The notes beneath the pieces are model-generated. The model did not search any database, had not been told where the DNA came from, and worked only from the letters and a program-made list of their open reading frames with translations. A stretch of 58,162 nt of DNA from a bacterium (lineage in GTDB: Bacteria > Patescibacteriota > Patescibacteriia > UBA2196), in the NCBI GenBank assembly GCA_035387885.1, contig DAOOOW010000004.1:1-58162 (forward strand), given 5' to 3'. Positions 1 to 58,162 of this stretch are shown one piece after another; within the stretch, counting starts at the first letter, position 1, and every line of letters begins with the position of its first letter. The position numbers and the translations under genes are program-made.

Positions 1-226
1 TGAAATATTTAAATCAAAAACCTAATGTTGCACTTTGGAATAGAATTCAGATTAACCAAAACCCCAGAGGGATTGGCTTTCGAGTTTCATTTAAATCAAA
101 AACCTTCTCTAATTTAGAGAAGGGTTTTGAAAAACGGGTAACGGCCCCGACATAAAGTCGGGGTCTTCGTTAATCTCTAAAGGGACTCACTTCGAGAATT
201 TATCACAAATTTTTCTTCTAAACTAA

Positions 227-302
227 GAGCGGGTAACGGGAATCGCACCCCATTCAAAAGACACTTAGGTGTCTTTTGAACTCTACCTTGGCAAGGTAGC
301 AT
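227..302 (-). pseudogene. Partial copy of tRNA-Gly running from the anticodon arm to the acceptor 3' strand. A 28-nt hairpin replaces the variable loop. It has no 5' acceptor/D arm and no CCA.
   Basis: The blocks 227-250 and 281-302 are identical to 349-372 and 377-398 of the intact tRNA. A perfect 12-bp stem with a 4-nt loop lies at 253-280. Confidence 0.6.
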
Positions 303-344
303 TAAAAACAAAAAATCCCTTAACAAAAAAGTTAAAGGATCTTT

Positions 345-419
345 TGGAGCGGGTAACGGGAATCGCACCCGTTTCTCTACCTTGGCAAGGTAGCATAATA
401 ACTATTATACGATACCCGC
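345..419 (-). tRNA. tRNA-Gly(GCC)
   Basis: The reverse complement reads GCGGGTA..CTACC-TTGCCAA-GGTAG-AGAA-ACGGG-TGCGATT-CCCGT-TACCCGC-T-CCA. It is 75 nt with an encoded CCA. The D arm is AT-rich and the T-loop has G at position 55. Confidence 0.8.
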
Positions 420-479
420 AAATATAATTTTCAATTTAAAAACAAATTACCAGTTACCAATTACAAATTACTCCCCTAT

Positions 480-704
480 TTACTTTTCTATTTTAACCAA
501 CTTTTTCTTCCAGGTCAAGCCACTAACAATCGTCAATCTACTTTTGGGCACAGCTAATTCTTTAGCTAAAAGTTCAATAACTTTTTCATTGGCTTTACCA
601 TGTTCTGGCGCTTCAGTAGTACGCAGACGATAAATTCCAGACTCTTCATCTTTAATTATCTGATTAGAACTCGCTTTGGTTGTAACATGGACTTCAATAA
701 ACAT
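480..704 (-). CDS. YggU/DUF167 (UPF0235) family small protein
   Basis: 74 aa carrying the family pattern ...APEHGKAN..VIELLAKELAVPKS.L.IVSG.T...K.V.I. Confidence 0.75.
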   Translation of the reverse strand: MFIEVHVTTKASSNQIIKDEESGIYRLRTTEAPEHGKANEKVIELLAKELAVPKSRLTIVSGLTWKKKLVKIEK

Positions 705-809
705 ATTAACATTTTAACATATTAACATATTAACACCAAACAATTGCCAAAAAACCAAATAACTGCTATAATTGGAGAGAAAATAAACTCAAATTTAATT
801 TCTTAATAT

Positions 810-2462
810 ATGTTTAAATCCAAGAAAAAAATTATTACTATTGCTCTTATAATTATTGCCATTTTAGCAGTTATTTTTTTAACTCGTGGCAAAAATAATC
901 AAGCAGTTTATACCACAGTTAAAGCTGAGATCATGGATCTTCAGCAAACCGTGGACGCCACCGGCCAAGTAGAATCGGCCGAAACCATTAAATTAAATTT
1001 TAAAAATTACGGTCGTTTAGAAAAAGTTTTTGTAGAAGAAGGCGCGCAAGTTAAACAGGGTGATAAATTGGCAGCGCTTGATTCAAAAGCTCTAAATAGC
1101 CAAGTGGCTGATGCTCGGGCCAGATTAACTCAAGCGACAGCTGATTATGAAAAACTTTTAGCTGGCGCTTCGAGTGAAGATTTACAAATTTCTATTGATA
1201 CTGTAGCTCAAAGAGAACAATCTTGGAGCGCTGCCCAAAATTCTCTAATAGTTAACTTAAATAAGCGAGATGCTGATTTAAATAATCTTAAAGAAACTGC
1301 TCTAGATACTTTAAAAAGTGAAATCACCGTGGCTGATGGAGCCCTCGAAGAGATTAATAATACTTTAAATGATGCCGATGCCAAAGATACTTTGGCTATA
1401 AAAAATAGTTCTATATTAAAAATAACTCAAGAAAATTATAACCAAACGGTGATAACTCTTGAAGAAAACAAAACGGAAATTGATTGGCTAAATTCTTTAA
1501 AAGAAAATGAAGTAATTTTTACAGCTCTAGACAATTTAAAAACATCTTTAACAAAAATTTCTACTGTTCTTACCAACTCTCTTAACGTTTTAGAAGCGAC
1601 CCTAACTTCGAGTAATTTAACTGAAGCAGAATTAGACTCTTTAAAAAACAATATCAAAACTCAACAAATTAAAATCAACACTTCTCTGGCCAGCGTCCAA
1701 GCAGCTAAAGCTAATTGGAATAATAAAATTATCTATTATCTTGACGCTATTGCTTCTTATGAAAATGCTGTTAAAGAGGCAGAAAGTGCTTTAAGTATTG
1801 CCCGTTCACAATTGGATTTAAAAAAATCACCGCCCAGATCCTTTGAAATTCAAGCGGGCAAAGCCAGAGTTGATCAGGCTCGAGCTAATTTAGATTTAGC
1901 TTTAGCCAACTTAAATGATGCCCAAATAATAGCGCCAGTTGATGGCACTATTACTAAAAAGAATTTCCAAGTGGGTGAACAAACCTCTCTCTCCACTCCA
2001 GTTTTAGAAATGATTGGCAAAAGTAATTTACAAGTTAAAGTTAATATCCCAGAATCTGATATCGCCAAAATTAAACTGGCCCAAAACGTGGATATGACAT
2101 TGGATGCTTTTGGAGCTGATAAAAAATTTGCCGGCCAAGTAGTTATGATTGACCCAGCGGAAACTAAAATTCAAGACGTGGTTTATTATCAAGTCAAAGT
2201 TCAGTTTAATAATAATTTTGAAGAAGTAAAGCCTGGCATGACCGCCAATTTGATTATTTTAATTGAACAAAGAAATCAGGTTTTAGTTGTGCCATCAAGA
2301 GCTATCAAATCTCGTAATGATGAAAAATATGTAGAAATTTTAGAAAATCTTAAAGAAGTTAAAGAAAAAACTGTAACTGTGGGTATTAAAGGTGATGAAG
2401 GCACAGAAATAATTTCGGGATTAAGTGTTGGTGAAGAAGTAATTACGTTTGTAAAAAATTAA
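810..2462 (+). CDS. HlyD/MacA-type periplasmic adaptor (membrane fusion) protein with a long coiled-coil insert
   Basis: It has an N-terminal TM segment and a biotinyl-lipoyl-like motif (GD.LA.LD / APVDGTI). A long helical hairpin region and a C-terminal beta-barrel follow, and the gene precedes a MacB-type ATPase. Confidence 0.85.
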   Translation: MFKSKKKIITIALIIIAILAVIFLTRGKNNQAVYTTVKAEIMDLQQTVDATGQVESAETIKLNFKNYGRLEKVFVEEGAQVKQGDKLAALDSKALNSQVADARARLTQATADYEKLLAGASSEDLQISIDTVAQREQSWSAAQNSLIVNLNKRDADLNNLKETALDTLKSEITVADGALEEINNTLNDADAKDTLAIKNSSILKITQENYNQTVITLEENKTEIDWLNSLKENEVIFTALDNLKTSLTKISTVLTNSLNVLEATLTSSNLTEAELDSLKNNIKTQQIKINTSLASVQAAKANWNNKIIYYLDAIASYENAVKEAESALSIARSQLDLKKSPPRSFEIQAGKARVDQARANLDLALANLNDAQIIAPVDGTITKKNFQVGEQTSLSTPVLEMIGKSNLQVKVNIPESDIAKIKLAQNVDMTLDAFGADKKFAGQVVMIDPAETKIQDVVYYQVKVQFNNNFEEVKPGMTANLIILIEQRNQVLVVPSRAIKSRNDEKYVEILENLKEVKEKTVTVGIKGDEGTEIISGLSVGEEVITFVKN

Positions 2463-2556
2463 AATAAGGGTTTGTAATAAGTAATAAGTAATCTGTAATT
2501 TGTAAATTTAATATAAAATTTTCAAAAATTATTTTTATCTATTACGAATTACTTTT

Positions 2557-3267
2557 ATGCTGATTGAAATAAAAAATTTATCAAAAGATTATGTTAATGA
2601 TGAAGTGGTCACCCCGGTTTTGTATGACCTTAATTTTAAAATTGAAGCTGGGGAATTTTTAGCCATCATGGGCAAATCTGGCTCTGGCAAATCAACGCTC
2701 ATGCATATTTTGGGTTTTCTTGATCGTTTAACTAAGGGGCAATATATTTTTAAAAATGAAGATGTGTCTGAATTTGATGATGAAAAATTAGCTAATTTAC
2801 GCAACAAAGAAGTGGGTTTTGTATTTCAGCAATTTAATCTTTTAGCCAAGACATCGGTTTTGGAAAATGTTAAACTGCCTTTGACTTACAGCTCAAAAAT
2901 GACTAATGAAGAAAAAAATAACAAAGCCTTAGCGGCGGTCAAATCTGTAGGCATTGAACACCGAGTTAATAATTTATCTAATCAATTATCTGGCGGAGAA
3001 AAACAAAGAGTGGCTATTGCCAGAGCTTTAGTTAATGAGCCCTCAATTATTTTTGCTGATGAACCAACTGGCAATTTGGATTCCAAATCTGGCGAGCAAG
3101 TCATGCAAATTTTAAATAAATTACATGAAGAAGGTAAAACTATTGTTTTAGTAACTCATGAACAATATACAGCCGAATATGCCGAGCGAATTATTAAATT
3201 AAAAGACGGGGAAATTGTTTCTAATGAAGCAGTACATGAGAGAAGGACAGCGGGGTTGGTTAAGTAA
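2557..3267 (+). CDS. ABC transporter ATP-binding protein (MacB/LolD/FtsE-like)
   Basis: Walker A is GKSGSGKST, the signature is LSGGEKQRVAIARAL, and Walker B is IIFADEPTGNLD. Confidence 0.95.
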   Translation: MLIEIKNLSKDYVNDEVVTPVLYDLNFKIEAGEFLAIMGKSGSGKSTLMHILGFLDRLTKGQYIFKNEDVSEFDDEKLANLRNKEVGFVFQQFNLLAKTSVLENVKLPLTYSSKMTNEEKNNKALAAVKSVGIEHRVNNLSNQLSGGEKQRVAIARALVNEPSIIFADEPTGNLDSKSGEQVMQILNKLHEEGKTIVLVTHEQYTAEYAERIIKLKDGEIVSNEAVHERRTAGLVK

Positions 3268-3613
3268 AAATAACTGTTGTGTTCACTCCAGTCTCCTGAC
3301 TGGAGTGTTAATGCTCATTAATGTACAAAAAGCCTCCAGTCGGGAGACATGGAAGCAACATAATCTAATATATCTTCAATGAAATGGCTTATTTTAGCCA
3401 TTTTTTATATTTATTAACAGGTTTACTGTTGATATTTTAAAAATTAGCCGCGCGAGAGGTTTCTCGCGCGGTTGTTTTATTTTTAAAAAATATTTAATTT
3501 TTCTACCCGGCTTTAGCCGAGGGTTTATCCCGCTTTAGCGGGATGGAAAATTAAATAAAATAATTAGCGGGCTAAAGCCCGCTCACCCTCACCTAAAGGT
3601 GGGTAGAAAAACT

Positions 3614-4861
3614 CTACTCTTGTCTCAGGGCCTCGACTGGATCCATGGCTGCGGCTTTACGCGCTGGATAAACACCAAAAATTAAACCAACCACGACAGA
3701 AAAACCCACGCCTAAAATAAATCCCATTGGCGTAAAAGTCAAACCCAAATCAAAACCAGCCGACTTGGCAATAATGGCTCCCAAAAAACTAAAAAGCGTA
3801 CCAAAAATCACCCCAATTAAGCCGCCGATAAAAGTTAAAAAAATAGCTTCCCATAAAAATTGCCACAAAATATTTTTACTAGTCGCGCCTAATGCTTTTC
3901 TTAAACCAATTTCATAAGTTCTTTCAGTGACTGAAACATACATAATATTCATAATGCCCACTCCACCAACTAAAAGTGAGATGGCCGCAATGGCAGCCAA
4001 AAGTAATGACAAACCGCCAGTGATGGTATCAATCATACCCATAGCTTCATCCATAGTAGTCACAGCAAAATCATCTTTTTTGGGATCAGTAATTTTGTGT
4101 TCCTCACGCAAAATACTTTCAATGTCTGAGGCGGTGGAGTAAGCCTGACTTTGATCTTTTAAATAAGCAGTAAAAAATTGAATATAATCCACACCTAAAA
4201 TTTGTTTTTGCAAAGTTTTCAAGGGTAGATAAACAATTGAGTCAACGTCAAAAAACATACTACTGCCCTGAGCCTCCATAACGCCAATCACCCGAAAATT
4301 TTTATTGCCAATTTTAATATATTTTTCTAAAGCTGAATCAGCACCAAAAAGTTTTTCTTTTAAAGATGCCCCAATAACCGCCACGCGCGCTTCAGAATTA
4401 TCTTCTTCAACTTCATAAGCTCTGCCTTCAGCTATAGCCATTTTGGAAAGATCAAAAAAACTTGCAGAGACACCCCAAAGCATAACTGTTTTTGTTTCAT
4501 CTTGATAAGAAGCCACGGCTTGACCCATTTGGCCAGCATAATAACCTTTAATATTTGGATGTTTACCAACCTCTTCGGCATCTGCCAGTTTTAATGTAGT
4601 AACGGTGACACCAGTAGCCATACTCATAGCGCTGTCTGAAGAATTTCTGGCGGTCGATGGAACTTTAGTTTCTGTTTGAATATAATCTGAACCAAAAATT
4701 TCTACGTAATCTAAAATTAAGCCTTTTAAACCTTGTCCGACATTCATGACCACAATAATAGACATAACACCAATAAAAAGACCGAGCACAGTTAAAGCTG
4801 AACGCACTTTGTGAAGTTTGATGGAATTATAGGCGATGTGGAGAGTGGAAAAGAAAGACAT
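3614..4861 (-). CDS. ABC transporter permease, FtsX/MacB family
   Basis: It has an N-terminal TM, a MacB periplasmic domain and a C-terminal FtsX 3-TM bundle (GGVGIMNIMYVSVTERTYEIGLRKALGA). Confidence 0.9.
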   Translation of the reverse strand: MSFFSTLHIAYNSIKLHKVRSALTVLGLFIGVMSIIVVMNVGQGLKGLILDYVEIFGSDYIQTETKVPSTARNSSDSAMSMATGVTVTTLKLADAEEVGKHPNIKGYYAGQMGQAVASYQDETKTVMLWGVSASFFDLSKMAIAEGRAYEVEEDNSEARVAVIGASLKEKLFGADSALEKYIKIGNKNFRVIGVMEAQGSSMFFDVDSIVYLPLKTLQKQILGVDYIQFFTAYLKDQSQAYSTASDIESILREEHKITDPKKDDFAVTTMDEAMGMIDTITGGLSLLLAAIAAISLLVGGVGIMNIMYVSVTERTYEIGLRKALGATSKNILWQFLWEAIFLTFIGGLIGVIFGTLFSFLGAIIAKSAGFDLGLTFTPMGFILGVGFSVVVGLIFGVYPARKAAAMDPVEALRQE

Positions 4862-5082
4862 AAGAGAAATTAAGAAATATAGAAATTAAAAAATTGAGGG
4901 TAAGGAAAATTATTTATCTTCTACCCCCCCCCTCCTGCCAGAGGAGGGGCATCACGACTATTAGTCGGAGGGGTGGTGGGAGATATAAAATTATAATTTA
5001 CTTATAGCTATAACCACCCCCTTAGCCTATCGGCTTAAGACCCCTCCTTTAAAAGGAGAGGATAAAAAAATAATTCTCGCCT

Positions 5083-6315
5083 TTACTCATAACGTAGTGC
5101 TTCCACTGGCTCGAGTTTGGCGGCTCTCCTGGCTGGATACCAACCAAAAACAATACCCACAATAGTGGAAACAATTAAACCCAATAATATGGATGATAAA
5201 GAAATAACAAAATCCCATTCATAGCCCAGATATTGAGCCACAAGGGCAATTAAGCCAGAAATCAAAAAGCCTAAAATAATACCAATGATGCCACCGAGCA
5301 AAGTCACCACCACAGCTTCAATTAAAAATTGATTCTGAATCAAATTTTCAGTGGCCCCAATAGCTTTTCTTAAGCCGATTTCTCTGGTGCGTTCGGTCAC
5401 AGAAGCGAGCATGATATTCATAATACCAATACCGCCAACCAATAGTGAGATAGCGGCAATACCAGAAAGAAAAAATTTTAGAGCATCGGTAATTTGTTTC
5501 AAAGCATCAAGTGCTTGGCTAGCGGCTCTGACAGAAAAATCTTCTTCGCCAACTTTTTTGATATCATGACGATCGAATAAAATTTGTTTGGCTTGTTCAA
5601 TAACAGCCGGTACTTCTAAATCAGAAATAGCCCGTAAACGGATAATGTTTATATAGTTAATACCTAAAAGAATTTTTTGGGCAGTAGAAATTGGCACAAA
5701 AACTAAATTATCTTGATTTTGAAAATTTTCCACTCCCCTCTTTTCTACCACACCAATAACTCGAAAACTTTCTCTTTTAATTTTAATATTCTCCCCTATA
5801 GGGTTTTGATTACCAAATAAATCCTCAGCCACTTGATAACCTAAAACTGCCACGCGCGCCAAACTTTTTTCTTCTGTTTCATCAAAAAAAGCACCTTTAG
5901 CTATTTTAACATCTTCAACTTTTAAGTAATCAACATTAGTGCCTAAAAAAGTTATATCAGTTTCTTGGTTTTGCCAAGTGGCGCTATCAACTCCGCGCAC
6001 ATAACTGGCCACTGCCTCAACACCAGGAATTTTTTTCAATTCATCAGCATCTTCTTGTTTTAAAGTAGTAATGGTAATCCCCATGACAGAAGCTGGCGGT
6101 CCTTTTTCATCACTATAACCTGGTGTAATACCAATTAAAGTCGAGCCAGCCGAAGAAATCTGATTAAAAATCAAACTCTGAGCGCCAGCGCCTACAGCCA
6201 TAATGACAATCACGGCGCACACGCCAATAACAATTCCAAGCACAGTTAAAATAGTACGATTTTTATTGCGCTTTAATAATTTTAGAGCTGATTTTAATAA
6301 AATAAAAAAAGGCAT
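5083..6315 (-). CDS. ABC transporter permease, FtsX/MacB family (paralog of 3614..4861)
   Basis: It has the same architecture as 3614..4861 and the motif GGIGIMNIMLASVTERTREIGLRKAIGA. Confidence 0.9.
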   Translation of the reverse strand: MPFFILLKSALKLLKRNKNRTILTVLGIVIGVCAVIVIMAVGAGAQSLIFNQISSAGSTLIGITPGYSDEKGPPASVMGITITTLKQEDADELKKIPGVEAVASYVRGVDSATWQNQETDITFLGTNVDYLKVEDVKIAKGAFFDETEEKSLARVAVLGYQVAEDLFGNQNPIGENIKIKRESFRVIGVVEKRGVENFQNQDNLVFVPISTAQKILLGINYINIIRLRAISDLEVPAVIEQAKQILFDRHDIKKVGEEDFSVRAASQALDALKQITDALKFFLSGIAAISLLVGGIGIMNIMLASVTERTREIGLRKAIGATENLIQNQFLIEAVVVTLLGGIIGIILGFLISGLIALVAQYLGYEWDFVISLSSILLGLIVSTIVGIVFGWYPARRAAKLEPVEALRYE

Positions 6316-6378
6316 AAACTTAAACTTTATAGCCTTAATTTAACATTTTTTAACTAAGAAGTAAAATTTTTTACTAAG

Positions 6379-6532
6379 CTCTGGGGGGAGGAATCGGTCA
6401 CAACTCTTACTCGCTTCCGCTTGTAAGGTTGCGACCCCGCCTCGCGGTCTGGCTCGCCATTATGCTCGCCAAACATCGCTCCGGCTTTCGAATCCTTGGC
6501 GCAAGCCAAGCAGTTGGCTTGCTCCCCTCTCA
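6379..6532. ncRNA. Unclassified GC-rich structured element, either a candidate ncRNA or a remnant of inserted DNA
   Basis: A ~150-nt G+C-rich patch in an AT-rich spacer holds several perfect hairpins (for example GCAAGCCAA-CTGC-TTGGCTTGC). No ORF is present. Its left end copies the 3' end of the adjacent tRNA-Asn. Confidence 0.35.
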
Positions 6533-6534
6533 AA

Positions 6535-6560
6535 AATAAAACCAGCCTTGTGGGCTGATT
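6535..6560 (-). terminator. Intrinsic terminator after tRNA-Asn
   Basis: The minus-sense sequence is CAGCC-CACAA-GGCTG followed by GTTTTATTTTTG. Confidence 0.6.
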
Positions 6561-6567
6561 TTATTTT

Positions 6568-6639
6568 CTCTGGGGGCAGGGATCGAACCTGCGACAGCCA
6601 CGTTAACAGCGTGGTGTTCTACCGCTGAACTACCCCAGA
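6568..6639 (-). tRNA. tRNA-Asn(GUU), copy 1
   Basis: The reverse complement reads TCTGGGG-TA-GTTCAGCGGTAGAAC-A-CCACG-CTGTTAA-CGTGG..GCAGG-TTCGATC-CCTGC-CCCCAGA-G. No CCA is encoded. Confidence 0.9.
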
Positions 6640-6825
6640 GATTAATAAAAAAGATTTAAAAAAACCGTCTTTATAAACGGCCTTTATGTTTCTTTTTAAT
6701 CTATTGAAAATCAGGCCGTTATTAAAAGCGGTTATTAGAATTATTATTTAAATTATTTTTCTGGCTGATTTGTTTCATAGATAAATATAGTTTATCAAGA
6801 AAAAATAAAAAAGTCAAATAAAAAT

Positions 6826-6847
6826 GCCCCATCGCGATGGATGGGGC
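6826..6847 (-). terminator. Intrinsic terminator of the T9SS-CTD gene
   Basis: An 8-bp GC stem (GCCCCATC/GATGGGGC) is followed by a T-run in the minus sense, 28 nt after the stop codon. Confidence 0.7.
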
Positions 6848-6874
6848 AAAACGGCAAAATGTGTTGCAAATTAT

Positions 6875-9568
6875 TTATTTCAAAAGTATCAGCCGTTTGA
6901 CACTTTTGAATTCCCCAGCGATCAATTCGCAAATATATTGACCACTGGGCATGCCCGTCGCATCCCAGACAACGCGATGCATGCCGGGCTGTTGTTGCCC
7001 ATTGGCGAGCGTGGCCACCTGCCGCCCCATAAGATCATAGACTGCCAGCCGCACCAATGATTCCTGCGGCAGCGCATATTCAATGGTGGTTTCGGCGTTG
7101 AACGGATTGGGATAGTTTTGATTCAGTTTGAATTGATCTGGCAACACTTCTGTCAACATCAATTCTTCGCTCACCGGCACAGCGCCAGTTTTGTCTTTGG
7201 TACTGACGCCGAATTCCACAATCTGTCGCCAGCCACCGCGCCCAAATTTAGGATCAACAATAACGAGTTTGATATACTTGGCCTGAAACATTTGGCCAAG
7301 ATTATACCAAGTCATTTCCGGATTTTTAACCCAAATATTTTTCGCCAACACAAAACTGCTGGCGCTGGTGTCTGTTTGCGACACTAGCACATCAACATAT
7401 TCTGCTTGACGATTTTTTACTTTGTCATCAGCCGTGCCATTATCGGTCTGGATGATGACATAATCGAACTGATAGGTACCCTGGTCGGCAAATTCAAATA
7501 TCGCCCAGGCATCTTCAGTCTGATCACCTTTTGGCTTAACCGTGGCCGTTCCATCCCAGCCTTCCAGATCTCCGTCCACGGCATTGGTCCAGTTTTGCTC
7601 GGAATTGCAGGGAGAGCCAGAGATAAAAACTAATGAATCTGATTTGATATCTTGCACGGCATCACAGGCATCGCCAGAAGGAATGGGAATTTGATCTTTT
7701 TGCTGGTTAAAAATATCAATCAGCTCAAATACCCAATCTGTGTACCATTCCGGATAGTTTGGAATGATATTAACATGCCCTTCAGAATCAAAACCCGGCA
7801 CACCAACAGCAAAACGGATCATTCTGGTGTATCTGTTTTTACTATTTATAACAAAAAGCATGCCTTCCGGTGCTGTAAAATCAAACACCACCGGCCTTGT
7901 TGGGCGATGATCTTTATCGTTTTCCCAACATGGTAATGCTTTGACTACCAGATTTCCACTACCACCCCAACGATTGTACCAGTCAGCGGTTGAACGAGTT
8001 TGTCCGTGGATATAATCACCCTGATTTTCACCCACATATTGACTGGTGAATGTGCCGTCACTGTTGAATGTTAGTTTATAATCACCAGTATTTGGAGCAA
8101 CTGGCAAATACAAATCTAACGTAGTGTTGATAACAAGTTGGTTGTCTTTTTTAAAGACACTCAGCACATTAAAATCGTCTGGATCACATTCTGTGAACTC
8201 TTTCGAGTTATACACAAAATGTTCCCCATTTAACAGGACGATCTGGCCCAACCCGCCAGAATTAACCCAGCCAACTGGCTGGTTTTCTTCAATAACGTTG
8301 ATCGTCGAAGCATTAATATACTTCAACTTGTTACGAAGATTGCCTTGTGCATCTCTCCAAGCGAGAATACCAGCGATTTTGGAATAGATCAGCTGGTCAA
8401 TATCGCTCGTGGCTACTATTCGAAAATTTTCCGGCACATCTGACGGGGGCACGCCCTCTTGATCATTAAGAAGCCAAACCTTAAAAAGTTCAACTTCTTT
8501 TTCATCTGGGCACTCTTTGATTATAAAAGAGTGCATGGCTTCGCCACTCTGTCCATCACTCGTGCGAAAATAGTTTTTAAAACTATATTCGCCTGGCTGA
8601 TCATAGGTCACGGTTGAGTCGACATCAAACATTTTGGGCAATTGATCAGTATAACAGACCTGGCCCAATAATGTTTCTTCTGACTGTCCTTCCCAACGAT
8701 GGTACACCTGTATGTAGCCATTTTCCACGACTGGAGCGGGCAAATCATATTCCTGTTCAAAACGAACTGATTGTCCTTCGCCATAATAGGCAACATCAAC
8801 CTTTTTTAATTTGGTCATACCTATCTGATAATTGAATTGGTAACCAAAATTATCAGACCAAGTTTGACCGCAGGCGATGGTCATACCATTAAAAGTCATT
8901 TGACCCAAAAGCTGCCAGACACCATTGATCTTGGCAAAAAGACTATCATAGACAACAAAAGCCATCGGTGGATATTCCCCACTACATTCACGGGTCACAA
9001 CCACTTGGCCGGAAACGTCGTATTTTAAAATACTCTGTCCAGCTGTGGTGTCGATGACCACCTGACCTTTTGCTTGGTAAGTTCCGGGACAACCTTCATC
9101 TTGGCTACCGGTTTTGTAGTCGGCCCAAGCAAAGGTTTTTTGCCCCAACCAATGATCGTCCTTGATGCTCACTGTAAATTTACCAGTAGGTGTGCAGATC
9201 ATACAAAATTCATAATGTGAGATCTGCGGAATATTGCCACCGAGATTAAGCGGACAGCGTAAACCAACATCACCGCTAGTCGGAGTGGTGTAGTTATAAA
9301 GAAAAGCGCTGGGACCGCCCTTCATTATAACCGTTCCCGCCAGAGGAACATCTGACGACCAATCAAGGTATTTTCCATCAATGGAAAGGGTGATAGTCAC
9401 CTTCGCCCCACATTCAAGAGTGACAACAGTTGAAATTGGCGGATCAATTTTGATTCCGCCACATTTGGGATTGCCACCCACGGAATCTGGGACAACCGAA
9501 GTAGCAAAAAGACTTGACGAAACAATTAGCATCAAAACCAAAACAATTAAAAATCTTTTCATGTTCAT
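6875..9568 (-). CDS. Large secreted protein with a discoidin/F5-8-type-C-like domain and a T9SS (Por) type C-terminal sorting domain. Its composition looks foreign.
   Basis: A signal peptide begins at MNMKRFLIVLVLMLIVSSSLFA, with AAGGA 9 nt upstream of that ATG. The C-terminus reads LNQNYPNPFNAETTIEY..LAVYDLMGRQV..GMH.VVWDA...PSGQY...L.AG.F...K.LLLK. G+C is markedly higher than in the flanks. Confidence 0.85.
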   Translation of the reverse strand: MNMKRFLIVLVLMLIVSSSLFATSVVPDSVGGNPKCGGIKIDPPISTVVTLECGAKVTITLSIDGKYLDWSSDVPLAGTVIMKGGPSAFLYNYTTPTSGDVGLRCPLNLGGNIPQISHYEFCMICTPTGKFTVSIKDDHWLGQKTFAWADYKTGSQDEGCPGTYQAKGQVVIDTTAGQSILKYDVSGQVVVTRECSGEYPPMAFVVYDSLFAKINGVWQLLGQMTFNGMTIACGQTWSDNFGYQFNYQIGMTKLKKVDVAYYGEGQSVRFEQEYDLPAPVVENGYIQVYHRWEGQSEETLLGQVCYTDQLPKMFDVDSTVTYDQPGEYSFKNYFRTSDGQSGEAMHSFIIKECPDEKEVELFKVWLLNDQEGVPPSDVPENFRIVATSDIDQLIYSKIAGILAWRDAQGNLRNKLKYINASTINVIEENQPVGWVNSGGLGQIVLLNGEHFVYNSKEFTECDPDDFNVLSVFKKDNQLVINTTLDLYLPVAPNTGDYKLTFNSDGTFTSQYVGENQGDYIHGQTRSTADWYNRWGGSGNLVVKALPCWENDKDHRPTRPVVFDFTAPEGMLFVINSKNRYTRMIRFAVGVPGFDSEGHVNIIPNYPEWYTDWVFELIDIFNQQKDQIPIPSGDACDAVQDIKSDSLVFISGSPCNSEQNWTNAVDGDLEGWDGTATVKPKGDQTEDAWAIFEFADQGTYQFDYVIIQTDNGTADDKVKNRQAEYVDVLVSQTDTSASSFVLAKNIWVKNPEMTWYNLGQMFQAKYIKLVIVDPKFGRGGWRQIVEFGVSTKDKTGAVPVSEELMLTEVLPDQFKLNQNYPNPFNAETTIEYALPQESLVRLAVYDLMGRQVATLANGQQQPGMHRVVWDATGMPSGQYICELIAGEFKSVKRLILLK

Positions 9569-9760
9569 GGCTTTTTCCTTTCTTTTTTTGGCCATGTTAA
9601 AAAACACTGACAGAACAATCAACCAGATTGCCTGTCGTTATTTAAAACTCTTTATTTTTATTTTTCCTCCTTATTCTACATTTTCAAAAAACGGCCAACT
9701 TTTGGTAAGCCGCATCTCTTTTAAAAGAACTATATACTATTTTATTTTTTCTGTCAAGAG

Positions 9761-10330
9761 CTATTTAATTAAAATTACAGGCAATTTTAAAAAATCATCA
9801 TTTTGTTTTAAACCAGAAGGATTATCCTTTTTTAATAATAAATAGCCGGTAGTTGAGGCTGTTTTTAGGGAAAAATTAAGTTCAGCCTGAAAAGGCACAA
9901 AATCTTCAGTCATCCAATCTCCCTCAGCGGTGGCCAAACCACTAGCCAAAATATTATTATTCTCATCAACTAAAGAAACTGGGAAAGAAGCTTCAAAAAA
10001 CCAATTACCTCTAGCTTGTCCAGAAATATTTAAAGGACTACTAACTTCAGCATTAGGCCGCGGACTAGCAATTTGGATTAAATCACTTTTTTCTAGTTCA
10101 TTACCAATATCCTCTGTAAAAATTTGTCCGCTCTTATCTACACATTGCCGTGGATAAATTTCTCTAATAATATTATTGCCAGCCAAACATTCTTTAAAAT
10201 TTTTCGGCTGCACCGTGTTATCTACTAAAAACTTTTTATCTAAAAAAACAATTTTAATTAACAAAAAAATAATTATTAGAATTAAAATAATTTTAATAAG
10301 CTTAAAAATTTTTCTTGACTTTTCATTCAT
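9761..10330 (-). CDS. Membrane-anchored Gmad2 immunoglobulin-like domain protein
   Basis: It has an N-terminal TM and the motif GQARGNWFFEASFPV.LVD.NN..LA...A.AEGDWMTEDFVPF. Confidence 0.7.
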   Translation of the reverse strand: MNEKSRKIFKLIKIILILIIIFLLIKIVFLDKKFLVDNTVQPKNFKECLAGNNIIREIYPRQCVDKSGQIFTEDIGNELEKSDLIQIASPRPNAEVSSPLNISGQARGNWFFEASFPVSLVDENNNILASGLATAEGDWMTEDFVPFQAELNFSLKTASTTGYLLLKKDNPSGLKQNDDFLKLPVILIK

Positions 10331-10336
10331 AAAAAA

Positions 10337-10795
10337 TTAATTCAAAACCACAATGGCAAAGTTTAAAATTGTGGCAAAAGTTACCCACAAAACATATGGT
10401 GCTAGAAACCAAGCAGCTACTTTTTCTATTTTATAAAAATGATACATGGTCAAAAGAATCAACAACCACAAAGTCATTATTTCCAATAAGGCCATGAATG
10501 GACTTTGCATAAAAAAGAAAAAGAAAGACCACAAAACATTTAAGATCCATTGCAAAACAAAAATTACCACCGCTGTTTTATAGTGTTTATTTTTTTGACC
10601 TTTAATTAAAACCAAATAAAAAGCAATGGCCATCAACAAAAAAAGAAAAACCCAAACTGGGCCAAAAACATAACTCGGAGGATTAAAGCTGGGCTTATTA
10701 AGAGTGCTATACCAACTATTAAGAGAACTATTGGTAAAGAGCATGCCAATTAGACTAGCCAATTGGCAAAAGATGAAAGAAAAAACAAAAAGCAT
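10337..10795 (-). CDS. tspO: TspO/MBR family tryptophan-rich sensory protein
   Basis: It has 5 TM segments. The motif WY..L.KPSFNPP..VFGPVW..LF.LMAIA is present, and the C-terminal half is W-rich. Confidence 0.85.
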   Translation of the reverse strand: MLFVFSFIFCQLASLIGMLFTNSSLNSWYSTLNKPSFNPPSYVFGPVWVFLFLLMAIAFYLVLIKGQKNKHYKTAVVIFVLQWILNVLWSFFFFFMQSPFMALLEIMTLWLLILLTMYHFYKIEKVAAWFLAPYVLWVTFATILNFAIVVLN

Positions 10796-10941
10796 GGGAT
10801 TTGTTTTTTTTATAAATTAAAATTAATTGTTAAAAAATATTTATAATGTTTATATTATAACACATTTTTTATAAAAATAAAAAATCTGCTATGTTAAATA
10901 ATAAATTTTTTAAAAAATATTATTAAATAGTCACCCCAAAA

Positions 10942-11841
10942 TTATTCTGTAACTTGTTGTGACACTTGCCCTAATTGTTTTAAAATATTTAATGTGGAAA
11001 CAAAAGCTTCCAATTTTTGTTTAAGTTCGGGCTTAAGATTTTTCAAGGCAACTAACTCTTTTTGTTGAACTTCCAAAGATTCAATTAATTTTAAATATAT
11101 CTTTTGTTCAATAGCCGTAATCTGGCCTTCGGGATCGTAATTCATTTCATTCAATAATTTTTCCAATTCACTTTGCAACAAGCCTAAATAAAATACGGGC
11201 AAATTTTCTAATTTACTTCTCTTGAGTAAACCTTGCTCTAGGCTCAAGCCATAATCAATACGCGCTCCGCCATGAACTGCTTTTTCTCTAATCTTTTTAA
11301 TTTTGTCTGCCAAACGTTTGCCGTCAACATCTTGATTAACATCATCAAATGCGCCAACCACTGCTCCACTTTCTAAATCAATGACCAAATTATCCACACC
11401 ATTATAATCATCAATATTTGTGGTGCGCACAACTAAAAATTTATCTTTTAAAAATTTGTGTAGCAAAATGGTCATGGCCATTTCCATTTGGCCACTAATA
11501 CTTTCCTGTTTGTTTCTTTTCCATTGATCAACTCTTTGTTCGGCAGTTAAGTTTAAAGATTTTAAAATTTGTGGATCATCAGCACTGCTAAAAGATAGTT
11601 CTCTTTTTTTAATCTCTGCTAAATCAGTTAAAATTTTTTCGTCACCATGTAATTGACGATAGTCCATTTGATAAATAGAGCCATCAAAATTTAATAAATT
11701 TTTTAAAGCATATTTTTCTAAAACTTGAGCATTAATTTTTTTGGACATCAAAACTAAAGCTCCTTTTAATTTTTCTACTGGCTTTTCGGGGTGCACTGGC
11801 TGAGATTCCGGGAGATTTTGTTTTAATTCTGGGTTGGACAT
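10942..11841 (-). CDS. Hypothetical soluble protein, co-directional with the ABC gene upstream
   Basis: It is a 299-aa ORF with no TM segment and no motif I recognise. The stop-to-start gap to 11852 is 10 nt. Confidence 0.6.
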   Translation of the reverse strand: MSNPELKQNLPESQPVHPEKPVEKLKGALVLMSKKINAQVLEKYALKNLLNFDGSIYQMDYRQLHGDEKILTDLAEIKKRELSFSSADDPQILKSLNLTAEQRVDQWKRNKQESISGQMEMAMTILLHKFLKDKFLVVRTTNIDDYNGVDNLVIDLESGAVVGAFDDVNQDVDGKRLADKIKKIREKAVHGGARIDYGLSLEQGLLKRSKLENLPVFYLGLLQSELEKLLNEMNYDPEGQITAIEQKIYLKLIESLEVQQKELVALKNLKPELKQKLEAFVSTLNILKQLGQVSQQVTE

Positions 11842-11851
11842 AGGAATAAAT

Positions 11852-14173
11852 TTAATTTTGCAATTCAGACATTGTAATTGTTCTTTTGCTTGTTTTTATC
11901 AGATCTTCGTCATGGGTAACGCAAATAATAGTAGTATCGATATATTTTTCATGTAATTCGCTAATAACTTTTATAACTTCGGTTATTGATTGCGAATCAA
12001 GACTAGCCGTTGGCTCATCAAGTAACATTATTTTTGCGCCTTTAATTAAAGTTCTAGCTAAACCTATTCTAACTTTTTCACCACCAGATAAATTTTTTGT
12101 TTCTTCATCAAGTTTATCAACCAAATTATCCAAATGTAGATTTTTCAAAATTTTTTTTATTTTTTGATCAGAGACTTCTTTTTTTGACCACAACAAAAGA
12201 TTCTCTCTCAAATTCATGCCCTCAAAAATTTGCGAATTCTGATTGCAATAGGACATGGCAGAATAAATAGATTCTGGTCCGTATTTTTTAATTTGATCGT
12301 TTTTAACCCCACCGATCTTAATTTCACCACTGTTAGGTTTATAAAGTCCAACCAAATTTTTAATTAATGTTGACTTACCAGCACCTGACACACCTGCAAT
12401 AGTGATAAATTCCCCCTGTTTAATATTCAAATTTACCCCGCGCAAAATTTCTTTATATTTTAAGTTTTTTATGGAAATATCAAAATTTTTCAATTCGGAA
12501 ATAGGTAAACGATCTTTTTCTCTTTCACCTTCTGGCCGATCTAATTGCTCGTATTTGCCAAAAACTTCTTCCATGCGCTGGATATCTTGGATATAACGGG
12601 AAAATCTATTAAAATATAAATTTACCAGATTTTGAACTGGTCCATTTAGTCTTTCAGAATAAATAATATTTGACAATACGGCCCCTCCAGAAATCATGCC
12701 AGCTTCTTGAAGCGCGCCACCAACGCCAGCCGCTACAACTGTGGAAACATTAAAAGGAATCATACGCAATAAACGCATTTTTGTTTCCGCAATAATTCTT
12801 TGCAAAGAAATTTTGTCACGCGCATCCATTTGTTCTTTGGCATGGCTAGCCACCATAGTTATTTCTGGGGAAGTTTTTATTTCTTCAAAACCGCTTTTTA
12901 TGGCGCCAAGACGGGTGGTTATTTTTTCTCCAGCTCGCCATTCTTTTTCGTATATTTGATTTATTTTTTCATTTTGTTCTTTGGCAATCTTGTACATTAT
13001 TGGCAGACCGCCAACACCAATCGCGCCGAGGGCGGGATTAATTTTAGATAAAAAAGCAATTGACATTATAATACCAACTAAAGTTGGAGCAAATTGCGAA
13101 ATTGTTTCCTCTAAAATTTGTTTGGTGGCTTTTTTACCTCTTTCCAAGGTAGAAAAAATTTCTCCCATTTTCTTTTCGTGAATAAATTCAAATTCTTGAA
13201 AAAATAATGAATTGGTCATTCTCTCGTTAATTTGTTGATTAATTTCATTCATTACTTTTGCCAATTCAATCTCTGTCTTTGTATTAATAATATCGGAGGT
13301 GATATTTAAGCCGAAATATTCTAAAAATACTGCCACATTAAATTTATCACCACCTATTATGTTTTGAAATAAATATGGCGCAAAACTTTCCGCACCTTTA
13401 GACATTAAATAACCAAGAGAAATTTTAGCTATGCCACCCTTTTTATCGCCTAAATTATATTCATGCCAAAGACTGGCAATTGTTTCCACGAGAATTCTTA
13501 GTGAATAGTTTTTATCTAAGCCTTTTTCCGCTTTTATTAAATCAACCAAAATTTCAATTTCTGTTTTATCCAACGGATAGCGGTCTTGTAATTGTTTTAT
13601 TAATTTTGTTTTTTGCTTTGCTGTTTCTTTTTCGTCAACTTCTTCGGTTTTGTCTTTGTAAAATTCTCCAATATCTCTTTCTAAAGATTTTGTATTCATT
13701 ACATTGCCCATTGAATCAAAGAATAACCAGCACTGAGCGCGCAATTCTTCGACATCGTTTTCATCAAAACCGGTTTCTTTTTTATTTTTTACTTCATCAA
13801 TTAAATTTTCAATCCAATTTTCAATACTCGCCGAAAATTCTTCATTGTTTATATCAATGAATTCTCTTTGCGGATGTTCTTCGGTTTTTTTAACTTTAAC
13901 ATTAAAATCTCTTAATATCTGCTTATATTCTGTCATCAATTTAGGAGTGATAAGTTCGCTTAACAATTTTGTTCTTTCCTGTTCTTCTTCGGTAGGCTCT
14001 CCGGTTGTTATTTTTTCTTGAACTGATTGACGTAAAGACAGCCAATGATCTTTTAGTGTCAGTGGCTTTTGTTCTGTCTCTTCTTGTCCATCGGCAGTAA
14101 GCGGTTTTACTTCAACTGTCTCTTTATTTCTCTTGACTTCTTCTTTTATTGATTCAAAAAAAAATCGCTTCAT
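11852..14173 (-). CDS. Fused ABC exporter-like protein: an acidic ~230-aa N-terminal extension, a TMD-like region and an NBD
   Basis: Walker A is GVSGAGKSTL, the signature is LSGGEKVRIGLARTL, and Walker B is MLLDEPTASLD. The hydrophobic segments are weak for a type IV exporter TMD. Confidence 0.85.
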   Translation of the reverse strand: MKRFFFESIKEEVKRNKETVEVKPLTADGQEETEQKPLTLKDHWLSLRQSVQEKITTGEPTEEEQERTKLLSELITPKLMTEYKQILRDFNVKVKKTEEHPQREFIDINNEEFSASIENWIENLIDEVKNKKETGFDENDVEELRAQCWLFFDSMGNVMNTKSLERDIGEFYKDKTEEVDEKETAKQKTKLIKQLQDRYPLDKTEIEILVDLIKAEKGLDKNYSLRILVETIASLWHEYNLGDKKGGIAKISLGYLMSKGAESFAPYLFQNIIGGDKFNVAVFLEYFGLNITSDIINTKTEIELAKVMNEINQQINERMTNSLFFQEFEFIHEKKMGEIFSTLERGKKATKQILEETISQFAPTLVGIIMSIAFLSKINPALGAIGVGGLPIMYKIAKEQNEKINQIYEKEWRAGEKITTRLGAIKSGFEEIKTSPEITMVASHAKEQMDARDKISLQRIIAETKMRLLRMIPFNVSTVVAAGVGGALQEAGMISGGAVLSNIIYSERLNGPVQNLVNLYFNRFSRYIQDIQRMEEVFGKYEQLDRPEGEREKDRLPISELKNFDISIKNLKYKEILRGVNLNIKQGEFITIAGVSGAGKSTLIKNLVGLYKPNSGEIKIGGVKNDQIKKYGPESIYSAMSYCNQNSQIFEGMNLRENLLLWSKKEVSDQKIKKILKNLHLDNLVDKLDEETKNLSGGEKVRIGLARTLIKGAKIMLLDEPTASLDSQSITEVIKVISELHEKYIDTTIICVTHDEDLIKTSKRTITMSELQN

Positions 14174-14267
14174 AATTTTTTATATCTATATTTTTTCACT
14201 TTTCTGTTATTTTGGCAAATTACCCCGCTCTGTTGCTAAAAAATATTTTAGTGTATAATCTAAAAGT

Positions 14268-15338
14268 ATGCATATTCTAGACGAAATAAAATTAGATTAC
14301 CAAGATGTTCTGCTCCGCCCCAAAAGGAGTACTCTTAAATCTAGAAAAGACGTTATATTGGAACGCTCTTTTGCTTTTTATCATTCTCCTAAAATCTGGA
14401 CTGGCGTTCCAATTATGGCGGCCAATATGGCCACTTGTGGTACTTTTACCATGGCTAAAATTTTTTCTGAATATAAAATGATTACTGCTTTTCATAAATA
14501 TTATACTCTAGCAGATTATGAAAATTTCTTTAAAACTTTCAACAATCCAGATTATATTTGTTACACCTTGGGTATTAGAGAACAAGATTTGGCCCAATTA
14601 AAACTTATGAAAGATAGAGGCTTATTAGAAAAATTTTCTTTTATCTGTTTGGATGTGCCCAATGGCTATTTACAATCTTTTATTGAAGTTATAAAAAACA
14701 TTAGAGCTCTTTGTCCAGAACATATTATTATTGCTGGCAATGTAGTGACCAACGAAATTACCGAAGAGATTATATTAGAAGGTGCTGATATTGTTAAAAT
14801 TGGCATTGGTCCCGGCTCTGTTTGCACCACCAGAAAAATGACTGGCGTGGGTTACCCACAACTTTCAGCAGTTATTGAGTGTGCCGATGCTGCTCACGGC
14901 ATAGCCAATGAACAAGGTGTGGGTAGAATTATTGCTGATGGTGGGCAACAATATCCTTCAGATATTGCCAAAGCTTTTTGCGCTGGTGCTGATTTTAATA
15001 TGTGTGGTTCTATGTTTTCTGGTTTTAAACAAAGTGCTGGAGAAACTATTATTAAAAATGGTCAAAAATTTAAAGAATATTTTGGTTCTTCGTCCAATAA
15101 AGCCATAACAGAATATTATGGACAAAAAGATGCTCACCGGGCCAGCGAAGGCCTCTACACCCTTATTCCCCATAAAGGCGATATTCATAATTTTATCCAA
15201 GACTTAATGGGCTCTCTTCGAAGTACGGCCACCTATATTGGCGCCAGACAACTTAAAGAATTTCCCAAACGTGCTACTTTTTTAAAAGTCAATCGTCAGC
15301 TAACTACTTATTTGGAAAAATATGATGCAGAAAAATAA
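14268..15338 (+). CDS. guaC: GMP reductase
   Basis: It is collinear with E. coli GuaC as I remember it: DVLLRPKRSTLKSR.DV, GIGPGSVCTTR..TGVGYPQLSAVIECADAAHG, and GLRS..TY.GA..LKE... Confidence 0.9.
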   Translation: MHILDEIKLDYQDVLLRPKRSTLKSRKDVILERSFAFYHSPKIWTGVPIMAANMATCGTFTMAKIFSEYKMITAFHKYYTLADYENFFKTFNNPDYICYTLGIREQDLAQLKLMKDRGLLEKFSFICLDVPNGYLQSFIEVIKNIRALCPEHIIIAGNVVTNEITEEIILEGADIVKIGIGPGSVCTTRKMTGVGYPQLSAVIECADAAHGIANEQGVGRIIADGGQQYPSDIAKAFCAGADFNMCGSMFSGFKQSAGETIIKNGQKFKEYFGSSSNKAITEYYGQKDAHRASEGLYTLIPHKGDIHNFIQDLMGSLRSTATYIGARQLKEFPKRATFLKVNRQLTTYLEKYDAEK

Positions 15339-15360
15339 TTTATTTAATAGTTAAAAACTT

Positions 15361-15388
15361 AAAAAATCCGTTTCTTAACGGATTTTTA
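15361..15388. terminator. Bidirectional terminator between convergent guaC and the HAD gene
   Basis: The sequence is AAAAAATCCGTT-TCTT-AACGGATTTTT. Confidence 0.7.
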
Positions 15389-15416
15389 AAAACTTCTAAA
15401 TATATATCATAAAATT

Positions 15417-16223
15417 TTATATTTCTTTATTAAAAACCTGAAGTAAATAGCTGGCCAAAACTTCGCCACCCAAAATATTTTTCTTTGGCGGTATGGCATA
15501 TTGGCCACTGACTCTTTTGGGGTCGACACTCACTCCCACCCCATAAGTCAACATTTCTTTATCATTTAAATTGTTGCCAGTAGTAATCATTTGACTGGGT
15601 TTAATTTTTAATTCTTTGGCTAAAAATTTTAAAGCATTAACTTTACTGGTATTTTTATGACCAATATCATAGCCTTCGTTAGTCCACAAACAATACAGTT
15701 CTCCTTCTTTGTCGTGTTTTTTAACAATCTTCTCAATAGCGGGAACTTTTTTAGCAGTGTAAACCGTAATAATTAAATGTTTGGGTTCAAAACCATGAAT
15801 AGCATCTACTTGATTAATTTTTAATTTTTCTATCTCATTTCTAATGTTAGTAATTTTTTGAAAATAACTAACCTTATAGCTCACCAATTGTTTTACTGTG
15901 CCATTAATTAAAATAAAATTACCATTTTCAGCGCACAAAGAAACTTTATCCCAAAGTATATCCTCAAGCATATGTTGCATATATAGCAAAGCCTTGCCGC
16001 TGGCAAAATTAAGCCAAACATTTTTTTTTAATTCTTTAATCATGGCAAACATTTCTGGGCTTAATTTTTTGGTCTTAATTGACAACTCAGTGCCATCAGC
16101 ATTTTCTTTAACTAGAGTACCTTTGGGCACAATAACTCCATCTAAATCAAAAGTTATAGCTTTAATATTTTGTCTTATTACGCTTGGTTTAAATTCTTTT
16201 AATGGTTGGTTTAAGATTTTCAT
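15417..16223 (-). CDS. HAD-superfamily (Cof/SPP-like) sugar-phosphate phosphatase
   Basis: DxD motif ITFDLDGVIV and a C-terminal GNNLNDKEM motif. The start is placed at the internal MKILNQ; the ORF track extends to 16271. Confidence 0.75.
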   Translation of the reverse strand: MKILNQPLKEFKPSVIRQNIKAITFDLDGVIVPKGTLVKENADGTELSIKTKKLSPEMFAMIKELKKNVWLNFASGKALLYMQHMLEDILWDKVSLCAENGNFILINGTVKQLVSYKVSYFQKITNIRNEIEKLKINQVDAIHGFEPKHLIITVYTAKKVPAIEKIVKKHDKEGELYCLWTNEGYDIGHKNTSKVNALKFLAKELKIKPSQMITTGNNLNDKEMLTYGVGVSVDPKRVSGQYAIPPKKNILGGEVLASYLLQVFNKEI

Positions 16224-16355
16224 ATTTTTATTATAACATGACTTAAATTTTATTGTAAATATTTTTGCCAATCAACTAGCAAATATTTTTTTGACTATTT
16301 TATTAAATCAAGTTAAAATTAAGGTATTATCTTATAAAAAAAATAAAGCAAAATT

Positions 16356-17378
16356 ATGTTAAAAGTAAAAAAACTTGGAGTCATTTTGCAACCAACCAAA
16401 AAATCTTTTGAAAGCCGAGCGGTTTTAAACCCAGGCATTTACCAGGACGGTAAAAATATCCATGTTTTTTATCGCGCCGTTAATCATCTTAACGAATCAA
16501 GCGTTGGTTATGCTCGCCTTTCTGGACCAACCAAAGTTGTGGAACGTGACAATGTTCCTTTGATTAATCGCGAACATCTCTACGAGACCAAAGGTATTGA
16601 GGATCCGCGTCTGGTTAAAATTGGGGATATTTTTTATCTCACTTATGTTGCTTTTGACGGTAAAAATGCATTGACGGCTTTAGCTACTAGCAAAAATTTA
16701 AAACAATTTGAAAAAAAAGGCATCATTGCCCCACTCATTACTTATGATAAAGCAGAGGACTTTTTTCGTAAATCAAAACTCAAAGACCAATATGCTTTTT
16801 TTGAAAGTTTTTTTAAAGATAAGGTGGCTTATGATATGCTGCTTTGGGAAAAAGACATTTTTCTTTTCCCCGAAAAAATTAAAGGCAAATTCGCTTTAGT
16901 ACACCGAATTTTACCAGAAATTCAAATCGTTTATTTTCGTGATTTTAAAGAATTAACTTTGTCTTTTTGGCACAAATATTTAAAACAATTAAGCCGTTTT
17001 ATTTTATTAGAAAAAAAACACTGGTATGAATCAAGAAATATTGGCGGTGGGGCTCCCCCTATCAAAACAAAAAAGGGCTGGCTTTTAATCTATCATGGGG
17101 TAGAAGAATCCAATCAAAAAAAAGTTTATCACGCCGGAGCAGCCTTATTAGATCTAAAAAATCCACAAAAAGTTTTGGGGCGTCTTAGAGATCCACTTTT
17201 TTCTCCAACCGAAAACTATGAAAAAAAGGGAGAAATTTCTAATGTTGTTTTTCCGACTGGCACGGCCATTTTTGGCAAAGATTTGTATATTTATTATGGC
17301 TGCGCCGACAAAAGAATAGCCGTGGCTAAAGTTAACCTTAATAATTTAATTAAAGAACTTTTAAAAAGTGGCGATTAA
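16356..17378 (+). CDS. GH130-family glycoside phosphorylase/hydrolase (PH1107-related, DUF377)
   Basis: Motifs present: GIEDPRL, YLTYVAFDG, GGGAPPIKTKKGWLLIYHGV, YHAGAALLDL.NP, NVVFPTG and YYGCADKRIAVA. Confidence 0.85.
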   Translation: MLKVKKLGVILQPTKKSFESRAVLNPGIYQDGKNIHVFYRAVNHLNESSVGYARLSGPTKVVERDNVPLINREHLYETKGIEDPRLVKIGDIFYLTYVAFDGKNALTALATSKNLKQFEKKGIIAPLITYDKAEDFFRKSKLKDQYAFFESFFKDKVAYDMLLWEKDIFLFPEKIKGKFALVHRILPEIQIVYFRDFKELTLSFWHKYLKQLSRFILLEKKHWYESRNIGGGAPPIKTKKGWLLIYHGVEESNQKKVYHAGAALLDLKNPQKVLGRLRDPLFSPTENYEKKGEISNVVFPTGTAIFGKDLYIYYGCADKRIAVAKVNLNNLIKELLKSGD

Positions 17379-17408
17379 TTTTTTAAAAATTATTGTCCGA
17401 TATTTTTT

Positions 17409-19670
17409 ATGCTTGCTGATCAGTGCGATTTAATTTCAAAAAATTTTTATCAAGACACAAATAATTCTGAATCAAAGAAAAAACCAGTTCCTGTTTCTGT
17501 TTTATACATGAGCAGTTATCCCCCGCGTGAATGTGGCATTGCCACCTTTACTCGTGATTTAGTTAAAGCTATAGACAAAAAATTTTCACCTTGTTTAGAA
17601 TCAAAAATATTGGCCATAAATGAAAATGGCAGTAGTATTTATAATTATGGTTCTAAAGTCAAATATCAAATTAATCAGACAGATGTTGAAGACTATATTA
17701 ATGTTGCCAAAAAAATCAACAAAGATGATTCTATTAAATTGATTAACATCCAGCATGAATTTGGTTTATTTGGCGGTGAATGGGGTGATTACTTATTAGC
17801 TTTTTTAGAAATGGTTAAAAAACCAGTGATCGTTACTTTTCATAGTTTAATCCCCAATCCAGAACCAAAATTAAAAAAAGTTGTTCAAGCTATTGCTAGC
17901 CGTTGTGAAAAAATTATCGTCATGGCCGAAACGGCTGTAACTATTTATGAAAACGACTATGCTTTAAAAAAGAATAAATTAATAGTTATCCCCCATGGCA
18001 CGCCAGAGATTGAACCTTCTAACAGCGCATTTTTAAAAAAGAAATTAGGTTTTGAAGGCAAAACACTCTTGTCTACTTTTGGTTTATTAAGCAAAGGCAA
18101 AGGTCTTGAGTATGTTATTAAAGCCTTGCCACAAATTATTGCCAAGCATCCTGAGGTTATCTATTTAATCATTGGCGAAACACATCCTGTAGTGCGTAAA
18201 TATGAAGGAGAAAAATATCGCAATAAATTAATCAAATTGGCTCTCGAGCTGGGGCTAAAAGACCAAGTAAAATTTTATAATAAATATTTGAGTCTGGAAG
18301 AAATTATTGAATATTTAAAAGCAACCGATATTTATCTCTGCACGCCCATTGAACCAAACCAAGTAACCTCTGGTACACTGGCCTATGCTCTTTCAGCTGG
18401 CAAAGTGGTTATTGCTAGTTCTTTTTTGCACGCCAAAGAAGTTTTAGCAGACGGCCGAGGAGAATTAGTTGGTTTTAAGGATTCAACTGGTATTACTAGA
18501 ACGATTAATAATATTATTAGTAATCCGAATAAAAAAAATGAGTTAGAAAAAAAAGCCTATCAATATGGTCAAACCACAATCTGGCCCAAGGTAGCAGAAA
18601 AACATCTGACAGTCTTTAAAAAAATTATTAATTTAAAAAATAAAGTTAAACCTTTCCGCTTGCCACCACTTAAATTAAATCATCTTTATAATTTAAGCGA
18701 TGAGGTTGGGATTATTCAACACGCTAAGCACTCAATTAATGATCGCAGTAGCGGTTATACTACTGATGATAATGCGCGCGCTTTAATTGTTGTGACTATG
18801 TATTATCAAAAATGTCCTTCTCCAGACAGCTTGAAATATATTAACATTTATTTAAGTTATCTCTATCATGCTTTAACCGAAGATGGTTGGTTTCATAATT
18901 TTATGAATTATGATCGCAGATTTTTGGATAAAAGGGGCAGTGAAGATTGCTTTGGTAGAACACTGTGGGCAGCTGGTTTTATGTTAAACAGTAATTTACA
19001 AGATAACATTAAAAAAACAGCCAAATTTATTTTTGATAAAGCAATAAAAAATATTACCAAGCTAAAAAGTCCCCGAGGACAAGCTTTTAGTTTAATTGGC
19101 TTATATCACTATTATCAAGCTTGTCCTGAAACGGCTATTAAAGAAAAAATATCTTTTTTAACCCAAAAATTAATTAATCTTTATCAAGGTGAAAAAACCA
19201 ATGACTGGCATTGGTTTGAAGATGATATTACTTATGACAATGGACGTCTATCTGAAGCTTTATTTTTAGCTTATGAAATTACTCAGGATAAACTTTGTTT
19301 AAAAATTGCCAAAGAAAGTCTAGATTTTTTAGCATCTTTAGTAATTCTTAATAATAAATTAGTACTTATTGGCCAGCATGGTTGGTATAAACATAAAGGC
19401 CAACGCGCTTTTTTTGATCAACAACCAGTGGATGCCGCTGCCATGACTCAAGCTTTTTTAACTGCCTACCGCACGACTAAAGAAAAAAAATATTATGATA
19501 AGGCGCATATTTCTTTTTGTTGGTTTTTAGGTTTTAATTCTATTAATCAACTCGTTTATGATGAAACTACAGGTGGTTGCTTTGACGGACTCTTACCTGA
19601 TTGTGTTAATCTTAATCAAGGCGCGGAAAGCACCATTTCTTATCTATTGGCTAGAATGAGCTTTGAATAA
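17409..19670 (+). CDS. GT4 glycosyltransferase fused to a C-terminal ~350-aa (alpha/alpha)6-barrel-like domain
   Basis: The N-terminal half has the GT-B group 1 pattern (..GKGLEY.I.A...........L.I.GE.HP......, E...SGTLAYALSAGK.VI.S). The C-terminal half is helical and W/Y-rich (TDDNARAL, NQGAESTISYLLA). Confidence 0.75.
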   Translation: MLADQCDLISKNFYQDTNNSESKKKPVPVSVLYMSSYPPRECGIATFTRDLVKAIDKKFSPCLESKILAINENGSSIYNYGSKVKYQINQTDVEDYINVAKKINKDDSIKLINIQHEFGLFGGEWGDYLLAFLEMVKKPVIVTFHSLIPNPEPKLKKVVQAIASRCEKIIVMAETAVTIYENDYALKKNKLIVIPHGTPEIEPSNSAFLKKKLGFEGKTLLSTFGLLSKGKGLEYVIKALPQIIAKHPEVIYLIIGETHPVVRKYEGEKYRNKLIKLALELGLKDQVKFYNKYLSLEEIIEYLKATDIYLCTPIEPNQVTSGTLAYALSAGKVVIASSFLHAKEVLADGRGELVGFKDSTGITRTINNIISNPNKKNELEKKAYQYGQTTIWPKVAEKHLTVFKKIINLKNKVKPFRLPPLKLNHLYNLSDEVGIIQHAKHSINDRSSGYTTDDNARALIVVTMYYQKCPSPDSLKYINIYLSYLYHALTEDGWFHNFMNYDRRFLDKRGSEDCFGRTLWAAGFMLNSNLQDNIKKTAKFIFDKAIKNITKLKSPRGQAFSLIGLYHYYQACPETAIKEKISFLTQKLINLYQGEKTNDWHWFEDDITYDNGRLSEALFLAYEITQDKLCLKIAKESLDFLASLVILNNKLVLIGQHGWYKHKGQRAFFDQQPVDAAAMTQAFLTAYRTTKEKKYYDKAHISFCWFLGFNSINQLVYDETTGGCFDGLLPDCVNLNQGAESTISYLLARMSFE

Positions 19671-19747
19671 TATTTTTAATTTCCAATTTTTAAACATTAG
19701 AAATTCAAATTTATTTATAAAATTACAAAATTAAAAATTTAAAAATT

Positions 19748-20893
19748 ATGATAAATAAAAATCTATTAGGTGAAGCATATCAACAGGCTATCGATGCTCT
19801 CAAACACTGCATTAATCAGAATAGTCTTTATGCTTCTGGTACACCTAACGGCTATTTAGCCACCTGGTCTAGAGATTTAAACATCGCCATGCTTGGTGGC
19901 AGCTTGGTTGCTAAAGATTTTCAAGAAGTATTTAAAAAAAGTTTATGCCTCTTGACCGATAACCAACCCATAAGCGGGCAAATTCCTAACTGTGTGGGCG
20001 ATTTTAATACTGATCGTAATTCCATTGTCACTTTTACGACCATTGATTCTAGTTTATGGTTTATAATTGGTGAATATGTTTATAAACAGGCTTACCATGA
20101 TGCCACTTTATTCAAAAAGCACGAATCTGCAATTAATAAAACTTGGTTTTGGTTAACTTGCCAAGATACGGGCGAAGATCATTTGCCAGAACAACACCCC
20201 ACGAGCGATTGGCAGGATGCTTTCCCACACAAATATGGCCACTGCCTTAGCACTCAAGCCCTTTATTACGCGGCCCTAAAGATGGCTGGAAAAAATAATG
20301 AAGCTTTATTAGTTAAAAAAATCGTTAATGGTCAAGGTCGACCAGATTTAAAAATGTTTGATGATGAACGTGGATATTATTTGCCTTATGTTTGGAAAAA
20401 TCATGATGGTGATCATGAAAAAGGTCATTGGTTTGATACCCAAGGAAATTTACTGGCGATTATGACCGGACTGGCTGATAAACATCAGACTGAGAAAATT
20501 TTAAATTACATTGAAAAAAACAAAATCAATAAACCTTACCCTGTTAAAGCTATTTATCCAGCTTTAAAAAAAGGAGACAAAGAATGGTTTTCTTATTTTG
20601 AAAAATGTAATGCTAAAGACCCGTATCAATATTTAAATGGCGGTATCTGGCCATATTTAGGCGCGTTTTATGTGGCGGCTTTGATTAAAGCTAAAAAAAA
20701 TGCCAAAGCACAAAAAGAATTAGCCAATTTAACCCTAGCAAATCAAATTGGCAGAGAAAGAGAATGGGAATTTAATGAATGGCTCGATGGTCTTACTGGT
20801 AAGCCTAAGGGCGCGGTTTATCAAGCCTGGTCTGCTGGAGCCTACATTTTTGCTAACGCCTGTGTGCAAAGAAAAAAAATAATTTATTTTTAA
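19748..20893 (+). CDS. (alpha/alpha)6-barrel glycoside hydrolase, amylo-alpha-1,6-glucosidase / GH100-invertase-like
   Basis: Motifs present: WSRD, SIDSSLWFII, HPTSDWQDAFPH, NGGIWPYLGAFYV and EW.FNEWLDG.TG.P.G...QAWSAG. Confidence 0.75.
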   Translation: MINKNLLGEAYQQAIDALKHCINQNSLYASGTPNGYLATWSRDLNIAMLGGSLVAKDFQEVFKKSLCLLTDNQPISGQIPNCVGDFNTDRNSIVTFTTIDSSLWFIIGEYVYKQAYHDATLFKKHESAINKTWFWLTCQDTGEDHLPEQHPTSDWQDAFPHKYGHCLSTQALYYAALKMAGKNNEALLVKKIVNGQGRPDLKMFDDERGYYLPYVWKNHDGDHEKGHWFDTQGNLLAIMTGLADKHQTEKILNYIEKNKINKPYPVKAIYPALKKGDKEWFSYFEKCNAKDPYQYLNGGIWPYLGAFYVAALIKAKKNAKAQKELANLTLANQIGREREWEFNEWLDGLTGKPKGAVYQAWSAGAYIFANACVQRKKIIYF

Positions 20894-20903
20894 AACAAAA
20901 AAA

Positions 20904-20939
20904 CCGTCTCTCATAACAATTCTTTTCTTGAAGAGACGT
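20904..20939. terminator. Bidirectional terminator between convergent genes
   Basis: A CGTCTCT/AGAGACG stem is flanked by an A-run and a T-run. Confidence 0.55.
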
Positions 20940-20946
20940 TTTTTGT

Positions 20947-22095
20947 TTACTTAAGATTTAATTTTTCTTGTAAAATATTTAAACAATGAGCTGCTAATTT
21001 TTTATAATCAAATTTTGCCAAGGCATGCGCAGCTGCTTTCTCCCCCATTTCAGCTGCCAATTTTTCATCAGTTAAAAGTTTTAAAGTATAAGTGGCAAGC
21101 TCGTCAATATCAGCTCGATAACCAAAAATTTTGGGCTGCTGAAATTTAACTTTAAATTCTTCACCAAAACCCATCTCTGGATACACCCACTCTTCGGTCA
21201 ACTCTACAGTTTCACCGACTTTAGCCAAAAATCCAGTTTCACCCTGAATAATGGTATCTTTTGGCCCCATGGCGTCAATTGAGATAACTGGCTTACCACA
21301 AGCCATGGCTTCCACTTGGATCATGCCAAAACCTTCAAGACGAGAAGGTGCGGCATAGATGTCGCAAGCATTTAAAAGAAACGGCATAAATTCACGAGAA
21401 AAATCTTCGGTATAATAAATAACTTTATTTCTATCTAAACCAACTTTACCCATCATGGCCAGTTCTTCTTCATGATGATTACGCGCGCATTCACTGGTGG
21501 TTGATTTACAAACATATTTCCAATTTTTAAATTGTTGATCAACCTTAGCCAAGGCCTGAATCATTTCTTGAGCACCCTTTGAGGTGGTGTCTCCTCCTAC
21601 AGTTAAAATCATTTTTTCATGATCTTTAATATTAAACATACGTCGGATTTCTTGCACACCCGGATTGTCTTTGGGTAATGGTTTAAACAATTTAGGATCA
21701 TAACCAACATGCAAAACTTCAAAATTTCTGACGTCTACCCCATCTCTTTTATATGTTTCTCTAACCCAGGAGGAAGTCACCAAAACTAAAGGTAAACTAT
21801 TTAGGTCAGCATGATAGTTAGCCACCCAACCATCAGATAAAAGCCACGGCACTGGTGTTAAATCAAATTTTTTAGGATGTCGAATGATAGAGGGTGTATC
21901 TACCCACCAACCCAAGCCAATCACAGCATCAGGTTTGATGGCGCGATAATAAAATTCTTTTTCTGCCACTCGATCCTGATAATGTGAAGGATAACATTCA
22001 ACACCGAGTTCTTTTAAACCCTGATAAAGCAATTGCCCTTGAATGGAAAGACTGCCAAACGTAGTCGGATGTTCAAAAAGAATAAGTAGTTTCAT
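20947..22095 (-). CDS. GT4 (group 1) glycosyltransferase
   Basis: GT-B C-terminal motif: PSRLEGFGMIQVEAMACGKPVIS......DTI..GETGFL. Confidence 0.85.
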   Translation of the reverse strand: MKLLILFEHPTTFGSLSIQGQLLYQGLKELGVECYPSHYQDRVAEKEFYYRAIKPDAVIGLGWWVDTPSIIRHPKKFDLTPVPWLLSDGWVANYHADLNSLPLVLVTSSWVRETYKRDGVDVRNFEVLHVGYDPKLFKPLPKDNPGVQEIRRMFNIKDHEKMILTVGGDTTSKGAQEMIQALAKVDQQFKNWKYVCKSTTSECARNHHEEELAMMGKVGLDRNKVIYYTEDFSREFMPFLLNACDIYAAPSRLEGFGMIQVEAMACGKPVISIDAMGPKDTIIQGETGFLAKVGETVELTEEWVYPEMGFGEEFKVKFQQPKIFGYRADIDELATYTLKLLTDEKLAAEMGEKAAAHALAKFDYKKLAAHCLNILQEKLNLK

Positions 22096-22108
22096 AAAAA
22101 ATTAAGTA

Positions 22109-22711
22109 TTAATAGTTAAGATATGTTTCTTTTTTTAGACAACTTTGATATTCAAAAGATTTTTTTGAAAAACCATACAGCTCAAAAACCAAATCTCTTT
22201 TTTGTTGCCAAATTATTTCTTTTAAAATTATTTCATGACTGGCTTTTTGATTATCATTAAATATTTTTTTATTTTTATTTACTCGATAACAGAAAAAATA
22301 TTTTCTCTTGGCTAGCATTTTTTTTTCTTTAATCAGTTCTTTAATGGCTAAGTGGGCTCCAATGTGTCGTTCGTGGCCATATTCCCCATTTAAATTGTGG
22401 CTGAAAATATAATCAAATTCTTTATTTTTTATTTTTTGCAAAATTATTTTTTTAATAACTGGTATAGATTGTTTGACTGTCATAAAGCCTTCATCTTCCA
22501 AATTGGTTATTATGCCTTTAGCGCCATATTTTTTCATCACTTTTAAAAATTTAGGATAACGATCAGTGTCATGTCGACGACACAGCGAAAGAACGGTCCA
22601 GTTAACTTGAGGATAACTAAGCATGGTGCCTCCCATCCAAATTGTTTCATCATCTGGATGAGCCACAACAACCAATGCTTTGCTTGAAGCAGGTAATTTT
22701 AATTTTGTCAT
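22109..22711 (-). CDS. PIG-L/LmbE family N-acetylglucosaminyl deacetylase
   Basis: Motif VVVAHPDDETIWMGG plus the downstream His cluster GEYGHERH. Confidence 0.85.
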   Translation of the reverse strand: MTKLKLPASSKALVVVAHPDDETIWMGGTMLSYPQVNWTVLSLCRRHDTDRYPKFLKVMKKYGAKGIITNLEDEGFMTVKQSIPVIKKIILQKIKNKEFDYIFSHNLNGEYGHERHIGAHLAIKELIKEKKMLAKRKYFFCYRVNKNKKIFNDNQKASHEIILKEIIWQQKRDLVFELYGFSKKSFEYQSCLKKETYLNY

Positions 22712-22734
22712 AAATTATTTATTAATTCAATAAC

Positions 22735-23793
22735 TTAACCCTTAAATTTACCAGAAGCTGTAGACACCAATTCTCTTACTTCTAAATTAGAGGCCAGACC
22801 TAAAAAATAAGCTAGGTATTGGGCTAATAAAAGAGTGGAAAAAAACTTTTTAAAAAAATCAGCCTGTTCCATTTTTATGACAACCAGCTGGCTATTTTTA
22901 TTTTGTTTACCTAAAATTTTGACTAAATATTTTATTTTATCTTTGGTATATTGATCATCGCTTTTATCTGCCAAAATAACAGCCCCCAATTTATTTTTGG
23001 CTGAAGAAAAAACAGCGATTTCACAATGAGTAAATTCATGGAAAGAATTTATGTGAGCCGACACTAGGGCTAACTCATTCAAATGCATCACAATAACTTT
23101 TAAAAGCATTAGGTACCATTTGGGTGTGGCCAGAAAAATAAGCTCTCTGTCTTTTAACTTTTTGGCTATTTGTCTAACTTGAGTAATTTTTTGCCCAGTA
23201 AATTCTTTTTTTATGTCTGCTACTGTCTTAATTAACTCTGCTTGATAATTACTCTTAATAATTTTTAACTCATAAAAAATATCAAGTAGTATAACAAAAA
23301 ATTGAGGCACGTGCAGGACAGAATAAATTTCATTAGGATTTTGCAACTGCCAGCTAATTAGAGACACCTTGTCTGTTTGAGCAATTTTTGCCATTTCGCC
23401 TCCAGTAGTTAAAAAAATAATATTTTTTGTCACTTTTTTTATCTGTTCATAAACTTTAAGCGGTTCCACAGAATTGCCACTGAAAGAATTCAAGATAAAC
23501 AAAGTTTGCTGATTTTTTAAGTTTTCATTATCAAGTACATAATTAAGATCATAATCATTAATAACTTCAATTGGCAGGGCAACTTTTTGTTCAATAAAAA
23601 AACCCTTCAGCATTTCAGCAACAATAGCCGAGGCTCCCATGCCTATAAAAACAATTCGTTTAAAGCTCCCCTGTTCAACTTTTTGTCTTAGTTCTGGTTT
23701 GAGATTAGCTAAGGAATAGTCTTTATTTTTGATTAGGCTAGCAAGATATTCTTTTTCAATAAATTGTTGATATTTTTGTAATCTTGGTTGCAT
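22735..23793 (-). CDS. SIS-domain bifunctional phosphoglucose/phosphomannose isomerase-like protein
   Basis: It has two SIS-like halves. The motifs are RIVFIGMGASAIVAEM and FLTTGGEMA. Confidence 0.7.
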   Translation of the reverse strand: MQPRLQKYQQFIEKEYLASLIKNKDYSLANLKPELRQKVEQGSFKRIVFIGMGASAIVAEMLKGFFIEQKVALPIEVINDYDLNYVLDNENLKNQQTLFILNSFSGNSVEPLKVYEQIKKVTKNIIFLTTGGEMAKIAQTDKVSLISWQLQNPNEIYSVLHVPQFFVILLDIFYELKIIKSNYQAELIKTVADIKKEFTGQKITQVRQIAKKLKDRELIFLATPKWYLMLLKVIVMHLNELALVSAHINSFHEFTHCEIAVFSSAKNKLGAVILADKSDDQYTKDKIKYLVKILGKQNKNSQLVVIKMEQADFFKKFFSTLLLAQYLAYFLGLASNLEVRELVSTASGKFKG

Positions 23794-24074
23794 ACTTTCT
23801 TGTTTTTATCTTACCATAAGACAAATCAATAAACAAATATAAAAAACACCAAGTATTGTTAAATCATCACAACCCTTTAAATATACTAAAATTCAAATAT
23901 ACCAATTAAACAATTATAAAAAAATTCTAATCAAAAAAATTCCGACGTTAGTCAGAATTTTTTCTTAAAAAAAGCTCAAACCCACAAAATCCATATTACC
24001 AGTTTGACACCACCACACTCAACTACATAAAAATAAAAATTACCACCTAAACCAAAATCACTTGAATTAATTTT

Positions 24075-25307
24075 CTATCCAAACATCAACCATTCTGGCT
24101 TAAATAATAAAAGTAAACCAATAATTAACATCAAAGCACCACCAATTAATTTTGAATAACGAGAGTATTTGGTGGTAATACCCGTCATCCGTAAAGTAGT
24201 CATGGCCACAAAAAAGACAAATAAATCATCTAGCATGAAAAAGAAAATATAAAGCAAAATATAAAGATAATATTGCCATTTGGCCAAATCACTTAAAGCC
24301 AACACCTGTGTATAGACCGCCGGTAATCCTGCCGAACAAATCAACTCAACTAAATTGACTGCAAAAGCCAAAAGAATAATGCCACCCAAAGCCAACCAGA
24401 AGCTATGCTGTCCAATTATCTTTTTTAATTTTTCAAAAACCTTCTGACGTTTTTCATCATTCGTAACCTTACAACCACTATTTTTATTAAATAAAAATTC
24501 CTTAATATTATACCCACCGCCAAATAAGGCTAGCCCGCCAATTATCACCCGTACCCAAACCACAAAACCTAAAAATAAAATCAAATTCAGCCAAGCGGCC
24601 ATAAAAACGAAATAAACCAAAGCCGAAATAATAATAAAAGCGGTGCCAAGTATCCACATTCTTTTTCTGTCTTGAATGCCCAAAAGTAAACTTATTAAAA
24701 ATAAAAGTGTCCACATGGCGCAAGGATTAAAACCATCTAAAGCTCCCATAGCAACGGTCAAAACAGGTAAAGAAATTTTTTTAATCTCAATATCACCCAA
24801 TAAAGGCAAATTAATTTTTTGTGGTAAGTGGTTGATATTTTCTTCTTGCTCACAGCTTTCTTCACTTAAATTACTATCAATCTGATTAACAATATTCTTA
24901 GGGTCTTGTATTTCTTTAACCACATCACGACAACTACTGACGATTGCTTGCTCAACCGCTTTAGTAATACCTAAGCCAGTAGTTTGTTCATCATACCAAC
25001 CAATAAAATAATTTTCTCCAACTAAAGTAAAAGGCACACCGGAAACATTAATATCTAATTTTTTACCAATAGCAATCAAGAGATTCAAACTGTCTTTATT
25101 TGAACTAATGTCAAAAGCCTGCAATTCAACAGCCGGATTTTGCTTGATTAAATTTTCCAGAAAAGGCCTCTCGCTAGCACAATGCGGACAACCTTGTTGC
25201 CAAAAAAAATAAATATTAATCTTGTTTTGTTCTTGCGCTTTTGCCACGTTTAAAAGCAAAAAACAAGAAAAAAATAAAATTAAAAAAAATAATAAAAATC
25301 TTTTCAT
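24075..25307 (-). CDS. Thioredoxin-fold domain fused to a DsbD_2/CcdA-like 6-TM thiol:disulfide electron-transfer membrane protein (copy A)
   Basis: It has a signal/TM segment, WQQGCPHCA (CxxC), and the TM motifs DGFNPCAMW and ELICSAGLPAVYT. The start is set at MKRFLLFF by analogy with paralog B; the ORF track extends to 25331. Confidence 0.8.
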   Translation of the reverse strand: MKRFLLFFLILFFSCFLLLNVAKAQEQNKINIYFFWQQGCPHCASERPFLENLIKQNPAVELQAFDISSNKDSLNLLIAIGKKLDINVSGVPFTLVGENYFIGWYDEQTTGLGITKAVEQAIVSSCRDVVKEIQDPKNIVNQIDSNLSEESCEQEENINHLPQKINLPLLGDIEIKKISLPVLTVAMGALDGFNPCAMWTLLFLISLLLGIQDRKRMWILGTAFIIISALVYFVFMAAWLNLILFLGFVVWVRVIIGGLALFGGGYNIKEFLFNKNSGCKVTNDEKRQKVFEKLKKIIGQHSFWLALGGIILLAFAVNLVELICSAGLPAVYTQVLALSDLAKWQYYLYILLYIFFFMLDDLFVFFVAMTTLRMTGITTKYSRYSKLIGGALMLIIGLLLLFKPEWLMFG

Positions 25308-25308
25308 A

Positions 25309-25578
25309 TCATTTAGCGCGATTTTGCTCAAGGATCTCTATAATTTTTTTCTTATCTATCTCGCCATTTAAACGCAAAAACTCTTTATCTTGATTGTCCA
25401 GAAAAATAAAGGTAGGCAAAGTCTTAGTAATTTTATATTTTTCCACCATTATTTTGTCATTATCAAAATCATAATACTCTGTTTTAAGCCAAGCATTTTC
25501 TTTTTCAATTTCCTGCCATCTGGGTTTCATAACCAAACACCCCGAACACCAGACAGCGCCAAATTTTAATACTTTCAT
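25309..25578 (-). CDS. Small thioredoxin-like protein
   Basis: 89 aa with KFGAVWCSGC (CxxC) and a Trx-fold length. Confidence 0.8.
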   Translation of the reverse strand: MKVLKFGAVWCSGCLVMKPRWQEIEKENAWLKTEYYDFDNDKIMVEKYKITKTLPTFIFLDNQDKEFLRLNGEIDKKKIIEILEQNRAK

Positions 25579-25592
25579 ATGATTAAAATTAA

Positions 25593-25877
25593 TTATTCTC
25601 CAACTTCTTTTTTAACCTCTTCTCTACCAGCTGCTAATTCTTCAATTTGCTGTCTATCTCTGTTTAATAATAAAGCTTGAAATTCTCCCACGTGAGTCTT
25701 TTCCTCCTTAGCAATATCTAAAAGAATATTTTTAATTTTTTCATCTTGCGCCATGGCCGCCATTTGTTCATAAAGATTAATTGCGTCCAATTCAGCAATT
25801 ACTCCGGCCCTCAATATTTCTAAATCAATATTATTTGAATCAATTTTATCTAAATTAATTGGAATTTGTGATAACAT
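25593..25877 (-). CDS. Two-helix half-ferritin (rubrerythrin/EncFtn-like di-iron motif protein)
   Basis: 94 aa with ..AELDAINLYEQ...(30 aa)...KEEKTHVGEF. This E..Y / ExxH pattern matches encapsulated-ferritin-type half-ferritins. Confidence 0.65.
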   Translation of the reverse strand: MLSQIPINLDKIDSNNIDLEILRAGVIAELDAINLYEQMAAMAQDEKIKNILLDIAKEEKTHVGEFQALLLNRDRQQIEELAAGREEVKKEVGE

Positions 25878-25926
25878 AAATTATAAATTATAAAAAATTA
25901 ATTATTTATAGTTCGACCTTTTGTTT

Positions 25927-27036
25927 TTATATAATTTTTTTACCAATAAACTGCACTGCCAAAAAAGTAGCAATTGGTACTGCTAAAACTAAACCAATAC
26001 TACCAGTAATGGTTCTAACAATTTCTGTGGCGATCATTTCATTTTCTATGACCTGATTGAAAGTCAAAAACGGCGGTTGTTTAACGCTAAACAAAATAAG
26101 CAAAGGCAAAGAGGCGCCAGCATAAGCTAAAAACAATGTGTTAACCATAGAGCTTAAATGAGAAACGCCCACTCTCATGGCCTGACTATATATTTGACCT
26201 TTAGTTAGCTTAGGATTTGATATTTTTAATTCTTGCACTAAAGCCACTTGAGAAATAATTACATCATCCAAAACACCAAGAGCACCAATAATAATACCAG
26301 CGAGCAATAGACCTCTAATATTTATATTACCGCCTTCCATCCCGATTAAATACATTGCTTCCTCGCTGGCAAAACCAGTCAATTTTGTGATGGACGAGAA
26401 CCAAACAGATAAAAGACCAGTAACTATCAAAGAAATTAGGATAGAAAAAATAGCGATGGTAGAAGTTCGTTTGAATCCCTCAGTGATATAAACGGCCAAA
26501 ATTAAAATAAAAAATGAACCAATAATACTAATTGAAAGTGGATTACTACCAGCTAATATTTTAGGAATAATAAATTTTAAAATAGTTAAAAAAGTTAACA
26601 ACAAAACAATTAACGCTCGAAAACCTTTAAAACGACCAACAACTATAACAATTAAAGCAAATAAAAATGCTAACCAAAAAATAGGATTAGCACGAGAATA
26701 ACCAATCACATAAAAATTATCTTCCCCTTCTGGTCCCGGGCTATAATTAACTAAAACTTTTTCTCCAACCGCATATTCACTGGCAGACAAAACATCAAAT
26801 TCCGTACCATCAAAAATAATTTCTTTATCTTTCCAATCATCCTCTAATCCTTTGAGTTTTAGCTTCTGCTGTATTGGCGTTGAACCATCTTCACGTGTCG
26901 AGCTTTTTTGTTCCAAAACTTCAATCACTTTAGCTTTAAATATTTCTTCATCAGTAATATCAAAAATCTGACCAAATGCTGAAATTGGCAATAAAAATAA
27001 AAATAAAAAAATAAATATAAAAAAATTTATTTTCAT
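25927..27036 (-). CDS. YibE/F family integral membrane protein
   Basis: It has a signal peptide, an extracytoplasmic domain and about 7 TM segments. The YibE/F-like C-terminus is GASLPLLILF...NEMIATEIVRT..GSIGLV.AVP. Confidence 0.7.
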   Translation of the reverse strand: MKINFFIFIFLFLFLLPISAFGQIFDITDEEIFKAKVIEVLEQKSSTREDGSTPIQQKLKLKGLEDDWKDKEIIFDGTEFDVLSASEYAVGEKVLVNYSPGPEGEDNFYVIGYSRANPIFWLAFLFALIVIVVGRFKGFRALIVLLLTFLTILKFIIPKILAGSNPLSISIIGSFFILILAVYITEGFKRTSTIAIFSILISLIVTGLLSVWFSSITKLTGFASEEAMYLIGMEGGNINIRGLLLAGIIIGALGVLDDVIISQVALVQELKISNPKLTKGQIYSQAMRVGVSHLSSMVNTLFLAYAGASLPLLILFSVKQPPFLTFNQVIENEMIATEIVRTITGSIGLVLAVPIATFLAVQFIGKKII

Positions 27037-27755
27037 TTTTTGATTATTTTTTGTTCAATTTCTTCTTGGCTTATTTTTTTAGTACAGAAAAACCAGTCAT
27101 AACAATGCATCTCCTCTTTGCTCTCCATGCGATCTTTGGCCACACCGCAAGAACCAGCCGTAGGCACAATAACATCATCACCTGGCCGCCAATCAGCAGG
27201 CAAAGCCACTAAAAATTCATCAGCAGTCTGCATGGCAATTAAAGCACGATACAGTTCATCAAAATTTCTACCTAAACTAAGTGGATAATAAATGATCGCC
27301 CTAATAATACCCTTAGGGTCGATAAAAAATACCGCCCGGACAGCTTTAGTGTTGCTTTCGCCAGGTTGAATCATGCCGTATTTTTGAGCCACTTCCATGG
27401 TGATATCTTCAATAAGGGGAAATTTAACCTCTACGTCCTTCATGCCCTTATATTCAATCTTTTCTTTGATAGTCCTGAGCCAAGCGATATGGCTGTACAA
27501 ACCATCAACCGACAAACCAACCAACTTACAATTAGCGACATTGAATTTTTCTTCCATACTAGCAAATGTCATGAACTCTGAAGTACAAACCGGAGTAAAA
27601 TCAGCCGGGTGGCTGAAAAGAATTACCCAACTTCCCTCATATTGTTTAGGAAAATCTATTTCTCCCTGGGTCGTAACGGCTTTAAAAAAGGGGGCTTTAT
27701 CGCCAATACGTGGCATAGATACTATTGTTGAATTTTCTTGTGTGTTTGTGTTCAT
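27033..27755 (-). CDS. Peroxiredoxin (Prx6/1-Cys-like, AhpC-Prx1 family)
   Basis: Motifs WVILFSHPADFTPVCTSEF and ALPADW.PGDDVIVP. Confidence 0.9.
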   Translation of the reverse strand: MNTNTQENSTIVSMPRIGDKAPFFKAVTTQGEIDFPKQYEGSWVILFSHPADFTPVCTSEFMTFASMEEKFNVANCKLVGLSVDGLYSHIAWLRTIKEKIEYKGMKDVEVKFPLIEDITMEVAQKYGMIQPGESNTKAVRAVFFIDPKGIIRAIIYYPLSLGRNFDELYRALIAMQTADEFLVALPADWRPGDDVIVPTAGSCGVAKDRMESKEEMHCYDWFFCTKKISQEEIEQKIIKK

Positions 27756-27787
27756 AAATTTATTTTAATTAATAATTAATTTACTTT

Positions 27788-28546
27788 TTAATTTATTATT
27801 TTATCAATTATTGATTGGAATACTTGGTTAATATCACAATCTTCGTCTTCTGTTAACGGATAACCCCTGTCGCCGAAAATAACAATTTGGGGATCTATCG
27901 GGATCATTCCTAAAAAAGGAATTTTATAATACTTGGCAATTTTTTCTCCACCGCCTTTCTTAAAAAGATTAGTTATTTCTCCACAACACGGACATTTAAA
28001 ACCACTCATGTTTTCAATTAAACCATAAATCTTTAAATTTAATTTTTTAGCAAAATTTATCGCTTTTTTAGAATCTAATAAAGAGACTTCTTGTGGCGTG
28101 GTGACTATAATTGCTCCAGCTTTAGGTAATAATTGAGCGACTGAAAGTGGTTCATCGCCAGTTCCTGGTGGAGAATCAATTATCAACCAGTCTAAATTGC
28201 CCCATTCTACATCCTTAACAAATCTTTCAATCATCTTCATTTTGGCTGGACCGCGCCAAATAATCGGAGTATCTAAATTTGGTATAAAATAAGCAACTGA
28301 AACCAGGGACAAATTTTTATTTATTTCTATTGGTAAAATACGATTTTCATCATAAGAAAAAATTGCCTTGTCCTGTGCCCCAAGCATTAAAGCTAAATTA
28401 GGACCATGCATATCAGCATCAAGTAATCCGACTTTCAATCCTTTTTTAGTCAAAGCAATGGCTAAATTAACAGCCACAGTTGATTTACCAACTCCACCCT
28501 TACCTGAAAAAATTAATAAATAATTTTTTATTTCATCTTGCTTCAT
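27788..28546 (-). CDS. Mrp/NBP35/ApbC-family Fe-S cluster carrier ATPase
   Basis: Deviant Walker A GKGGVGKSTVA and a CPCCG cluster-ligand motif. Confidence 0.9.
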   Translation of the reverse strand: MKQDEIKNYLLIFSGKGGVGKSTVAVNLAIALTKKGLKVGLLDADMHGPNLALMLGAQDKAIFSYDENRILPIEINKNLSLVSVAYFIPNLDTPIIWRGPAKMKMIERFVKDVEWGNLDWLIIDSPPGTGDEPLSVAQLLPKAGAIIVTTPQEVSLLDSKKAINFAKKLNLKIYGLIENMSGFKCPCCGEITNLFKKGGGEKIAKYYKIPFLGMIPIDPQIVIFGDRGYPLTEDEDCDINQVFQSIIDKIIN

Positions 28547-28632
28547 TTAATTATTTTTATTACCTTGTCATTTATCATAGTGTCTGCATTTTTTTCTAAT
28601 TAGAATATTAAACAATAATCCATAATTATAAT

Positions 28633-28936
28633 CTATTCGGATATATTATATCTTAAACTAATTAATTCTTCAACTTCTTTTTTAATTTCTTCGTATTCAT
28701 CTGCCTGCTCTTTATCTTCATTAAAAAGCAAGATTTGAAATTCCCCTACGTGTTCTTTTTCTTCTTTAACCACAGCTAACAATACTTTTTTAATATTTTC
28801 ATTTTGTGTCAAAGTTACCATTTGTTCATAAAAAATTAATAGCATCTAATTCTGCAATAATACTGGCTCTCAAAATTTCTTTGTCCAAATTTTCTTTATT
28901 AATTTTATCTAAATTTATTGGTAATTATGATAATAT
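28633..28936 (-). pseudogene. Decayed paralog of the half-ferritin gene
   Basis: It is collinear with 25593..25877 but carries three lesions. The start position is ATA, an in-frame TAA lies at 28925-28927 where the paralog has Gln, and there is a +1 frameshift in the A6/T6 run at 28830-28835. Confidence 0.8.
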
Positions 28937-28984
28937 GTTTTTAATTTTAATTTTAATAAAAATTTGCAAAAACCTTTAATATTT

Positions 28985-30226
28985 TTACCCGAACATTAAA
29001 ATTTCGGGTTTAAAAATTAATAATAATCCAATAATTAACATTAATATTCCACCAATTAAATATGACCATTTTGTATATTTAGAAGTTATGCCAGTTACTT
29101 TTAAAGTAATCATGGCTATTACAAAAACAATCAAATCATCAAGCATGAATATTAAAATATATAAAAAAATATATAAATAATACTGAAATTTAGACAAACC
29201 AGTTAAAGTTAAAATTTGTGTGTAAACTGCTGGTAATCCAGCTGAACAAATTAACTCTACTAAATTAACTGCAAAAGCTAATAATATTATTCCCACTAAT
29301 GCAATTCCAAAACTTTTTTGAGTAGTGATTTGTTTTAATTTAGCAAATATTTTTTGCTTCTTTTCTCCGCCAGTCACCTGACATACTCCTGCTTTGTTTA
29401 TAAAATATTCTTTCAGATTATGCCAGCTACATCCAAGTGCAACTATACCAATAATTATTCTAATCCAAAAAACAAAACCAAGAAATAATAACAGATCCAA
29501 CCAAGCTGACATGAAAATAAAATATACAGCAGAAGAAGCGACAATAAATACACTACCCAAAATCCACATTCTTTTTCTGTCTTGCATACCAAGCAATAAA
29601 GTAATTAAAAATAACAATACCCACATGGCACACGGATTAAAACCATCTAATGCCCCAAAAATTATAGTTAAAATTGGCAAGGAAAAATTCTTTACTTCAA
29701 TTTCACCAAATAATGGTAAATCTATTTTTTGAAAAGAATTATCATTATTCTCTTCTTGTCTACATTCATCTTGATTTAAAATATTATTATTTGTGGACGT
29801 AAGGCCAGATATATTGTTTGGATTATTAATTTCTTCAACCACATCTCGACAAACGCCAACCAAAGATTGCTTAAGTTCTTTTTCAATAGCGCTCCCTGTT
29901 GTTTCTTCACTATACCAACCAATAAAGTATTTTTCTCCAATTAAAGTAAACGGCACACCCTGAATATCTATATTTAATTTTTTACCAATATTAATTAATA
30001 AATTTAAACCTTCTTTGTCTGAACTAATATCAAAATCATATAATTCAACTTGTGAATTATTTTTAGCTAAATTTTCTAAAAATGGTTTTTCTTTAGCGCA
30101 ATGCGGACAACCTTGTTGCCAAAAAAAATAAATATTAATCTTGTTTTGTTCTTGCGCTTTTGCCACGTTTAAAAGCAAAAAACAAGAAAAAAATAAAATT
30201 AATAAAAAATATACAATTTTTTTCAT
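28985..30226 (-). CDS. Thioredoxin-fold domain fused to a DsbD_2/CcdA-like membrane protein (copy B)
   Basis: It has the same architecture and motifs as copy A, and the first ~104 nt are identical to copy A. Confidence 0.85.
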   Translation of the reverse strand: MKKIVYFLLILFFSCFLLLNVAKAQEQNKINIYFFWQQGCPHCAKEKPFLENLAKNNSQVELYDFDISSDKEGLNLLINIGKKLNIDIQGVPFTLIGEKYFIGWYSEETTGSAIEKELKQSLVGVCRDVVEEINNPNNISGLTSTNNNILNQDECRQEENNDNSFQKIDLPLFGEIEVKNFSLPILTIIFGALDGFNPCAMWVLLFLITLLLGMQDRKRMWILGSVFIVASSAVYFIFMSAWLDLLLFLGFVFWIRIIIGIVALGCSWHNLKEYFINKAGVCQVTGGEKKQKIFAKLKQITTQKSFGIALVGIILLAFAVNLVELICSAGLPAVYTQILTLTGLSKFQYYLYIFLYILIFMLDDLIVFVIAMITLKVTGITSKYTKWSYLIGGILMLIIGLLLIFKPEILMFG

Positions 30227-30239
30227 ACAATTATATTTT

Positions 30240-30975
30240 TTAAATTAATTTAACCAGCATCATAATAACAATGCCGACGATAAATATTAAAAATGTTGTA
30301 ATCGATCTTTTTATTTTTTCCTGCCTAATTATTTCGGGCATAAGATCAGAAGCAGCAATATAAATAAATCCACCAGCAGCAAAAGGCAATAAATAAGGAA
30401 TTATTTGATAAAGTGGTTGGGCAATAAAATAACCAACCACACCACCCAAAACAACCGTTAAAGCAACTAAATAATTAATTAATAATGCTTTTTTCTTTTC
30501 AAAACCAGCATAAATTAAAACCCCAAAATCGCCAATTTCTTGTGGTATCTCATGCAAAGCAATAGCTAATGTTGTTACTACACCAAGTTTAACATCTATA
30601 AAAAAAAATACTGGCAATCACAAGTCCATCAATAAAATTGTGTAAAGCATCACCCACTAAATTCATATAACCAAAAGTATGAACTTTACATTCACCCTTA
30701 TGGCAGTGTCGCCAATATAACACCTTTTCCATAAAAAAGAAAAAAATAAAAGCAATTAAAACAACTAAATATAAATTATCTGAATTAATTTTACTTGAAG
30801 CCTCGGGCAGTAAATGCAAAAAAGCACCACCCATTAAAGCTCCAGCTGATAGAGCCACTAAAAATAAAGCGATTTTATTAAGCAATTCTTTTTTTAAATA
30901 TAAAAAAATAACTGCTACCCAAACACAAAAAGTAATTAAAAAAGTAGCAATTATAATATTTAATAAAATATTCAT
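30240..30975 (-). pseudogene. ZIP-family (ZupT/GufA-like) metal transporter split by a frameshift in a 9-nt homopolymer
   Basis: The N-terminal ORF ends HNFIDGLVIASIFF. The C-terminal ORF continues IDVKLGVVTTLAIALHEIPQEIGDFG. Deleting one base from the A9 run at 30600-30608 restores a single ~245-aa ZIP protein. Confidence 0.8.
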
Positions 30976-30978
30976 ATT

Positions 30979-31254
30979 TTATTTGATAATTTTTATTGCC
31001 TTGCCTTCAATTATGGCTTGACTAATCTTTTTATATGCTGAAGTTAAAATTCTTTGCAAAGTGCTTTGTGAGGTGTTCATTTTTTTAGCACATTCTATTT
31101 GTTCTAATTCTTCAATATTTTTTAATCGCAAAGCCTCCACTTCTTCATGTGTTAATTCTACTTCTTCCAACATCATTATTGGAATACCTTGAGGTTTAAA
31201 ATAAGTAATATTGGGATTAAATTTAATTCTTCTATTTAATTTTGGCCTAGACAT
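30979..31254 (-). CDS. DUF134 (UPF0251) putative DNA-binding protein
   Basis: 91 aa with P...R.......YFKP.G.P....E.V.L..EE.EA.RL......Q.E.A..M..S..T..R.L..A..K. Confidence 0.8.
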   Translation of the reverse strand: MSRPKLNRRIKFNPNITYFKPQGIPIMMLEEVELTHEEVEALRLKNIEELEQIECAKKMNTSQSTLQRILTSAYKKISQAIIEGKAIKIIK

Positions 31255-32114
31255 ATAACTATTTGTTTAATAATATTTTGAAATATTTTTTTATATTTTT
31301 CATCAATTTCTGTGACTGGTTTCATTTCAAGAGTTGCTTTAACAAAATCTTTATGATAAGGAATTTTGCCAATAATTTGAATGCTATTATCCTTAGCAAA
31401 ATTTTCTATTTTTTTACAAAAATTATCTGATAAACTATACTTATTAATCACAATACCATATTTAATTTGAAAATGTTTGGCTAAATATAATACTCGTTTT
31501 AAATCATGCAAGGCGGAAGGAGTAGGTTCGGTAACAGCGACAATATAGTCAGTACCAACCAATGAAGCGATCACCGGACAGCCGATTCCAGCAGCCGAAT
31601 CTATCAAAATAATCTCGGATTTTAATTTTTTAATAATTTCCTCGGAATGTTTTCTAACTTCAGCCACTACTTCACCAGAAGCTAATTCGCCTAATTTAAG
31701 CTCTCCCAAAATTAAATCTACGCCGTAATTATTACCAGTATAAATTGTGCCTATTTCTTTTTGACTTTCTGAAATAGCGCCATATGGACAAGACACAATG
31801 CAGGCCTTACAGCCAATGCAAATATCTTTGACAAAAACCGGATATTTATTTTTCACAAAAACAATCGCGTTCTGCTTGCAAACAGAAGCGCATTTGCCAC
31901 ATTTTACACATTTATCAAAATCCCACTTTGGGATAACTTGATAAATTGTAATAAATTTTTTCCTTTTAGCGGAAAGCAAGAGATGATCGTTGGGACATTC
32001 AACGTCTAAATCCAATAAAACGGTCTTTTTGCTTTTCGCAAACTCAACTGCGAGCGAAGTGGCGACCATTGATTTGCCCGTGCCGCCCTTTCCGCTGGTG
32101 ACTGCAATTTTCAT
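31236..32114 (-). CDS. MinD/ParA-type P-loop ATPase with an inserted 2x[4Fe-4S] ferredoxin domain
   Basis: P-loop SGKGGTGKS, CVKCGKCASVCKQNAI, and CIGCKACIVSCPYGAI. Confidence 0.9.
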   Translation of the reverse strand: MKIAVTSGKGGTGKSMVATSLAVEFAKSKKTVLLDLDVECPNDHLLLSAKRKKFITIYQVIPKWDFDKCVKCGKCASVCKQNAIVFVKNKYPVFVKDICIGCKACIVSCPYGAISESQKEIGTIYTGNNYGVDLILGELKLGELASGEVVAEVRKHSEEIIKKLKSEIILIDSAAGIGCPVIASLVGTDYIVAVTEPTPSALHDLKRVLYLAKHFQIKYGIVINKYSLSDNFCKKIENFAKDNSIQIIGKIPYHKDFVKATLEMKPVTEIDEKYKKIFQNIIKQIVICLGQN

Positions 32115-32185
32115 AATTATAACAAGTTAAATAATTAAAATAAATTTTTATTTCCCAACTAATAAAATTATATCAATAAGATAAT

Positions 32186-32545
32186 CTAATTTTTATGTTG
32201 TTCACAAGCGTCTTTTATGCCCGCTTTCTTGAATTTATTGTTTTGCCAAAGTTGAAAAAATTCTTTCACATTATTAGCTCCATAAACATAAACATCAATT
32301 CCTAAATTTTGGCATAAATCAATCGCTCGTGGCCCAATATCCCGACACAATAAAATATTTGCTCCGTGTTTTTTCATTAACTCCGGTGGCAAACCAGCTC
32401 CACCCATATGTTCGCTGGTGTTATCTATAATTTCAACTATTTCACCTTTTTCATTAAGAAAAGTATAAGTAAAACAACGACCAAAATGATCGGCTATTTT
32501 AGCATCTAAGCCCTCTTTGTCATTTGTCGGTATAACTAATTTCAT
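32186..32545 (-). CDS. NifB/NifX/NafY-type cofactor-binding domain protein (non-nitrogenase context)
   Basis: It has ~119 aa from MKLVIPT, with HFGR...F........I.........GG.G......L...G...L....IG..A...L...GI. Confidence 0.8.
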   Translation of the reverse strand: MKLVIPTNDKEGLDAKIADHFGRCFTYTFLNEKGEIVEIIDNTSEHMGGAGLPPELMKKHGANILLCRDIGPRAIDLCQNLGIDVYVYGANNVKEFFQLWQNNKFKKAGIKDACEQHKN

Positions 32546-32615
32546 AATTAAAATAAATAAAAAATTAAAATGTATTTTCAATTTCCCAACGAATGAAATT
32601 AGATCTTTTGTCAGA

Positions 32616-32954
32616 CTAATTTATTTTTTTGAGCTTTTTGTCTATAAACGCCCGCAAAACATCTTTGACAATTCCTTCGCCGGAATAAATTTCAATATTA
32701 AATTGATTTAAAACATCCAAAGCCCTTGGACCAACATTATTGGTTATTACTGCGTTAACATTATTTTCCGCCATTAATTGAGCGGCGGAAATTCCAGCTC
32801 CACTAGCTTGATCCGTAGTATCGTTTTTCAAAATTTCTATTTTGTCAACTTTGTTATCTTTTATTTCAACCATAATAAAACACGGACAACGACCAAAAGT
32901 TTCATCAATTTGTCCATCTATTTTTTCACTTGTTGAACTAATTGCAATTTTCAT
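32616..32954 (-). CDS. NifB/NifX/NafY-type cofactor-binding domain protein, second copy
   Basis: 112 aa with the motif TFGRCPCF and the same pattern as 32186..32545. Confidence 0.8.
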   Translation of the reverse strand: MKIAISSTSEKIDGQIDETFGRCPCFIMVEIKDNKVDKIEILKNDTTDQASGAGISAAQLMAENNVNAVITNNVGPRALDVLNQFNIEIYSGEGIVKDVLRAFIDKKLKKIN

Positions 32955-33030
32955 ATTTTTATTTTTTAATTAATATATGATATGGCAAAATCGCTCTACA
33001 AATATTTACAAAATGCAGAGCGTTATTTGC

Positions 33031-33312
33031 TTATTTATTATTACTTTGAAAATCCTTTAAATACTCATTGACGTCCTGTAATTCAGCTTCTAAATCTGAA
33101 ATATATGTTTTGATATTGATGGTTTCTTCATCTTTAGTAAGTTGACGATAACCAACACTGACGCCTCTGCCTAAACCTAAACCACGCTTTAAACCTTTAC
33201 CTAATCCTCTACCAATTCCACGACTATAAGTTTGGCCTCTTTCGCAAGGACCTAAACCCCTACCTGTCATCGGCCCAATACCCTTAGGACCTGTTCCATT
33301 AAATGCAGGCAT
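33031..33312 (-). CDS. DUF5320 family small protein
   Basis: The N-terminus is MP.F.GTGP.G.GPMTGRGLG.C, followed by a Gly/Arg-rich repeat and a C-terminal coiled coil. Confidence 0.75.
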   Translation of the reverse strand: MPAFNGTGPKGIGPMTGRGLGPCERGQTYSRGIGRGLGKGLKRGLGLGRGVSVGYRQLTKDEETINIKTYISDLEAELQDVNEYLKDFQSNNK

Positions 33313-33400
33313 ATAATTACCTTTTAATTACCCATCACAAAATTTACTTATTATAATGGATAAATTTTAATTTATTTGATACGACCTTTGCCTAAGGTTA

Positions 33401-33434
33401 GTGGATAAATGAATAAATATTCATAATTATCCAC
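33401..33434. promoter_or_regulatory. Nested 34-nt palindrome, candidate operator or 5'-UTR hairpin
   Basis: The sequence is GTGGATAA-ATGAATA-AA-TATTCAT-AA-TTATCCAC. It lies just downstream of the predicted promoter. Confidence 0.5.
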
Positions 33435-33446
33435 ACCCTTATTATA

Positions 33447-33475
33447 ATTATATACCCATAATTATATTTTGTCAA
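33447..33475 (-). promoter_or_regulatory. Consensus sigma-70 promoter for the DUF5320-NifX-MinD-DUF134 transcription unit
   Basis: The minus sense reads TTGACA, a 17-nt spacer, then TATAAT. Confidence 0.6.
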
Positions 33476-33559
33476 TTTTGCATAGGTTTTTCTAAATTAA
33501 AAAAAAGCAAATAAAAAATACCTTTACAAAATGATATCTTTACTACCTGCTGTAGACTT

Positions 33560-34090
33560 CTAATAAAAAATAATTTTCGAAGCAGACATCGTGCTAGCTC
33601 GCTTTTTTAATCTATCTTCATCTTCAATCATCATAGCCCCACAACGACCGTCATATCTTTTATACATTTTTTTCATCATACCCTTTCTAACAAAAACATC
33701 ATTAACACCCAAAAAATCAATTAAAAAACCAGCAATTAAAAGTGAAATTATAAATCCAATCACAATTATTAAAAAATTTTTTTTATAAGAAAAATCATAT
33801 TTCTTAAACATACCAACGCCTAATAGTATCCCCAAAACAGCCAAAATAATCGCCCACCAAGGAAAACTAGCCACAATTTGATCATATCTATAGCCACGCA
33901 TATAACCATTAGTCCTCAAAGAAAAAAAAGCAAAGTTGACTAAAAAAATAGTTACCACCAAAATACTAACCAAACCAACAACTGAAGCTACAGAACCAAA
34001 TATAAAATACCACTTTGGCTTCATTTTTATTTGTCCAGATTTAATTCTCTCCATTATTTTTTCTTTAAGGTCTATTTCTTTATTTGACAT
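33560..34090 (-). CDS. Putative membrane-spanning anti-sigma factor
   Basis: It overlaps the ECF sigma stop by 19 nt. A short cytoplasmic N-terminus is followed by 4 TM segments. Confidence 0.55.
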   Translation of the reverse strand: MSNKEIDLKEKIMERIKSGQIKMKPKWYFIFGSVASVVGLVSILVVTIFLVNFAFFSLRTNGYMRGYRYDQIVASFPWWAIILAVLGILLGVGMFKKYDFSYKKNFLIIVIGFIISLLIAGFLIDFLGVNDVFVRKGMMKKMYKRYDGRCGAMMIEDEDRLKKRASTMSASKIIFY

Positions 34091-34617
34091 ATTTTTTTCA
34101 TAAAAATTTTAGCTCGATTAATCCTGGTCCCGACTGTACCCAAGGGAAGCCTCAAAATATCGGCTATTTCATTATAGGATTTTTCTTCCAAAAAATATAA
34201 AGATAATGGTTCCCTGTACAAAATAGGTATTTTATCCAAACAGCTTCTTACTTTTTGAATCATCTCCTGCCGATCAAAATCGGGTTCCGTGCCACCTTCA
34301 CTTCTAATATCAAAGCCTTCCGGCATTTCAACATGTTGCTTATTTTTTTTAATTTCATTAATTGCCTCATTGTGTACAATTCTATAAATCCAGGTCGAAA
34401 ATTTCATCTCTGTTTTAAAACTTTTTAAATTTATAAAAGCCTTAATAAAAGAATTTTGCACAATATCAGCCGCCTTGTCACTATCTTTGGATAAAGAATT
34501 GGCATATCTAAACAATTTTTTCTGATATCTCAAAACTATTTCCGAAAACAATTCCTGGTCTTCTTTGGCGATATATTCAACCAATTGTTCGTCTGATAAC
34601 TGCACAGTATTTTGCAT
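34072..34617 (-). CDS. ECF-type RNA polymerase sigma-70 family factor
   Basis: Region 2 reads D.VQ..FIKAF......F..W.YRI..N. The region 4 HTH reads SY.EIA..L..P.GTV..R..RA. Confidence 0.9.
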   Translation of the reverse strand: MQNTVQLSDEQLVEYIAKEDQELFSEIVLRYQKKLFRYANSLSKDSDKAADIVQNSFIKAFINLKSFKTEMKFSTWIYRIVHNEAINEIKKNKQHVEMPEGFDIRSEGGTEPDFDRQEMIQKVRSCLDKIPILYREPLSLYFLEEKSYNEIADILRLPLGTVGTRINRAKIFMKKICQIKK

Positions 34618-34650
34618 ATATAAATATTACCAATCTAAAAAATAAAAAGC

Positions 34651-34687
34651 AACAAACTCCGGCTTGAGATTACAAGCCGGGTTTGTT
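34651..34687 (-). terminator. Intrinsic terminator after 34698..35102
   Basis: A 15-bp stem (AACAAACCCGGCTTG/CAAGCCGGAGTTTGTT) is followed by a T-run in the minus sense. Confidence 0.75.
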
Positions 34688-34697
34688 TTATTAATAA

Positions 34698-35102
34698 TTA
34701 TCTTGAATAACGCTCATATCCTTGAACTTGACCTTTGCCTTGACTGTGACCAGGCCCAGCTTTTTGCCCACCAACCCTTAAGCCCAATTCTTGTCTTATT
34801 TTGTTGGCCTCTTCATATTTTCCCTGCATAGCCAAATCGTGGGCTTCAGTAAATTTGGCAAAGTTTTCTTGGTTGACAACCTGGTTTACTCGCCCACCCT
34901 TGCCGGCCATCAATTCTTTCCAGGCGGAATAATCTCTGTTTTGAAAGGCACTGGTCATCAAGACGTGTCTTTCTTCTGAATAATTTGGCCCTTTTTGAGT
35001 ATAATCTCCCTGATAGGCCAAAACCTGACTCGCGCCCAGAGCCCCGAACAAGACCGCGAATCCGAGGAACGAAGGCATTAATATTTTTTTATTAATTTTC
35101 AT
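34698..35102 (-). CDS. Small secreted protein of unknown function
   Basis: It has a signal peptide (..GASQVLA) and its own terminator. Confidence 0.6.
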   Translation of the reverse strand: MKINKKILMPSFLGFAVLFGALGASQVLAYQGDYTQKGPNYSEERHVLMTSAFQNRDYSAWKELMAGKGGRVNQVVNQENFAKFTEAHDLAMQGKYEEANKIRQELGLRVGGQKAGPGHSQGKGQVQGYERYSR

Positions 35103-35204
35103 ATATTTATATTATTTAGCTAATATATATTCTAATAATTAACGACCTTTCACTATTAATACAACTCAAAGGCGTCTTTTCTTTCATTTTTATATTTTAT
35201 TCAT

Positions 35205-35250
35205 AAATTAAAAATCCACCAGCATAAAGTTGATGAGTTTTTTAATTCTC
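35205..35250. repeat. Direct repeat copy 1; its partner is at 42228-42273
   Basis: The 37-nt core at 35214-35250 is identical to 42237-42273. It extends ~10 nt further with one indel. Confidence 0.9.
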
Positions 35251-35345
35251 CCAACCTCGGTCTAGTACTACCAGATTGGGGTCTTTTGGGGGTTCTTTGG
35301 GCGACTTGTACTGTGGTAAACAACGGGAACGGGTCGAGGTCTTTA
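35251..35345. other. G-tract-rich structured element adjacent to repeat copy 1
   Basis: A CCTCG...CGAGG closing stem and TACCA/TGGTA pairing are present. The TTGGGGTC TTTTGGGGGTTC TTTGGGCG tracts lie at 35276-35303. Confidence 0.3.
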
Positions 35346-35427
35346 TATTAAAATTTTAACACAAATGGGACAAATGGGACAGTATAAAAAAGAGTGTCTA
35401 ATTTAATATAATTCAAACAATAAAAAA

Positions 35428-36008
35428 TCACTTCTTCTCGCTGGCTTTTAAAAACAGCGAGGCCGATATTATAAACAATGTGGCGAAAAATCCGCTAAGG
35501 ACAAATACTCCGGGAACGCTGGGCGACCATGAGATAACGCTGGGGGGCCAAATAAAAAACGCAATCACAGGAACCAACATTTGAGCGAACGCTGTTATAT
35601 ACAACGCAATCGCCATTCCTTTCGGATTTAAGCGAGCGATAGAAACACCGCTAACGCCAATTAACAAGACTCCGCCATACAACAGATTAGCTGGGTTGTC
35701 TTCATTTCCGATAATACCAACAGCCCCGTTTATCCAAATAAGAAGCAAAGCTGTCGCTATTGCCACGCCCACCCCTGCTTTATAGGAAATATATCGCTGG
35801 ATCTTCTTGAAATCAATTCGTAAGCAATGCCCGAGCCAAATAAGAAAACACCGACCATAATAAAATCGCCTAAGCTCCAATCCCAGCCACCGCCTTGACC
35901 TCCGTTAATAGTCGCGTTTGGGTTTATCAAAGTTAATACCAAAGGTATCAAAAGTATAATTCCCGTTCCGATCGCAAAATAAATTATTCTTTTGTTTTTC
36001 TTCTCCAT
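35428..36008 (-). pseudogene. Multi-TM membrane protein gene split by a frameshift near 35790-35830
   Basis: The 83-aa and 150-aa ORFs overlap in different frames and read through as one ~200-aa hydrophobic protein. G+C is higher than in the neighbouring genes. Confidence 0.6.
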
Positions 36009-36208
36009 ATCTTTTTTCTAATTATCAATTTCCAAAAGCCGATTAAAGTTATTAAAAGTCCGATCCCTTGAGCGCCGGGGCTGTCGTCATATCCGCCGAA
36101 TATGATTATAGAAACGCCTAATATTAACACGGGCAAAAATAAAAGCATTCTTCGCCATTTATGATCTTTTTCCTCTTGGTCTGATTGTATTTTTATTTCG
36201 TTCTTCAT
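35984..36208 (-). CDS. Small 2-TM membrane protein
   Basis: 74-aa ORF with two hydrophobic helices. Confidence 0.5.
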   Translation of the reverse strand: MKNEIKIQSDQEEKDHKWRRMLLFLPVLILGVSIIIFGGYDDSPGAQGIGLLITLIGFWKLIIRKKIWRRKTKE

Positions 36209-36212
36209 AAAT

Positions 36213-37574
36213 TTATTCAGTAGTCATTCTAATCTCACCACATTTATCTTTATACTCGTTTATAATATCAAAAATATCATCTATTACAGGTTCTTGGGCT
36301 GTTATTTCTCTACCATCTTTAAAAACAGCTGTTACTTCTAAAGCATGGGTTTGCATAATAGATGCTATTTCACAATTTGCAATAGCCTGTTTTATCAAAT
36401 TCCAATTAGAAATATTAGTAAAAGCGTATTCTTCGGCTTTTGCAATTAAATCTTCTACATCATGTTCTAATATTTTTTGCTGAACATCATCTGGAAATAT
36501 TCTTTTAATATCTTTTGAATAATTAGACCCATCCCCTGGAGCTTCGTAAGAAAATTTATTCAAATCATAATATGATAATTCATTTGGATAATCTATTTTA
36601 GCCGGGCCAGACGAACCGCTTACTGTTTTTAATTCATTGTCTTCAATCACATATTCCCCACAATAAGCCCAAATGTATAATGGAAATAATTCTTGATCAG
36701 GTTTTAGGTTTTTAATCGTACAAAAACTATGACTGTCCTCCCTGTTTTTCCAGCTGAAATGTTTTTCAGTCAAAAGATAATTAGATATCGCTTTTTCAAT
36801 TTTGTCATTGCTAAAATTATTTTCTATTAAATTTTTATCAATCTCATATCCGTAAGTCAGCCAAACTCTATCCTCTTCACCACCCAAACAACTTAAATGG
36901 ATATCAGCTTGATGTTTGTCATTTTCCAGCCTAACTATAGTATTGCCCATCGCCCCTCCCTGTATATCAGACGCAAACTCCAAAGTTAGTTCATTATTCT
37001 CGCCGTCTAATGACCGCAAAATTCCATACTTAAGATCATACTCAACTACCTTGAGCGGATCATGTCGCCAAGTCACCAAGCCTTCTTGATAAAGTGAGTG
37101 ATAAACATTTAACAATTCACGACGTTCAGCCGGAGTTGATATTTTTGTTACCAAATTATAGCTAGCTAGCTCTTCTATTTTCATTTGTGATATTTTAGCA
37201 CCAAAGTTATTAATCCTAATCGGAAAATATATTAGTAAAAAAATAATCAGCAATGACAAAATAACATTTCTAAATCCCATTTTTCCGACTTGCTTATCTT
37301 TTTTATAATAAACCCATAAAAAAATTGATATTACCAAAAAGAAAAGCGTAAAATACAAAAGTGGGAAAAAGAAAAACCACGAATAATTATTTTCAAAATT
37401 TTCTAGAAAAATACTGCCAAAATTATTGTGAAATATGTTGCCAGACCGACCGCCACCCATCCACAAATCAGGGATGGAAATAAAAGTTGAAAATAAAAGC
37501 AACGTTCCCCCAACCAGCGCTACACTAAAAAATCGGGACAAATATTCACTGATAATTACTAAAACATTTTTCAT
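36213..37574 (-). CDS. Membrane-anchored hypothetical protein
   Basis: It has N-terminal TM segments and a ~330-aa soluble domain with no motif I recognise. Confidence 0.65.
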   Translation of the reverse strand: MKNVLVIISEYLSRFFSVALVGGTLLLFSTFISIPDLWMGGGRSGNIFHNNFGSIFLENFENNYSWFFFFPLLYFTLFFLVISIFLWVYYKKDKQVGKMGFRNVILSLLIIFLLIYFPIRINNFGAKISQMKIEELASYNLVTKISTPAERRELLNVYHSLYQEGLVTWRHDPLKVVEYDLKYGILRSLDGENNELTLEFASDIQGGAMGNTIVRLENDKHQADIHLSCLGGEEDRVWLTYGYEIDKNLIENNFSNDKIEKAISNYLLTEKHFSWKNREDSHSFCTIKNLKPDQELFPLYIWAYCGEYVIEDNELKTVSGSSGPAKIDYPNELSYYDLNKFSYEAPGDGSNYSKDIKRIFPDDVQQKILEHDVEDLIAKAEEYAFTNISNWNLIKQAIANCEIASIMQTHALEVTAVFKDGREITAQEPVIDDIFDIINEYKDKCGEIRMTTE

Positions 37575-37597
37575 AAATATATTTTTAAAATTTATAA

Positions 37598-39028
37598 TTA
37601 ATCATAATAATTCACGATGCCAGAATTTTTGCCTGACACAACTTCCATATTGCCTGTAACATATACATTTAATCTGCTCGTATTTATCGCGTTAATTGCC
37701 GCTTGCTCCGTTGTAAATTTATCCATTTCAATCCAGCAATCACCTGAATTTATTATTAAATTTTTAGCTGAACCAGTCAGATTGATTATACCACCTTCAG
37801 CTTCTAATTTTAACGTATTAGCAACTTCTATATTACCTTTTATATTATTAAATCTATGAGTAAGTTTTATTTCCAAATTATTAATTTCCAAATCTTCTAA
37901 TATAATATTAGCGGCTTCATTCTCTATTTTTTCAATATCGGGCATTGTTATTTCTATTGTTAAACGCTTAGTGCCGGCTGCAAATGGTATTTTATCATTC
38001 TCCATCGTCCAAGTATTGGTATTATAATATGTCTCCAATTCCGATCTTTTGATATTTAAAGTATCGCCGACTTTGGCAAATTCTAATCCAATCTGGTCAT
38101 ACTCGCTGCCTATGACTTTAATATCAAAATATTCACCTTGCTTAATTATTATGTCGTCAAACTTAACGTAGCGTGGAATATAAATACTATCAAAATCTTT
38201 AATATCAATACTGACTTCTTGCATTTTTTCTTTGAGCTCAGTCTTTTTATTTTGAAATTCGGTATTCAGGTGACAAGACTGCAAGATAAAAATTCCCAAG
38301 CATAATATGAATAATAAAATTAATTTTAAAAATAATTTTAAATTAAAAATATTTTTCTTACTGGAAAACAGCATTAACCCCAATATTCCTACAAAAAACA
38401 ATGGTATTGTAATAATGGCCAGCAAAGATAAAAGCGATAAATAATAGTTAAAAAATCCAACAACGTCTATTATCCTAAAATCAACCATTACGTGCTGAAG
38501 CCAAGAACATGAGGGATTAAAAAATAAAATCAAAAATATAATTACAGATGTCAATATTCCCAACGACCCCACGCCCAAAAATATTCCTCCAAATATTTTT
38601 CTCAAAGTTATGGTTATTTTTGAATTTGGATATTTCTTAAATTGCTCCGATATGCCTCTGATAACCAAACCAATCAACCCGCCAGCCAGACTTAAAACAA
38701 CAAAAGGGAAAAACATATCTAAAAACATATAGAAGTCAAAAGGTGGTTTGTACAAATACAAATGACGTGAATATTCAACAAAATAAGCGACCAAGACAAT
38801 AGCTATATTGTTAACCAAAGTGCCAATAAAAAGAATCGGCAAAAATTCATAACTTCTATTTTTATTTTGTAGCAATATAAACAAAATACCACTAACAAGT
38901 GGTATGAGTAGATATATAAGAATTACGGGGATGTAACCAAATACCATACCATCCAAACTGCGTGGCGATAACATAATAAGCAAGTTGATAATTACAGTGC
39001 CAATAAAAATAAAGGATATTTTTTTCAT
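37598..39028 (-). CDS. Polytopic membrane protein with a C-terminal DUF2807/GIN-like beta-helix (putative adhesin head) domain
   Basis: It has about 8 TM segments. Repetitive beta-strand units follow (..NIKGNIEVANTLKLEAEGGIINLTGSAKNLIINSGD..). Confidence 0.65.
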   Translation of the reverse strand: MKKISFIFIGTVIINLLIMLSPRSLDGMVFGYIPVILIYLLIPLVSGILFILLQNKNRSYEFLPILFIGTLVNNIAIVLVAYFVEYSRHLYLYKPPFDFYMFLDMFFPFVVLSLAGGLIGLVIRGISEQFKKYPNSKITITLRKIFGGIFLGVGSLGILTSVIIFLILFFNPSCSWLQHVMVDFRIIDVVGFFNYYLSLLSLLAIITIPLFFVGILGLMLFSSKKNIFNLKLFLKLILLFILCLGIFILQSCHLNTEFQNKKTELKEKMQEVSIDIKDFDSIYIPRYVKFDDIIIKQGEYFDIKVIGSEYDQIGLEFAKVGDTLNIKRSELETYYNTNTWTMENDKIPFAAGTKRLTIEITMPDIEKIENEAANIILEDLEINNLEIKLTHRFNNIKGNIEVANTLKLEAEGGIINLTGSAKNLIINSGDCWIEMDKFTTEQAAINAINTSRLNVYVTGNMEVVSGKNSGIVNYYD

Positions 39029-39040
39029 AATATATTTAAA

Positions 39041-39922
39041 TTACCAATAAATCACATTTTCATTATCTGACCAAAAAACATTTTCATATCTGTTTTTAGA
39101 TAGCCTGTTGTTTTGTTTAATAATTTCGCCTTTTTCTGGGTCAAAAATAAATAAAGTCCAATATTCGTTTACTGTATCATAATCAACTGATTTAATCTTT
39201 GCTTCAATCGCTATCCGACTACTATCAGGAGAAAAAACCACATGGTTAAAATCAAGCAATTTCATTTCTTTAAAATGAGTAATAAAATACCCATCATTTA
39301 TAAAAGATAAATTAATCAGTCTTAAGCTTAAGTTCTGATTGTTGCAACTGTGATCTATTTCCATAACAGGTGGATTTTTATCACACTCACTTTCTAGAAA
39401 AACAACCTTTCTACCATCTTGCGATTTAGCAACTAATTTACCTTTAGTCGGTAATTCTACAGTTTTTCTGGTTTTAAAATTTAAATAATAATTAGTAAAT
39501 GGACCATTATATAATTTACTATCTTGAGGCCATTGCCAAGCCGAGCCAATTAAAGTGTCTTTTGTTAAAGGTGTAAGTATTGGATCTATATAATTAGTAT
39601 AAAAACCCAAGGAATCTTTAATCTCTCCATTTTTCGTGATTCTAGTCCGACCAACACCAAAATCAGCATCTTCTCCTATATGATTAAAAGAAAACATACC
39701 TTCATATTTATCAATATTGAAAATAGACGGCTCATTTAAACTTAAAATTTGTCCTGATAAATTGTTGATTTCATTATCAATATCATCAAGCTTATTTTGA
39801 GTATGACAATTGAAATACGGGGGTTGTGTCAAACAAGCATCACCGCGTTTAAACCAATAAATAAAAATAGCAACTATTGCTAATATTATTAGCGCTAAAA
39901 CAATACAAATTTTTCTTTTCAT
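39041..39922 (-). CDS. Membrane-anchored hypothetical protein, possibly beta-propeller (PD40-like)
   Basis: It has an N-terminal TM and a TolB-like repeat signature (FSPDSSRIAIEA). Confidence 0.6.
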   Translation of the reverse strand: MKRKICIVLALIILAIVAIFIYWFKRGDACLTQPPYFNCHTQNKLDDIDNEINNLSGQILSLNEPSIFNIDKYEGMFSFNHIGEDADFGVGRTRITKNGEIKDSLGFYTNYIDPILTPLTKDTLIGSAWQWPQDSKLYNGPFTNYYLNFKTRKTVELPTKGKLVAKSQDGRKVVFLESECDKNPPVMEIDHSCNNQNLSLRLINLSFINDGYFITHFKEMKLLDFNHVVFSPDSSRIAIEAKIKSVDYDTVNEYWTLFIFDPEKGEIIKQNNRLSKNRYENVFWSDNENVIYW

Positions 39923-39951
39923 GTTGTTTATTATACCTTATTTAAGAAAAA

Positions 39952-39978
39952 AAAACACCTGTTAAAACAGGTGTTTTT
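39952..39978. terminator. Bidirectional-type terminator hairpin
   Basis: The sequence is AAAAACACCTGT-TAAA-ACAGGTGTTTTT. Confidence 0.65.
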
Positions 39979-40044
39979 AAAATTCATTGGCCCAGAAGGG
40001 ATTACTTTCGGCTTTGGATGGTTAATAATGATTAATAGTTTTAC

Positions 40045-41547
40045 CTATTGAACCTGTCTTAAGCTACTACCATCCCATTCAATCACTGGTTCATCACCAT
40101 ATTTCGCCTTTATTTCTACTGAATGATTTTGCCAAGTTCCATATTCAATGGTCTTGTTTTTTGGCCCCTCAAAAGGAGCTATGGCAAAATAAACCGTTAT
40201 TCTATAACTATCGGCTAGCATTTCCGCTGATTGACTATTCTTTTTTAGATCAGATGGACGGAAACCATGTTTGAAGCTTTCTCCCTGACCATAGACTTTC
40301 CCCATTGTATAGATGCCGCCGACATCTCTATCCTCGGCCGGATTAGCCGCCAGATCATCCCAACAAGTTGGATTAAAACAAACATCCATCATATAAGATT
40401 CTCCGCTGACATTCACAATTTTAAAAATCTGATTAGAATTAATATCAGAATTAGTTTTTGGAGTTTCCGTGCTAACTTCTTCTTTTAGAACTTCTGTTGG
40501 CTTTACTTCTTGCTTGATTTCTTCTTTAATTTCTTCTTCAATTTGTTTCATTATTTCCTCAACTTTTTCTCCGCTTTTAACGATATTATTTTCTTTCATC
40601 CACTCAGGCACTTCCTCCTCAGTCAACCCAGCCACACTAGCTTTAGTTTCACCCTTTTCATCAGTTTTAATGCTAATTCCCAATATTTTTTCGTCTTGAA
40701 TGGCTGATCTGATTTGATCGGCAGCAAAATAGCCAGCACTAACTTTTTCCATCGCCTTTGACATATTTCCCGGCAAATTGGCAATTGTCAAAATACTAGC
40801 TGCTGGTTCAGTCACTGCTCTCGCCTTATTTACCATTTCCGATACCTTATTTTTATCTCCCAGAGCTATTCTGGCTTCATCATCCGCCACCTCCAAAACC
40901 AAATCCGCACCGCCTACCACTGTCGCTGTCGTTGCCAAAACCCCAGTAGCACCTCCGGTCAGCACTACCCCTCCCACAAACACCGTCACCTTGGCTCCGT
41001 TTTTAATTCTCATTGAATTTTGTTCGCAAGTTTCAAAGACATCTCCTTCCTCCCCATAAGCCTCTCGGGTAATTTGATCTTGAGTTTGGTTCAAAATTAA
41101 GTGAGCCATTTTGACATCAACTCCCAGGTGTTTAGCCAGGGTTCTTACAGTTTTACCAGCTGGAGCACTTTCAATTACTTTTTGAATTTCAACTGAAGTA
41201 TAAGCAGAAGCACCTTTTACTAAATTAAATGCTGTTTTTTTATTAGCCATTTTGTCAGCTTCTTTTTCTAACTCCGCTACTTCGCCTTCCAGCGCTTTCC
41301 ACCCATCAATAACAGCACTCATTTCAGTATTCCATTTATCATAATCTCCGTACTCTTTGGCTTTTTCTAAAACATTTTCAGTCCGATATCTAAGTAGAGT
41401 ATATTCTTTTGAAACGGATAGGGTTTTTCTATAAACCGTCTGGTCTAAAGTTGGAGTTTTGTCTCCTTTTTTTAAGGCCAAAAAACCGACGACCATGACT
41501 ATTATTACAGTAACAATTGCGATTGGCAAGATTTTTTTTATCGACAT
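40045..41547 (-). CDS. Membrane-anchored hypothetical protein with a Gly/Val/Thr-rich segment and a Glu/Lys-rich linker
   Basis: It is a 500-aa ORF with an N-terminal TM and no motif I recognise. Confidence 0.65.
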   Translation of the reverse strand: MSIKKILPIAIVTVIIVMVVGFLALKKGDKTPTLDQTVYRKTLSVSKEYTLLRYRTENVLEKAKEYGDYDKWNTEMSAVIDGWKALEGEVAELEKEADKMANKKTAFNLVKGASAYTSVEIQKVIESAPAGKTVRTLAKHLGVDVKMAHLILNQTQDQITREAYGEEGDVFETCEQNSMRIKNGAKVTVFVGGVVLTGGATGVLATTATVVGGADLVLEVADDEARIALGDKNKVSEMVNKARAVTEPAASILTIANLPGNMSKAMEKVSAGYFAADQIRSAIQDEKILGISIKTDEKGETKASVAGLTEEEVPEWMKENNIVKSGEKVEEIMKQIEEEIKEEIKQEVKPTEVLKEEVSTETPKTNSDINSNQIFKIVNVSGESYMMDVCFNPTCWDDLAANPAEDRDVGGIYTMGKVYGQGESFKHGFRPSDLKKNSQSAEMLADSYRITVYFAIAPFEGPKNKTIEYGTWQNHSVEIKAKYGDEPVIEWDGSSLRQVQ

Positions 41548-41631
41548 AGGCTATTTTATTAAAAATTAATAAGACATATTTATCCCTATAAAAATAGAAA
41601 AGTTCTGACAAAAATAAATATTAATATTTAT

Positions 41632-42129
41632 TTAATCGACAATATAGTTTCTTTCAGCTTTGAAAGTTTCGATTAGGTTTTCTTGAAAATCTTTGATTAA
41701 CACCGTTACCTCGACTCTAAGTTTACCCACTTTTTCAATAAATGTAGAAGTAAAAGCACATGTATTATCTCCACCAGCGCTCAACACTGTCCGAACTGTC
41801 TGTTCTTTATAAAGCACTTCTTCATTGTTTTCGTTAAGGTAAAATCTCCATTCACAAAAACCAAATTTTCCGTATTCATCCTCAAAATTATCAATCTTAG
41901 CCGACCACATTCGAGCTTGTCTGGCTTGGAACATTTCTTCCTCTGGGCTAATTATTATTACCTCAATTGGTTTTTTCTCTTTTTCTTCAACAGGGGCAAT
42001 TTCGGCACTTTTCTCGCTAATGTTTATTTCTTGTTTTGTCGTTTGTTTTGGTTGTTTTAATTTAATAAACACTGTTCCCGAAATTATTAAAATTAACAAG
42101 ACAAGGATTATCCATCTATTATTTTTCAT
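41632..42129 (-). CDS. Membrane-anchored hypothetical protein
   Basis: 165-aa ORF with an N-terminal TM. Confidence 0.6.
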   Translation of the reverse strand: MKNNRWIILVLLILIISGTVFIKLKQPKQTTKQEINISEKSAEIAPVEEKEKKPIEVIIISPEEEMFQARQARMWSAKIDNFEDEYGKFGFCEWRFYLNENNEEVLYKEQTVRTVLSAGGDNTCAFTSTFIEKVGKLRVEVTVLIKDFQENLIETFKAERNYIVD

Positions 42130-42227
42130 TTTTTCATAATTTAATTATAAATTTGGCTATTTTTTAATTGTTTTCCTAGCCCAAGACATGTTTGCCCAGC
42201 GCCAATATTATTATGAGTTTACTTAAA

Positions 42228-42273
42228 AATTAAAAAATCCACCAGCATAAAGTTGATGAGTTTTTTAATTCTC
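42228..42273. repeat. Direct repeat copy 2; it abuts and overlaps by 3 nt the 3' end of tRNA-Asn copy 2
   Basis: See the repeat at 35205-35250. Confidence 0.9.
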
Positions 42274-42342
42274 GGGGACAGGGATTCGAACCCTGGACCC
42301 ACTGGTTAACAGCCAGTTGCTCTACCACTGAGCTATCCCCGA
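42271..42342 (-). tRNA. tRNA-Asn(GUU), copy 2
   Basis: The reverse complement reads TCGGGGA-TA-GCTCAGTGGTAGAGC-A-ACTGG-CTGTTAA-CCAGT..CAGGG-TTCGAAT-CCCTG-TCCCCGA-G. Confidence 0.9.
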
Positions 42343-42378
42343 ATATATGGACAATAAAAAAAGAACGATTTTAATTAG

Positions 42379-42574
42379 ACGAGCATAGCGCAACTGGCTG
42401 AACAGCCGCCAGAAGTGACATTAAGTCACTTCTTGACCTCCACCGCTGTCTGTCCCGCTCAAAGTTCTTGGTAACACTTAAATATCGTAGGACGAGAGCC
42501 GTAGGCGCTTCCTTGCCACCAATCTCTCACCGTTAATTTCGTCTCTAAACTTTGGGCGGGGAGCTATCCCCGAA
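42379..42574. ncRNA. Unclassified GC-rich structured element between rpoD and tRNA-Asn
   Basis: A ~200-nt G+C-rich patch holds perfect hairpins (AGAAGTGAC-ATTAA-GTCACTTCT; CGGGGA-TAGC-TCCCCG). No ORF is present. It is bracketed by a 14-nt direct repeat of the tRNA 5' end. Confidence 0.35.
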
Positions 42575-42752
42575 CAATTCCAATTTTAAATTTTAAAATA
42601 ATTTTAAATATCTGAATTTTAAAAATTAATAAAAAACACATCCCAAATAGTGCAAACTTATTTTAACAAATATAAAAAATATGTAAAGAAATTATGAAAA
42701 ATCCACGATATCTCTCGAGCCCAAGTAATCGAGACTCTGGATAAACTTATTA

Positions 42753-44147
42753 TTAATAATCCAATAACTTGCGCATACCCACATGATCTTTAATGCGCTC
42801 TAAAGCTTTGGCTTCAATTTGACGAATACGTTCACGAGTTACCCCAAATTCTTGCCCGACTTCTTCTAAGGTGTGGAAAACTCCATCTTCTAAACCAAAA
42901 CGCATTTCTAAAATTTTCTGCTCACGTGGTGTTAATTCAAATATAATATCTTTAATATGTCCTTTTAATAATTGCAAAGCCGTGGCTCTATCTGGTGAAA
43001 TTGTTTTATAATCTTGCATAAAATCTACCAATTTAGAATCATCATCACCTTCATCACCAACCGAAGCTTCCAAAGAAATTGTTTCTTGAGAAATTTTAAT
43101 GACGTGACGAATTTTTTCTACATCTTCACCCATTTCAGCTGCAATTTCTTCTGGTAATGGCTCACGACCCAAATCTTGAATCAAACGTCTTTGCACTTGC
43201 TGAAACTTATTAATAGTTTCGACCATGTGAACAGGAATTCTAATAGTCCTCGATTGATCAGCTAAAGATCTGGTAATAGCTTGACGAATCCACCAAGTGG
43301 CATAAGTAGAAAATTTATAACCCTTGCGATAATCAAATTTTTCTACTGCCCGGAAAAGACCGACATTGCCTTCTTGAATCAAATCTAATAAAGTTAAGCC
43401 GCCACGGCCAGCAAATTTTTTAGCAATAGAAACCACTAAACGTAAATTAGATTCAATAAGTTTTTTGGAGGCTTCTTTATCACCTCTTTCTTTTCTTTTA
43501 GCCAATTGCATTTCTTCTTCAGTATTTAATAAAGGTACTTTGCCAATTTCACGCAAATACATTTGAATCGAATCAGCAAAAATTTCTGTTAAATCGGCTC
43601 TTTTTTGATCACCCAAAAGACCCATGCCGCTCAAAATTTTCTTACGATCTTCGGTTTTGGTCAACAGACCCACTTCACCTTCCACCAACTGCACGCTAAT
43701 TCTTTCCAAGCGCGCTAAAAATTTTTCATATTCTTCTAGATATTCTTCCACTTCGGGAAAAGCCATAATTAATTCTTGTTCAGTAATAAACCCGCGGGCT
43801 TTGCCTTTAAGAAATAAATTATCAACAGCCTTTTGATTGGGTAAAATTTTCTCAGCAATTTTTACTTTTTTATTCCTAATCCCGAATGTTCGAAACTTTT
43901 TATTTTTCTGTCCAGCAATTTGTTTTTTATTTTTAAGAACCTTGCTGGCTTTATTTTTTTTAACAACCTTAAAAACCTTGGCTTTTTTGATGGGCTTAGT
44001 TTTAAAAACTTTTTTAGGTTTAGCTTTCTTACGTAAAACTTTCTTGTTTTTTAAAGTTTTTTTAATATGTTTAATAATGGCCACTTTTTTGTGTGATTTG
44101 GATTTTTTACTGAATTGTCTGAGTTTCTTGGGGATTTTTTTAGCCAT
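42753..44147 (-). CDS. rpoD: Primary RNA polymerase sigma factor with a polybasic N-terminal extension
   Basis: Regions 1.2-4.2 are conserved: [38 protein letters not shown], and [20 protein letters not shown]. Confidence 0.95.
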
Positions 44148-44209
44148 AAAAATAGAATTATATATTATGGAAAATATTTTATCAATTACATATTACAAAT
44201 TACAGGATA

Positions 44210-46003
44210 CTAATTGTTTATTTCCCGAGATAATTCCGAAAACTCTTGCATTAAGGAATCGGCCAATTCTCTTTGGCTCTCTCTTTCTGCTATACGTAAT
44301 TCCGCTTCAATTTCTTTCAAACGCTTAGAAATCTTTTCTTTTTTTAAATAATTGACTGCATCAGTAAACTCTTTATTTATCTCTTTGGGCGTTAAAACAC
44401 TAAATTCTGTCTCGTAAAACAGTTTTAAACTTTCTAAGACAAAAATTAAAGCCTTTTTATCAGCAGTCTTAAGGATATTTTCAAATTCTTGAATAGCAAA
44501 TGAATTATTTTTAGTATAACAGAAAATTAGCTCTTTGTAAAACTCTTCATAATCTTTATAAAGCATCTCTGGTAATAATTTATTAATAGCTTGAATTAAA
44601 TATTCGCCCTGGCCCAAAATTATGGCTAAAAACCTTTCAGTCATTATTTTTTCTTTATTAATTTGGACTGCTTGAGTTGGGCTTTTGGCGCTCATGGTAG
44701 ATTGAGTGCTGGTTTTTAAAACATTTTTTTGCATAACTTCTTTTAAAGTTGCTTCGGTCACATTTATTTTATTGGCTAAAATTTTTAAATAATGTTCTTT
44801 ATCAATCGGATTAGTTAACTTGTTTATCCAAGGCAAAATTTTCCCGGCCACAATTTTTTTGGCATCGATGAGAGACAAATTTTTCTGAGACAAATTAAGA
44901 TAAAGCAAATAATCCATAAAATTAATAAACTTGTGGCTGACTTCAACCCAAACCGTAGGATTTTTTTTAACTAATTCATCTGGATCTTTAAAACTTTTCG
45001 GCAAAATTATGACTTTAACATTTAAGCCTTCGGCCCAAATTAAATCCACGCCACGCTCGGCGGCTTTAATGCCAGCAGAATCGGCGTCAAAACAAAGAGC
45101 TAAATTTTCTGTATGTCTTTTAAGAATTTTTAATTGATCAATAGTGAGTGAAGTGCCAGAAGAAGCCACCACATTTTTTACGCCGGCAATATGGGAAGCA
45201 ATAACATCCATATTACCTTCAACTAAAATTACATAGCCGCGCTCACGAATGGCCTGCTTGGCTTTATCTAAACCATAAAGCACTTGCGATTTGTTATAGA
45301 TTAAAGTTTGTGGAGTATTAATATATTTAGCGCTTTCTTCTTTGTTCATAGCTCTGGCGGTAAAACCAACCACGTTTTGATGATAATCTAAAATCGGAAA
45401 CATAATTCTATTTCTAAAACGATCATAATAGTTTAAGCCGCCGGCATTATTATTTTTTTCAACCACGAGGCCAGATTGCATAATTTCTGAATCGGTAAAA
45501 CCTTTGGTTTTTAAAAATTTGGAGAGAACGTCCCAAGATTCTGGGGCATAACCAATTTGAAAATCTTTTAAAATATTATCTGGCAAGCCACGCTCGGTTT
45601 TTAAATAACTTAAAGCCGGATAGCCAATGGGCGAGTTGAATTGAGTTTGATAAAATTCCACAGCGATTTCGTGTAAATCATAAAGCCGAGTTTTTAAATT
45701 TTCAAAAGTGGGATTATAGTTTTGTTTAATAAGTTTAACACCAGCTTTTTCTGCTAAAATTTTTAAAGCTTCTGGAAATTCTAGATTTTCTATTTTTTGT
45801 AAAAATGTAAAAATATCGCCACCTTCACCACAACCAAAACATTTGAAAAATTGCTTTTCGCGCGAGACCATGAAAGAAGGAGTTTTTTCATTATGAAAAG
45901 GGCATAGACCTTTAAGGTTTATACCTGATTGTTTAAGTGGCGTATATTCTTGAATTAAATCAACAATATCCAGTTTGGATTTTATTTCTTCTGGTTGGGT
46001 CAT
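44210..46003 (-). CDS. dnaG: DNA primase
   Basis: Zinc ribbon CPFH.EKTPSF.V......F.CFGCG..GD, and TOPRIM motifs EG.MD and D.D.AG..A. Confidence 0.95.
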   Translation of the reverse strand: MTQPEEIKSKLDIVDLIQEYTPLKQSGINLKGLCPFHNEKTPSFMVSREKQFFKCFGCGEGGDIFTFLQKIENLEFPEALKILAEKAGVKLIKQNYNPTFENLKTRLYDLHEIAVEFYQTQFNSPIGYPALSYLKTERGLPDNILKDFQIGYAPESWDVLSKFLKTKGFTDSEIMQSGLVVEKNNNAGGLNYYDRFRNRIMFPILDYHQNVVGFTARAMNKEESAKYINTPQTLIYNKSQVLYGLDKAKQAIRERGYVILVEGNMDVIASHIAGVKNVVASSGTSLTIDQLKILKRHTENLALCFDADSAGIKAAERGVDLIWAEGLNVKVIILPKSFKDPDELVKKNPTVWVEVSHKFINFMDYLLYLNLSQKNLSLIDAKKIVAGKILPWINKLTNPIDKEHYLKILANKINVTEATLKEVMQKNVLKTSTQSTMSAKSPTQAVQINKEKIMTERFLAIILGQGEYLIQAINKLLPEMLYKDYEEFYKELIFCYTKNNSFAIQEFENILKTADKKALIFVLESLKLFYETEFSVLTPKEINKEFTDAVNYLKKEKISKRLKEIEAELRIAERESQRELADSLMQEFSELSREINN

Positions 46004-46191
46004 GAATTTCGAGTTGCCTGGTGGGCCCTGTAGGGACAGGTTTCAAACCTGTCCCTACGAACACAAAACAAATTTTATCTATCTTAATTTATACCACCAA
46101 AAAAGAAATTTATCCAGCATTAACTTTTTGCCTGTTTTGACTTTAATCAAAACAAAAAATAAAGCAAAAAGTTAGTGCTGGAAATAAAAAG

Positions 46192-46218
46192 CCCCGTGGG
46201 TTTGATGACCACACGGGG
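46192..46218 (-). terminator. Intrinsic terminator after the 80-aa ORF
   Basis: A CCCCGTG/CACGGGG stem is followed by CTTTTTATTT in the minus sense. Confidence 0.7.
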
Positions 46219-46231
46219 ACAAATTGTTATA

Positions 46232-46474
46232 TTACAACGGAAGTTCGATTTGAACACCGTCCCTTTTTCCGTCGACTTCTGGCTTCGTCAACATCACATC
46301 AACAAAACCTTCTCTTCTGTATGTCAAAACATCCAATAATAAATCTTCAGCGAACCGCCGAAAATTCATTAGACTAATGTTATATGTTAACATAAGTCTT
46401 TTTTGCTCGTCATCCTCGACGAACCAAGCAATTATCTTTTTTTGGAACCAATTTAAGTTCTTTACTTTCTCCAC
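46232..46474 (-). CDS. Small hypothetical protein (80 aa, GTG start)
   Basis: A strong SD (AAAGGAGGAA) lies 4-7 nt upstream of the GTG, and the gene has its own terminator. Confidence 0.55.
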   Translation of the reverse strand: MEKVKNLNWFQKKIIAWFVEDDEQKRLMLTYNISLMNFRRFAEDLLLDVLTYRREGFVDVMLTKPEVDGKRDGVQIELPL

Positions 46475-46560
46475 GATGTTCCTCCTTTAAAATTATTTTG
46501 TCAACCACTTAAAAATATAAAAATATGTTATCGCACCTACTGCGATTGCGAACCCGATAA

Positions 46561-46749
46561 CTAATACGGCTGTAACGATGTCAGAAAATTTTTTATCTCG
46601 CCGTAAAATTTCTGTTCGGCCTGGCAAGCCCAATTCGACACATTCGTGACAACGGCCGTCGTCATGGTTTTTAACATATCACACTTTGCCGCAATGAATG
46701 CATGGCTCTTTTTTTCATCACCTATCGCATCCATGGTGTTAAAAAACAT
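46561..46749 (-). CDS. Small hypothetical protein (62 aa)
   Basis: It lies downstream of a consensus promoter and a ~200-nt leader. An AAGGAGG is present, but 25 nt from the ATG. Confidence 0.4.
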   Translation of the reverse strand: MFFNTMDAIGDEKKSHAFIAAKCDMLKTMTTAVVTNVSNWACQAEQKFYGEIKNFLTSLQPY

Positions 46750-46971
46750 TTCTGATAATTGATTAACAAATTCCTCCTTAATATTTTTTATTGTTATTTA
46801 AAAATTCCTGCTTAATGTTCTCCAAGAGAAGAAAATTCTTCATAGGAATTTTCGAGGCCCTAAAGGGTCCAGAAAAAACCTAACAAAGAATCCCCATGCT
46901 CGTCGTCTCTCGGAGGACGCTAAACAGGAACAAAAGTTTGGCTAAATTTTACACTCTTCTCGTAATAAAAC

Positions 46972-47000
46972 ATATTATCACGAGTAAAAATTTTTGTCAA
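46972..47000 (-). promoter_or_regulatory. Consensus sigma-70 promoter driving the small-ORF cassette
   Basis: The minus sense reads TTGACA, a 17-nt spacer, then TAATAT. Confidence 0.55.
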
Positions 47001-47113
47001 TAGCCAAATCATTTTAACATTTTAGCATTTTAACATAAGAACATAAAAACACAGAAAAAAGGGCATTTAATGTTAAAATGTTAATATGCTAAAATGCTCC
47101 TATGACAAGCCCC

Positions 47114-47142
47114 TTGACAGCATTTTTTATAACCTATATAAT
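47114..47142 (+). promoter_or_regulatory. Consensus sigma-70 promoter of the 16S rRNA transcription unit
   Basis: It reads TTGACA, a 17-nt spacer, then TATAAT, about 200 nt upstream of the processing stem. Confidence 0.65.
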
Positions 47143-47344
47143 AAAACCACAGTAAATAAATTTTAGGAATGATCCCAAAAGATAACCAAATTATCTAAGT
47201 GGATATCGCTCAAAATATTGGCAAATTTATGTAAAACTTAACTGCCAAAAGTTCCTTAAATTCTCTTAAGCAAAAGCAGTAATATTTATTTTATATAGAT
47301 GTTGCTGTTTTTTCTTAACTATGCTATTATTAGCTAGCTCTTTA

Positions 47345-47366
47345 ACAATTAAAATGTGGTAGGAAA
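47345..47366 (+). promoter_or_regulatory. 5' half of the pre-16S processing stem
   Basis: These 22 nt are perfectly complementary to 49149-49170. Confidence 0.8.
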
Positions 47367-47537
47367 TCATTTTTGCTAATTTAATAAAATTAGCACAACA
47401 AATATTTTTTAAAATATTTATATATATATTTGAAAGTTTTACTTTCAACTATTTTTTTGAGAGTTTTGACCCCGCATCTTGCGGGGTGAACGCTGATATT
47501 TCGCATCTTGCGAAACAGCGAAAATTTTCAATCTATT

Positions 47538-49054
<1,517 letters not shown>

Positions 49055-49148
49055 TATGGAGTCATGTTCCAATGTAATGTTGGAACAAACCACCTCTTTG
49101 ATGCAAATCAAAGAATGTCGTATCCCGATTTATCGGGATGGTGGCTCT

Positions 49149-49170
49149 TTTCCTACCACATTTTAATTGT
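49149..49170 (+). promoter_or_regulatory. 3' half of the pre-16S processing stem
   Basis: Complementary to 47345-47366. Confidence 0.8.
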
Positions 49171-49220
49171 GAAATAAAAATCTTGAATATTTTTCTAATT
49201 AAATAAGACTTCTCGAATAA

Positions 49221-49256
49221 CAAAAAATCTCCTTATAGGGAGATTTTTTGGTGCGC
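49221..49256. repeat. Direct repeat copy 1: a terminator hairpin plus 8 nt identical to the tRNA-Ile 3' end. It also serves as a bidirectional terminator between the 16S and the giant gene.
   Basis: 33 of 36 nt are identical to 54556-54591, and all mismatches fall in the hairpin loop. It ends GGTGCGC, the reverse complement of GCGCACC(A). Confidence 0.85.
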
Positions 49257-49367
49257 TTTTTGGGAAAAAACTGTTATTCTTTCCTGTTATTTTATCATCT
49301 TTTGCAACTAATTCATCATGACCGACGTTTACATTTCCAATGTCTATTACATAGGCACCTTACCAGT

Positions 49368-52300
49368 CTATATTTTCTCTATTATGCAGAATCCATCGAA
49401 AAATTCCCATGCTGGTTGTGCAACGTTATTTAATCCTCCAAAAGAATCATAATATTTTGTCAGTCTAACATTACTTTCATTCACGAAATACTCCTCTGAT
49501 ATCTTTCTTAATTTGTATCCCCGCGCCCGAAGTACTTCTTGAACATCTGAGTTTACAGCAAATCTATTGCTATCAAAAACCAGTGATAATTCTGGATCAG
49601 CTGATAATCTATCAAGCATATGCAACATCATTTCATTAGAGAATTGATAAGTAAAATTTTGATATTGTGGGTTTACATATTGCCTATCAATCAAAACTGC
49701 CAATCTTGCCTGATCTTCTCCCGTAAGCTTCACCTTAGATAACTCAATAAAACTTCTACTTAATCTATTTTTCTCGCCATTTCTCATCTCATAAATATCT
49801 ATCATTTCATTAGAGCCATCTAATAAACGAGAGTAGGCAGCATGATTAAGACCTGTTACTTCTGTCAACCTCTGGCAGCTTTGAGTCATCTCGGGTGCTT
49901 TTGCAAGATCGTTGAAATTAACTGTGGATTCTGTTTCGAAAACTATTTGTCCTGACGCATTTTCCTCCGCCATTGCGCCTTTTAATTTACCAAAATCTAG
50001 CAAAACCTCTTCTTCAAGTGCTCTAGTATTTACATCTGTTGATCTGCTATCAGGGTCTAGTATTTTTAATCGTTTCAAAGCTCCCGAGAACTCGCCAATA
50101 TGTTTTTCAATTTCTTTTAGATAGTTTCTTCTGGCTTCATATCTTTTTTCACTAATTGTTCCTAATCTATACAAAGCTTTTAGGCTGTCTGATACTGCTT
50201 CGTATGTTCCGAGAATCTTGCCCAATTTCCCCTTTTCTTCCTTTGGTGTTTCTGGATTTTTAAGAGCTTCTTGGGCATTACGGATAAACTTCTCAACTGA
50301 ACGATACATCATTAGAATATCTTTTCGCATTAATCCTTCAGGAGTCATCAAATATTTTTTATATATAGCAAATTGTTCAGCTCTTGACCCATTAGTTTCT
50401 TCTCTCTCAATTGCTGCCTCTAGTTCTTTTACTTTTGTTATAAAAAGTTCTTGAAGATGTACTGAAAGATCTGTATGTAAAATATCTCTAATTCTATTGA
50501 GGCGGCTTAATGTAGCTTCCTCTACTGTAATTACATCGCCACTTACTCTTAATCTTCGTCTTGGTGATAAATCAAGCCAAATCTTCATCACTCTTTCTCT
50601 TGCATCATCTGGCATACCTTCAAAGATTCGATCAAACTGATGAGATGAAAGTTCTGCTCTCTTTTGCGCATAAACTTTGGGATTACGTTCTAAATTTAAT
50701 TCAAGTGACTGTCTAATGGCGCCCATTAAAATATCGAAATCTTGTCCTTTGTTGGAATATTTCTGTCCAAAAACTCCAACAGAACGACATGCGATCTCAA
50801 GTATATCATCAAACTCTTTCTCTTTACCCGCAAGCTCAATTAATTTATTCTTTTTTGCGTCCAATTCTTCGTCTTGTAATCCAGAGTAAACCACTGGAAT
50901 TGCAAGATCAATCATCATGCTTGTCATTGCCTCATTAGCCTCTTGGAAATTATTTGTTTGAAGTAATGGACCGTACCAATCTACATTTTGCGCAACTCTT
51001 GCTATTTCTGCAGTTATACCATATTTCAAAGCTATTCTATCTAGTTCTGTTGCTTTTCCTGAAACTGAAAATATTTTAACTAATACTTCTTCAGGAATCG
51101 CTTCACTTAACATTCTATTGTTAAATTGCGCCAATCGGTTTTGTGCATCCCTTATATTTCTAAAATAAACATCTGAGAGAAATTTTCTTGCGTGGTTATA
51201 AAGTCCTGCATCTGCTCTTAAAGCAACAAACAATTTAAAATTATTTTCTTGCATTAAATCTTCTTTTACTATTGAAGCTCTAGCTTCTCTCAATTTATCT
51301 TCAATGTCTGGAATTTGTGCCAACTTTACATAATACTGGGAAATGTTAGGGTTATAAGCAAAAGAAAAATTATCTCGTAAAATATCTAACGTTTGTAATA
51401 TAACTTCCTTGTTAGGGGATTCTAAAAGACTTCGCAATTGTGGCGCATGTTGTAGGCGAAATTTATAGTTGTAACTTTCCAATCGAGCAATTGTATCTTC
51501 ATTATCTTGAATAAATTCTAAATTTCGAATTGAATTAATATTACACTCATCTGAATCTTGATCTTTATATTTATCATGAATCTGCTTCAAACCCGCTAAT
51601 TGTTCTTTTGTATATCCACCTGCAATAATAAATGCTAACTGATCACTATCTCTAACATTAAACTTGTATTCCATTACTTCACCTAAAGTAGTAACAATTG
51701 CAGGCAACCTATCAATAAATGCTTCAAGCTGTAATAGATATGGTATGTCCCACACATTGAAAACATACTGTTCAGCCACCTTAGAACCTTCCAAATAAAT
51801 TTCTTCACTCGACAAAATTTGATTAACAGTAGAGAAAAGAATAGGTAACTTTTGGGCATATGGAATTAATTGTGAAATATATGTGATATCTTCAATTCCG
51901 AACTGATATCCATGATTACATAACATATCTAAAAGATCATTAAACCCTTCTTTATTTGCTGCGAGTTGGAGTAACGGCATTAAGTCCTTGCTTTTAAAAC
52001 TATATCTATATTTCTTTTCCAATTCTCCAATAAAATCAGGAAAATCACTAGGCGCACGCACAATAGTATCAATATCACGTATTTCGAGCCGATAATAACC
52101 AAAATCTGTCTTAAGCCTATTAAAAACCCCCTGCGTTTGCTTAGAAAACAACTTTCTTCTCAAATTATCATTTTGTACTAATCTATCAAGCATTTCTTGT
52201 TGTTCTGTACTTCTCAAAAAAGAAAAATCAAGAGAAAAACTAAATTGGCCTACCAACTTTACAATTAAGTCTCGACGAGCAGAATCTAAATCCAAGATCG

Positions 52301-54272
52301 ATCTCACATCAGAGAGAGCTAATCCGTGTGGTCGAACTTTCTTTATATAATCCACATTTTCAGGGTTAAATAACTTTTGTTGCAACCCCTTATCATCATA
52401 TAATGCGAGTAAGTTGCTTGTTTCAGAGTGACTTGCTACCCACTTAAATTCTTTAGTTAATCGAATAGCAAGACTTTTTAATTCTGGAGATTTTAACTTA
52501 GTAATAGCACTAGGATCGTTTGCAATCGCTTCTAAAGTCTCTGCGCTTGGTAAACTAAAATAATCAAACAATTTGCAACCCATATCGCGTAAAGCATTAA
52601 TAGTTTGTACCATATTTGGATTATTGCCCAGTCGGATATAATACTCTGGGTTATGTAGATTTATTTGACCACCGAGTGCCTTTATAACTTTAGTTGTAGC
52701 ATCCTGAACTAGACCAGCACGGACTGTTGGGTTATTAAACACCTCTGCTAATATGCTCGAACCCTGAAAGTAAATGTCATCTTTACTAGGTCTATATCCG
52801 GCCCTAGATTCAAGAGCTTCCACAAACTTTGGAAATTCCTCATTAGTAAATGCTTCCATGACGCGAGCATCTGAAGTAACAGCGGAAAGAGTATTCAAAT
52901 CAAGATTGTATTCCTGGCCATCTTGATTACTTCCCCGTAAGCATTTCAATACAACTATTGCCTCTTCTCCCCTTGCCAAGCCTTCTCCAAACATTTTATC
53001 AAGACTTGAAAGTTCCTCCACAATTAAGGGATAACCTCTTAACTCTCCCAATAATCTAACAAATTCTCGTCTTGGAGCATCATTTAAAAATGCTTTTACT
53101 TTGGGTTGAGCTAATATTTCTTGTAAATATTGCACTACTTCTCGTCTTACTTCTTGCGGTTTAGATGTGGCCTCGTAGCTATCAAATAGTTTCCTTAATG
53201 ATGGGTGACTAAATAAATAATAATATCTATCTGTAGATTCTAAAGAAACACCAGAACGATATAGTTCAACTACCGGTTTCAGCAAACCAGCTTGATCCAG
53301 AGCTATGATATTTTCAAAGACAGGTATTCTTTCTCTATAACTTGAATCTGAACCGCCTAGATTATTTAAATATGCAACAAATTCTAAATAATCTGGATTA
53401 TTCATAATTGTCTGAAGTTGGCCAATTTCTGCAACTCCTACTCTCATATTTAATGCAGCAGCCAATGTATTTACTCTTTTTATTACTTCAAGTGGAAATA
53501 CTGTTTTTGGATCAGGATTTTGCGCGAGTTTAGCTAGAAATTCTATTTGCCCAACCTCAACAGTTTTGCCATATGAACCATCGTTTGCAAACCAATCACT
53601 ACCCCATCTAGAAATATCTTGCGCAAGTTCCAGTGCTTCTTTTGCATGAGGTGCTGTAAAAAATTTACCCAATTGTCTCATCTCATCGGGAGACTTTAAC
53701 ATAAAGTCACTAAACTCGAAACCAATTTTTCGCAATCCTTCAGCCAATTCTCTGGGGTTATTATCAACAGAGACTAAGTCTTTCATTAACCTGACATGCT
53801 CCCTTCCAAGGCGCAAAGGTACACTTCTTGTTAAAGTTAGACCTGCGTACTTACTATCTGTATTTTCGTAAAAATCGTCTACTTCACCATTCCATCCTTT
53901 TGCTTTCCAATCTTCGATAACTTTCTTTTTTTGCTCATCAGATAATCCAATTGGGACATTAACATCCTTACTTTCCCTTTCATAAACAGTTGACTCCAAA
54001 TAATCAGCTAATTCTTGAAAACGATCTAAATTTCTCATTCCTTCAATACGAGCTTGCATAAATAAAGTTTGTCTGTGGATTTTATCCATTATTAAGCGAG
54101 GTGTTATTGGTCGTTCTTCTTCTTGAAGATGAGGGTTTTTTCTATTTGCAGCTGCTTTTTCTATTTTACTCCATACATTTTGATCTAGTAAGGTTTTTAT
54201 CCCCTGACTTTCTATTATCGTTACTTTTTTAACAGGTAACACTTCCCTTAGTTTTTGTTCACATATATTCAT
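49368..54272 (-). CDS. Giant (1634 aa) repeat-rich, predicted alpha-helical cytoplasmic protein of unknown function
   Basis: It is an uninterrupted ORF with no signal peptide or TM segment. Degenerate ~60-90-aa modules recur, each containing an N[ND]P.. motif. Confidence 0.85.
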   Translation of the reverse strand: MNICEQKLREVLPVKKVTIIESQGIKTLLDQNVWSKIEKAAANRKNPHLQEEERPITPRLIMDKIHRQTLFMQARIEGMRNLDRFQELADYLESTVYERESKDVNVPIGLSDEQKKKVIEDWKAKGWNGEVDDFYENTDSKYAGLTLTRSVPLRLGREHVRLMKDLVSVDNNPRELAEGLRKIGFEFSDFMLKSPDEMRQLGKFFTAPHAKEALELAQDISRWGSDWFANDGSYGKTVEVGQIEFLAKLAQNPDPKTVFPLEVIKRVNTLAAALNMRVGVAEIGQLQTIMNNPDYLEFVAYLNNLGGSDSSYRERIPVFENIIALDQAGLLKPVVELYRSGVSLESTDRYYYLFSHPSLRKLFDSYEATSKPQEVRREVVQYLQEILAQPKVKAFLNDAPRREFVRLLGELRGYPLIVEELSSLDKMFGEGLARGEEAIVVLKCLRGSNQDGQEYNLDLNTLSAVTSDARVMEAFTNEEFPKFVEALESRAGYRPSKDDIYFQGSSILAEVFNNPTVRAGLVQDATTKVIKALGGQINLHNPEYYIRLGNNPNMVQTINALRDMGCKLFDYFSLPSAETLEAIANDPSAITKLKSPELKSLAIRLTKEFKWVASHSETSNLLALYDDKGLQQKLFNPENVDYIKKVRPHGLALSDVRSILDLDSARRDLIVKLVGQFSFSLDFSFLRSTEQQEMLDRLVQNDNLRRKLFSKQTQGVFNRLKTDFGYYRLEIRDIDTIVRAPSDFPDFIGELEKKYRYSFKSKDLMPLLQLAANKEGFNDLLDMLCNHGYQFGIEDITYISQLIPYAQKLPILFSTVNQILSSEEIYLEGSKVAEQYVFNVWDIPYLLQLEAFIDRLPAIVTTLGEVMEYKFNVRDSDQLAFIIAGGYTKEQLAGLKQIHDKYKDQDSDECNINSIRNLEFIQDNEDTIARLESYNYKFRLQHAPQLRSLLESPNKEVILQTLDILRDNFSFAYNPNISQYYVKLAQIPDIEDKLREARASIVKEDLMQENNFKLFVALRADAGLYNHARKFLSDVYFRNIRDAQNRLAQFNNRMLSEAIPEEVLVKIFSVSGKATELDRIALKYGITAEIARVAQNVDWYGPLLQTNNFQEANEAMTSMMIDLAIPVVYSGLQDEELDAKKNKLIELAGKEKEFDDILEIACRSVGVFGQKYSNKGQDFDILMGAIRQSLELNLERNPKVYAQKRAELSSHQFDRIFEGMPDDARERVMKIWLDLSPRRRLRVSGDVITVEEATLSRLNRIRDILHTDLSVHLQELFITKVKELEAAIEREETNGSRAEQFAIYKKYLMTPEGLMRKDILMMYRSVEKFIRNAQEALKNPETPKEEKGKLGKILGTYEAVSDSLKALYRLGTISEKRYEARRNYLKEIEKHIGEFSGALKRLKILDPDSRSTDVNTRALEEEVLLDFGKLKGAMAEENASGQIVFETESTVNFNDLAKAPEMTQSCQRLTEVTGLNHAAYSRLLDGSNEMIDIYEMRNGEKNRLSRSFIELSKVKLTGEDQARLAVLIDRQYVNPQYQNFTYQFSNEMMLHMLDRLSADPELSLVFDSNRFAVNSDVQEVLRARGYKLRKISEEYFVNESNVRLTKYYDSFGGLNNVAQPAWEFFDGFCIIEKI

Positions 54273-54555
54273 AGATTTATACTTCTTTATTTTTTAAAAA
54301 TTTAATTTTGTATAGATTCTCAACAAAATCAGCCCCAGAGTAATTCACCAAGAAAAAATTGCCATTCAACATCAGCTAATGCTCCAGTTGCAACACAGAT
54401 AACTCCAGAATTTAGGATAATTACAACAAAAAACACGAGAACTTGAAGTGATCAATTTTTTCAATAATATCTCAATTTTATTATACATTTTTTTATTGAT
54501 TTTTAGAAGGTCAACTTTTTTTAAAATAAGTTTTGATTTGGTTTAATAAATGCAC

Positions 54556-54591
54556 CAAAAAATCTCCCTCAAGGGAGATTTTTTGGTGCGC
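54556..54591. repeat. Direct repeat copy 2: the tRNA-Ile 3' end plus its terminator hairpin
   Basis: See 49221-49256. Here the stem extends to a 17-bp palindrome, GCACCAAAAAATCTCCC/GGGAGATTTTTTGGTGC. Confidence 0.85.
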
Positions 54592-54660
54592 GTACATGGG
54601 CTCGAACCATGGACCTCGACATTATCAGTGTCGCGCTCTAACCAGCTGAGCTATACGCGC
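54584..54660 (-). tRNA. tRNA-Ile(GAU)
   Basis: The reverse complement reads GCGCGTA-TA-GCTCAGCTGGTTAGAGC-G-CGACA-CTGATAA-TGTCG..CATGG-TTCGAGC-CCATG-TACGCGC-A-CCA. Confidence 0.9.
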
Positions 54661-54671
54661 TAAATAAATTT

Positions 54672-54748
54672 TGGTGGGCGACACAGGAATTGAACCTGTG
54701 ACCTTTACAATGTCAATGTAACGCTCTAACCAACTGAGCTAGCCGCCC
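54672..54748 (-). tRNA. tRNA-Val(GAC)
   Basis: The reverse complement reads GGGCGGC-TA-GCTCAGTTGGTTAGAGC-G-TTACA-TTGACAT-TGTAA..CAGGT-TCAATTC-CTGT-GTCGCCC-A-CCA. Confidence 0.9.
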
Positions 54749-54871
54749 ATAATTATTTGGTCAAATTTTACTGCCCATTTATTTTTTATTATAAACATTT
54801 TTAAAAATTTTGGCAAGGATAAATAAATTAGCCAAACAATTTAAAAAATGCTAGACTAAAATTATAATTTT

Positions 54872-55867
54872 ATGCCTGAAGAAAGACTTATCTCCAACAT
54901 TGCTAGAGATGAAGATCAAAAAATTGATCTAACTTTACGTCCGCAAAATTTAGATGATTTTATTGGTCAAAACAAGATTAAGCAAGGTTTAAAAATTTTC
55001 ATGCAAGCTGCTAAAAATCGTGGCGAAGCTTTAGAACATACTTTATTATACGGCTCACCAGGACTCGGCAAAACCACTCTGGCTCATATTATTGCCAAAG
55101 AAATGAACGCCAACATCCGAGTAACTTCTGGTCCGGCCATTGAAAGAGCTGGTGACTTGGCAGCAATCTTAACTAACTTAGAAGCTAATAATATTTTATT
55201 TATTGATGAAATTCACCGTTTAAATAAAACTATTGAAGAAGTCCTCTACCCAGCTATGGAAGATTATGCTCTAGATTTAATTATTGGCAAAGGACCCTCA
55301 GCTCGAACTTTAAGAATTGATTTGCCCAAATTTACTCTCATTGGCGCCACCACCCGTTTAAGTTTGCTGTCTTCACCGCTCCGCGATCGCTTTGGCACCA
55401 CCTATCGTTTGGATTATTACAATTTTGAAGAAATGGGTCAAATTATTAGTCGCTCAGCTAAAATTTTAAATTGCCAAATAGATTCAACCTCAGCCGAAAA
55501 AATTGCTACGCGTAGTCGTAAAACTCCTCGCATTGCTAATCGTCTCTTAAAAAGAGTTAGAGATTTTGCTGAAGTCAAACAAAATGGTATAATTGATGAG
55601 AATACTTGTGAAGAAACATTTAAAATGCTAATGGTTGATGAATTGGGTCTGGACGAAATTGATCGTGAAATTTTAAAAATTATTATCGAAAAATTTAATG
55701 GCGGTCCAGTTGGTTTAAATACTATTGCTGCTTCCACTGGCGAAGAAATGTCTACTATTGAAGATATTTATGAACCTTTTCTAATGCAACTCGGTTTTTT
55801 AGACAGAACCCCGAGAGGAAGAAGTGTCACAGATTTGGGCAAAAAACACTTAGGATACACAAAATAA
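54872..55867 (+). CDS. ruvB: Holliday junction branch migration DNA helicase RuvB
   Basis: Motifs present: LRP..LD.FIGQ, Walker [12 protein letters not shown]-like ([11 protein letters not shown]), [15 protein letters not shown] and PLRDRFG. Confidence 0.95.
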
Positions 55868-56008
55868 AAATCCGAAATCCTAAATTTGAAATTCGAAACA
55901 AATTCGAATATTTAATATTTAAATATTAAAAAATAAAATTTTATAATTTTGAATTTATAATTTAATTATTTTTCGAATTTCGATATTCGAATTTCGAATT
56001 TAAATCCA

Positions 56009-56233
56009 ATGTCTTTCCCTTTAATTATTATTTTAATTTTTTATTTAATTGTTACTTTATGTTTTTTAGTTTTTACTTTTTTTAATCTCTATCATGCCTG
56101 GCGTTTCGGTATGAATAGTTTTACTAATTTTTTTACCATTTTTTTATATGTTTTCAGTTTAATTATTCTGTTTATCTGGAGTTTAAGTTTCTTAACTGCC
56201 TTTGATTGGTCCACGGCCATAAACTTTTTTTAA
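56009..56233 (+). CDS. Small 2-TM membrane protein
   Basis: It is a 74-aa hydrophobic ORF placed between periodic-repeat spacers. Confidence 0.45.
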   Translation: MSFPLIIILIFYLIVTLCFLVFTFFNLYHAWRFGMNSFTNFFTIFLYVFSLIILFIWSLSFLTAFDWSTAINFF

Positions 56234-56337
56234 TAAAATTTTTAATTTCTAATTTAGAATTTATTTGAAATTTATTATTTGGATTTTGGAATTTATTTTT
56301 CCGCTTTTAGCGGATCCGCTAAAAGCGGAAAAATCTT

Positions 56338-56901
56338 ATGCCCTACCCTACCCTTTTCCCAGGTCAAGAACCAGATGAAAAAATAATCCTCGTACTCCGT
56401 AGGCACGCTTGGCATCTTTTTAAGATGATTTTTATCTATGCTGTTTTATTAATTTTGCCTTTCTTGTTACATTACATATTAATCATAGACACTGAAGCAT
56501 TGGCCACAGCACTTGGTTTGCTATTTTATAAAATGTTTTTAAGTTTATATTATTTTGCTTTAATCACATTTTTCTATCGCTCTTGGATAGATTATTATTT
56601 AGATATTTGGGTGATTACTTCTGAGCGTATTGTCAACATAGAACAACAAGGACTTTTTTCTCGTGAAATTTCTTCTTTCAGACTTTTTCGTATCCAAGAC
56701 GTTTCAGCTGATGTTAAAGGTTTATTATCAACTTTTTTTCATTTTGGTGATGTGCATGTACAGACAGCCGGCGCCGAATCCAATTTTATTTTTAAACAAG
56801 TGCCAGATCCCTATCGGGTTACTAAACAAATTATGGAATTGGTGGATTGGAAAAAAAAGCATATGTCAGAACAAGAAATAACTACTGAAGGGATAGAATA
56901 A
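56338..56901 (+). CDS. Membrane protein with a bacterial PH (bPH_2/YdbS-YdbT-like) domain
   Basis: Two TM helices are followed by ..TSERIVNIEQQGLFSREISSFRL..IQDVS.....LL...F.FGDV.VQTAG. Confidence 0.7.
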   Translation: MPYPTLFPGQEPDEKIILVLRRHAWHLFKMIFIYAVLLILPFLLHYILIIDTEALATALGLLFYKMFLSLYYFALITFFYRSWIDYYLDIWVITSERIVNIEQQGLFSREISSFRLFRIQDVSADVKGLLSTFFHFGDVHVQTAGAESNFIFKQVPDPYRVTKQIMELVDWKKKHMSEQEITTEGIE

Positions 56902-57010
56902 AAAATCATAATTCGTAAACCGTAATCTGTAATCTGTAAAAGGAATATATAATTAATTTTGAAGTCTTATTACGAGTTACAAATTACCAGTTACGAGTTA
57001 CTTTTATCTT

Positions 57011-58084
57011 ATGCTAACTTCTCTATTTAATTACCACCTACCCCAAGATTTGATTGCTCAGACCCCTATTACTCCCCGCGATCATTCGCGGCTTTTTGTT
57101 TATGACAGAAAAAATAATAAAATTAAACATGATTTTTTTTATAATTTAAATAAATATTTAAAAACTGGCGATTGTTTGGTTTTTAATAATAGCCAAGTTT
57201 TTCCAGCCAGATTAATTATGCAAAAAAAGACTGGGGGCAAAGTGGAAGTGTTTTTATTACGGGATTTGGGCAAGGGAAAATGGGAATGTTTGATTAGAGG
57301 AAAAGTAAAATTGAATTATGAATTAAAAATTATGAATTATGGGAAAAAATCAATCACTTCTGTAAATTTTTTGGGAAAAATTTTAAAAAAAACAGAAAAT
57401 GGTAACTGGATAATAAAATTTAACATCACAGGTAAAAATTTTTTAAATTTCCTAGATAAACATGCTGCCACTCCCCTGCCTCCATATATTAAAACTGCTG
57501 ACTCTAAAAAAATAAGACAACAATACCAAACTGTATATGCCAAAATCTCTGGCTCTGCAGCTGCCCCAACCGCTGGCTTGCATTTTACTAAAAAACTTTT
57601 GACTACTCTGGAAAAAACTGGCATAAGAACAGAATTTATAACTCTGCATGTCGGGCTGGGCACTTTCCGACCAGTCAAAACTAAAAATATTGAAGAACAT
57701 CAGATGCATGCTGAATATGCTTGCCTAGATCATGCCACAGCCAAGCATTTAAACGAAGTTAAAAAATCTGGTGGTAGAATTATTGCTGTAGGCACCACCA
57801 CTGCCAGAGTCTTGGAAACCGCCACCAATAACCTGGGTAAAATTAAACCACTTAATGATTTTATCAATCCTTTTTTTTATCCAAGTTATAAATTTAAATG
57901 CCTTGATGGCCTAATCAGCAATTTTCATTTACCAGAATCTACTTTGATAATGCTCTTGGCAGCATTTTTGTCTAACAATAAAACAAAAACTTGGGGTATT
58001 AAAAAAATTCAAGAACTTTACAAGGAAGCTATCCAGAAAAAGTATCGTTTTTATTCTTTTGGCGATGCCATGCTGATATTATGA
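57011..58084 (+). CDS. queA: S-adenosylmethionine:tRNA ribosyltransferase-isomerase
   Basis: Motifs present: Y.LP..LIAQ.P...RD.SRL.V, ATPLPPYI, YQTVYA...GS.AAPTAGLHFT, LHVG.GTF.PV, VGTT..R.LE, LISNFHLP.STL.ML..AF and YRF.SFGDAML. Confidence 0.95.
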   Translation: MLTSLFNYHLPQDLIAQTPITPRDHSRLFVYDRKNNKIKHDFFYNLNKYLKTGDCLVFNNSQVFPARLIMQKKTGGKVEVFLLRDLGKGKWECLIRGKVKLNYELKIMNYGKKSITSVNFLGKILKKTENGNWIIKFNITGKNFLNFLDKHAATPLPPYIKTADSKKIRQQYQTVYAKISGSAAAPTAGLHFTKKLLTTLEKTGIRTEFITLHVGLGTFRPVKTKNIEEHQMHAEYACLDHATAKHLNEVKKSGGRIIAVGTTTARVLETATNNLGKIKPLNDFINPFFYPSYKFKCLDGLISNFHLPESTLIMLLAAFLSNNKTKTWGIKKIQELYKEAIQKKYRFYSFGDAMLIL

Positions 58085-58162
58085 ACTTCAAAAATTATCC
58101 CCAACCATGTTTTAGGAACACACATTTGGCGGTTAATTAATTATGAAAAATATTAAATTCTT

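Follow-up and report, generated by a model that had tools for sequence, protein, structure and literature searches.

The window analysed here is a 58-kb stretch (58,162 nucleotides) of the genome of a tiny uncultivated CPR (Patescibacteria) bacterium. Its positions 24075-33312 hold a block of 14 genes and two remnants, all on the minus strand; the ORF listing recovers every ORF of the initial annotation, and its genes and remnants lie at the positions given there. Intergenic distances run from -19 to 86 nt, with overlaps and very short gaps between genes. Pfam and NCBIfam bear out the family assignments made earlier, apart from "DsbD_2", which has no HMM or fold support and is replaced here by the name TrxTM. 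In the order of transcription, the features are:

33447..33475, minus: sigma-70 consensus promoter, TTGACA (33475-33470), 17-nt spacer, TATAAT (33452-33447)
33442..33461, minus: candidate operator O1, TTATGGGTATATAATTATAA, overlapping the -10 hexamer; PWM 20.6 bits
33407..33426, no strand given: candidate operator O2, core ATGAATATTTATTCAT; PWM 19.5 bits
33382..33389, minus: 5'-leader octamer AAAGGTCG, immediately 3' of the O2 hairpin
33031..33312, minus: DUF5320 (Pfam PF17253, E 2e-17)
32986..33022, minus: terminator- or attenuator-like hairpin CGCTCTGCA...TGTAGAGCG, then ATTTTG, immediately after the DUF5320 stop codon
32616..32954, minus: NifX-like (orange-protein-like) gene 1 (Pfam Nitro_FeMo-Co, E 1.1e-19)
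32186..32545, minus: NifX-like gene 2 (Pfam Nitro_FeMo-Co, E 8.4e-14)
31236..32114, minus: MinD/CbiA-type P-loop ATPase with an inserted 2x[4Fe-4S] ferredoxin module (MinD-Fer4; Pfam CbiA, ParA and several Fer4 models)
30979..31254, minus: DUF134 (Pfam PF02001, E 1.9e-20), 19-nt overlap with the MinD-Fer4 gene
30240..30975, minus: ZIP divalent-metal transporter, split over two frames, 30589-30975 and 30240-30617, each half matching Pfam Zip
28985..30226, minus: TrxTM_B, with signal peptide, extracytoplasmic Trx domain (CPHC) and six-helix membrane domain
28633..28936, minus: EncFtn-like pseudogene (tblastn against the intact copy; in-frame stop and frameshift)
27788..28546, minus: Mrp/ApbC/NUBPL-type Fe-S carrier ATPase (Pfam ParA/NUBPL, E 3e-93)
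27033..27755, minus: peroxiredoxin, Prx (Pfam AhpC-TSA and 1-Cys Prx C-terminal domain)
25927..27036, minus: YibE/F-family membrane protein (Pfam PF07907, YibE_F, E 3.2e-67), 4-nt overlap with the Prx gene
25593..25877, minus: intact EncFtn-like half-ferritin (Pfam/NCBIfam EncFtn-like, EncB_fam)
25309..25578, minus: small cytoplasmic thioredoxin, Trx (WCSGC; Pfam Thioredoxin, E 1.7e-9), abutting TrxTM_A
24075..25307, minus: TrxTM_A, paralogue of TrxTM_B and last gene of the block (410-aa gene call in locus L001)

Read from its ATG at 32545, the second NifX-like gene encodes 119 aa, and a gene of 119 aa is called in L001. The ZIP gene is split at a T9 run (30600-30608), while L002, another assembly from the window's species, carries T8 and an intact 244-aa gene. 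The EncFtn-like remnant is common to L001-L003; the intact EncFtn-like protein matches the P. furiosus encapsulated ferritin 5n5e in the PDB (1.3e-26), and an encapsulin partner is absent from the window. The peroxiredoxin scores 327.7 bits against NCBIfam PRK13189, above its 211-bit cut-off. The two TrxTM paralogues share 68% identity, and alignment reveals invariant cysteines in the Trx domain, TM1, a Lys-rich loop and TM4 of six predicted helices (in TrxTM_B the membrane-domain motifs are FNPCAMW, CKVT and ELICSAGLP). The membrane domain gives no Pfam match even at E<=5, and both HMM and fold tests fail to place it in DsbD_2, with any relation to DsbD/CcdA undetectable. Because this assignment fails, we can only infer electron export. 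TrxTM is a CPR-specific Trx-anchored membrane protein.

The promoter matches the sigma-70 consensus at 12/12 positions, the sole such match within 23700-33700. The block has no other strong promoter; a 10/12 match lies at 28673-28645, and promoter-like matches as a whole are no more frequent than chance would give (48 against 52.6 expected). A ~20-bp palindrome, T[T/A]ATGGGTATATA[T/C]TCATAA, occurs twice in the promoter, at 33442-33461 and 33407-33426. O2, whose core has one mismatch to ATGAATATATATTCAT, sits within a longer palindrome, GTGGATAA...TTATCCAC (33401-33434), and at the RNA level gives the leader a strong hairpin (-32 kcal/mol, z -4.5). In related loci the adjoining AAAGGTCG octamer forms the conserved loop of a hairpin that covaries; the covariance model R1 has no match in the window. 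With a PWM built from 18 sites of other CPR loci, only two sites of >=10 bits were found in the 58-kb window, both at the promoter. Across 83 loci (1.18 Mb) the scan found 31 sites, spread over 29 loci, in contrast to 1-3 in shuffled sequence. The consensus promoter and palindromic operator that the initial annotation placed at 33401-33475 are both present, and the operator is conserved before DUF5320-DUF134 elsewhere: in other CPR loci TTGACA-N17-TATAAT abuts T[T/A]ATG[GG/AA]TAT[A/G]TA[T/C]TCATAA 5' of DUF5320, and a reciprocal scan anchored on DUF134 found exactly one site in 58 of 80 metagenome loci, always just before the gene pair. The whole unit of promoter, operator and DUF5320-DUF134 is found, once per locus, in 27/80 CPR species and in those 58 metagenome loci, and in Firmicutes in a modified form, where related sites (e.g. 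TTGGGTATATACCCAA) lie beside DUF5320 promoters in three loci.

The two small regulator-like genes of the head unit, DUF5320 and DUF134, recur across more than 100 related genomes. DUF134 is HTH-like, with a weak match to sigma-70/ECF region 4 (3.3e-6) and a profile match to the DeoR N-terminal HTH (6e-5). Its recognition helix covaries with the operator: with Q at the recognition-helix residue the left half-site is GG in 62/74 loci, whereas all 10 loci that have A, H or G there show AA, both counts ignoring kinship. From these patterns we propose that DUF134 is the HTH protein binding the operator. DUF5320 has an invariant N-terminal motif, MPxxxGTGPxGxGxxTGRGxGxC, holding its one invariant cysteine, then a middle part rich in Gly and Arg and a tail predicted to form a coiled coil, and is proposed to be a sensor or co-regulator.

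Beyond the head unit, the order OP-DUF5320-DUF134-cargo-Trx-TrxTM (OP, operator and promoter) is found across several CPR classes, in 27 species. We compared the cargo of TrxTM-anchored loci with DUF134 (28) and without it (52), the species being not phylogenetically independent. With kinship ignored, enrichment alongside DUF134 was significant for small Trx (23/28 vs 8/52), YibE/F (10/28 vs 1/52), Prx (6/28 vs 0/52), NifX-like (6/28 vs 1/52) and ZIP (6/28 vs 2/52), so the co-occurrence that the initial annotation proposed to check holds for these five families. It does not extend to EncFtn (1/28) and MinD-Fer4 (3/28), neither significantly linked to DUF134 in these loci, or to Mrp, present in the cassette of one sister species only; linkage of Mrp and EncFtn is rare. 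Sister species show the orders OP-DUF5320-DUF134-Mrp-YibEF-TrxTM, DUF134-Prx-YibEF-Trx-TrxTM and DUF5320-NifX-NifX-MinDFer4-DUF134-CMD-PEMT-TrxTM. Among 80 DUF134-anchored cassettes, only 25 carry any window-type cargo, 27 end at DUF134 (contig end or opposite-strand gene) and 33 run on into unrelated genes. Cargo in other genomes includes CDF, FeoA, ABC, ArsR and Fur genes, with no iron-specific signal found; no single metal signal fits a cargo that holds importers as well as exporters. With content that differs between genomes, this is better seen as a regulon built of modules than as one multi-protein machine of fixed make-up. The integrated iron, Fe-S and oxidative-damage system first envisaged is partly supported.

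Taken together, the nine-kb block is real and appears to be a single stress operon. We judge it somewhat better than an even chance that this operon serves thiol/peroxide, metal and Fe-S stress, regulates itself and grew to its present size when two cassettes were joined. The reading that competes best, though we consider it unlikely, is that adjacency reflects only a compact, strand-biased genome, with small real units (a self-contained DUF5320-DUF134 regulator pair, NifX-NifX-MinDFer4, Trx-TrxTM, Prx-YibEF) and a Mrp-to-TrxTM_A half under its own promoter. Almost all genes between 20947 and 54272 lie on the minus strand, so co-direction alone is weak evidence for an operon. For the 90 nt past the DUF5320 stop codon the folding energy is -19.8 kcal/mol (z -4.1), and comparable but stronger hairpins follow DUF5320 in 84% of 89 loci; with this hairpin and the 10/12 promoter match, the block could be expressed as separate parts. 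The cassettes that stop at DUF134 or enter unrelated genes, and the unlinked EncFtn, Mrp and MinD-Fer4, point the same way. Against it stand the gene order shared by 27 species, the significant cargo enrichments, the overlaps and very short gaps, and the chance-level frequency of promoter-like matches.

A different wiring of the operon seems improbable. Here DUF5320 or an unlinked Fur- or ArsR-type regulator would bind the operator, and TrxTM would be a DsbA-like oxidase passing electrons inward to Trx/Prx rather than an exporting reductase. Consistent with this, the operator accompanies a lone DUF5320 gene in L169 (Eubacteriales), the basic Gly/Arg region and the coiled coil behind it recall the layout of a bZIP protein, and some cassettes hold Fur and ArsR genes. 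The CPHC motif is that of oxidising DsbA, DSBA is the best weak Pfam match of the Trx domain (0.0029), and the PDB profile search gives DsbA- and ScsC-like chains a high rank. Yet a bZIP-like helix is unlikely to form from Gly-rich segments, the DUF134 recognition helix covaries with the half-site, and in L172, where PadR replaces DUF134 and DUF5320 is retained, the palindrome differs and the TGGGTAT motif is missing. Small Trx lies directly upstream of TrxTM in 31/80 species, which fits either electron direction.

The DUF134/NifX-like/MinD-Fer4/DUF5320 module, initially held to have no assigned function, corresponds to the partly characterised ORP (orange-protein) cluster of Desulfovibrio (PMC6345978, PMC4641369), whose complex composition has been described (PMC6345978). 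NifX-like gene 1 matches MTH1175 (3.5e-21) and the D. gigas orange protein 2wfb (3.3e-10), and the MinD-Fer4 ATPase, matching MinD and polyferredoxin segments in the PDB, has the architecture described for Orp3/Orp4. The single-domain Mrp (CPCC motif) scores 342.7 bits against NCBIfam MrpORP, under the 450-bit cut-off, covering profile positions 2-249 only; Mrp and the NifX-like genes respectively match the two halves of this profile. A Peptococcaceae locus reads Mrp-NifX-MinDFer4-MinDFer4-NifX-DUF5320-DUF134. That DUF5320, NifX-like, MinD-Fer4 and Mrp form a metal-cluster complex like that of Desulfovibrio, linked there to cell division, with the redox and transport genes as passengers, is nevertheless the least probable reading, given that ORP-like genes are optional in CPR (NifX-like 7 and MinD-Fer4 4 among 80 TrxTM-anchored loci) where the recurrent core is DUF5320-DUF134 with Trx-TrxTM, that the sigma-54 promoter and OrpR-type activator are absent here, that only one MinD-Fer4 gene is present, and that ZIP, TrxTM_B and the pseudogene part Mrp from the ORP-like genes.

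In the favoured stress operon, the head unit would comprise the consensus promoter, O1 over the -10 and start, O2 downstream, DUF5320 and DUF134. A DUF134 dimer on the palindrome would shut off the promoter, its own gene included, with DUF5320 as its redox-, metal- or cluster-sensing partner, and the hairpin after DUF5320 would lessen read-through into the downstream genes. Once released, the operon would supply a thiol relay from cytoplasmic Trx through the TrxTM membrane cysteines to the extracytoplasmic CPHC domain, together with a peroxiredoxin, the metal transporters ZIP and YibE/F, the ferroxidase EncFtn, and the Fe-S carriers Mrp, MinD-Fer4 ATPase and NifX-like proteins. The form in the window is unusually large; ORP-like genes would have been added and two cassettes joined, a joining that would account for the two TrxTM paralogues and for an EncFtn pair in which one copy is dead. 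The recurring promoter and operator with DUF5320 and DUF134 thus offer a testable role for genes that have gone unstudied.

The block consists of the minus-strand genes between 24075 and 33312, beginning with DUF5320 and ending with the Trx-membrane gene TrxTM_A. ORF calling recovered on the minus strand exactly the ORFs listed in the initial annotation, and Pfam and NCBIfam bore out its family labels, the membrane "DsbD_2" label excepted. The families comprise DUF5320, two Nitro_FeMo-Co (NifX-like) proteins (Pfam E 1.1e-19 and 8.4e-14), a CbiA/MinD ATPase with an inserted 4Fe-4S pair (MinD-Fer4), DUF134, ZIP in two frames, Mrp/NUBPL, YibE_F, an EncFtn-like half-ferritin, a small thioredoxin and a peroxiredoxin (NCBIfam PRK13189, score above cut-off). 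The two Trx-membrane genes, TrxTM_A (24075-25307) and TrxTM_B (28985-30226), are paralogues with 68% identity. Intergenic distances within the block range from -19 to 86 nt. Because nearly every gene from 20947 to 54272 lies on the minus strand, the co-direction of the block alone says little. The block reads as two joined cassettes, and a promoter scan gave a 10/12 match at 28673-28645 that could serve its second half.

Cassettes and operator copies of the block
Cassette 1: [O1/O2]-DUF5320-NifX-NifX-MinDFer4-DUF134-ZIP-TrxTM_B
Cassette 2: (dead EncFtn)-Mrp-Prx-YibEF-EncFtn-Trx-TrxTM_A
O1, 33442-33461: palindrome copy overlapping the -10, found by weight matrix
O2, 33407-33426: palindrome copy inside the initially annotated palindrome at 33401-33434, found by weight matrix

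Several genes of the block are broken. The EncFtn remnant (28633-28936) carries one stop and one frameshift, and ZIP is frameshifted at a T9 homopolymer (30600-30608). The species has another assembly, L002 (GCA_964498445.1), which matches the block at 99.9% identity but has T8 at this position and an intact ZIP of 244 aa, while its YibE/F is broken by a 34-bp deletion (window 26082-26115). Each assembly has a different broken transporter, which could reflect strain-level decay, phase-like variation or assembly error. We also observed that the spacers upstream of MinD-Fer4 (32109-32174) and of the second NifX-like gene (32540-32605) are direct repeats with 76% identity, both including GTTGGGAAAT, probably the trace of a tandem duplication.

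Outside the block, the window is an ordinary low-GC CPR chromosome with RpoD, DnaG, RuvB, QueA and a single 16S gene, and its nearest named relatives are Candidatus Kuenenbacteria. The 16S rRNA gene (47538-49054) stands alone on the plus strand with minus-strand genes around it; 23S and 5S gave no match anywhere in the 58-kb window, and the rRNA operon therefore appears unlinked. A 915-aa ORF at 6875-9622 with a Por_Secre_tail (T9SS-type C-terminal sorting) domain lies within a stretch of raised GC (0.43 versus about 0.33), adjoins one of two tRNA-Asn(GTT) copies (6567-6640 and 42270-42343) and may have been acquired horizontally.

The promoter and palindrome annotated at the head of the block were confirmed: a 12/12 sigma-70 match lies at 33475-33447 and is the only one in 23700-33700. 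Within the window by itself, the exact 16-mer, allowing up to three mismatches, was no commoner than chance predicts (1 match versus 1.56 expected). The evidence for the putative operator is its conservation across genomes, not the count in a single window. In a first set of 80 loci, taken from GTDB species genomes with the Trx-membrane protein as anchor and nearly all from CPR, the region upstream of DUF5320 carries TTGACA-N17-TATAAT with the palindrome T[T/A]ATG[GG/AA]TAT[A/G]TA[T/C]TCATAA abutting it. A weight matrix built from 18 such sites found 31 sites in 29 of 83 loci (1.18 Mb), compared with 1-3 in shuffled sequence, and across the 58-kb window just two sites reached 10 bits, both of them at the block promoter. 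In a reciprocal set of 80 further loci, drawn from metagenomes with CPR-type DUF134 as anchor, 58 have exactly one operator site, always directly 5' of DUF5320-DUF134. The arrangement expected of autoregulation is thereby found, namely a palindrome on the promoter of the operon encoding a candidate DNA-binding protein, conserved across genomes.

The candidate DNA-binding protein, DUF134, is HTH-like, with matches to sigma-70 region 4 and to the DeoR N-terminal HTH. We aligned 108 DUF134 proteins (loci L004-L163) and compared the recognition helix with the operator. The helix residue after TF/TY correlates with the left half-site: Gln goes with GG in 62/74 loci, and Ala, His or Gly with AA in 10/10, these statistics ignoring kinship. 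Its partner DUF5320 has the motif MPxxxGTGPxGxGxxTGRGxGxC, with one invariant Cys, kept across CPR, Firmicutes and archaea and followed by a Gly/Arg-rich stretch and a coiled coil. Two Firmicutes DUF134 paralogues (L167:6943-7392 and L167:6590-6940) bear Cys-rich C-terminal extensions with several CxxC. This extension is absent from all CPR DUF134 proteins, and sensing may therefore have moved in CPR from DUF134 to DUF5320. Both families occur widely among anaerobic bacteria and archaea and are almost missing from the literature, where our search for DUF134/UPF0251/COG1342 returned passing mentions only.

Related sites occur beyond CPR. A Peptococcaceae ORP-like cluster (ORP, Desulfovibrio orange protein) carries TTGGGTATATACCCAA 3' of the -10 of its DUF5320 gene, and in two further Firmicutes loci TATGGGCATA-type sites lie on either side of the promoter. 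At one locus where PadR replaces DUF134, the palindrome is a different one and the TGGGTAT motif is absent. At three Firmicutes DUF5320 promoters (L167:5930-5990, L169:5920-5970 and L173:4925-4985) we noted one copy that overlaps or abuts the -35 (TTGACATAT[A/G][C/T]CCA) and an inverted copy after the -10 (TGGG[T/C]ATA...); the DUF5320 gene of L169 has no adjacent DUF134. A separate observation concerns L054:7520-8610, in which an operator with a consensus -35 immediately precedes a CDF (Cation_efflux) gene and no DUF5320 gene intervenes. At its C-terminus the encoded CDF protein has a Gly/Arg stretch and a CxCPxC...CPxC ribbon, and a similar CxCPxC-type ribbon ends the NifX-like-labelled ORFs just upstream of DUF134 in L021 and L072.

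Two structured RNA elements accompany the operator unit. About 40% of CPR DUF5320-DUF134 operons have a structured 5' leader directly after the operator, in which a hairpin with a stem of 5-8 bp and covarying arms closes a loop ending in (A)AAGGUCG (L004:7175-7210, L109:7061-7098, L133:167-203 and 18 other loci). A covariance model, R1, found 21 instances in 0.94 Mb, every one at the leader position; in its alignment 92.7% of cells are paired and 6/7 pairs show changes on both sides, a result reached by 0/500 shuffles. Leaders with the hairpin have no Shine-Dalgarno near the ATG, whereas those without it have GGAGGTGA. In the window, the leader keeps the octamer (33382-33389) but not the hairpin. 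The second element, a very stable two-tier hairpin, lies 3' of the DUF5320 gene in 84% of 89 loci (e.g. the 90 nt beyond the stop codon in L051, L110, L125 and L138), with a sequence-conserved outer stem AAGAAGGC/GCCTTCTT, a covarying GC-rich inner stem and then a T-run. Its median folding energy, computed over 90 nt, is -28 kcal/mol (z -4.2), and RNAalifold gave 16 pairs, 9 with compensatory changes. The window has a hairpin with a U-run immediately 3' of DUF5320 (33022-32986), much weaker than those of the related loci. A simple terminator scan gave counts not above chance and missed the long-loop hairpin after DUF5320. Neither element matched Rfam, either over the whole window at the gathering threshold or over the block and eight related loci at E<=1. 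The post-DUF5320 hairpin suggests attenuation between DUF5320 and downstream genes such as DUF134.

We then compared the genes that travel with the unit. In 27/80 TrxTM-anchored species the order is [operator]-DUF5320-DUF134-(YibE/F, ZIP, Prx or NifX-NifX-MinDFer4)-Trx-TrxTM, all co-directional. Fisher tests contrasted 28 TrxTM-anchored loci with DUF134 and 52 of similar length without it.

Co-occurrence of gene families with DUF134 in TrxTM-anchored loci (family: with DUF134; without DUF134; Fisher p)
DUF5320: 27/28; 0/52; 1.8e-20
Small Trx: 23/28; 8/52; 5e-9
YibE/F: 10/28; 1/52; 7e-5
Prx: 6/28; 0/52; 0.0013
NifX-like: 6/28; 1/52; 0.0065
ZIP: 6/28; 2/52; 0.019
MinD-Fer4: 3/28; 1/52; 0.12
EncFtn: 1/28; 0/52; 0.35
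Neighbouring ECF sigma gene (control): 2/28; 4/52; 0.69

The co-occurrence check proposed in the initial annotation thus came out in favour of Trx, YibE/F, Prx, NifX-like and ZIP (p<=0.019), but not of MinD-Fer4 (0.12) or EncFtn (0.35). Sister species show the orders DUF134-Prx-YibEF-Trx-TrxTM, DUF5320-DUF134-Mrp-YibEF-TrxTM and DUF5320-NifX-NifX-MinDFer4-DUF134-CMD(AhpD-like)-PEMT-TrxTM. Cargo of the window type occurs in only 25/80 DUF134-anchored metagenome cassettes; other genes right behind DUF134 encode ArsR, Fur, FeoA, an ABC ATPase, CNNM/CorC, a P-type ATPase or a SAM methyltransferase, and an archaeal locus has OsmC together with DUF5320 and DUF134. Clustering of the genes behind DUF134 gave no dominant family, the biggest cluster having 5 members. 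What these genes share is a link to thiol/peroxide chemistry and to the handling of transition metals, Fe-S/ORP genes being optional, and the DUF5320-DUF134 unit is modular, with no fixed machine. Of the integrated iron/Fe-S system initially proposed, what stands is an operator unit with thiol/peroxide, metal and NifX-like cargo; the fixed machine does not, the content being modular. Judged from sequence, the block is best read as a stress operon for thiol/peroxide, metal and Fe-S functions, autoregulated and modular, under a putative DUF134/DUF5320 operator unit.

Just upstream of the block (33560-35102) lies a trio encoding a 134-aa protein that looks secreted, an ECF sigma factor and a membrane protein of 176 aa, possibly an anti-sigma factor. 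The trio recurs beside the cassette or TrxTM in several species (L164:5596-7119, L026, L030), with no association to DUF134 (2/28 versus 4/52 loci).

TrxTM has more than 6,800 homologues, nearly all in CPR, in hundreds of species, with 45-77% identity over the full length. Its invariant cysteines are C40/C43 (CPHC), C199 (FNPCAMW), C282 (CKVT loop) and C327 (ELICSAGLP). The predicted models comprise a signal peptide, a Trx-fold domain and six helices, and place C199 and C327, unchanged in 37 sequences, in TM1 and TM4, so that the models would give TrxTM the DsbD/CcdA arrangement of one Cys in each of these two helices. By the positive-inside rule, we infer that the Lys/Arg-rich loops, including that of C282, are cytoplasmic and the Trx domain is outside. 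The initial "DsbD_2" assignment of the membrane domain was not upheld, as neither HMM, PDB sequence-profile nor Foldseek searches linked it to DsbD/CcdA, and the label was set aside, although the models are only of moderate confidence. Against Pfam the membrane domain matched nothing at E<=5; the membrane part of the homologues carries no Pfam domain, and a precomputed DsbD domain is on none of the 120 homologues listed. A PDB profile search at E<=10 returned only Trx, DsbA and ScsC folds, and Foldseek with the full-length model only Trx folds. The membrane-only model (mean pLDDT 66.7) had no PDB match better than E 1.5, its quality being too low to exclude a CcdA/DsbD fold.

A transmembrane thiol relay is consistent with how the cysteines are arranged and with the cytoplasmic Trx gene next to TrxTM. 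Like the DsbD/CcdA/ScsB relays (PMC3322552, PMC2631958), TrxTM tethers an extracytoplasmic Trx-fold domain to a polytopic membrane domain with one conserved Cys in each of TM1 and TM4 and, as with those relays, a cytoplasmic Trx gene adjoins and a peroxiredoxin lies in the same neighbourhood. It differs in having matched DsbD, CcdA and DsbD_2 neither by sequence nor by fold (the models being of moderate confidence), in a third invariant Cys in a predicted cytoplasmic loop, in a DsbA-like CPHC active site, and in being an almost CPR-confined family whose membrane part has no Pfam model. Because CPHC is the DsbA active-site motif, electrons could pass through TrxTM in either direction. Literature searches on YibE/F gave nothing useful, and those on CPR thiol systems nothing specific.

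The initial annotation had taken the DUF134/NifX-like/MinD-Fer4/DUF5320 module to be without an assigned function. Instead, the NifX-like, MinD-Fer4 and Mrp genes of the block, and putatively DUF5320/DUF134, correspond to the Desulfovibrio ORP cluster (PMC6345978, PMC4641369). In D. vulgaris Hildenborough this cluster spans DVU2103-DVU2109, with Orp3, Orp4, Orp5, Orp8, MrpORP/Orp9 and the regulator OrpR (PMC6345978). Both sets combine, clustered in an anaerobe, a NifX-like orange-protein domain, a MinD-type ATPase with two [4Fe-4S] motifs, an Mrp/NBP35-type carrier and a small Cys-containing protein. Of the two NifX-like genes in the block, the first matches D. gigas ORP 2wfb at 3.3e-10, and a Firmicutes locus has the full ORP set beside DUF5320 and DUF134. 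The block has one MinD-Fer4 gene (31236-32114) whereas the ORP cluster has two (Orp3, Orp4); the second is present in L039 and L167. The block Mrp has the deviant Walker A GKGGVGKS and CPCC in its translation and a Pfam ParA/NUBPL match at E 3e-93, as in Mrp/ApbC/NBP35. As MrpORP it was rejected: it reaches 342.7 bits in NCBIfam against a cut-off of 450 bits and aligns only to profile positions 2-249, because the C-terminal NifX-like domain is missing. The C-terminal part of that profile is matched by the separate NifX-like genes of the block. Control also differs, with a sigma-70 consensus and palindromic operator in the block against sigma-54 with OrpR and IHF in the ORP cluster, and Pfam found no enhancer-binding-protein gene of the OrpR type in or next to the block. 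In CPR the ORP set is optional cargo behind DUF5320-DUF134, and in the block it is incomplete and split.

EncFtn matches P. furiosus 5n5e at 1.3e-26, with EEKTHVGEF aligned to EEKAHVGEF in the EEKxH segment. This strong similarity to the EncFtn of P. furiosus and Rhodospirillum rubrum includes the ferroxidase-centre segment. The block protein differs from encapsulated EncFtn in standing alone at 94 aa with no obvious targeting tail, and its second copy is a pseudogene; no encapsulin/Linocin_M18 shell gene was matched among the scanned ORFs of the 58-kb window.

In autoregulated peroxide/metal regulons, e.g. that of Bacillus subtilis PerR, the operator sits on the promoter of an operon containing the regulator gene, and the cargo mixes thiol peroxidase, ferritin-like ferroxidase and metal transporters. 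By analogy, the logic of the block most resembles such regulons, sharing the operator over the promoter and the peroxidase, ferroxidase and metal-transporter cargo. The block differs in its candidate regulator, DUF134 with DUF5320 and no Fur-family protein, and in its even-length palindrome (16-20 bp) as opposed to the 7-1-7 Fur/PerR box.

A broader reading, which we put forward tentatively and regard as rather doubtful on the whole, is that DUF5320 and DUF134 form a new regulator family widespread in anaerobes, with DUF5320 as a small Cys-bearing coiled-coil sensor and DUF134 as a minimal HTH protein. Four points taken together would define it. The operator, with the core TGGGTAT/ATACCCA, would be common to CPR and Firmicutes; the regulator would govern the ORP genes together with a thiol/metal stress regulon of variable content; in CPR two non-Rfam RNA elements, the AAAGGUCG-loop leader hairpin and the two-tier attenuator, would have been added; and the most frequent target, TrxTM, would be a new CPR-wide thiol-relay family unrelated to DsbD, CcdA, DsbB and VKOR.

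The conserved promoter-operator site tied to DUF134/DUF5320 makes a function for two DUFs testable and gives a first lead on ORP-cluster control outside Desulfovibrio. CPR bacteria have few recognisable regulators, cannot be grown alone and are mostly anaerobic epibionts. TrxTM may be the main thiol-disulfide system of their cell surface, and a defined thiol/peroxide/metal stress regulon would help explain how CPR bacteria cope with shifts in oxygen and metals.

Follow-up and report, generated by a model that had tools for sequence, protein, structure and literature searches.

The window analysed here, which is the whole of a 58,162-nt stretch of contig DAOOOW010000004.1 (assembly GCA_035387885.1) from a member of the Patescibacteriota UBA2196, contains a 16S rRNA gene that converges on a giant open reading frame, beyond which lie genes for tRNA-Ile and tRNA-Val and then ruvB (Table 1). 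The giant gene sits between two copies of a 36-nt repeat, CAAAAAATCTCC-N5-GGGAGATTTTTTGGTGCGC, at 49221-49256 and 54556-54591. As originally predicted, the copies are identical at 33 of the 36 positions and all three mismatches fall within the loop of a hairpin (TTATA versus CTCAA). The interval between them holds only the 1634-aa ORF, the 283 nt upstream of it and a 3′ tail of 111 nt; the tail apart, this agrees with the original prediction.

Table 1. Features of the giant-gene locus and of a second terminator repeat in the same window
Feature	Coordinates	Strand	Remarks
Second terminator repeat, distal copy	35195..35250		50/56 identical to 42218-42273
Second terminator repeat, proximal copy	42218..42273		abuts tRNA-Asn 3′ end, 4-nt overlap
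tRNA-Asn	42270..42343	-	next to proximal copy of second repeat
16S rRNA gene	47538..49054	+	Rfam SSU_rRNA_bacteria, 1384 bits; convergent with giant gene
16S processing stem, 3′ strand	49149..49170	+	22 bp, perfect complement of leader 47345-47366
Ancestral 16S terminator, decayed remnant	49176..49203	+	both stem arms deleted relative to L176 and L187
Left repeat copy, T(L)	49221..49256		predicted bidirectional terminator plus displaced tRNA-Ile 3′ end
Giant gene 3′ untranslated tail, 111 nt	49257..49367	-	unlike tRNA or other flanks
Giant ORF, 1634 aa	49368..54272	-	Patescibacteria-restricted rare family, mostly alpha-helical
Giant gene upstream region, 283 nt	54273..54555	-	weak promoter-like matches (TTGACC, 54514-54509); not conserved at homologous loci
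Right repeat copy, T(R)	54552..54591		perfect palindrome, 17-bp stem, 4-nt loop (54552-54589); repeat register 54556-54591
tRNA-Ile(GAU)	54584..54660	-	CCA encoded; ARAGORN and Rfam; 70.9 bits; abuts T(R)
tRNA-Val(GAC)	54672..54748	-	11 nt upstream of tRNA-Ile; ARAGORN and Rfam
ruvB	54872..55867	+	Pfam RuvB_N, AAA_lid_4, RuvB_C; divergent from tRNA unit; synteny anchor

Repeats, hairpins and the giant gene

The right-hand copy of the repeat includes the last 8 nt of tRNA-Ile, since the tRNA-Ile(GAT) gene occupies 54584-54660 on the minus strand, and these 8 nt, GCGCACCA (GCGC-A-CCA), end that copy. The repeat is therefore composed of 8 nt from the end of the tRNA and 28 nt of the terminator downstream of it. 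The left-hand copy carries the same tRNA end with no tRNA attached; comparison of the flanks gave no similarity past the 36-mer at either copy, and no tRNA remnant is present in the 3′ tail of the giant gene beyond the left GGTGCGC. Of the three occurrences of GGTGCGC in the 58-kb window, two are the repeat copies. The 36-mer also matches itself inverted over 34 nt and, because its core is palindromic, it is the last 2 nt only that decide between a direct and an inverted orientation.

The palindromic core found no match in 100 dinucleotide shuffles, the other hairpins within the window are all unlike the 36-mer, and no further instance of it occurs in the other 185 loci that were fetched or in IMG/VR. 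The 36-mer is thus not a generic terminator, which had been a concern with the original prediction. A chance or convergent likeness of two independent terminators could draw on the fact that terminators of the A-tract/TCC.../T-tract type are common in this genome, often beginning with AAAAATCC. This explanation is effectively refuted by the 33/36 match, by the outcome of the 100 shuffles and by the sharing of a 7-nt GC-rich, non-palindromic GGTGCGC, which would be shared by chance with a probability of ~1e-5 given the base composition here.

Both repeat copies fold into stable hairpins. The right-hand copy, T(R), forms a perfect hairpin with a 17-bp stem because GCACC is also found on its far side; its outer arm is the tRNA-Ile 3′ end, a U-rich tail follows tRNA-Ile, and the folding energy is -29.1 kcal/mol (z = -7.3). 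T(R) is the predicted intrinsic terminator of the tRNA-Val/Ile unit, for which a promoter-like site, TTGCCA-17-TATAAT, lies at 54816-54788 ahead of tRNA-Val and takes the same form in the relative L176. Neither L176 nor L187, another relative, has the extra GCACC in its tRNA-Ile terminator, and T(R) was probably perfected to its 17-bp palindrome through template switching. The hairpin of the left-hand copy, T(L), extends over 49221-49250 with a stem of about 12-13 bp and a 6-nt loop and is followed by GTGCGC. It has U-tracts on both strands and folds at -20.9 kcal/mol on the plus strand and -16.7 kcal/mol on the minus strand (z = -4.3 and -3.7).

T(L) follows both the 16S processing stem and the giant ORF, and is a predicted intrinsic terminator for both the giant gene on the minus strand and the 16S gene on the plus strand. 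The 16S gene has a promoter-like TTGACA-17-TATAAT at 47114-47142, and its transcript must extend beyond 49149-49170 because the 3′ strand of the processing stem sits there. The left GGTGCGC was considered as part of a 16S processing helix and rejected, the stem being formed by 47345-47366 and 49149-49170, upstream of T(L). An alignment of the 16S trailer of the window with those of L176 and L187 identified what is left of the ancestral 16S terminator, in decayed form, about 17 nt before T(L). As this remnant precedes it, T(L) appears to be a tRNA-Ile-type terminator placed at this position and not a 16S terminator by descent.

The hairpins could also be read as the ends of a transposable unit, whose terminal inverted repeats, GGGAGATTTTTTGGTGC ... 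GCACCAAAAAATCTCCC, are perfect over 17 bp and which inserted in the loop of the tRNA-Ile terminator, or as the bounds of a unit mobilised in trans, as happens with IS200/IS605, integron attC or REP/RAYT. Read inward from the cores, both cassette ends do start with GGTGC, so that a terminal inverted repeat of 17 bp formally exists, and stable hairpins are present at both ends. Such a unit would, however, need terminal repeats equal to the target hairpin arms (12 nt) plus the tRNA end, whereas a direct-repeat model requires just a 4-5-nt extension of the palindrome. Moreover, the loop halves show no target duplication (TTATA versus CTCAA), the ends recur neither in the 185 loci nor in IMG/VR, the window has no TnpA, TnpB, IntI or RAYT gene, and there is no attC core of the GTTRRRY type. 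A terminal-inverted-repeat transposon was judged less parsimonious than the direct-repeat reading and rejected, and any hairpin-targeting unit is very improbable.

The giant gene has a G+C content of 0.348, and its G+C, GC3 and codon usage fall within the range of the other genes in the window, which bears out its native-like composition. The protein belongs to a family with only 25 representatives among 1.84 billion and has no match in Pfam, NCBIfam, PHROG or PADLOC, or to PDB chains. An AlphaFold2 model of the C-terminal 635 aa reached a pLDDT of 64 and gave no fold match at E < 0.08, the GNAT-like hints being unreliable. The idea that the giant protein is its own recombinase was dropped in the light of these searches and the low confidence of the C-terminal model. 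A phage- or plasmid-like origin was likewise rejected, as the gene has no relatives in IMG/VR and the protein no PHROG or PADLOC match. Pfam detected no domain of an integrase, a transposase or any other recombinase in the interval or in the ~48 ORFs scanned, which represent nearly all the window ORFs of at least 100 aa and several shorter ones; the absence of an integrase or transposase noted at the outset thus holds.

Homologues of the giant gene, with 41-75% identity, stand alone at five unrelated loci, of which one adjoins LytR, one is in the dcw cluster with an FtsQ-like gene and FtsA on either side, one follows SecA, one is near PIN genes and one adjoins a response regulator. The gene did not turn up at other tRNA loci: none of the homologues at these five loci is beside a tRNA, and none is flanked by repeats of at least 11 nt. 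Conserved flanks travelling with the gene were sought at the homologous loci and none was found. No homologue closer than 75% was detected anywhere, although seven runs sample relatives at the 91% (RuvB) and 90% (DnaG) level.

The same site and other tRNA flanks

In the relatives L187 and L188 the synteny is as in the window and runs RpoD-DnaG-16S(+)-T1-[118-aa ORF]-T2-tRNA-Ile(-)-tRNA-Val(-)-RuvB(+). The slot holds an unrelated 118-aa ORF and no giant gene, and the two terminators, T1 and T2, are not related. L176, with the order 16S-Val-Ile, also has no giant gene. Hence it is not the case that all relatives carry the gene at this position, which was the second concern with the original prediction. 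The search for an empty site was successful only in part, in that the giant gene is missing from the slot in relatives but no exact site, with the same hairpin in a single copy, was found in those examined. The contig of L175 (RuvB 91%) stops inside a tRNA-Ile 5′ fragment, those of the DnaG-90% relatives stop before the 16S gene, and the same-species contigs all represent one strain. RuvB-anchored scans of GTDB genomes and JGI metagenomes gave, among the matches listed, only relatives with at most 70% identity, and in none of these matches does tRNA-Val/Ile adjoin ruvB.

The Val-Ile module is co-oriented with the 16S gene in L176 and convergent with it in L187 and the window, indicating that the module has moved or inverted within the clade. 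This would suit a two-step relocation, in which tRNA-Ile once stood at T(L), the Val-Ile-terminator module was duplicated to the other side of a giant gene already in residence, and all but the last 8 nt of the older copy was then lost. Such a route takes two events, and the deletion would have had to stop precisely 8 nt inside the tRNA; no tRNA remnant is left beyond GGTGCGC, and the absence of the giant gene from the L187 slot is left unexplained. It is accordingly a very unlikely history.

The tRNA-end-repeat pattern had been thought to recur at three other tRNAs in the window, and it does so at one of them, the tRNA-Asn at 42270. The second pair of repeats encloses ~7 kb with six ORFs, one of which has a Pfam match (DUF2807), and its proximal copy folds at -14.1 kcal/mol (z = -3.0). 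A G+C-rich element at 35247-35345, beside the distal copy, was rejected as a tRNA fragment and is not significantly structured (z = -0.3). At the other two, tRNA-Gly and the tRNA-Asn at 6567, there are instead displaced fragments of the tRNA body 44-190 nt downstream. These fragments, together with the repeat at tRNA-Asn (42270), indicate that tRNA 3′ flanks have recombined repeatedly in this lineage. The window, L175 and L187 also show, recurrently, a fragment of a tRNA 5′ end with an insert of the CCCGCCC type after it.

A more general scheme would take the terminator hairpin that abuts a tRNA as a recombination site for a recombinase encoded elsewhere, which reads it as a palindrome or as a folded hairpin, such that in these Patescibacteria single orphan genes with their own promoters shuttle as cassettes in and out of tRNA 3′ flanks. 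On that view one integrase-in-trans cassette system would account for both the giant cassette at tRNA-Ile and the 7-kb block of orphan genes at tRNA-Asn (42270), although we regard this as improbable.

L187 has free-standing GIY-YIG genes between tRNA-Val and tRNA-Ile and beside tRNA-Asn. They are flanked by direct repeats of 36 nt (89%) and 49 nt (98%), the latter containing the first 19 nt of tRNA-Asn, and are not accompanied by an integrase; integrase-independent routes to such repeats therefore exist in the clade. A break at an extruded hairpin, or one made by a homing endonuclease near the tRNA, may have captured foreign or ectopic DNA at tRNA-Ile, with the 36-nt duplication generated by the filling-in of staggered ends. 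The L187 genes and their repeats speak for such break repair, as do the recurrent 5′-end fragments and CCCGCCC-type inserts. However, no endonuclease gene or remnant is present in or beside the giant cassette, the repeats linked to GIY-YIG genes involve 5′ parts of tRNAs and not a 3′ end with its terminator, and a stagger of 36 nt would be unusually long. Break repair is, on balance, quite unlikely.

Origin of the repeat-bracketed gene

The comparison of these sequences supports the view that the giant gene came to occupy the 3′ flank of tRNA-Ile in this lineage specifically, and that the left repeat is a displaced tRNA end with its terminator. To this extent the prediction of an insertion at the tRNA-Ile 3′ end stands, whereas the parts of it that described a presently mobilisable cassette with functional attL and attR do not. 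The window has no recombinase, there is no exact empty site and no second 36-mer elsewhere, and the homologues have no flanking repeats. There is no sign of present mobility and no compositional anomaly.

To account for this arrangement we give about an even chance to an insertion, specific to this lineage, at the 3′ end of tRNA-Ile, in the course of which the tRNA end and terminator were duplicated and an integrase-less, CIME-like islet was left. In the ancestor, the 16S gene and the tRNA-Val/tRNA-Ile unit would have been convergent (16S -> terminator(s) <- Ile <- Val), with the tRNA terminator an A/U-flanked hairpin abutting the tRNA-Ile CCA end. A single recombination event would then have inserted the giant-gene segment, complete with an upstream region and 3′ tail of its own, where the tRNA-Ile 3′ end meets the terminator hairpin. 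The 36-nt site, comprising the last 8 nt of the tRNA and the hairpin, would have been brought by the incoming DNA or copied in the event, so that the insert became bracketed by two direct copies like the attL/attR of tRNA-targeting integrative elements. We infer that the duplication arose within the insertion event and that this event was site-specific. The recombinase may have acted in trans or been lost, and because neither the cassette nor the 58-kb window has one, the structure is equivalent to a cis-mobilisable (CIME-like) relic and not to an autonomous element. It looks like the scar of one old insertion, rather than an active or new kind of mobile element.

Insertion is favoured by the manner in which the repeat runs outward from a point 8 nt inside tRNA-Ile, the tRNA remaining whole at T(R) while a displaced fragment of it accompanies T(L), and by the lack of the giant gene at the slot in L187/L188 and L176. 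It is favoured, too, by the persistence of the 16S terminator remnant ~17 nt before T(L), the location of the homologues at five unrelated loci, the restriction of the 36-mer to this pair, the repeated recombination of tRNA 3′ flanks in the lineage and the want of a homologue closer than 75% even with the RuvB-91% and DnaG-90% relatives sampled. Against it count the absence of a recombinase domain from the cassette and the ~48 ORFs, the confinement of the cassette to one gene of native G+C and codon usage, and the fact that only 8 nt are tRNA, the remaining terminator palindrome being copyable by other means. Further points against are that no homologue is beside a tRNA or flanked by repeats, that no exact empty site was found and the L187 slot holds a different small gene, and that integrase-independent routes to such repeats are exemplified by the L187 GIY-YIG genes.

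The main rival to insertion is copying in situ, with no mobile DNA involved, whereby the tRNA-Ile terminator and 7 flanking nt were pasted beside the 16S terminator when the giant gene, or its slot, was already present. Replication template switching or short-tract gene conversion between two neighbouring palindromic terminators with A/T flanks would have made the copy, with selection for termination keeping the stems. Palindromes are hotspots for template switching, a process that both makes and perfects hairpins (PMC8794818, PMC7202029), and T(R) itself shows such an event in its extra GCACC, missing from L176 and L187. Differences confined to the loop are what stem selection would produce, the common terminator start AAAAATCC supplies microhomology, and the lack of a recombinase and the native composition fit equally. 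On the other hand, T(L) lies ~17 nt beyond the ancestral terminator remnant, which implies a 36-nt piece newly inserted 5.3 kb away, and the copied tract stops exactly on the tRNA side, as an att fragment would. Nor does copying explain why syntenic relatives lack the giant gene in this slot and why it is found elsewhere in others. We consider it unlikely.

Should the insertion at tRNA-Ile be true, it would mean that very small, recombination-poor genomes can remodel their gene content at tRNA 3′ flanks, and that cassettes may leave a duplicated terminator as their sole scar. The duplicated terminator would have been put to use at once, ending, by prediction, both the new gene and the 16S transcript. 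The rare family of ~1600-residue proteins would moreover be flagged as relocatable cargo. No new mobility mechanism is revealed on present evidence.

Comparison with known systems

Integration at the extreme 3′ end of a tRNA gene is said to be the 'sublocation III' of Williams in 2002, and this is the subtype of relevance here. The giant cassette resembles the tRNA islands of tyrosine integrases (Islander) in having an intact tRNA at one end and what reads as a displaced direct copy of the 3′ end at the other, with the insert downstream of the tRNA and missing from the syntenic site in a relative (L187/L188). It is the pairing of a whole tRNA gene with a displaced piece of it across the insert that defines islands in tRNA genes (PMC4383910). 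By the Islander displaced-fragment test, GCGCACCA is duplicated over 8 nt only and its direct orientation depends on 2 nt. Unlike these islands, the cassette has no integrase, a repeat of 8 nt of tRNA and 28 nt of terminator, a single gene and a native composition.

CIMEs are relics of integrative elements that keep attL/attR and have lost the genes for integration and transfer (PMC6323972). The cassette is like them in being bracketed by repeats and having no recombinase of its own, any movement being dependent on a recombinase in trans. However, CIMEs are defined by a known parent ICE and its integrase, in Firmicutes, and the giant cassette has no known parent element, integrase or second att-bearing element. 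The correction of quasipalindromes by template switching (PMC8794818, PMC7202029) explains the 17-bp palindrome of T(R) with its inverted GCACC, and might in principle copy hairpin sequence as well, although the documented events lie within one inverted repeat and cover tens of bases, and are not known to transfer a 36-nt unit over 5.3 kb.

The L187 GIY-YIG cassettes are likewise single-gene inserts beside the same tRNAs, lacking an integrase and bounded by direct repeats that can include a tRNA end. They differ in that the giant cassette has no endonuclease and its repeats consist of a tRNA 3′ end plus terminator and not of a 5′ part. IS200/IS605-type or hairpin-end transposons find no counterpart, there being no transposase domains in the scanned ORFs and the ends being unique. 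Identity of the repeats with dif or attC was rejected on inspection, the sole likeness to dif being a coincidental GGTGCGC. Unlike integron cassettes, the repeats have no R/L-box attC architecture and no GTTRRRY at either copy, and there is no IntI. Moreover, integron cassettes are promoterless, whereas the giant cassette has its own 283-nt upstream region behind a -29 kcal/mol terminator. What the giant cassette shares with integron cassettes, and with the XerCD-dependent IMEX, is cargo held between imperfect-palindrome sites, with any recombinase encoded elsewhere.

The repeat pair and the enclosed interval

The window has a low G+C content (~34%), as a contig of the Patescibacteria, and by RuvB its closest named relatives are Candidatus Kuenenbacteria. 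It contains two copies of a 36-mer, CAAAAAATCTCC-N5-GGGAGATTTTTTGGTGCGC, here called T(L) and T(R), which are identical at 33 of 36 positions and have all three mismatches within the loop. The palindromic core was matched in none of 100 shuffles, so that the repeat originally noted is confirmed and stands far beyond chance, and chance similarity between the two copies is excluded. With tRNA-Ile placed by ARAGORN and Rfam, its last 8 nt (GCGC, discriminator A and CCA) fall inside T(R), and T(L) has the same 8 bases without an attached tRNA, which confirms that only the right copy holds a genuine tRNA 3' end. No tRNA remnant follows the left GGTGCGC, and no similarity extends past the 36-mer when both sides are compared. 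T(L) and T(R) also match over 34 nt in inverted orientation because the core is palindromic, and their description as direct repeats hangs on the final two bases alone (GC versus AT).

Besides the giant ORF, the interval between the copies consists of a 111 nt 3' tail and 283 nt upstream of the ORF. As anticipated, no integrase or transposase domain was detected in the cassette, that is the interval from T(L) to T(R), or among the ~48 window ORFs scanned, and both composition and codon usage of the cassette are native.

Elsewhere in the window, a ZIP zinc-transporter gene (30240-30975, minus strand) consists of two overlapping ORFs, one for the N-terminal part (30589-30975) and one for the C-terminal part (30240-30617), and is probably a frameshift or a pseudogene. 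Two blocks of ~300 nt (24538-25191 and 29448-30110), 72-73% identical and ~4.9 kb apart, sit in paralogous genes without a Pfam match (24075-25331 and 28985-30226).

Features of the cassette and of related sites in the window and in the relative L187 or L175
Feature	Location	Strand	Remarks
T(L)	49221-49256		left copy of 36-mer
T(R)	54556-54591		right copy of 36-mer
tRNA-Ile(GAU)	54584-54660	minus	ARAGORN and Rfam
tRNA-Val(GAC)	54672-54748	minus	ARAGORN and Rfam
16S rRNA	47538-49054	plus	ARAGORN and Rfam
Giant ORF	49368-54272	minus	1634 aa; between repeat copies
16S processing stem	47345-47366 x 49149-49170		leader x trailer; perfect 22-bp pairing
tRNA-Asn(42270)	42270-42343		
tRNA-Asn(42270) terminator repeat	35195-35250 / 42218-42273		56 nt, 50/56
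AGCTC-broken tRNA 5' fragment	window 42554-42573	minus	upstream of tRNA-Asn
AGCTC-broken tRNA 5' fragment	L175 1-46		expected tRNA-Ile position
AGCTC-broken tRNA 5' fragment	L187 1975-2104		adjoining GIY-YIG gene
GIY-YIG direct repeat	L187 1683-1731 / 2056-2104		49 nt, 98%; includes tRNA-Asn 5' end
GIY-YIG direct repeat	L187 9369-9404 / 9778-9813		36 nt, 89%

Terminators and the 16S-tRNA-RuvB site in relatives

Both T(L) and T(R) are hairpins of the intrinsic-terminator type. All 17 bp of the T(R) stem are perfectly paired (-29.1 kcal/mol, z = -7.3), and GCACC stands on the far side of T(R) too, so that the tRNA-Ile 3' end is the outer part of the stem, and T(L) has a stem of 12-13 bp with U-tracts on both strands. 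The GCACC extension is missing from the tRNA-Ile terminators of relatives, and template switching produces such changes in quasipalindromes (PMC8794818, PMC7202029). Copying of the hairpin in situ, by template switching or gene conversion, would accord with this evident extension of T(R) and with a palindromic site, but the position of T(L) and the absence of the giant gene from relatives speak against it, and it is considered unlikely.

In an inventory of perfect hairpins with stems of at least 9 bp, every other site differs in sequence, several starting with AAAAATCC, and the 36-mer is therefore not a generic terminator. Among all fetched loci, the T(L)/T(R) hairpin recurs only in three same-strain contigs, and it was not found in IMG/VR. 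A long hairpin (46109-46186), situated between dnaG and the leader of the 16S, has a miRNA-like Rfam score on both strands, below the gathering threshold, and a 13-bp perfect stem lies nearby (46030-46058).

The 16S processing stem ends at 49170 and the 16S transcript therefore extends beyond it; T(L), the first hairpin past the giant ORF, is also the first terminator in the path of this transcript. When the 16S trailers were aligned, the ancestral 16S terminator proved to survive at 49176-49203 as a remnant that has lost both stem arms, ~17 nt from T(L). As T(L) lies beyond this remnant, it is not the 16S terminator by descent but a tRNA-Ile-type terminator, tRNA end included, adjoining the old chromosomal flank. 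This is exactly where a displaced att fragment would end up after insertion at a tRNA 3' end. The window departs from the contigs L012 and L013 by 25 differences only, all within 90 nt of the 16S gene (48460-48552), and one of the assemblies is probably chimeric here with a related organism.

The chromosomal side was compared in three relatives. L187 (RuvB 77% identical, 722-kb contig) has the order tRNA-Asn(-), GIY-YIG, RpoD(-), DnaG(-), 16S(+), terminator T1, 118-aa ORF(-), terminator T2, tRNA-Ile(-), GIY-YIG, tRNA-Val(-), RuvB(+) and bPH, which is the synteny of the window minus the giant gene; T2 abuts tRNA-Ile, and T1 and T2 are unrelated to one another. In L176 (RuvB 83%) the 16S(+) has a terminator of its own and is followed by tRNA-Val(+), tRNA-Ile(+), another, unlike terminator, a pair of small ORFs and RuvB; the Val-Ile module is thus in the opposite orientation to that of the window, and here too there is no giant gene. 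The giant gene is thus not common to all relatives at this position. The L175 contig (RuvB 91%) ends within a tRNA-Ile 5' fragment. The 16S gene of L176 contains a group I intron (6978-7242; Rfam, 65.5 bits), which that of the window does not have.

The most economical history, and one that may well be correct, involves just one recombination event at the tRNA-Ile end, leaving a cassette that works like the relic of a tRNA island. Such an event at the tRNA 3' end or terminator would have brought in the giant gene together with flanks of its own, and the 36-nt site would have remained on both sides of the insert. A hairpin-end or terminal-inverted-repeat transposon would require more coincidences and is most improbable; the same objection makes a two-step relocation of the tRNA module highly implausible. 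The original inference is partly supported: insertion at the tRNA-Ile end is the best explanation, but the evidence does not extend to an att pair served by a trans-acting recombinase or to present mobility.

In L187, free-standing GIY-YIG genes of 85-90 aa adjoin tRNA-Asn and separate tRNA-Ile from tRNA-Val. They form single-gene cassettes without an integrase in a syntenic relative, next to the very tRNAs in question, and as each is bracketed by direct repeats they lend some weight to duplication during break repair, a rather improbable origin for the repeat pair.

The giant protein and its homologues

An index of 5.8 billion proteins contains just 15 further relatives of the giant protein, and an exhaustive profile search of 1.84 billion gave a family of 25 representatives. 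Identities lie between 25 and 75%, and nearly every full-length member is ~1600 aa long; no homologue above 75% was present in any sample, though 90-91% relatives were sampled in seven runs. The homologous genes occur singly, and their five settings are unrelated: flanked by LytR and a Big_13/PilO/PilN/S20 block, in the dcw cluster with an FtsQ-like gene and FtsA on either side, following SecA, amid PIN-toxin genes, and adjoining a response regulator. In these five contexts there is neither a nearby tRNA or rRNA nor a flanking direct repeat of at least 11 nt. Their upstream and downstream regions show no conservation with those of the window.

Searches of Pfam, NCBIfam, PHROGs and PADLOC with the protein gave no match, and none of the PDB chains matched it in sequence. 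The C-terminal third, its best-conserved part, is modelled by AlphaFold2 with low confidence (pLDDT 64) as largely helical, ending in a small alpha/beta portion, and the model has no significant fold match. Nothing in the domain, PDB or fold searches points to a recombinase.

Other tRNA flanks and known systems

The pattern was originally noted at three other tRNAs and holds for one. The terminator repeat at tRNA-Asn(42270) reaches 4 nt into the tRNA and encloses ~7 kb with six ORFs, one of which has a Pfam match (DUF2807); it is of the same design as the tRNA-Ile cassette, and synteny ends at this tRNA in both L187 and another relative, L186. ORF 35428-35880 has an atypical G+C content (0.45 versus ~0.33). 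At tRNA-Gly and tRNA-Asn(6567) there are instead displaced tRNA-body fragments nearby, which are a scar of the classical integrase type, nearly or wholly devoid of cargo. The four tRNA cases follow no single uniform pattern; displaced fragments and terminator repeats together mark tRNA 3' flanks as recombination hot-spots in this lineage.

A pseudo-tRNA-Gly (228-300, minus strand) follows the real tRNA-Gly (345-419) 44 nt downstream. Its anticodon arm is identical to that of the real gene, as are its T arm and acceptor 3' strand, which a 26-nt hairpin insert separates from the anticodon arm; the 5' acceptor and the D arm are missing. Immediately past the terminator of tRNA-Asn(6567-6640), a 150-nt G+C-rich element (6378-6527, minus strand) folds very stably (-73 kcal/mol, z = -6.0); it has a GGGG/CCCC closing stem and no match in Rfam. 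At 18 of 22 positions its 3' end agrees with the T-arm and acceptor end of tRNA-Asn, and the element could be a novel tRNA-like RNA or a decayed att fragment. At three sites a tRNA 5' fragment is broken after AGCTC and followed by a G+C-rich insert of CCCGCCC type, which suggests a D-loop-targeting insert or a homing cassette that duplicates the 5' part of the tRNA.

Williams in 2002 reportedly described a class crossing over at the extreme tRNA 3' end, which the cassette geometry fits. This geometry is also like that of tRNA-gene islands (PMC4383910). Unlike a classical island, however, the cassette has no integrase or transposase, a native composition and a tRNA part of only 8 nt in its repeat, and it is therefore only relic-like and not filed in that family. 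Its functional counterpart is the CIME, a cassette with repeat sites but without a recombinase (PMC6323972). The cassette is an integrase-less tRNA-flank islet whose repeats are chiefly the terminator of the tRNA, and as such a variant of known tRNA-flank insertions.
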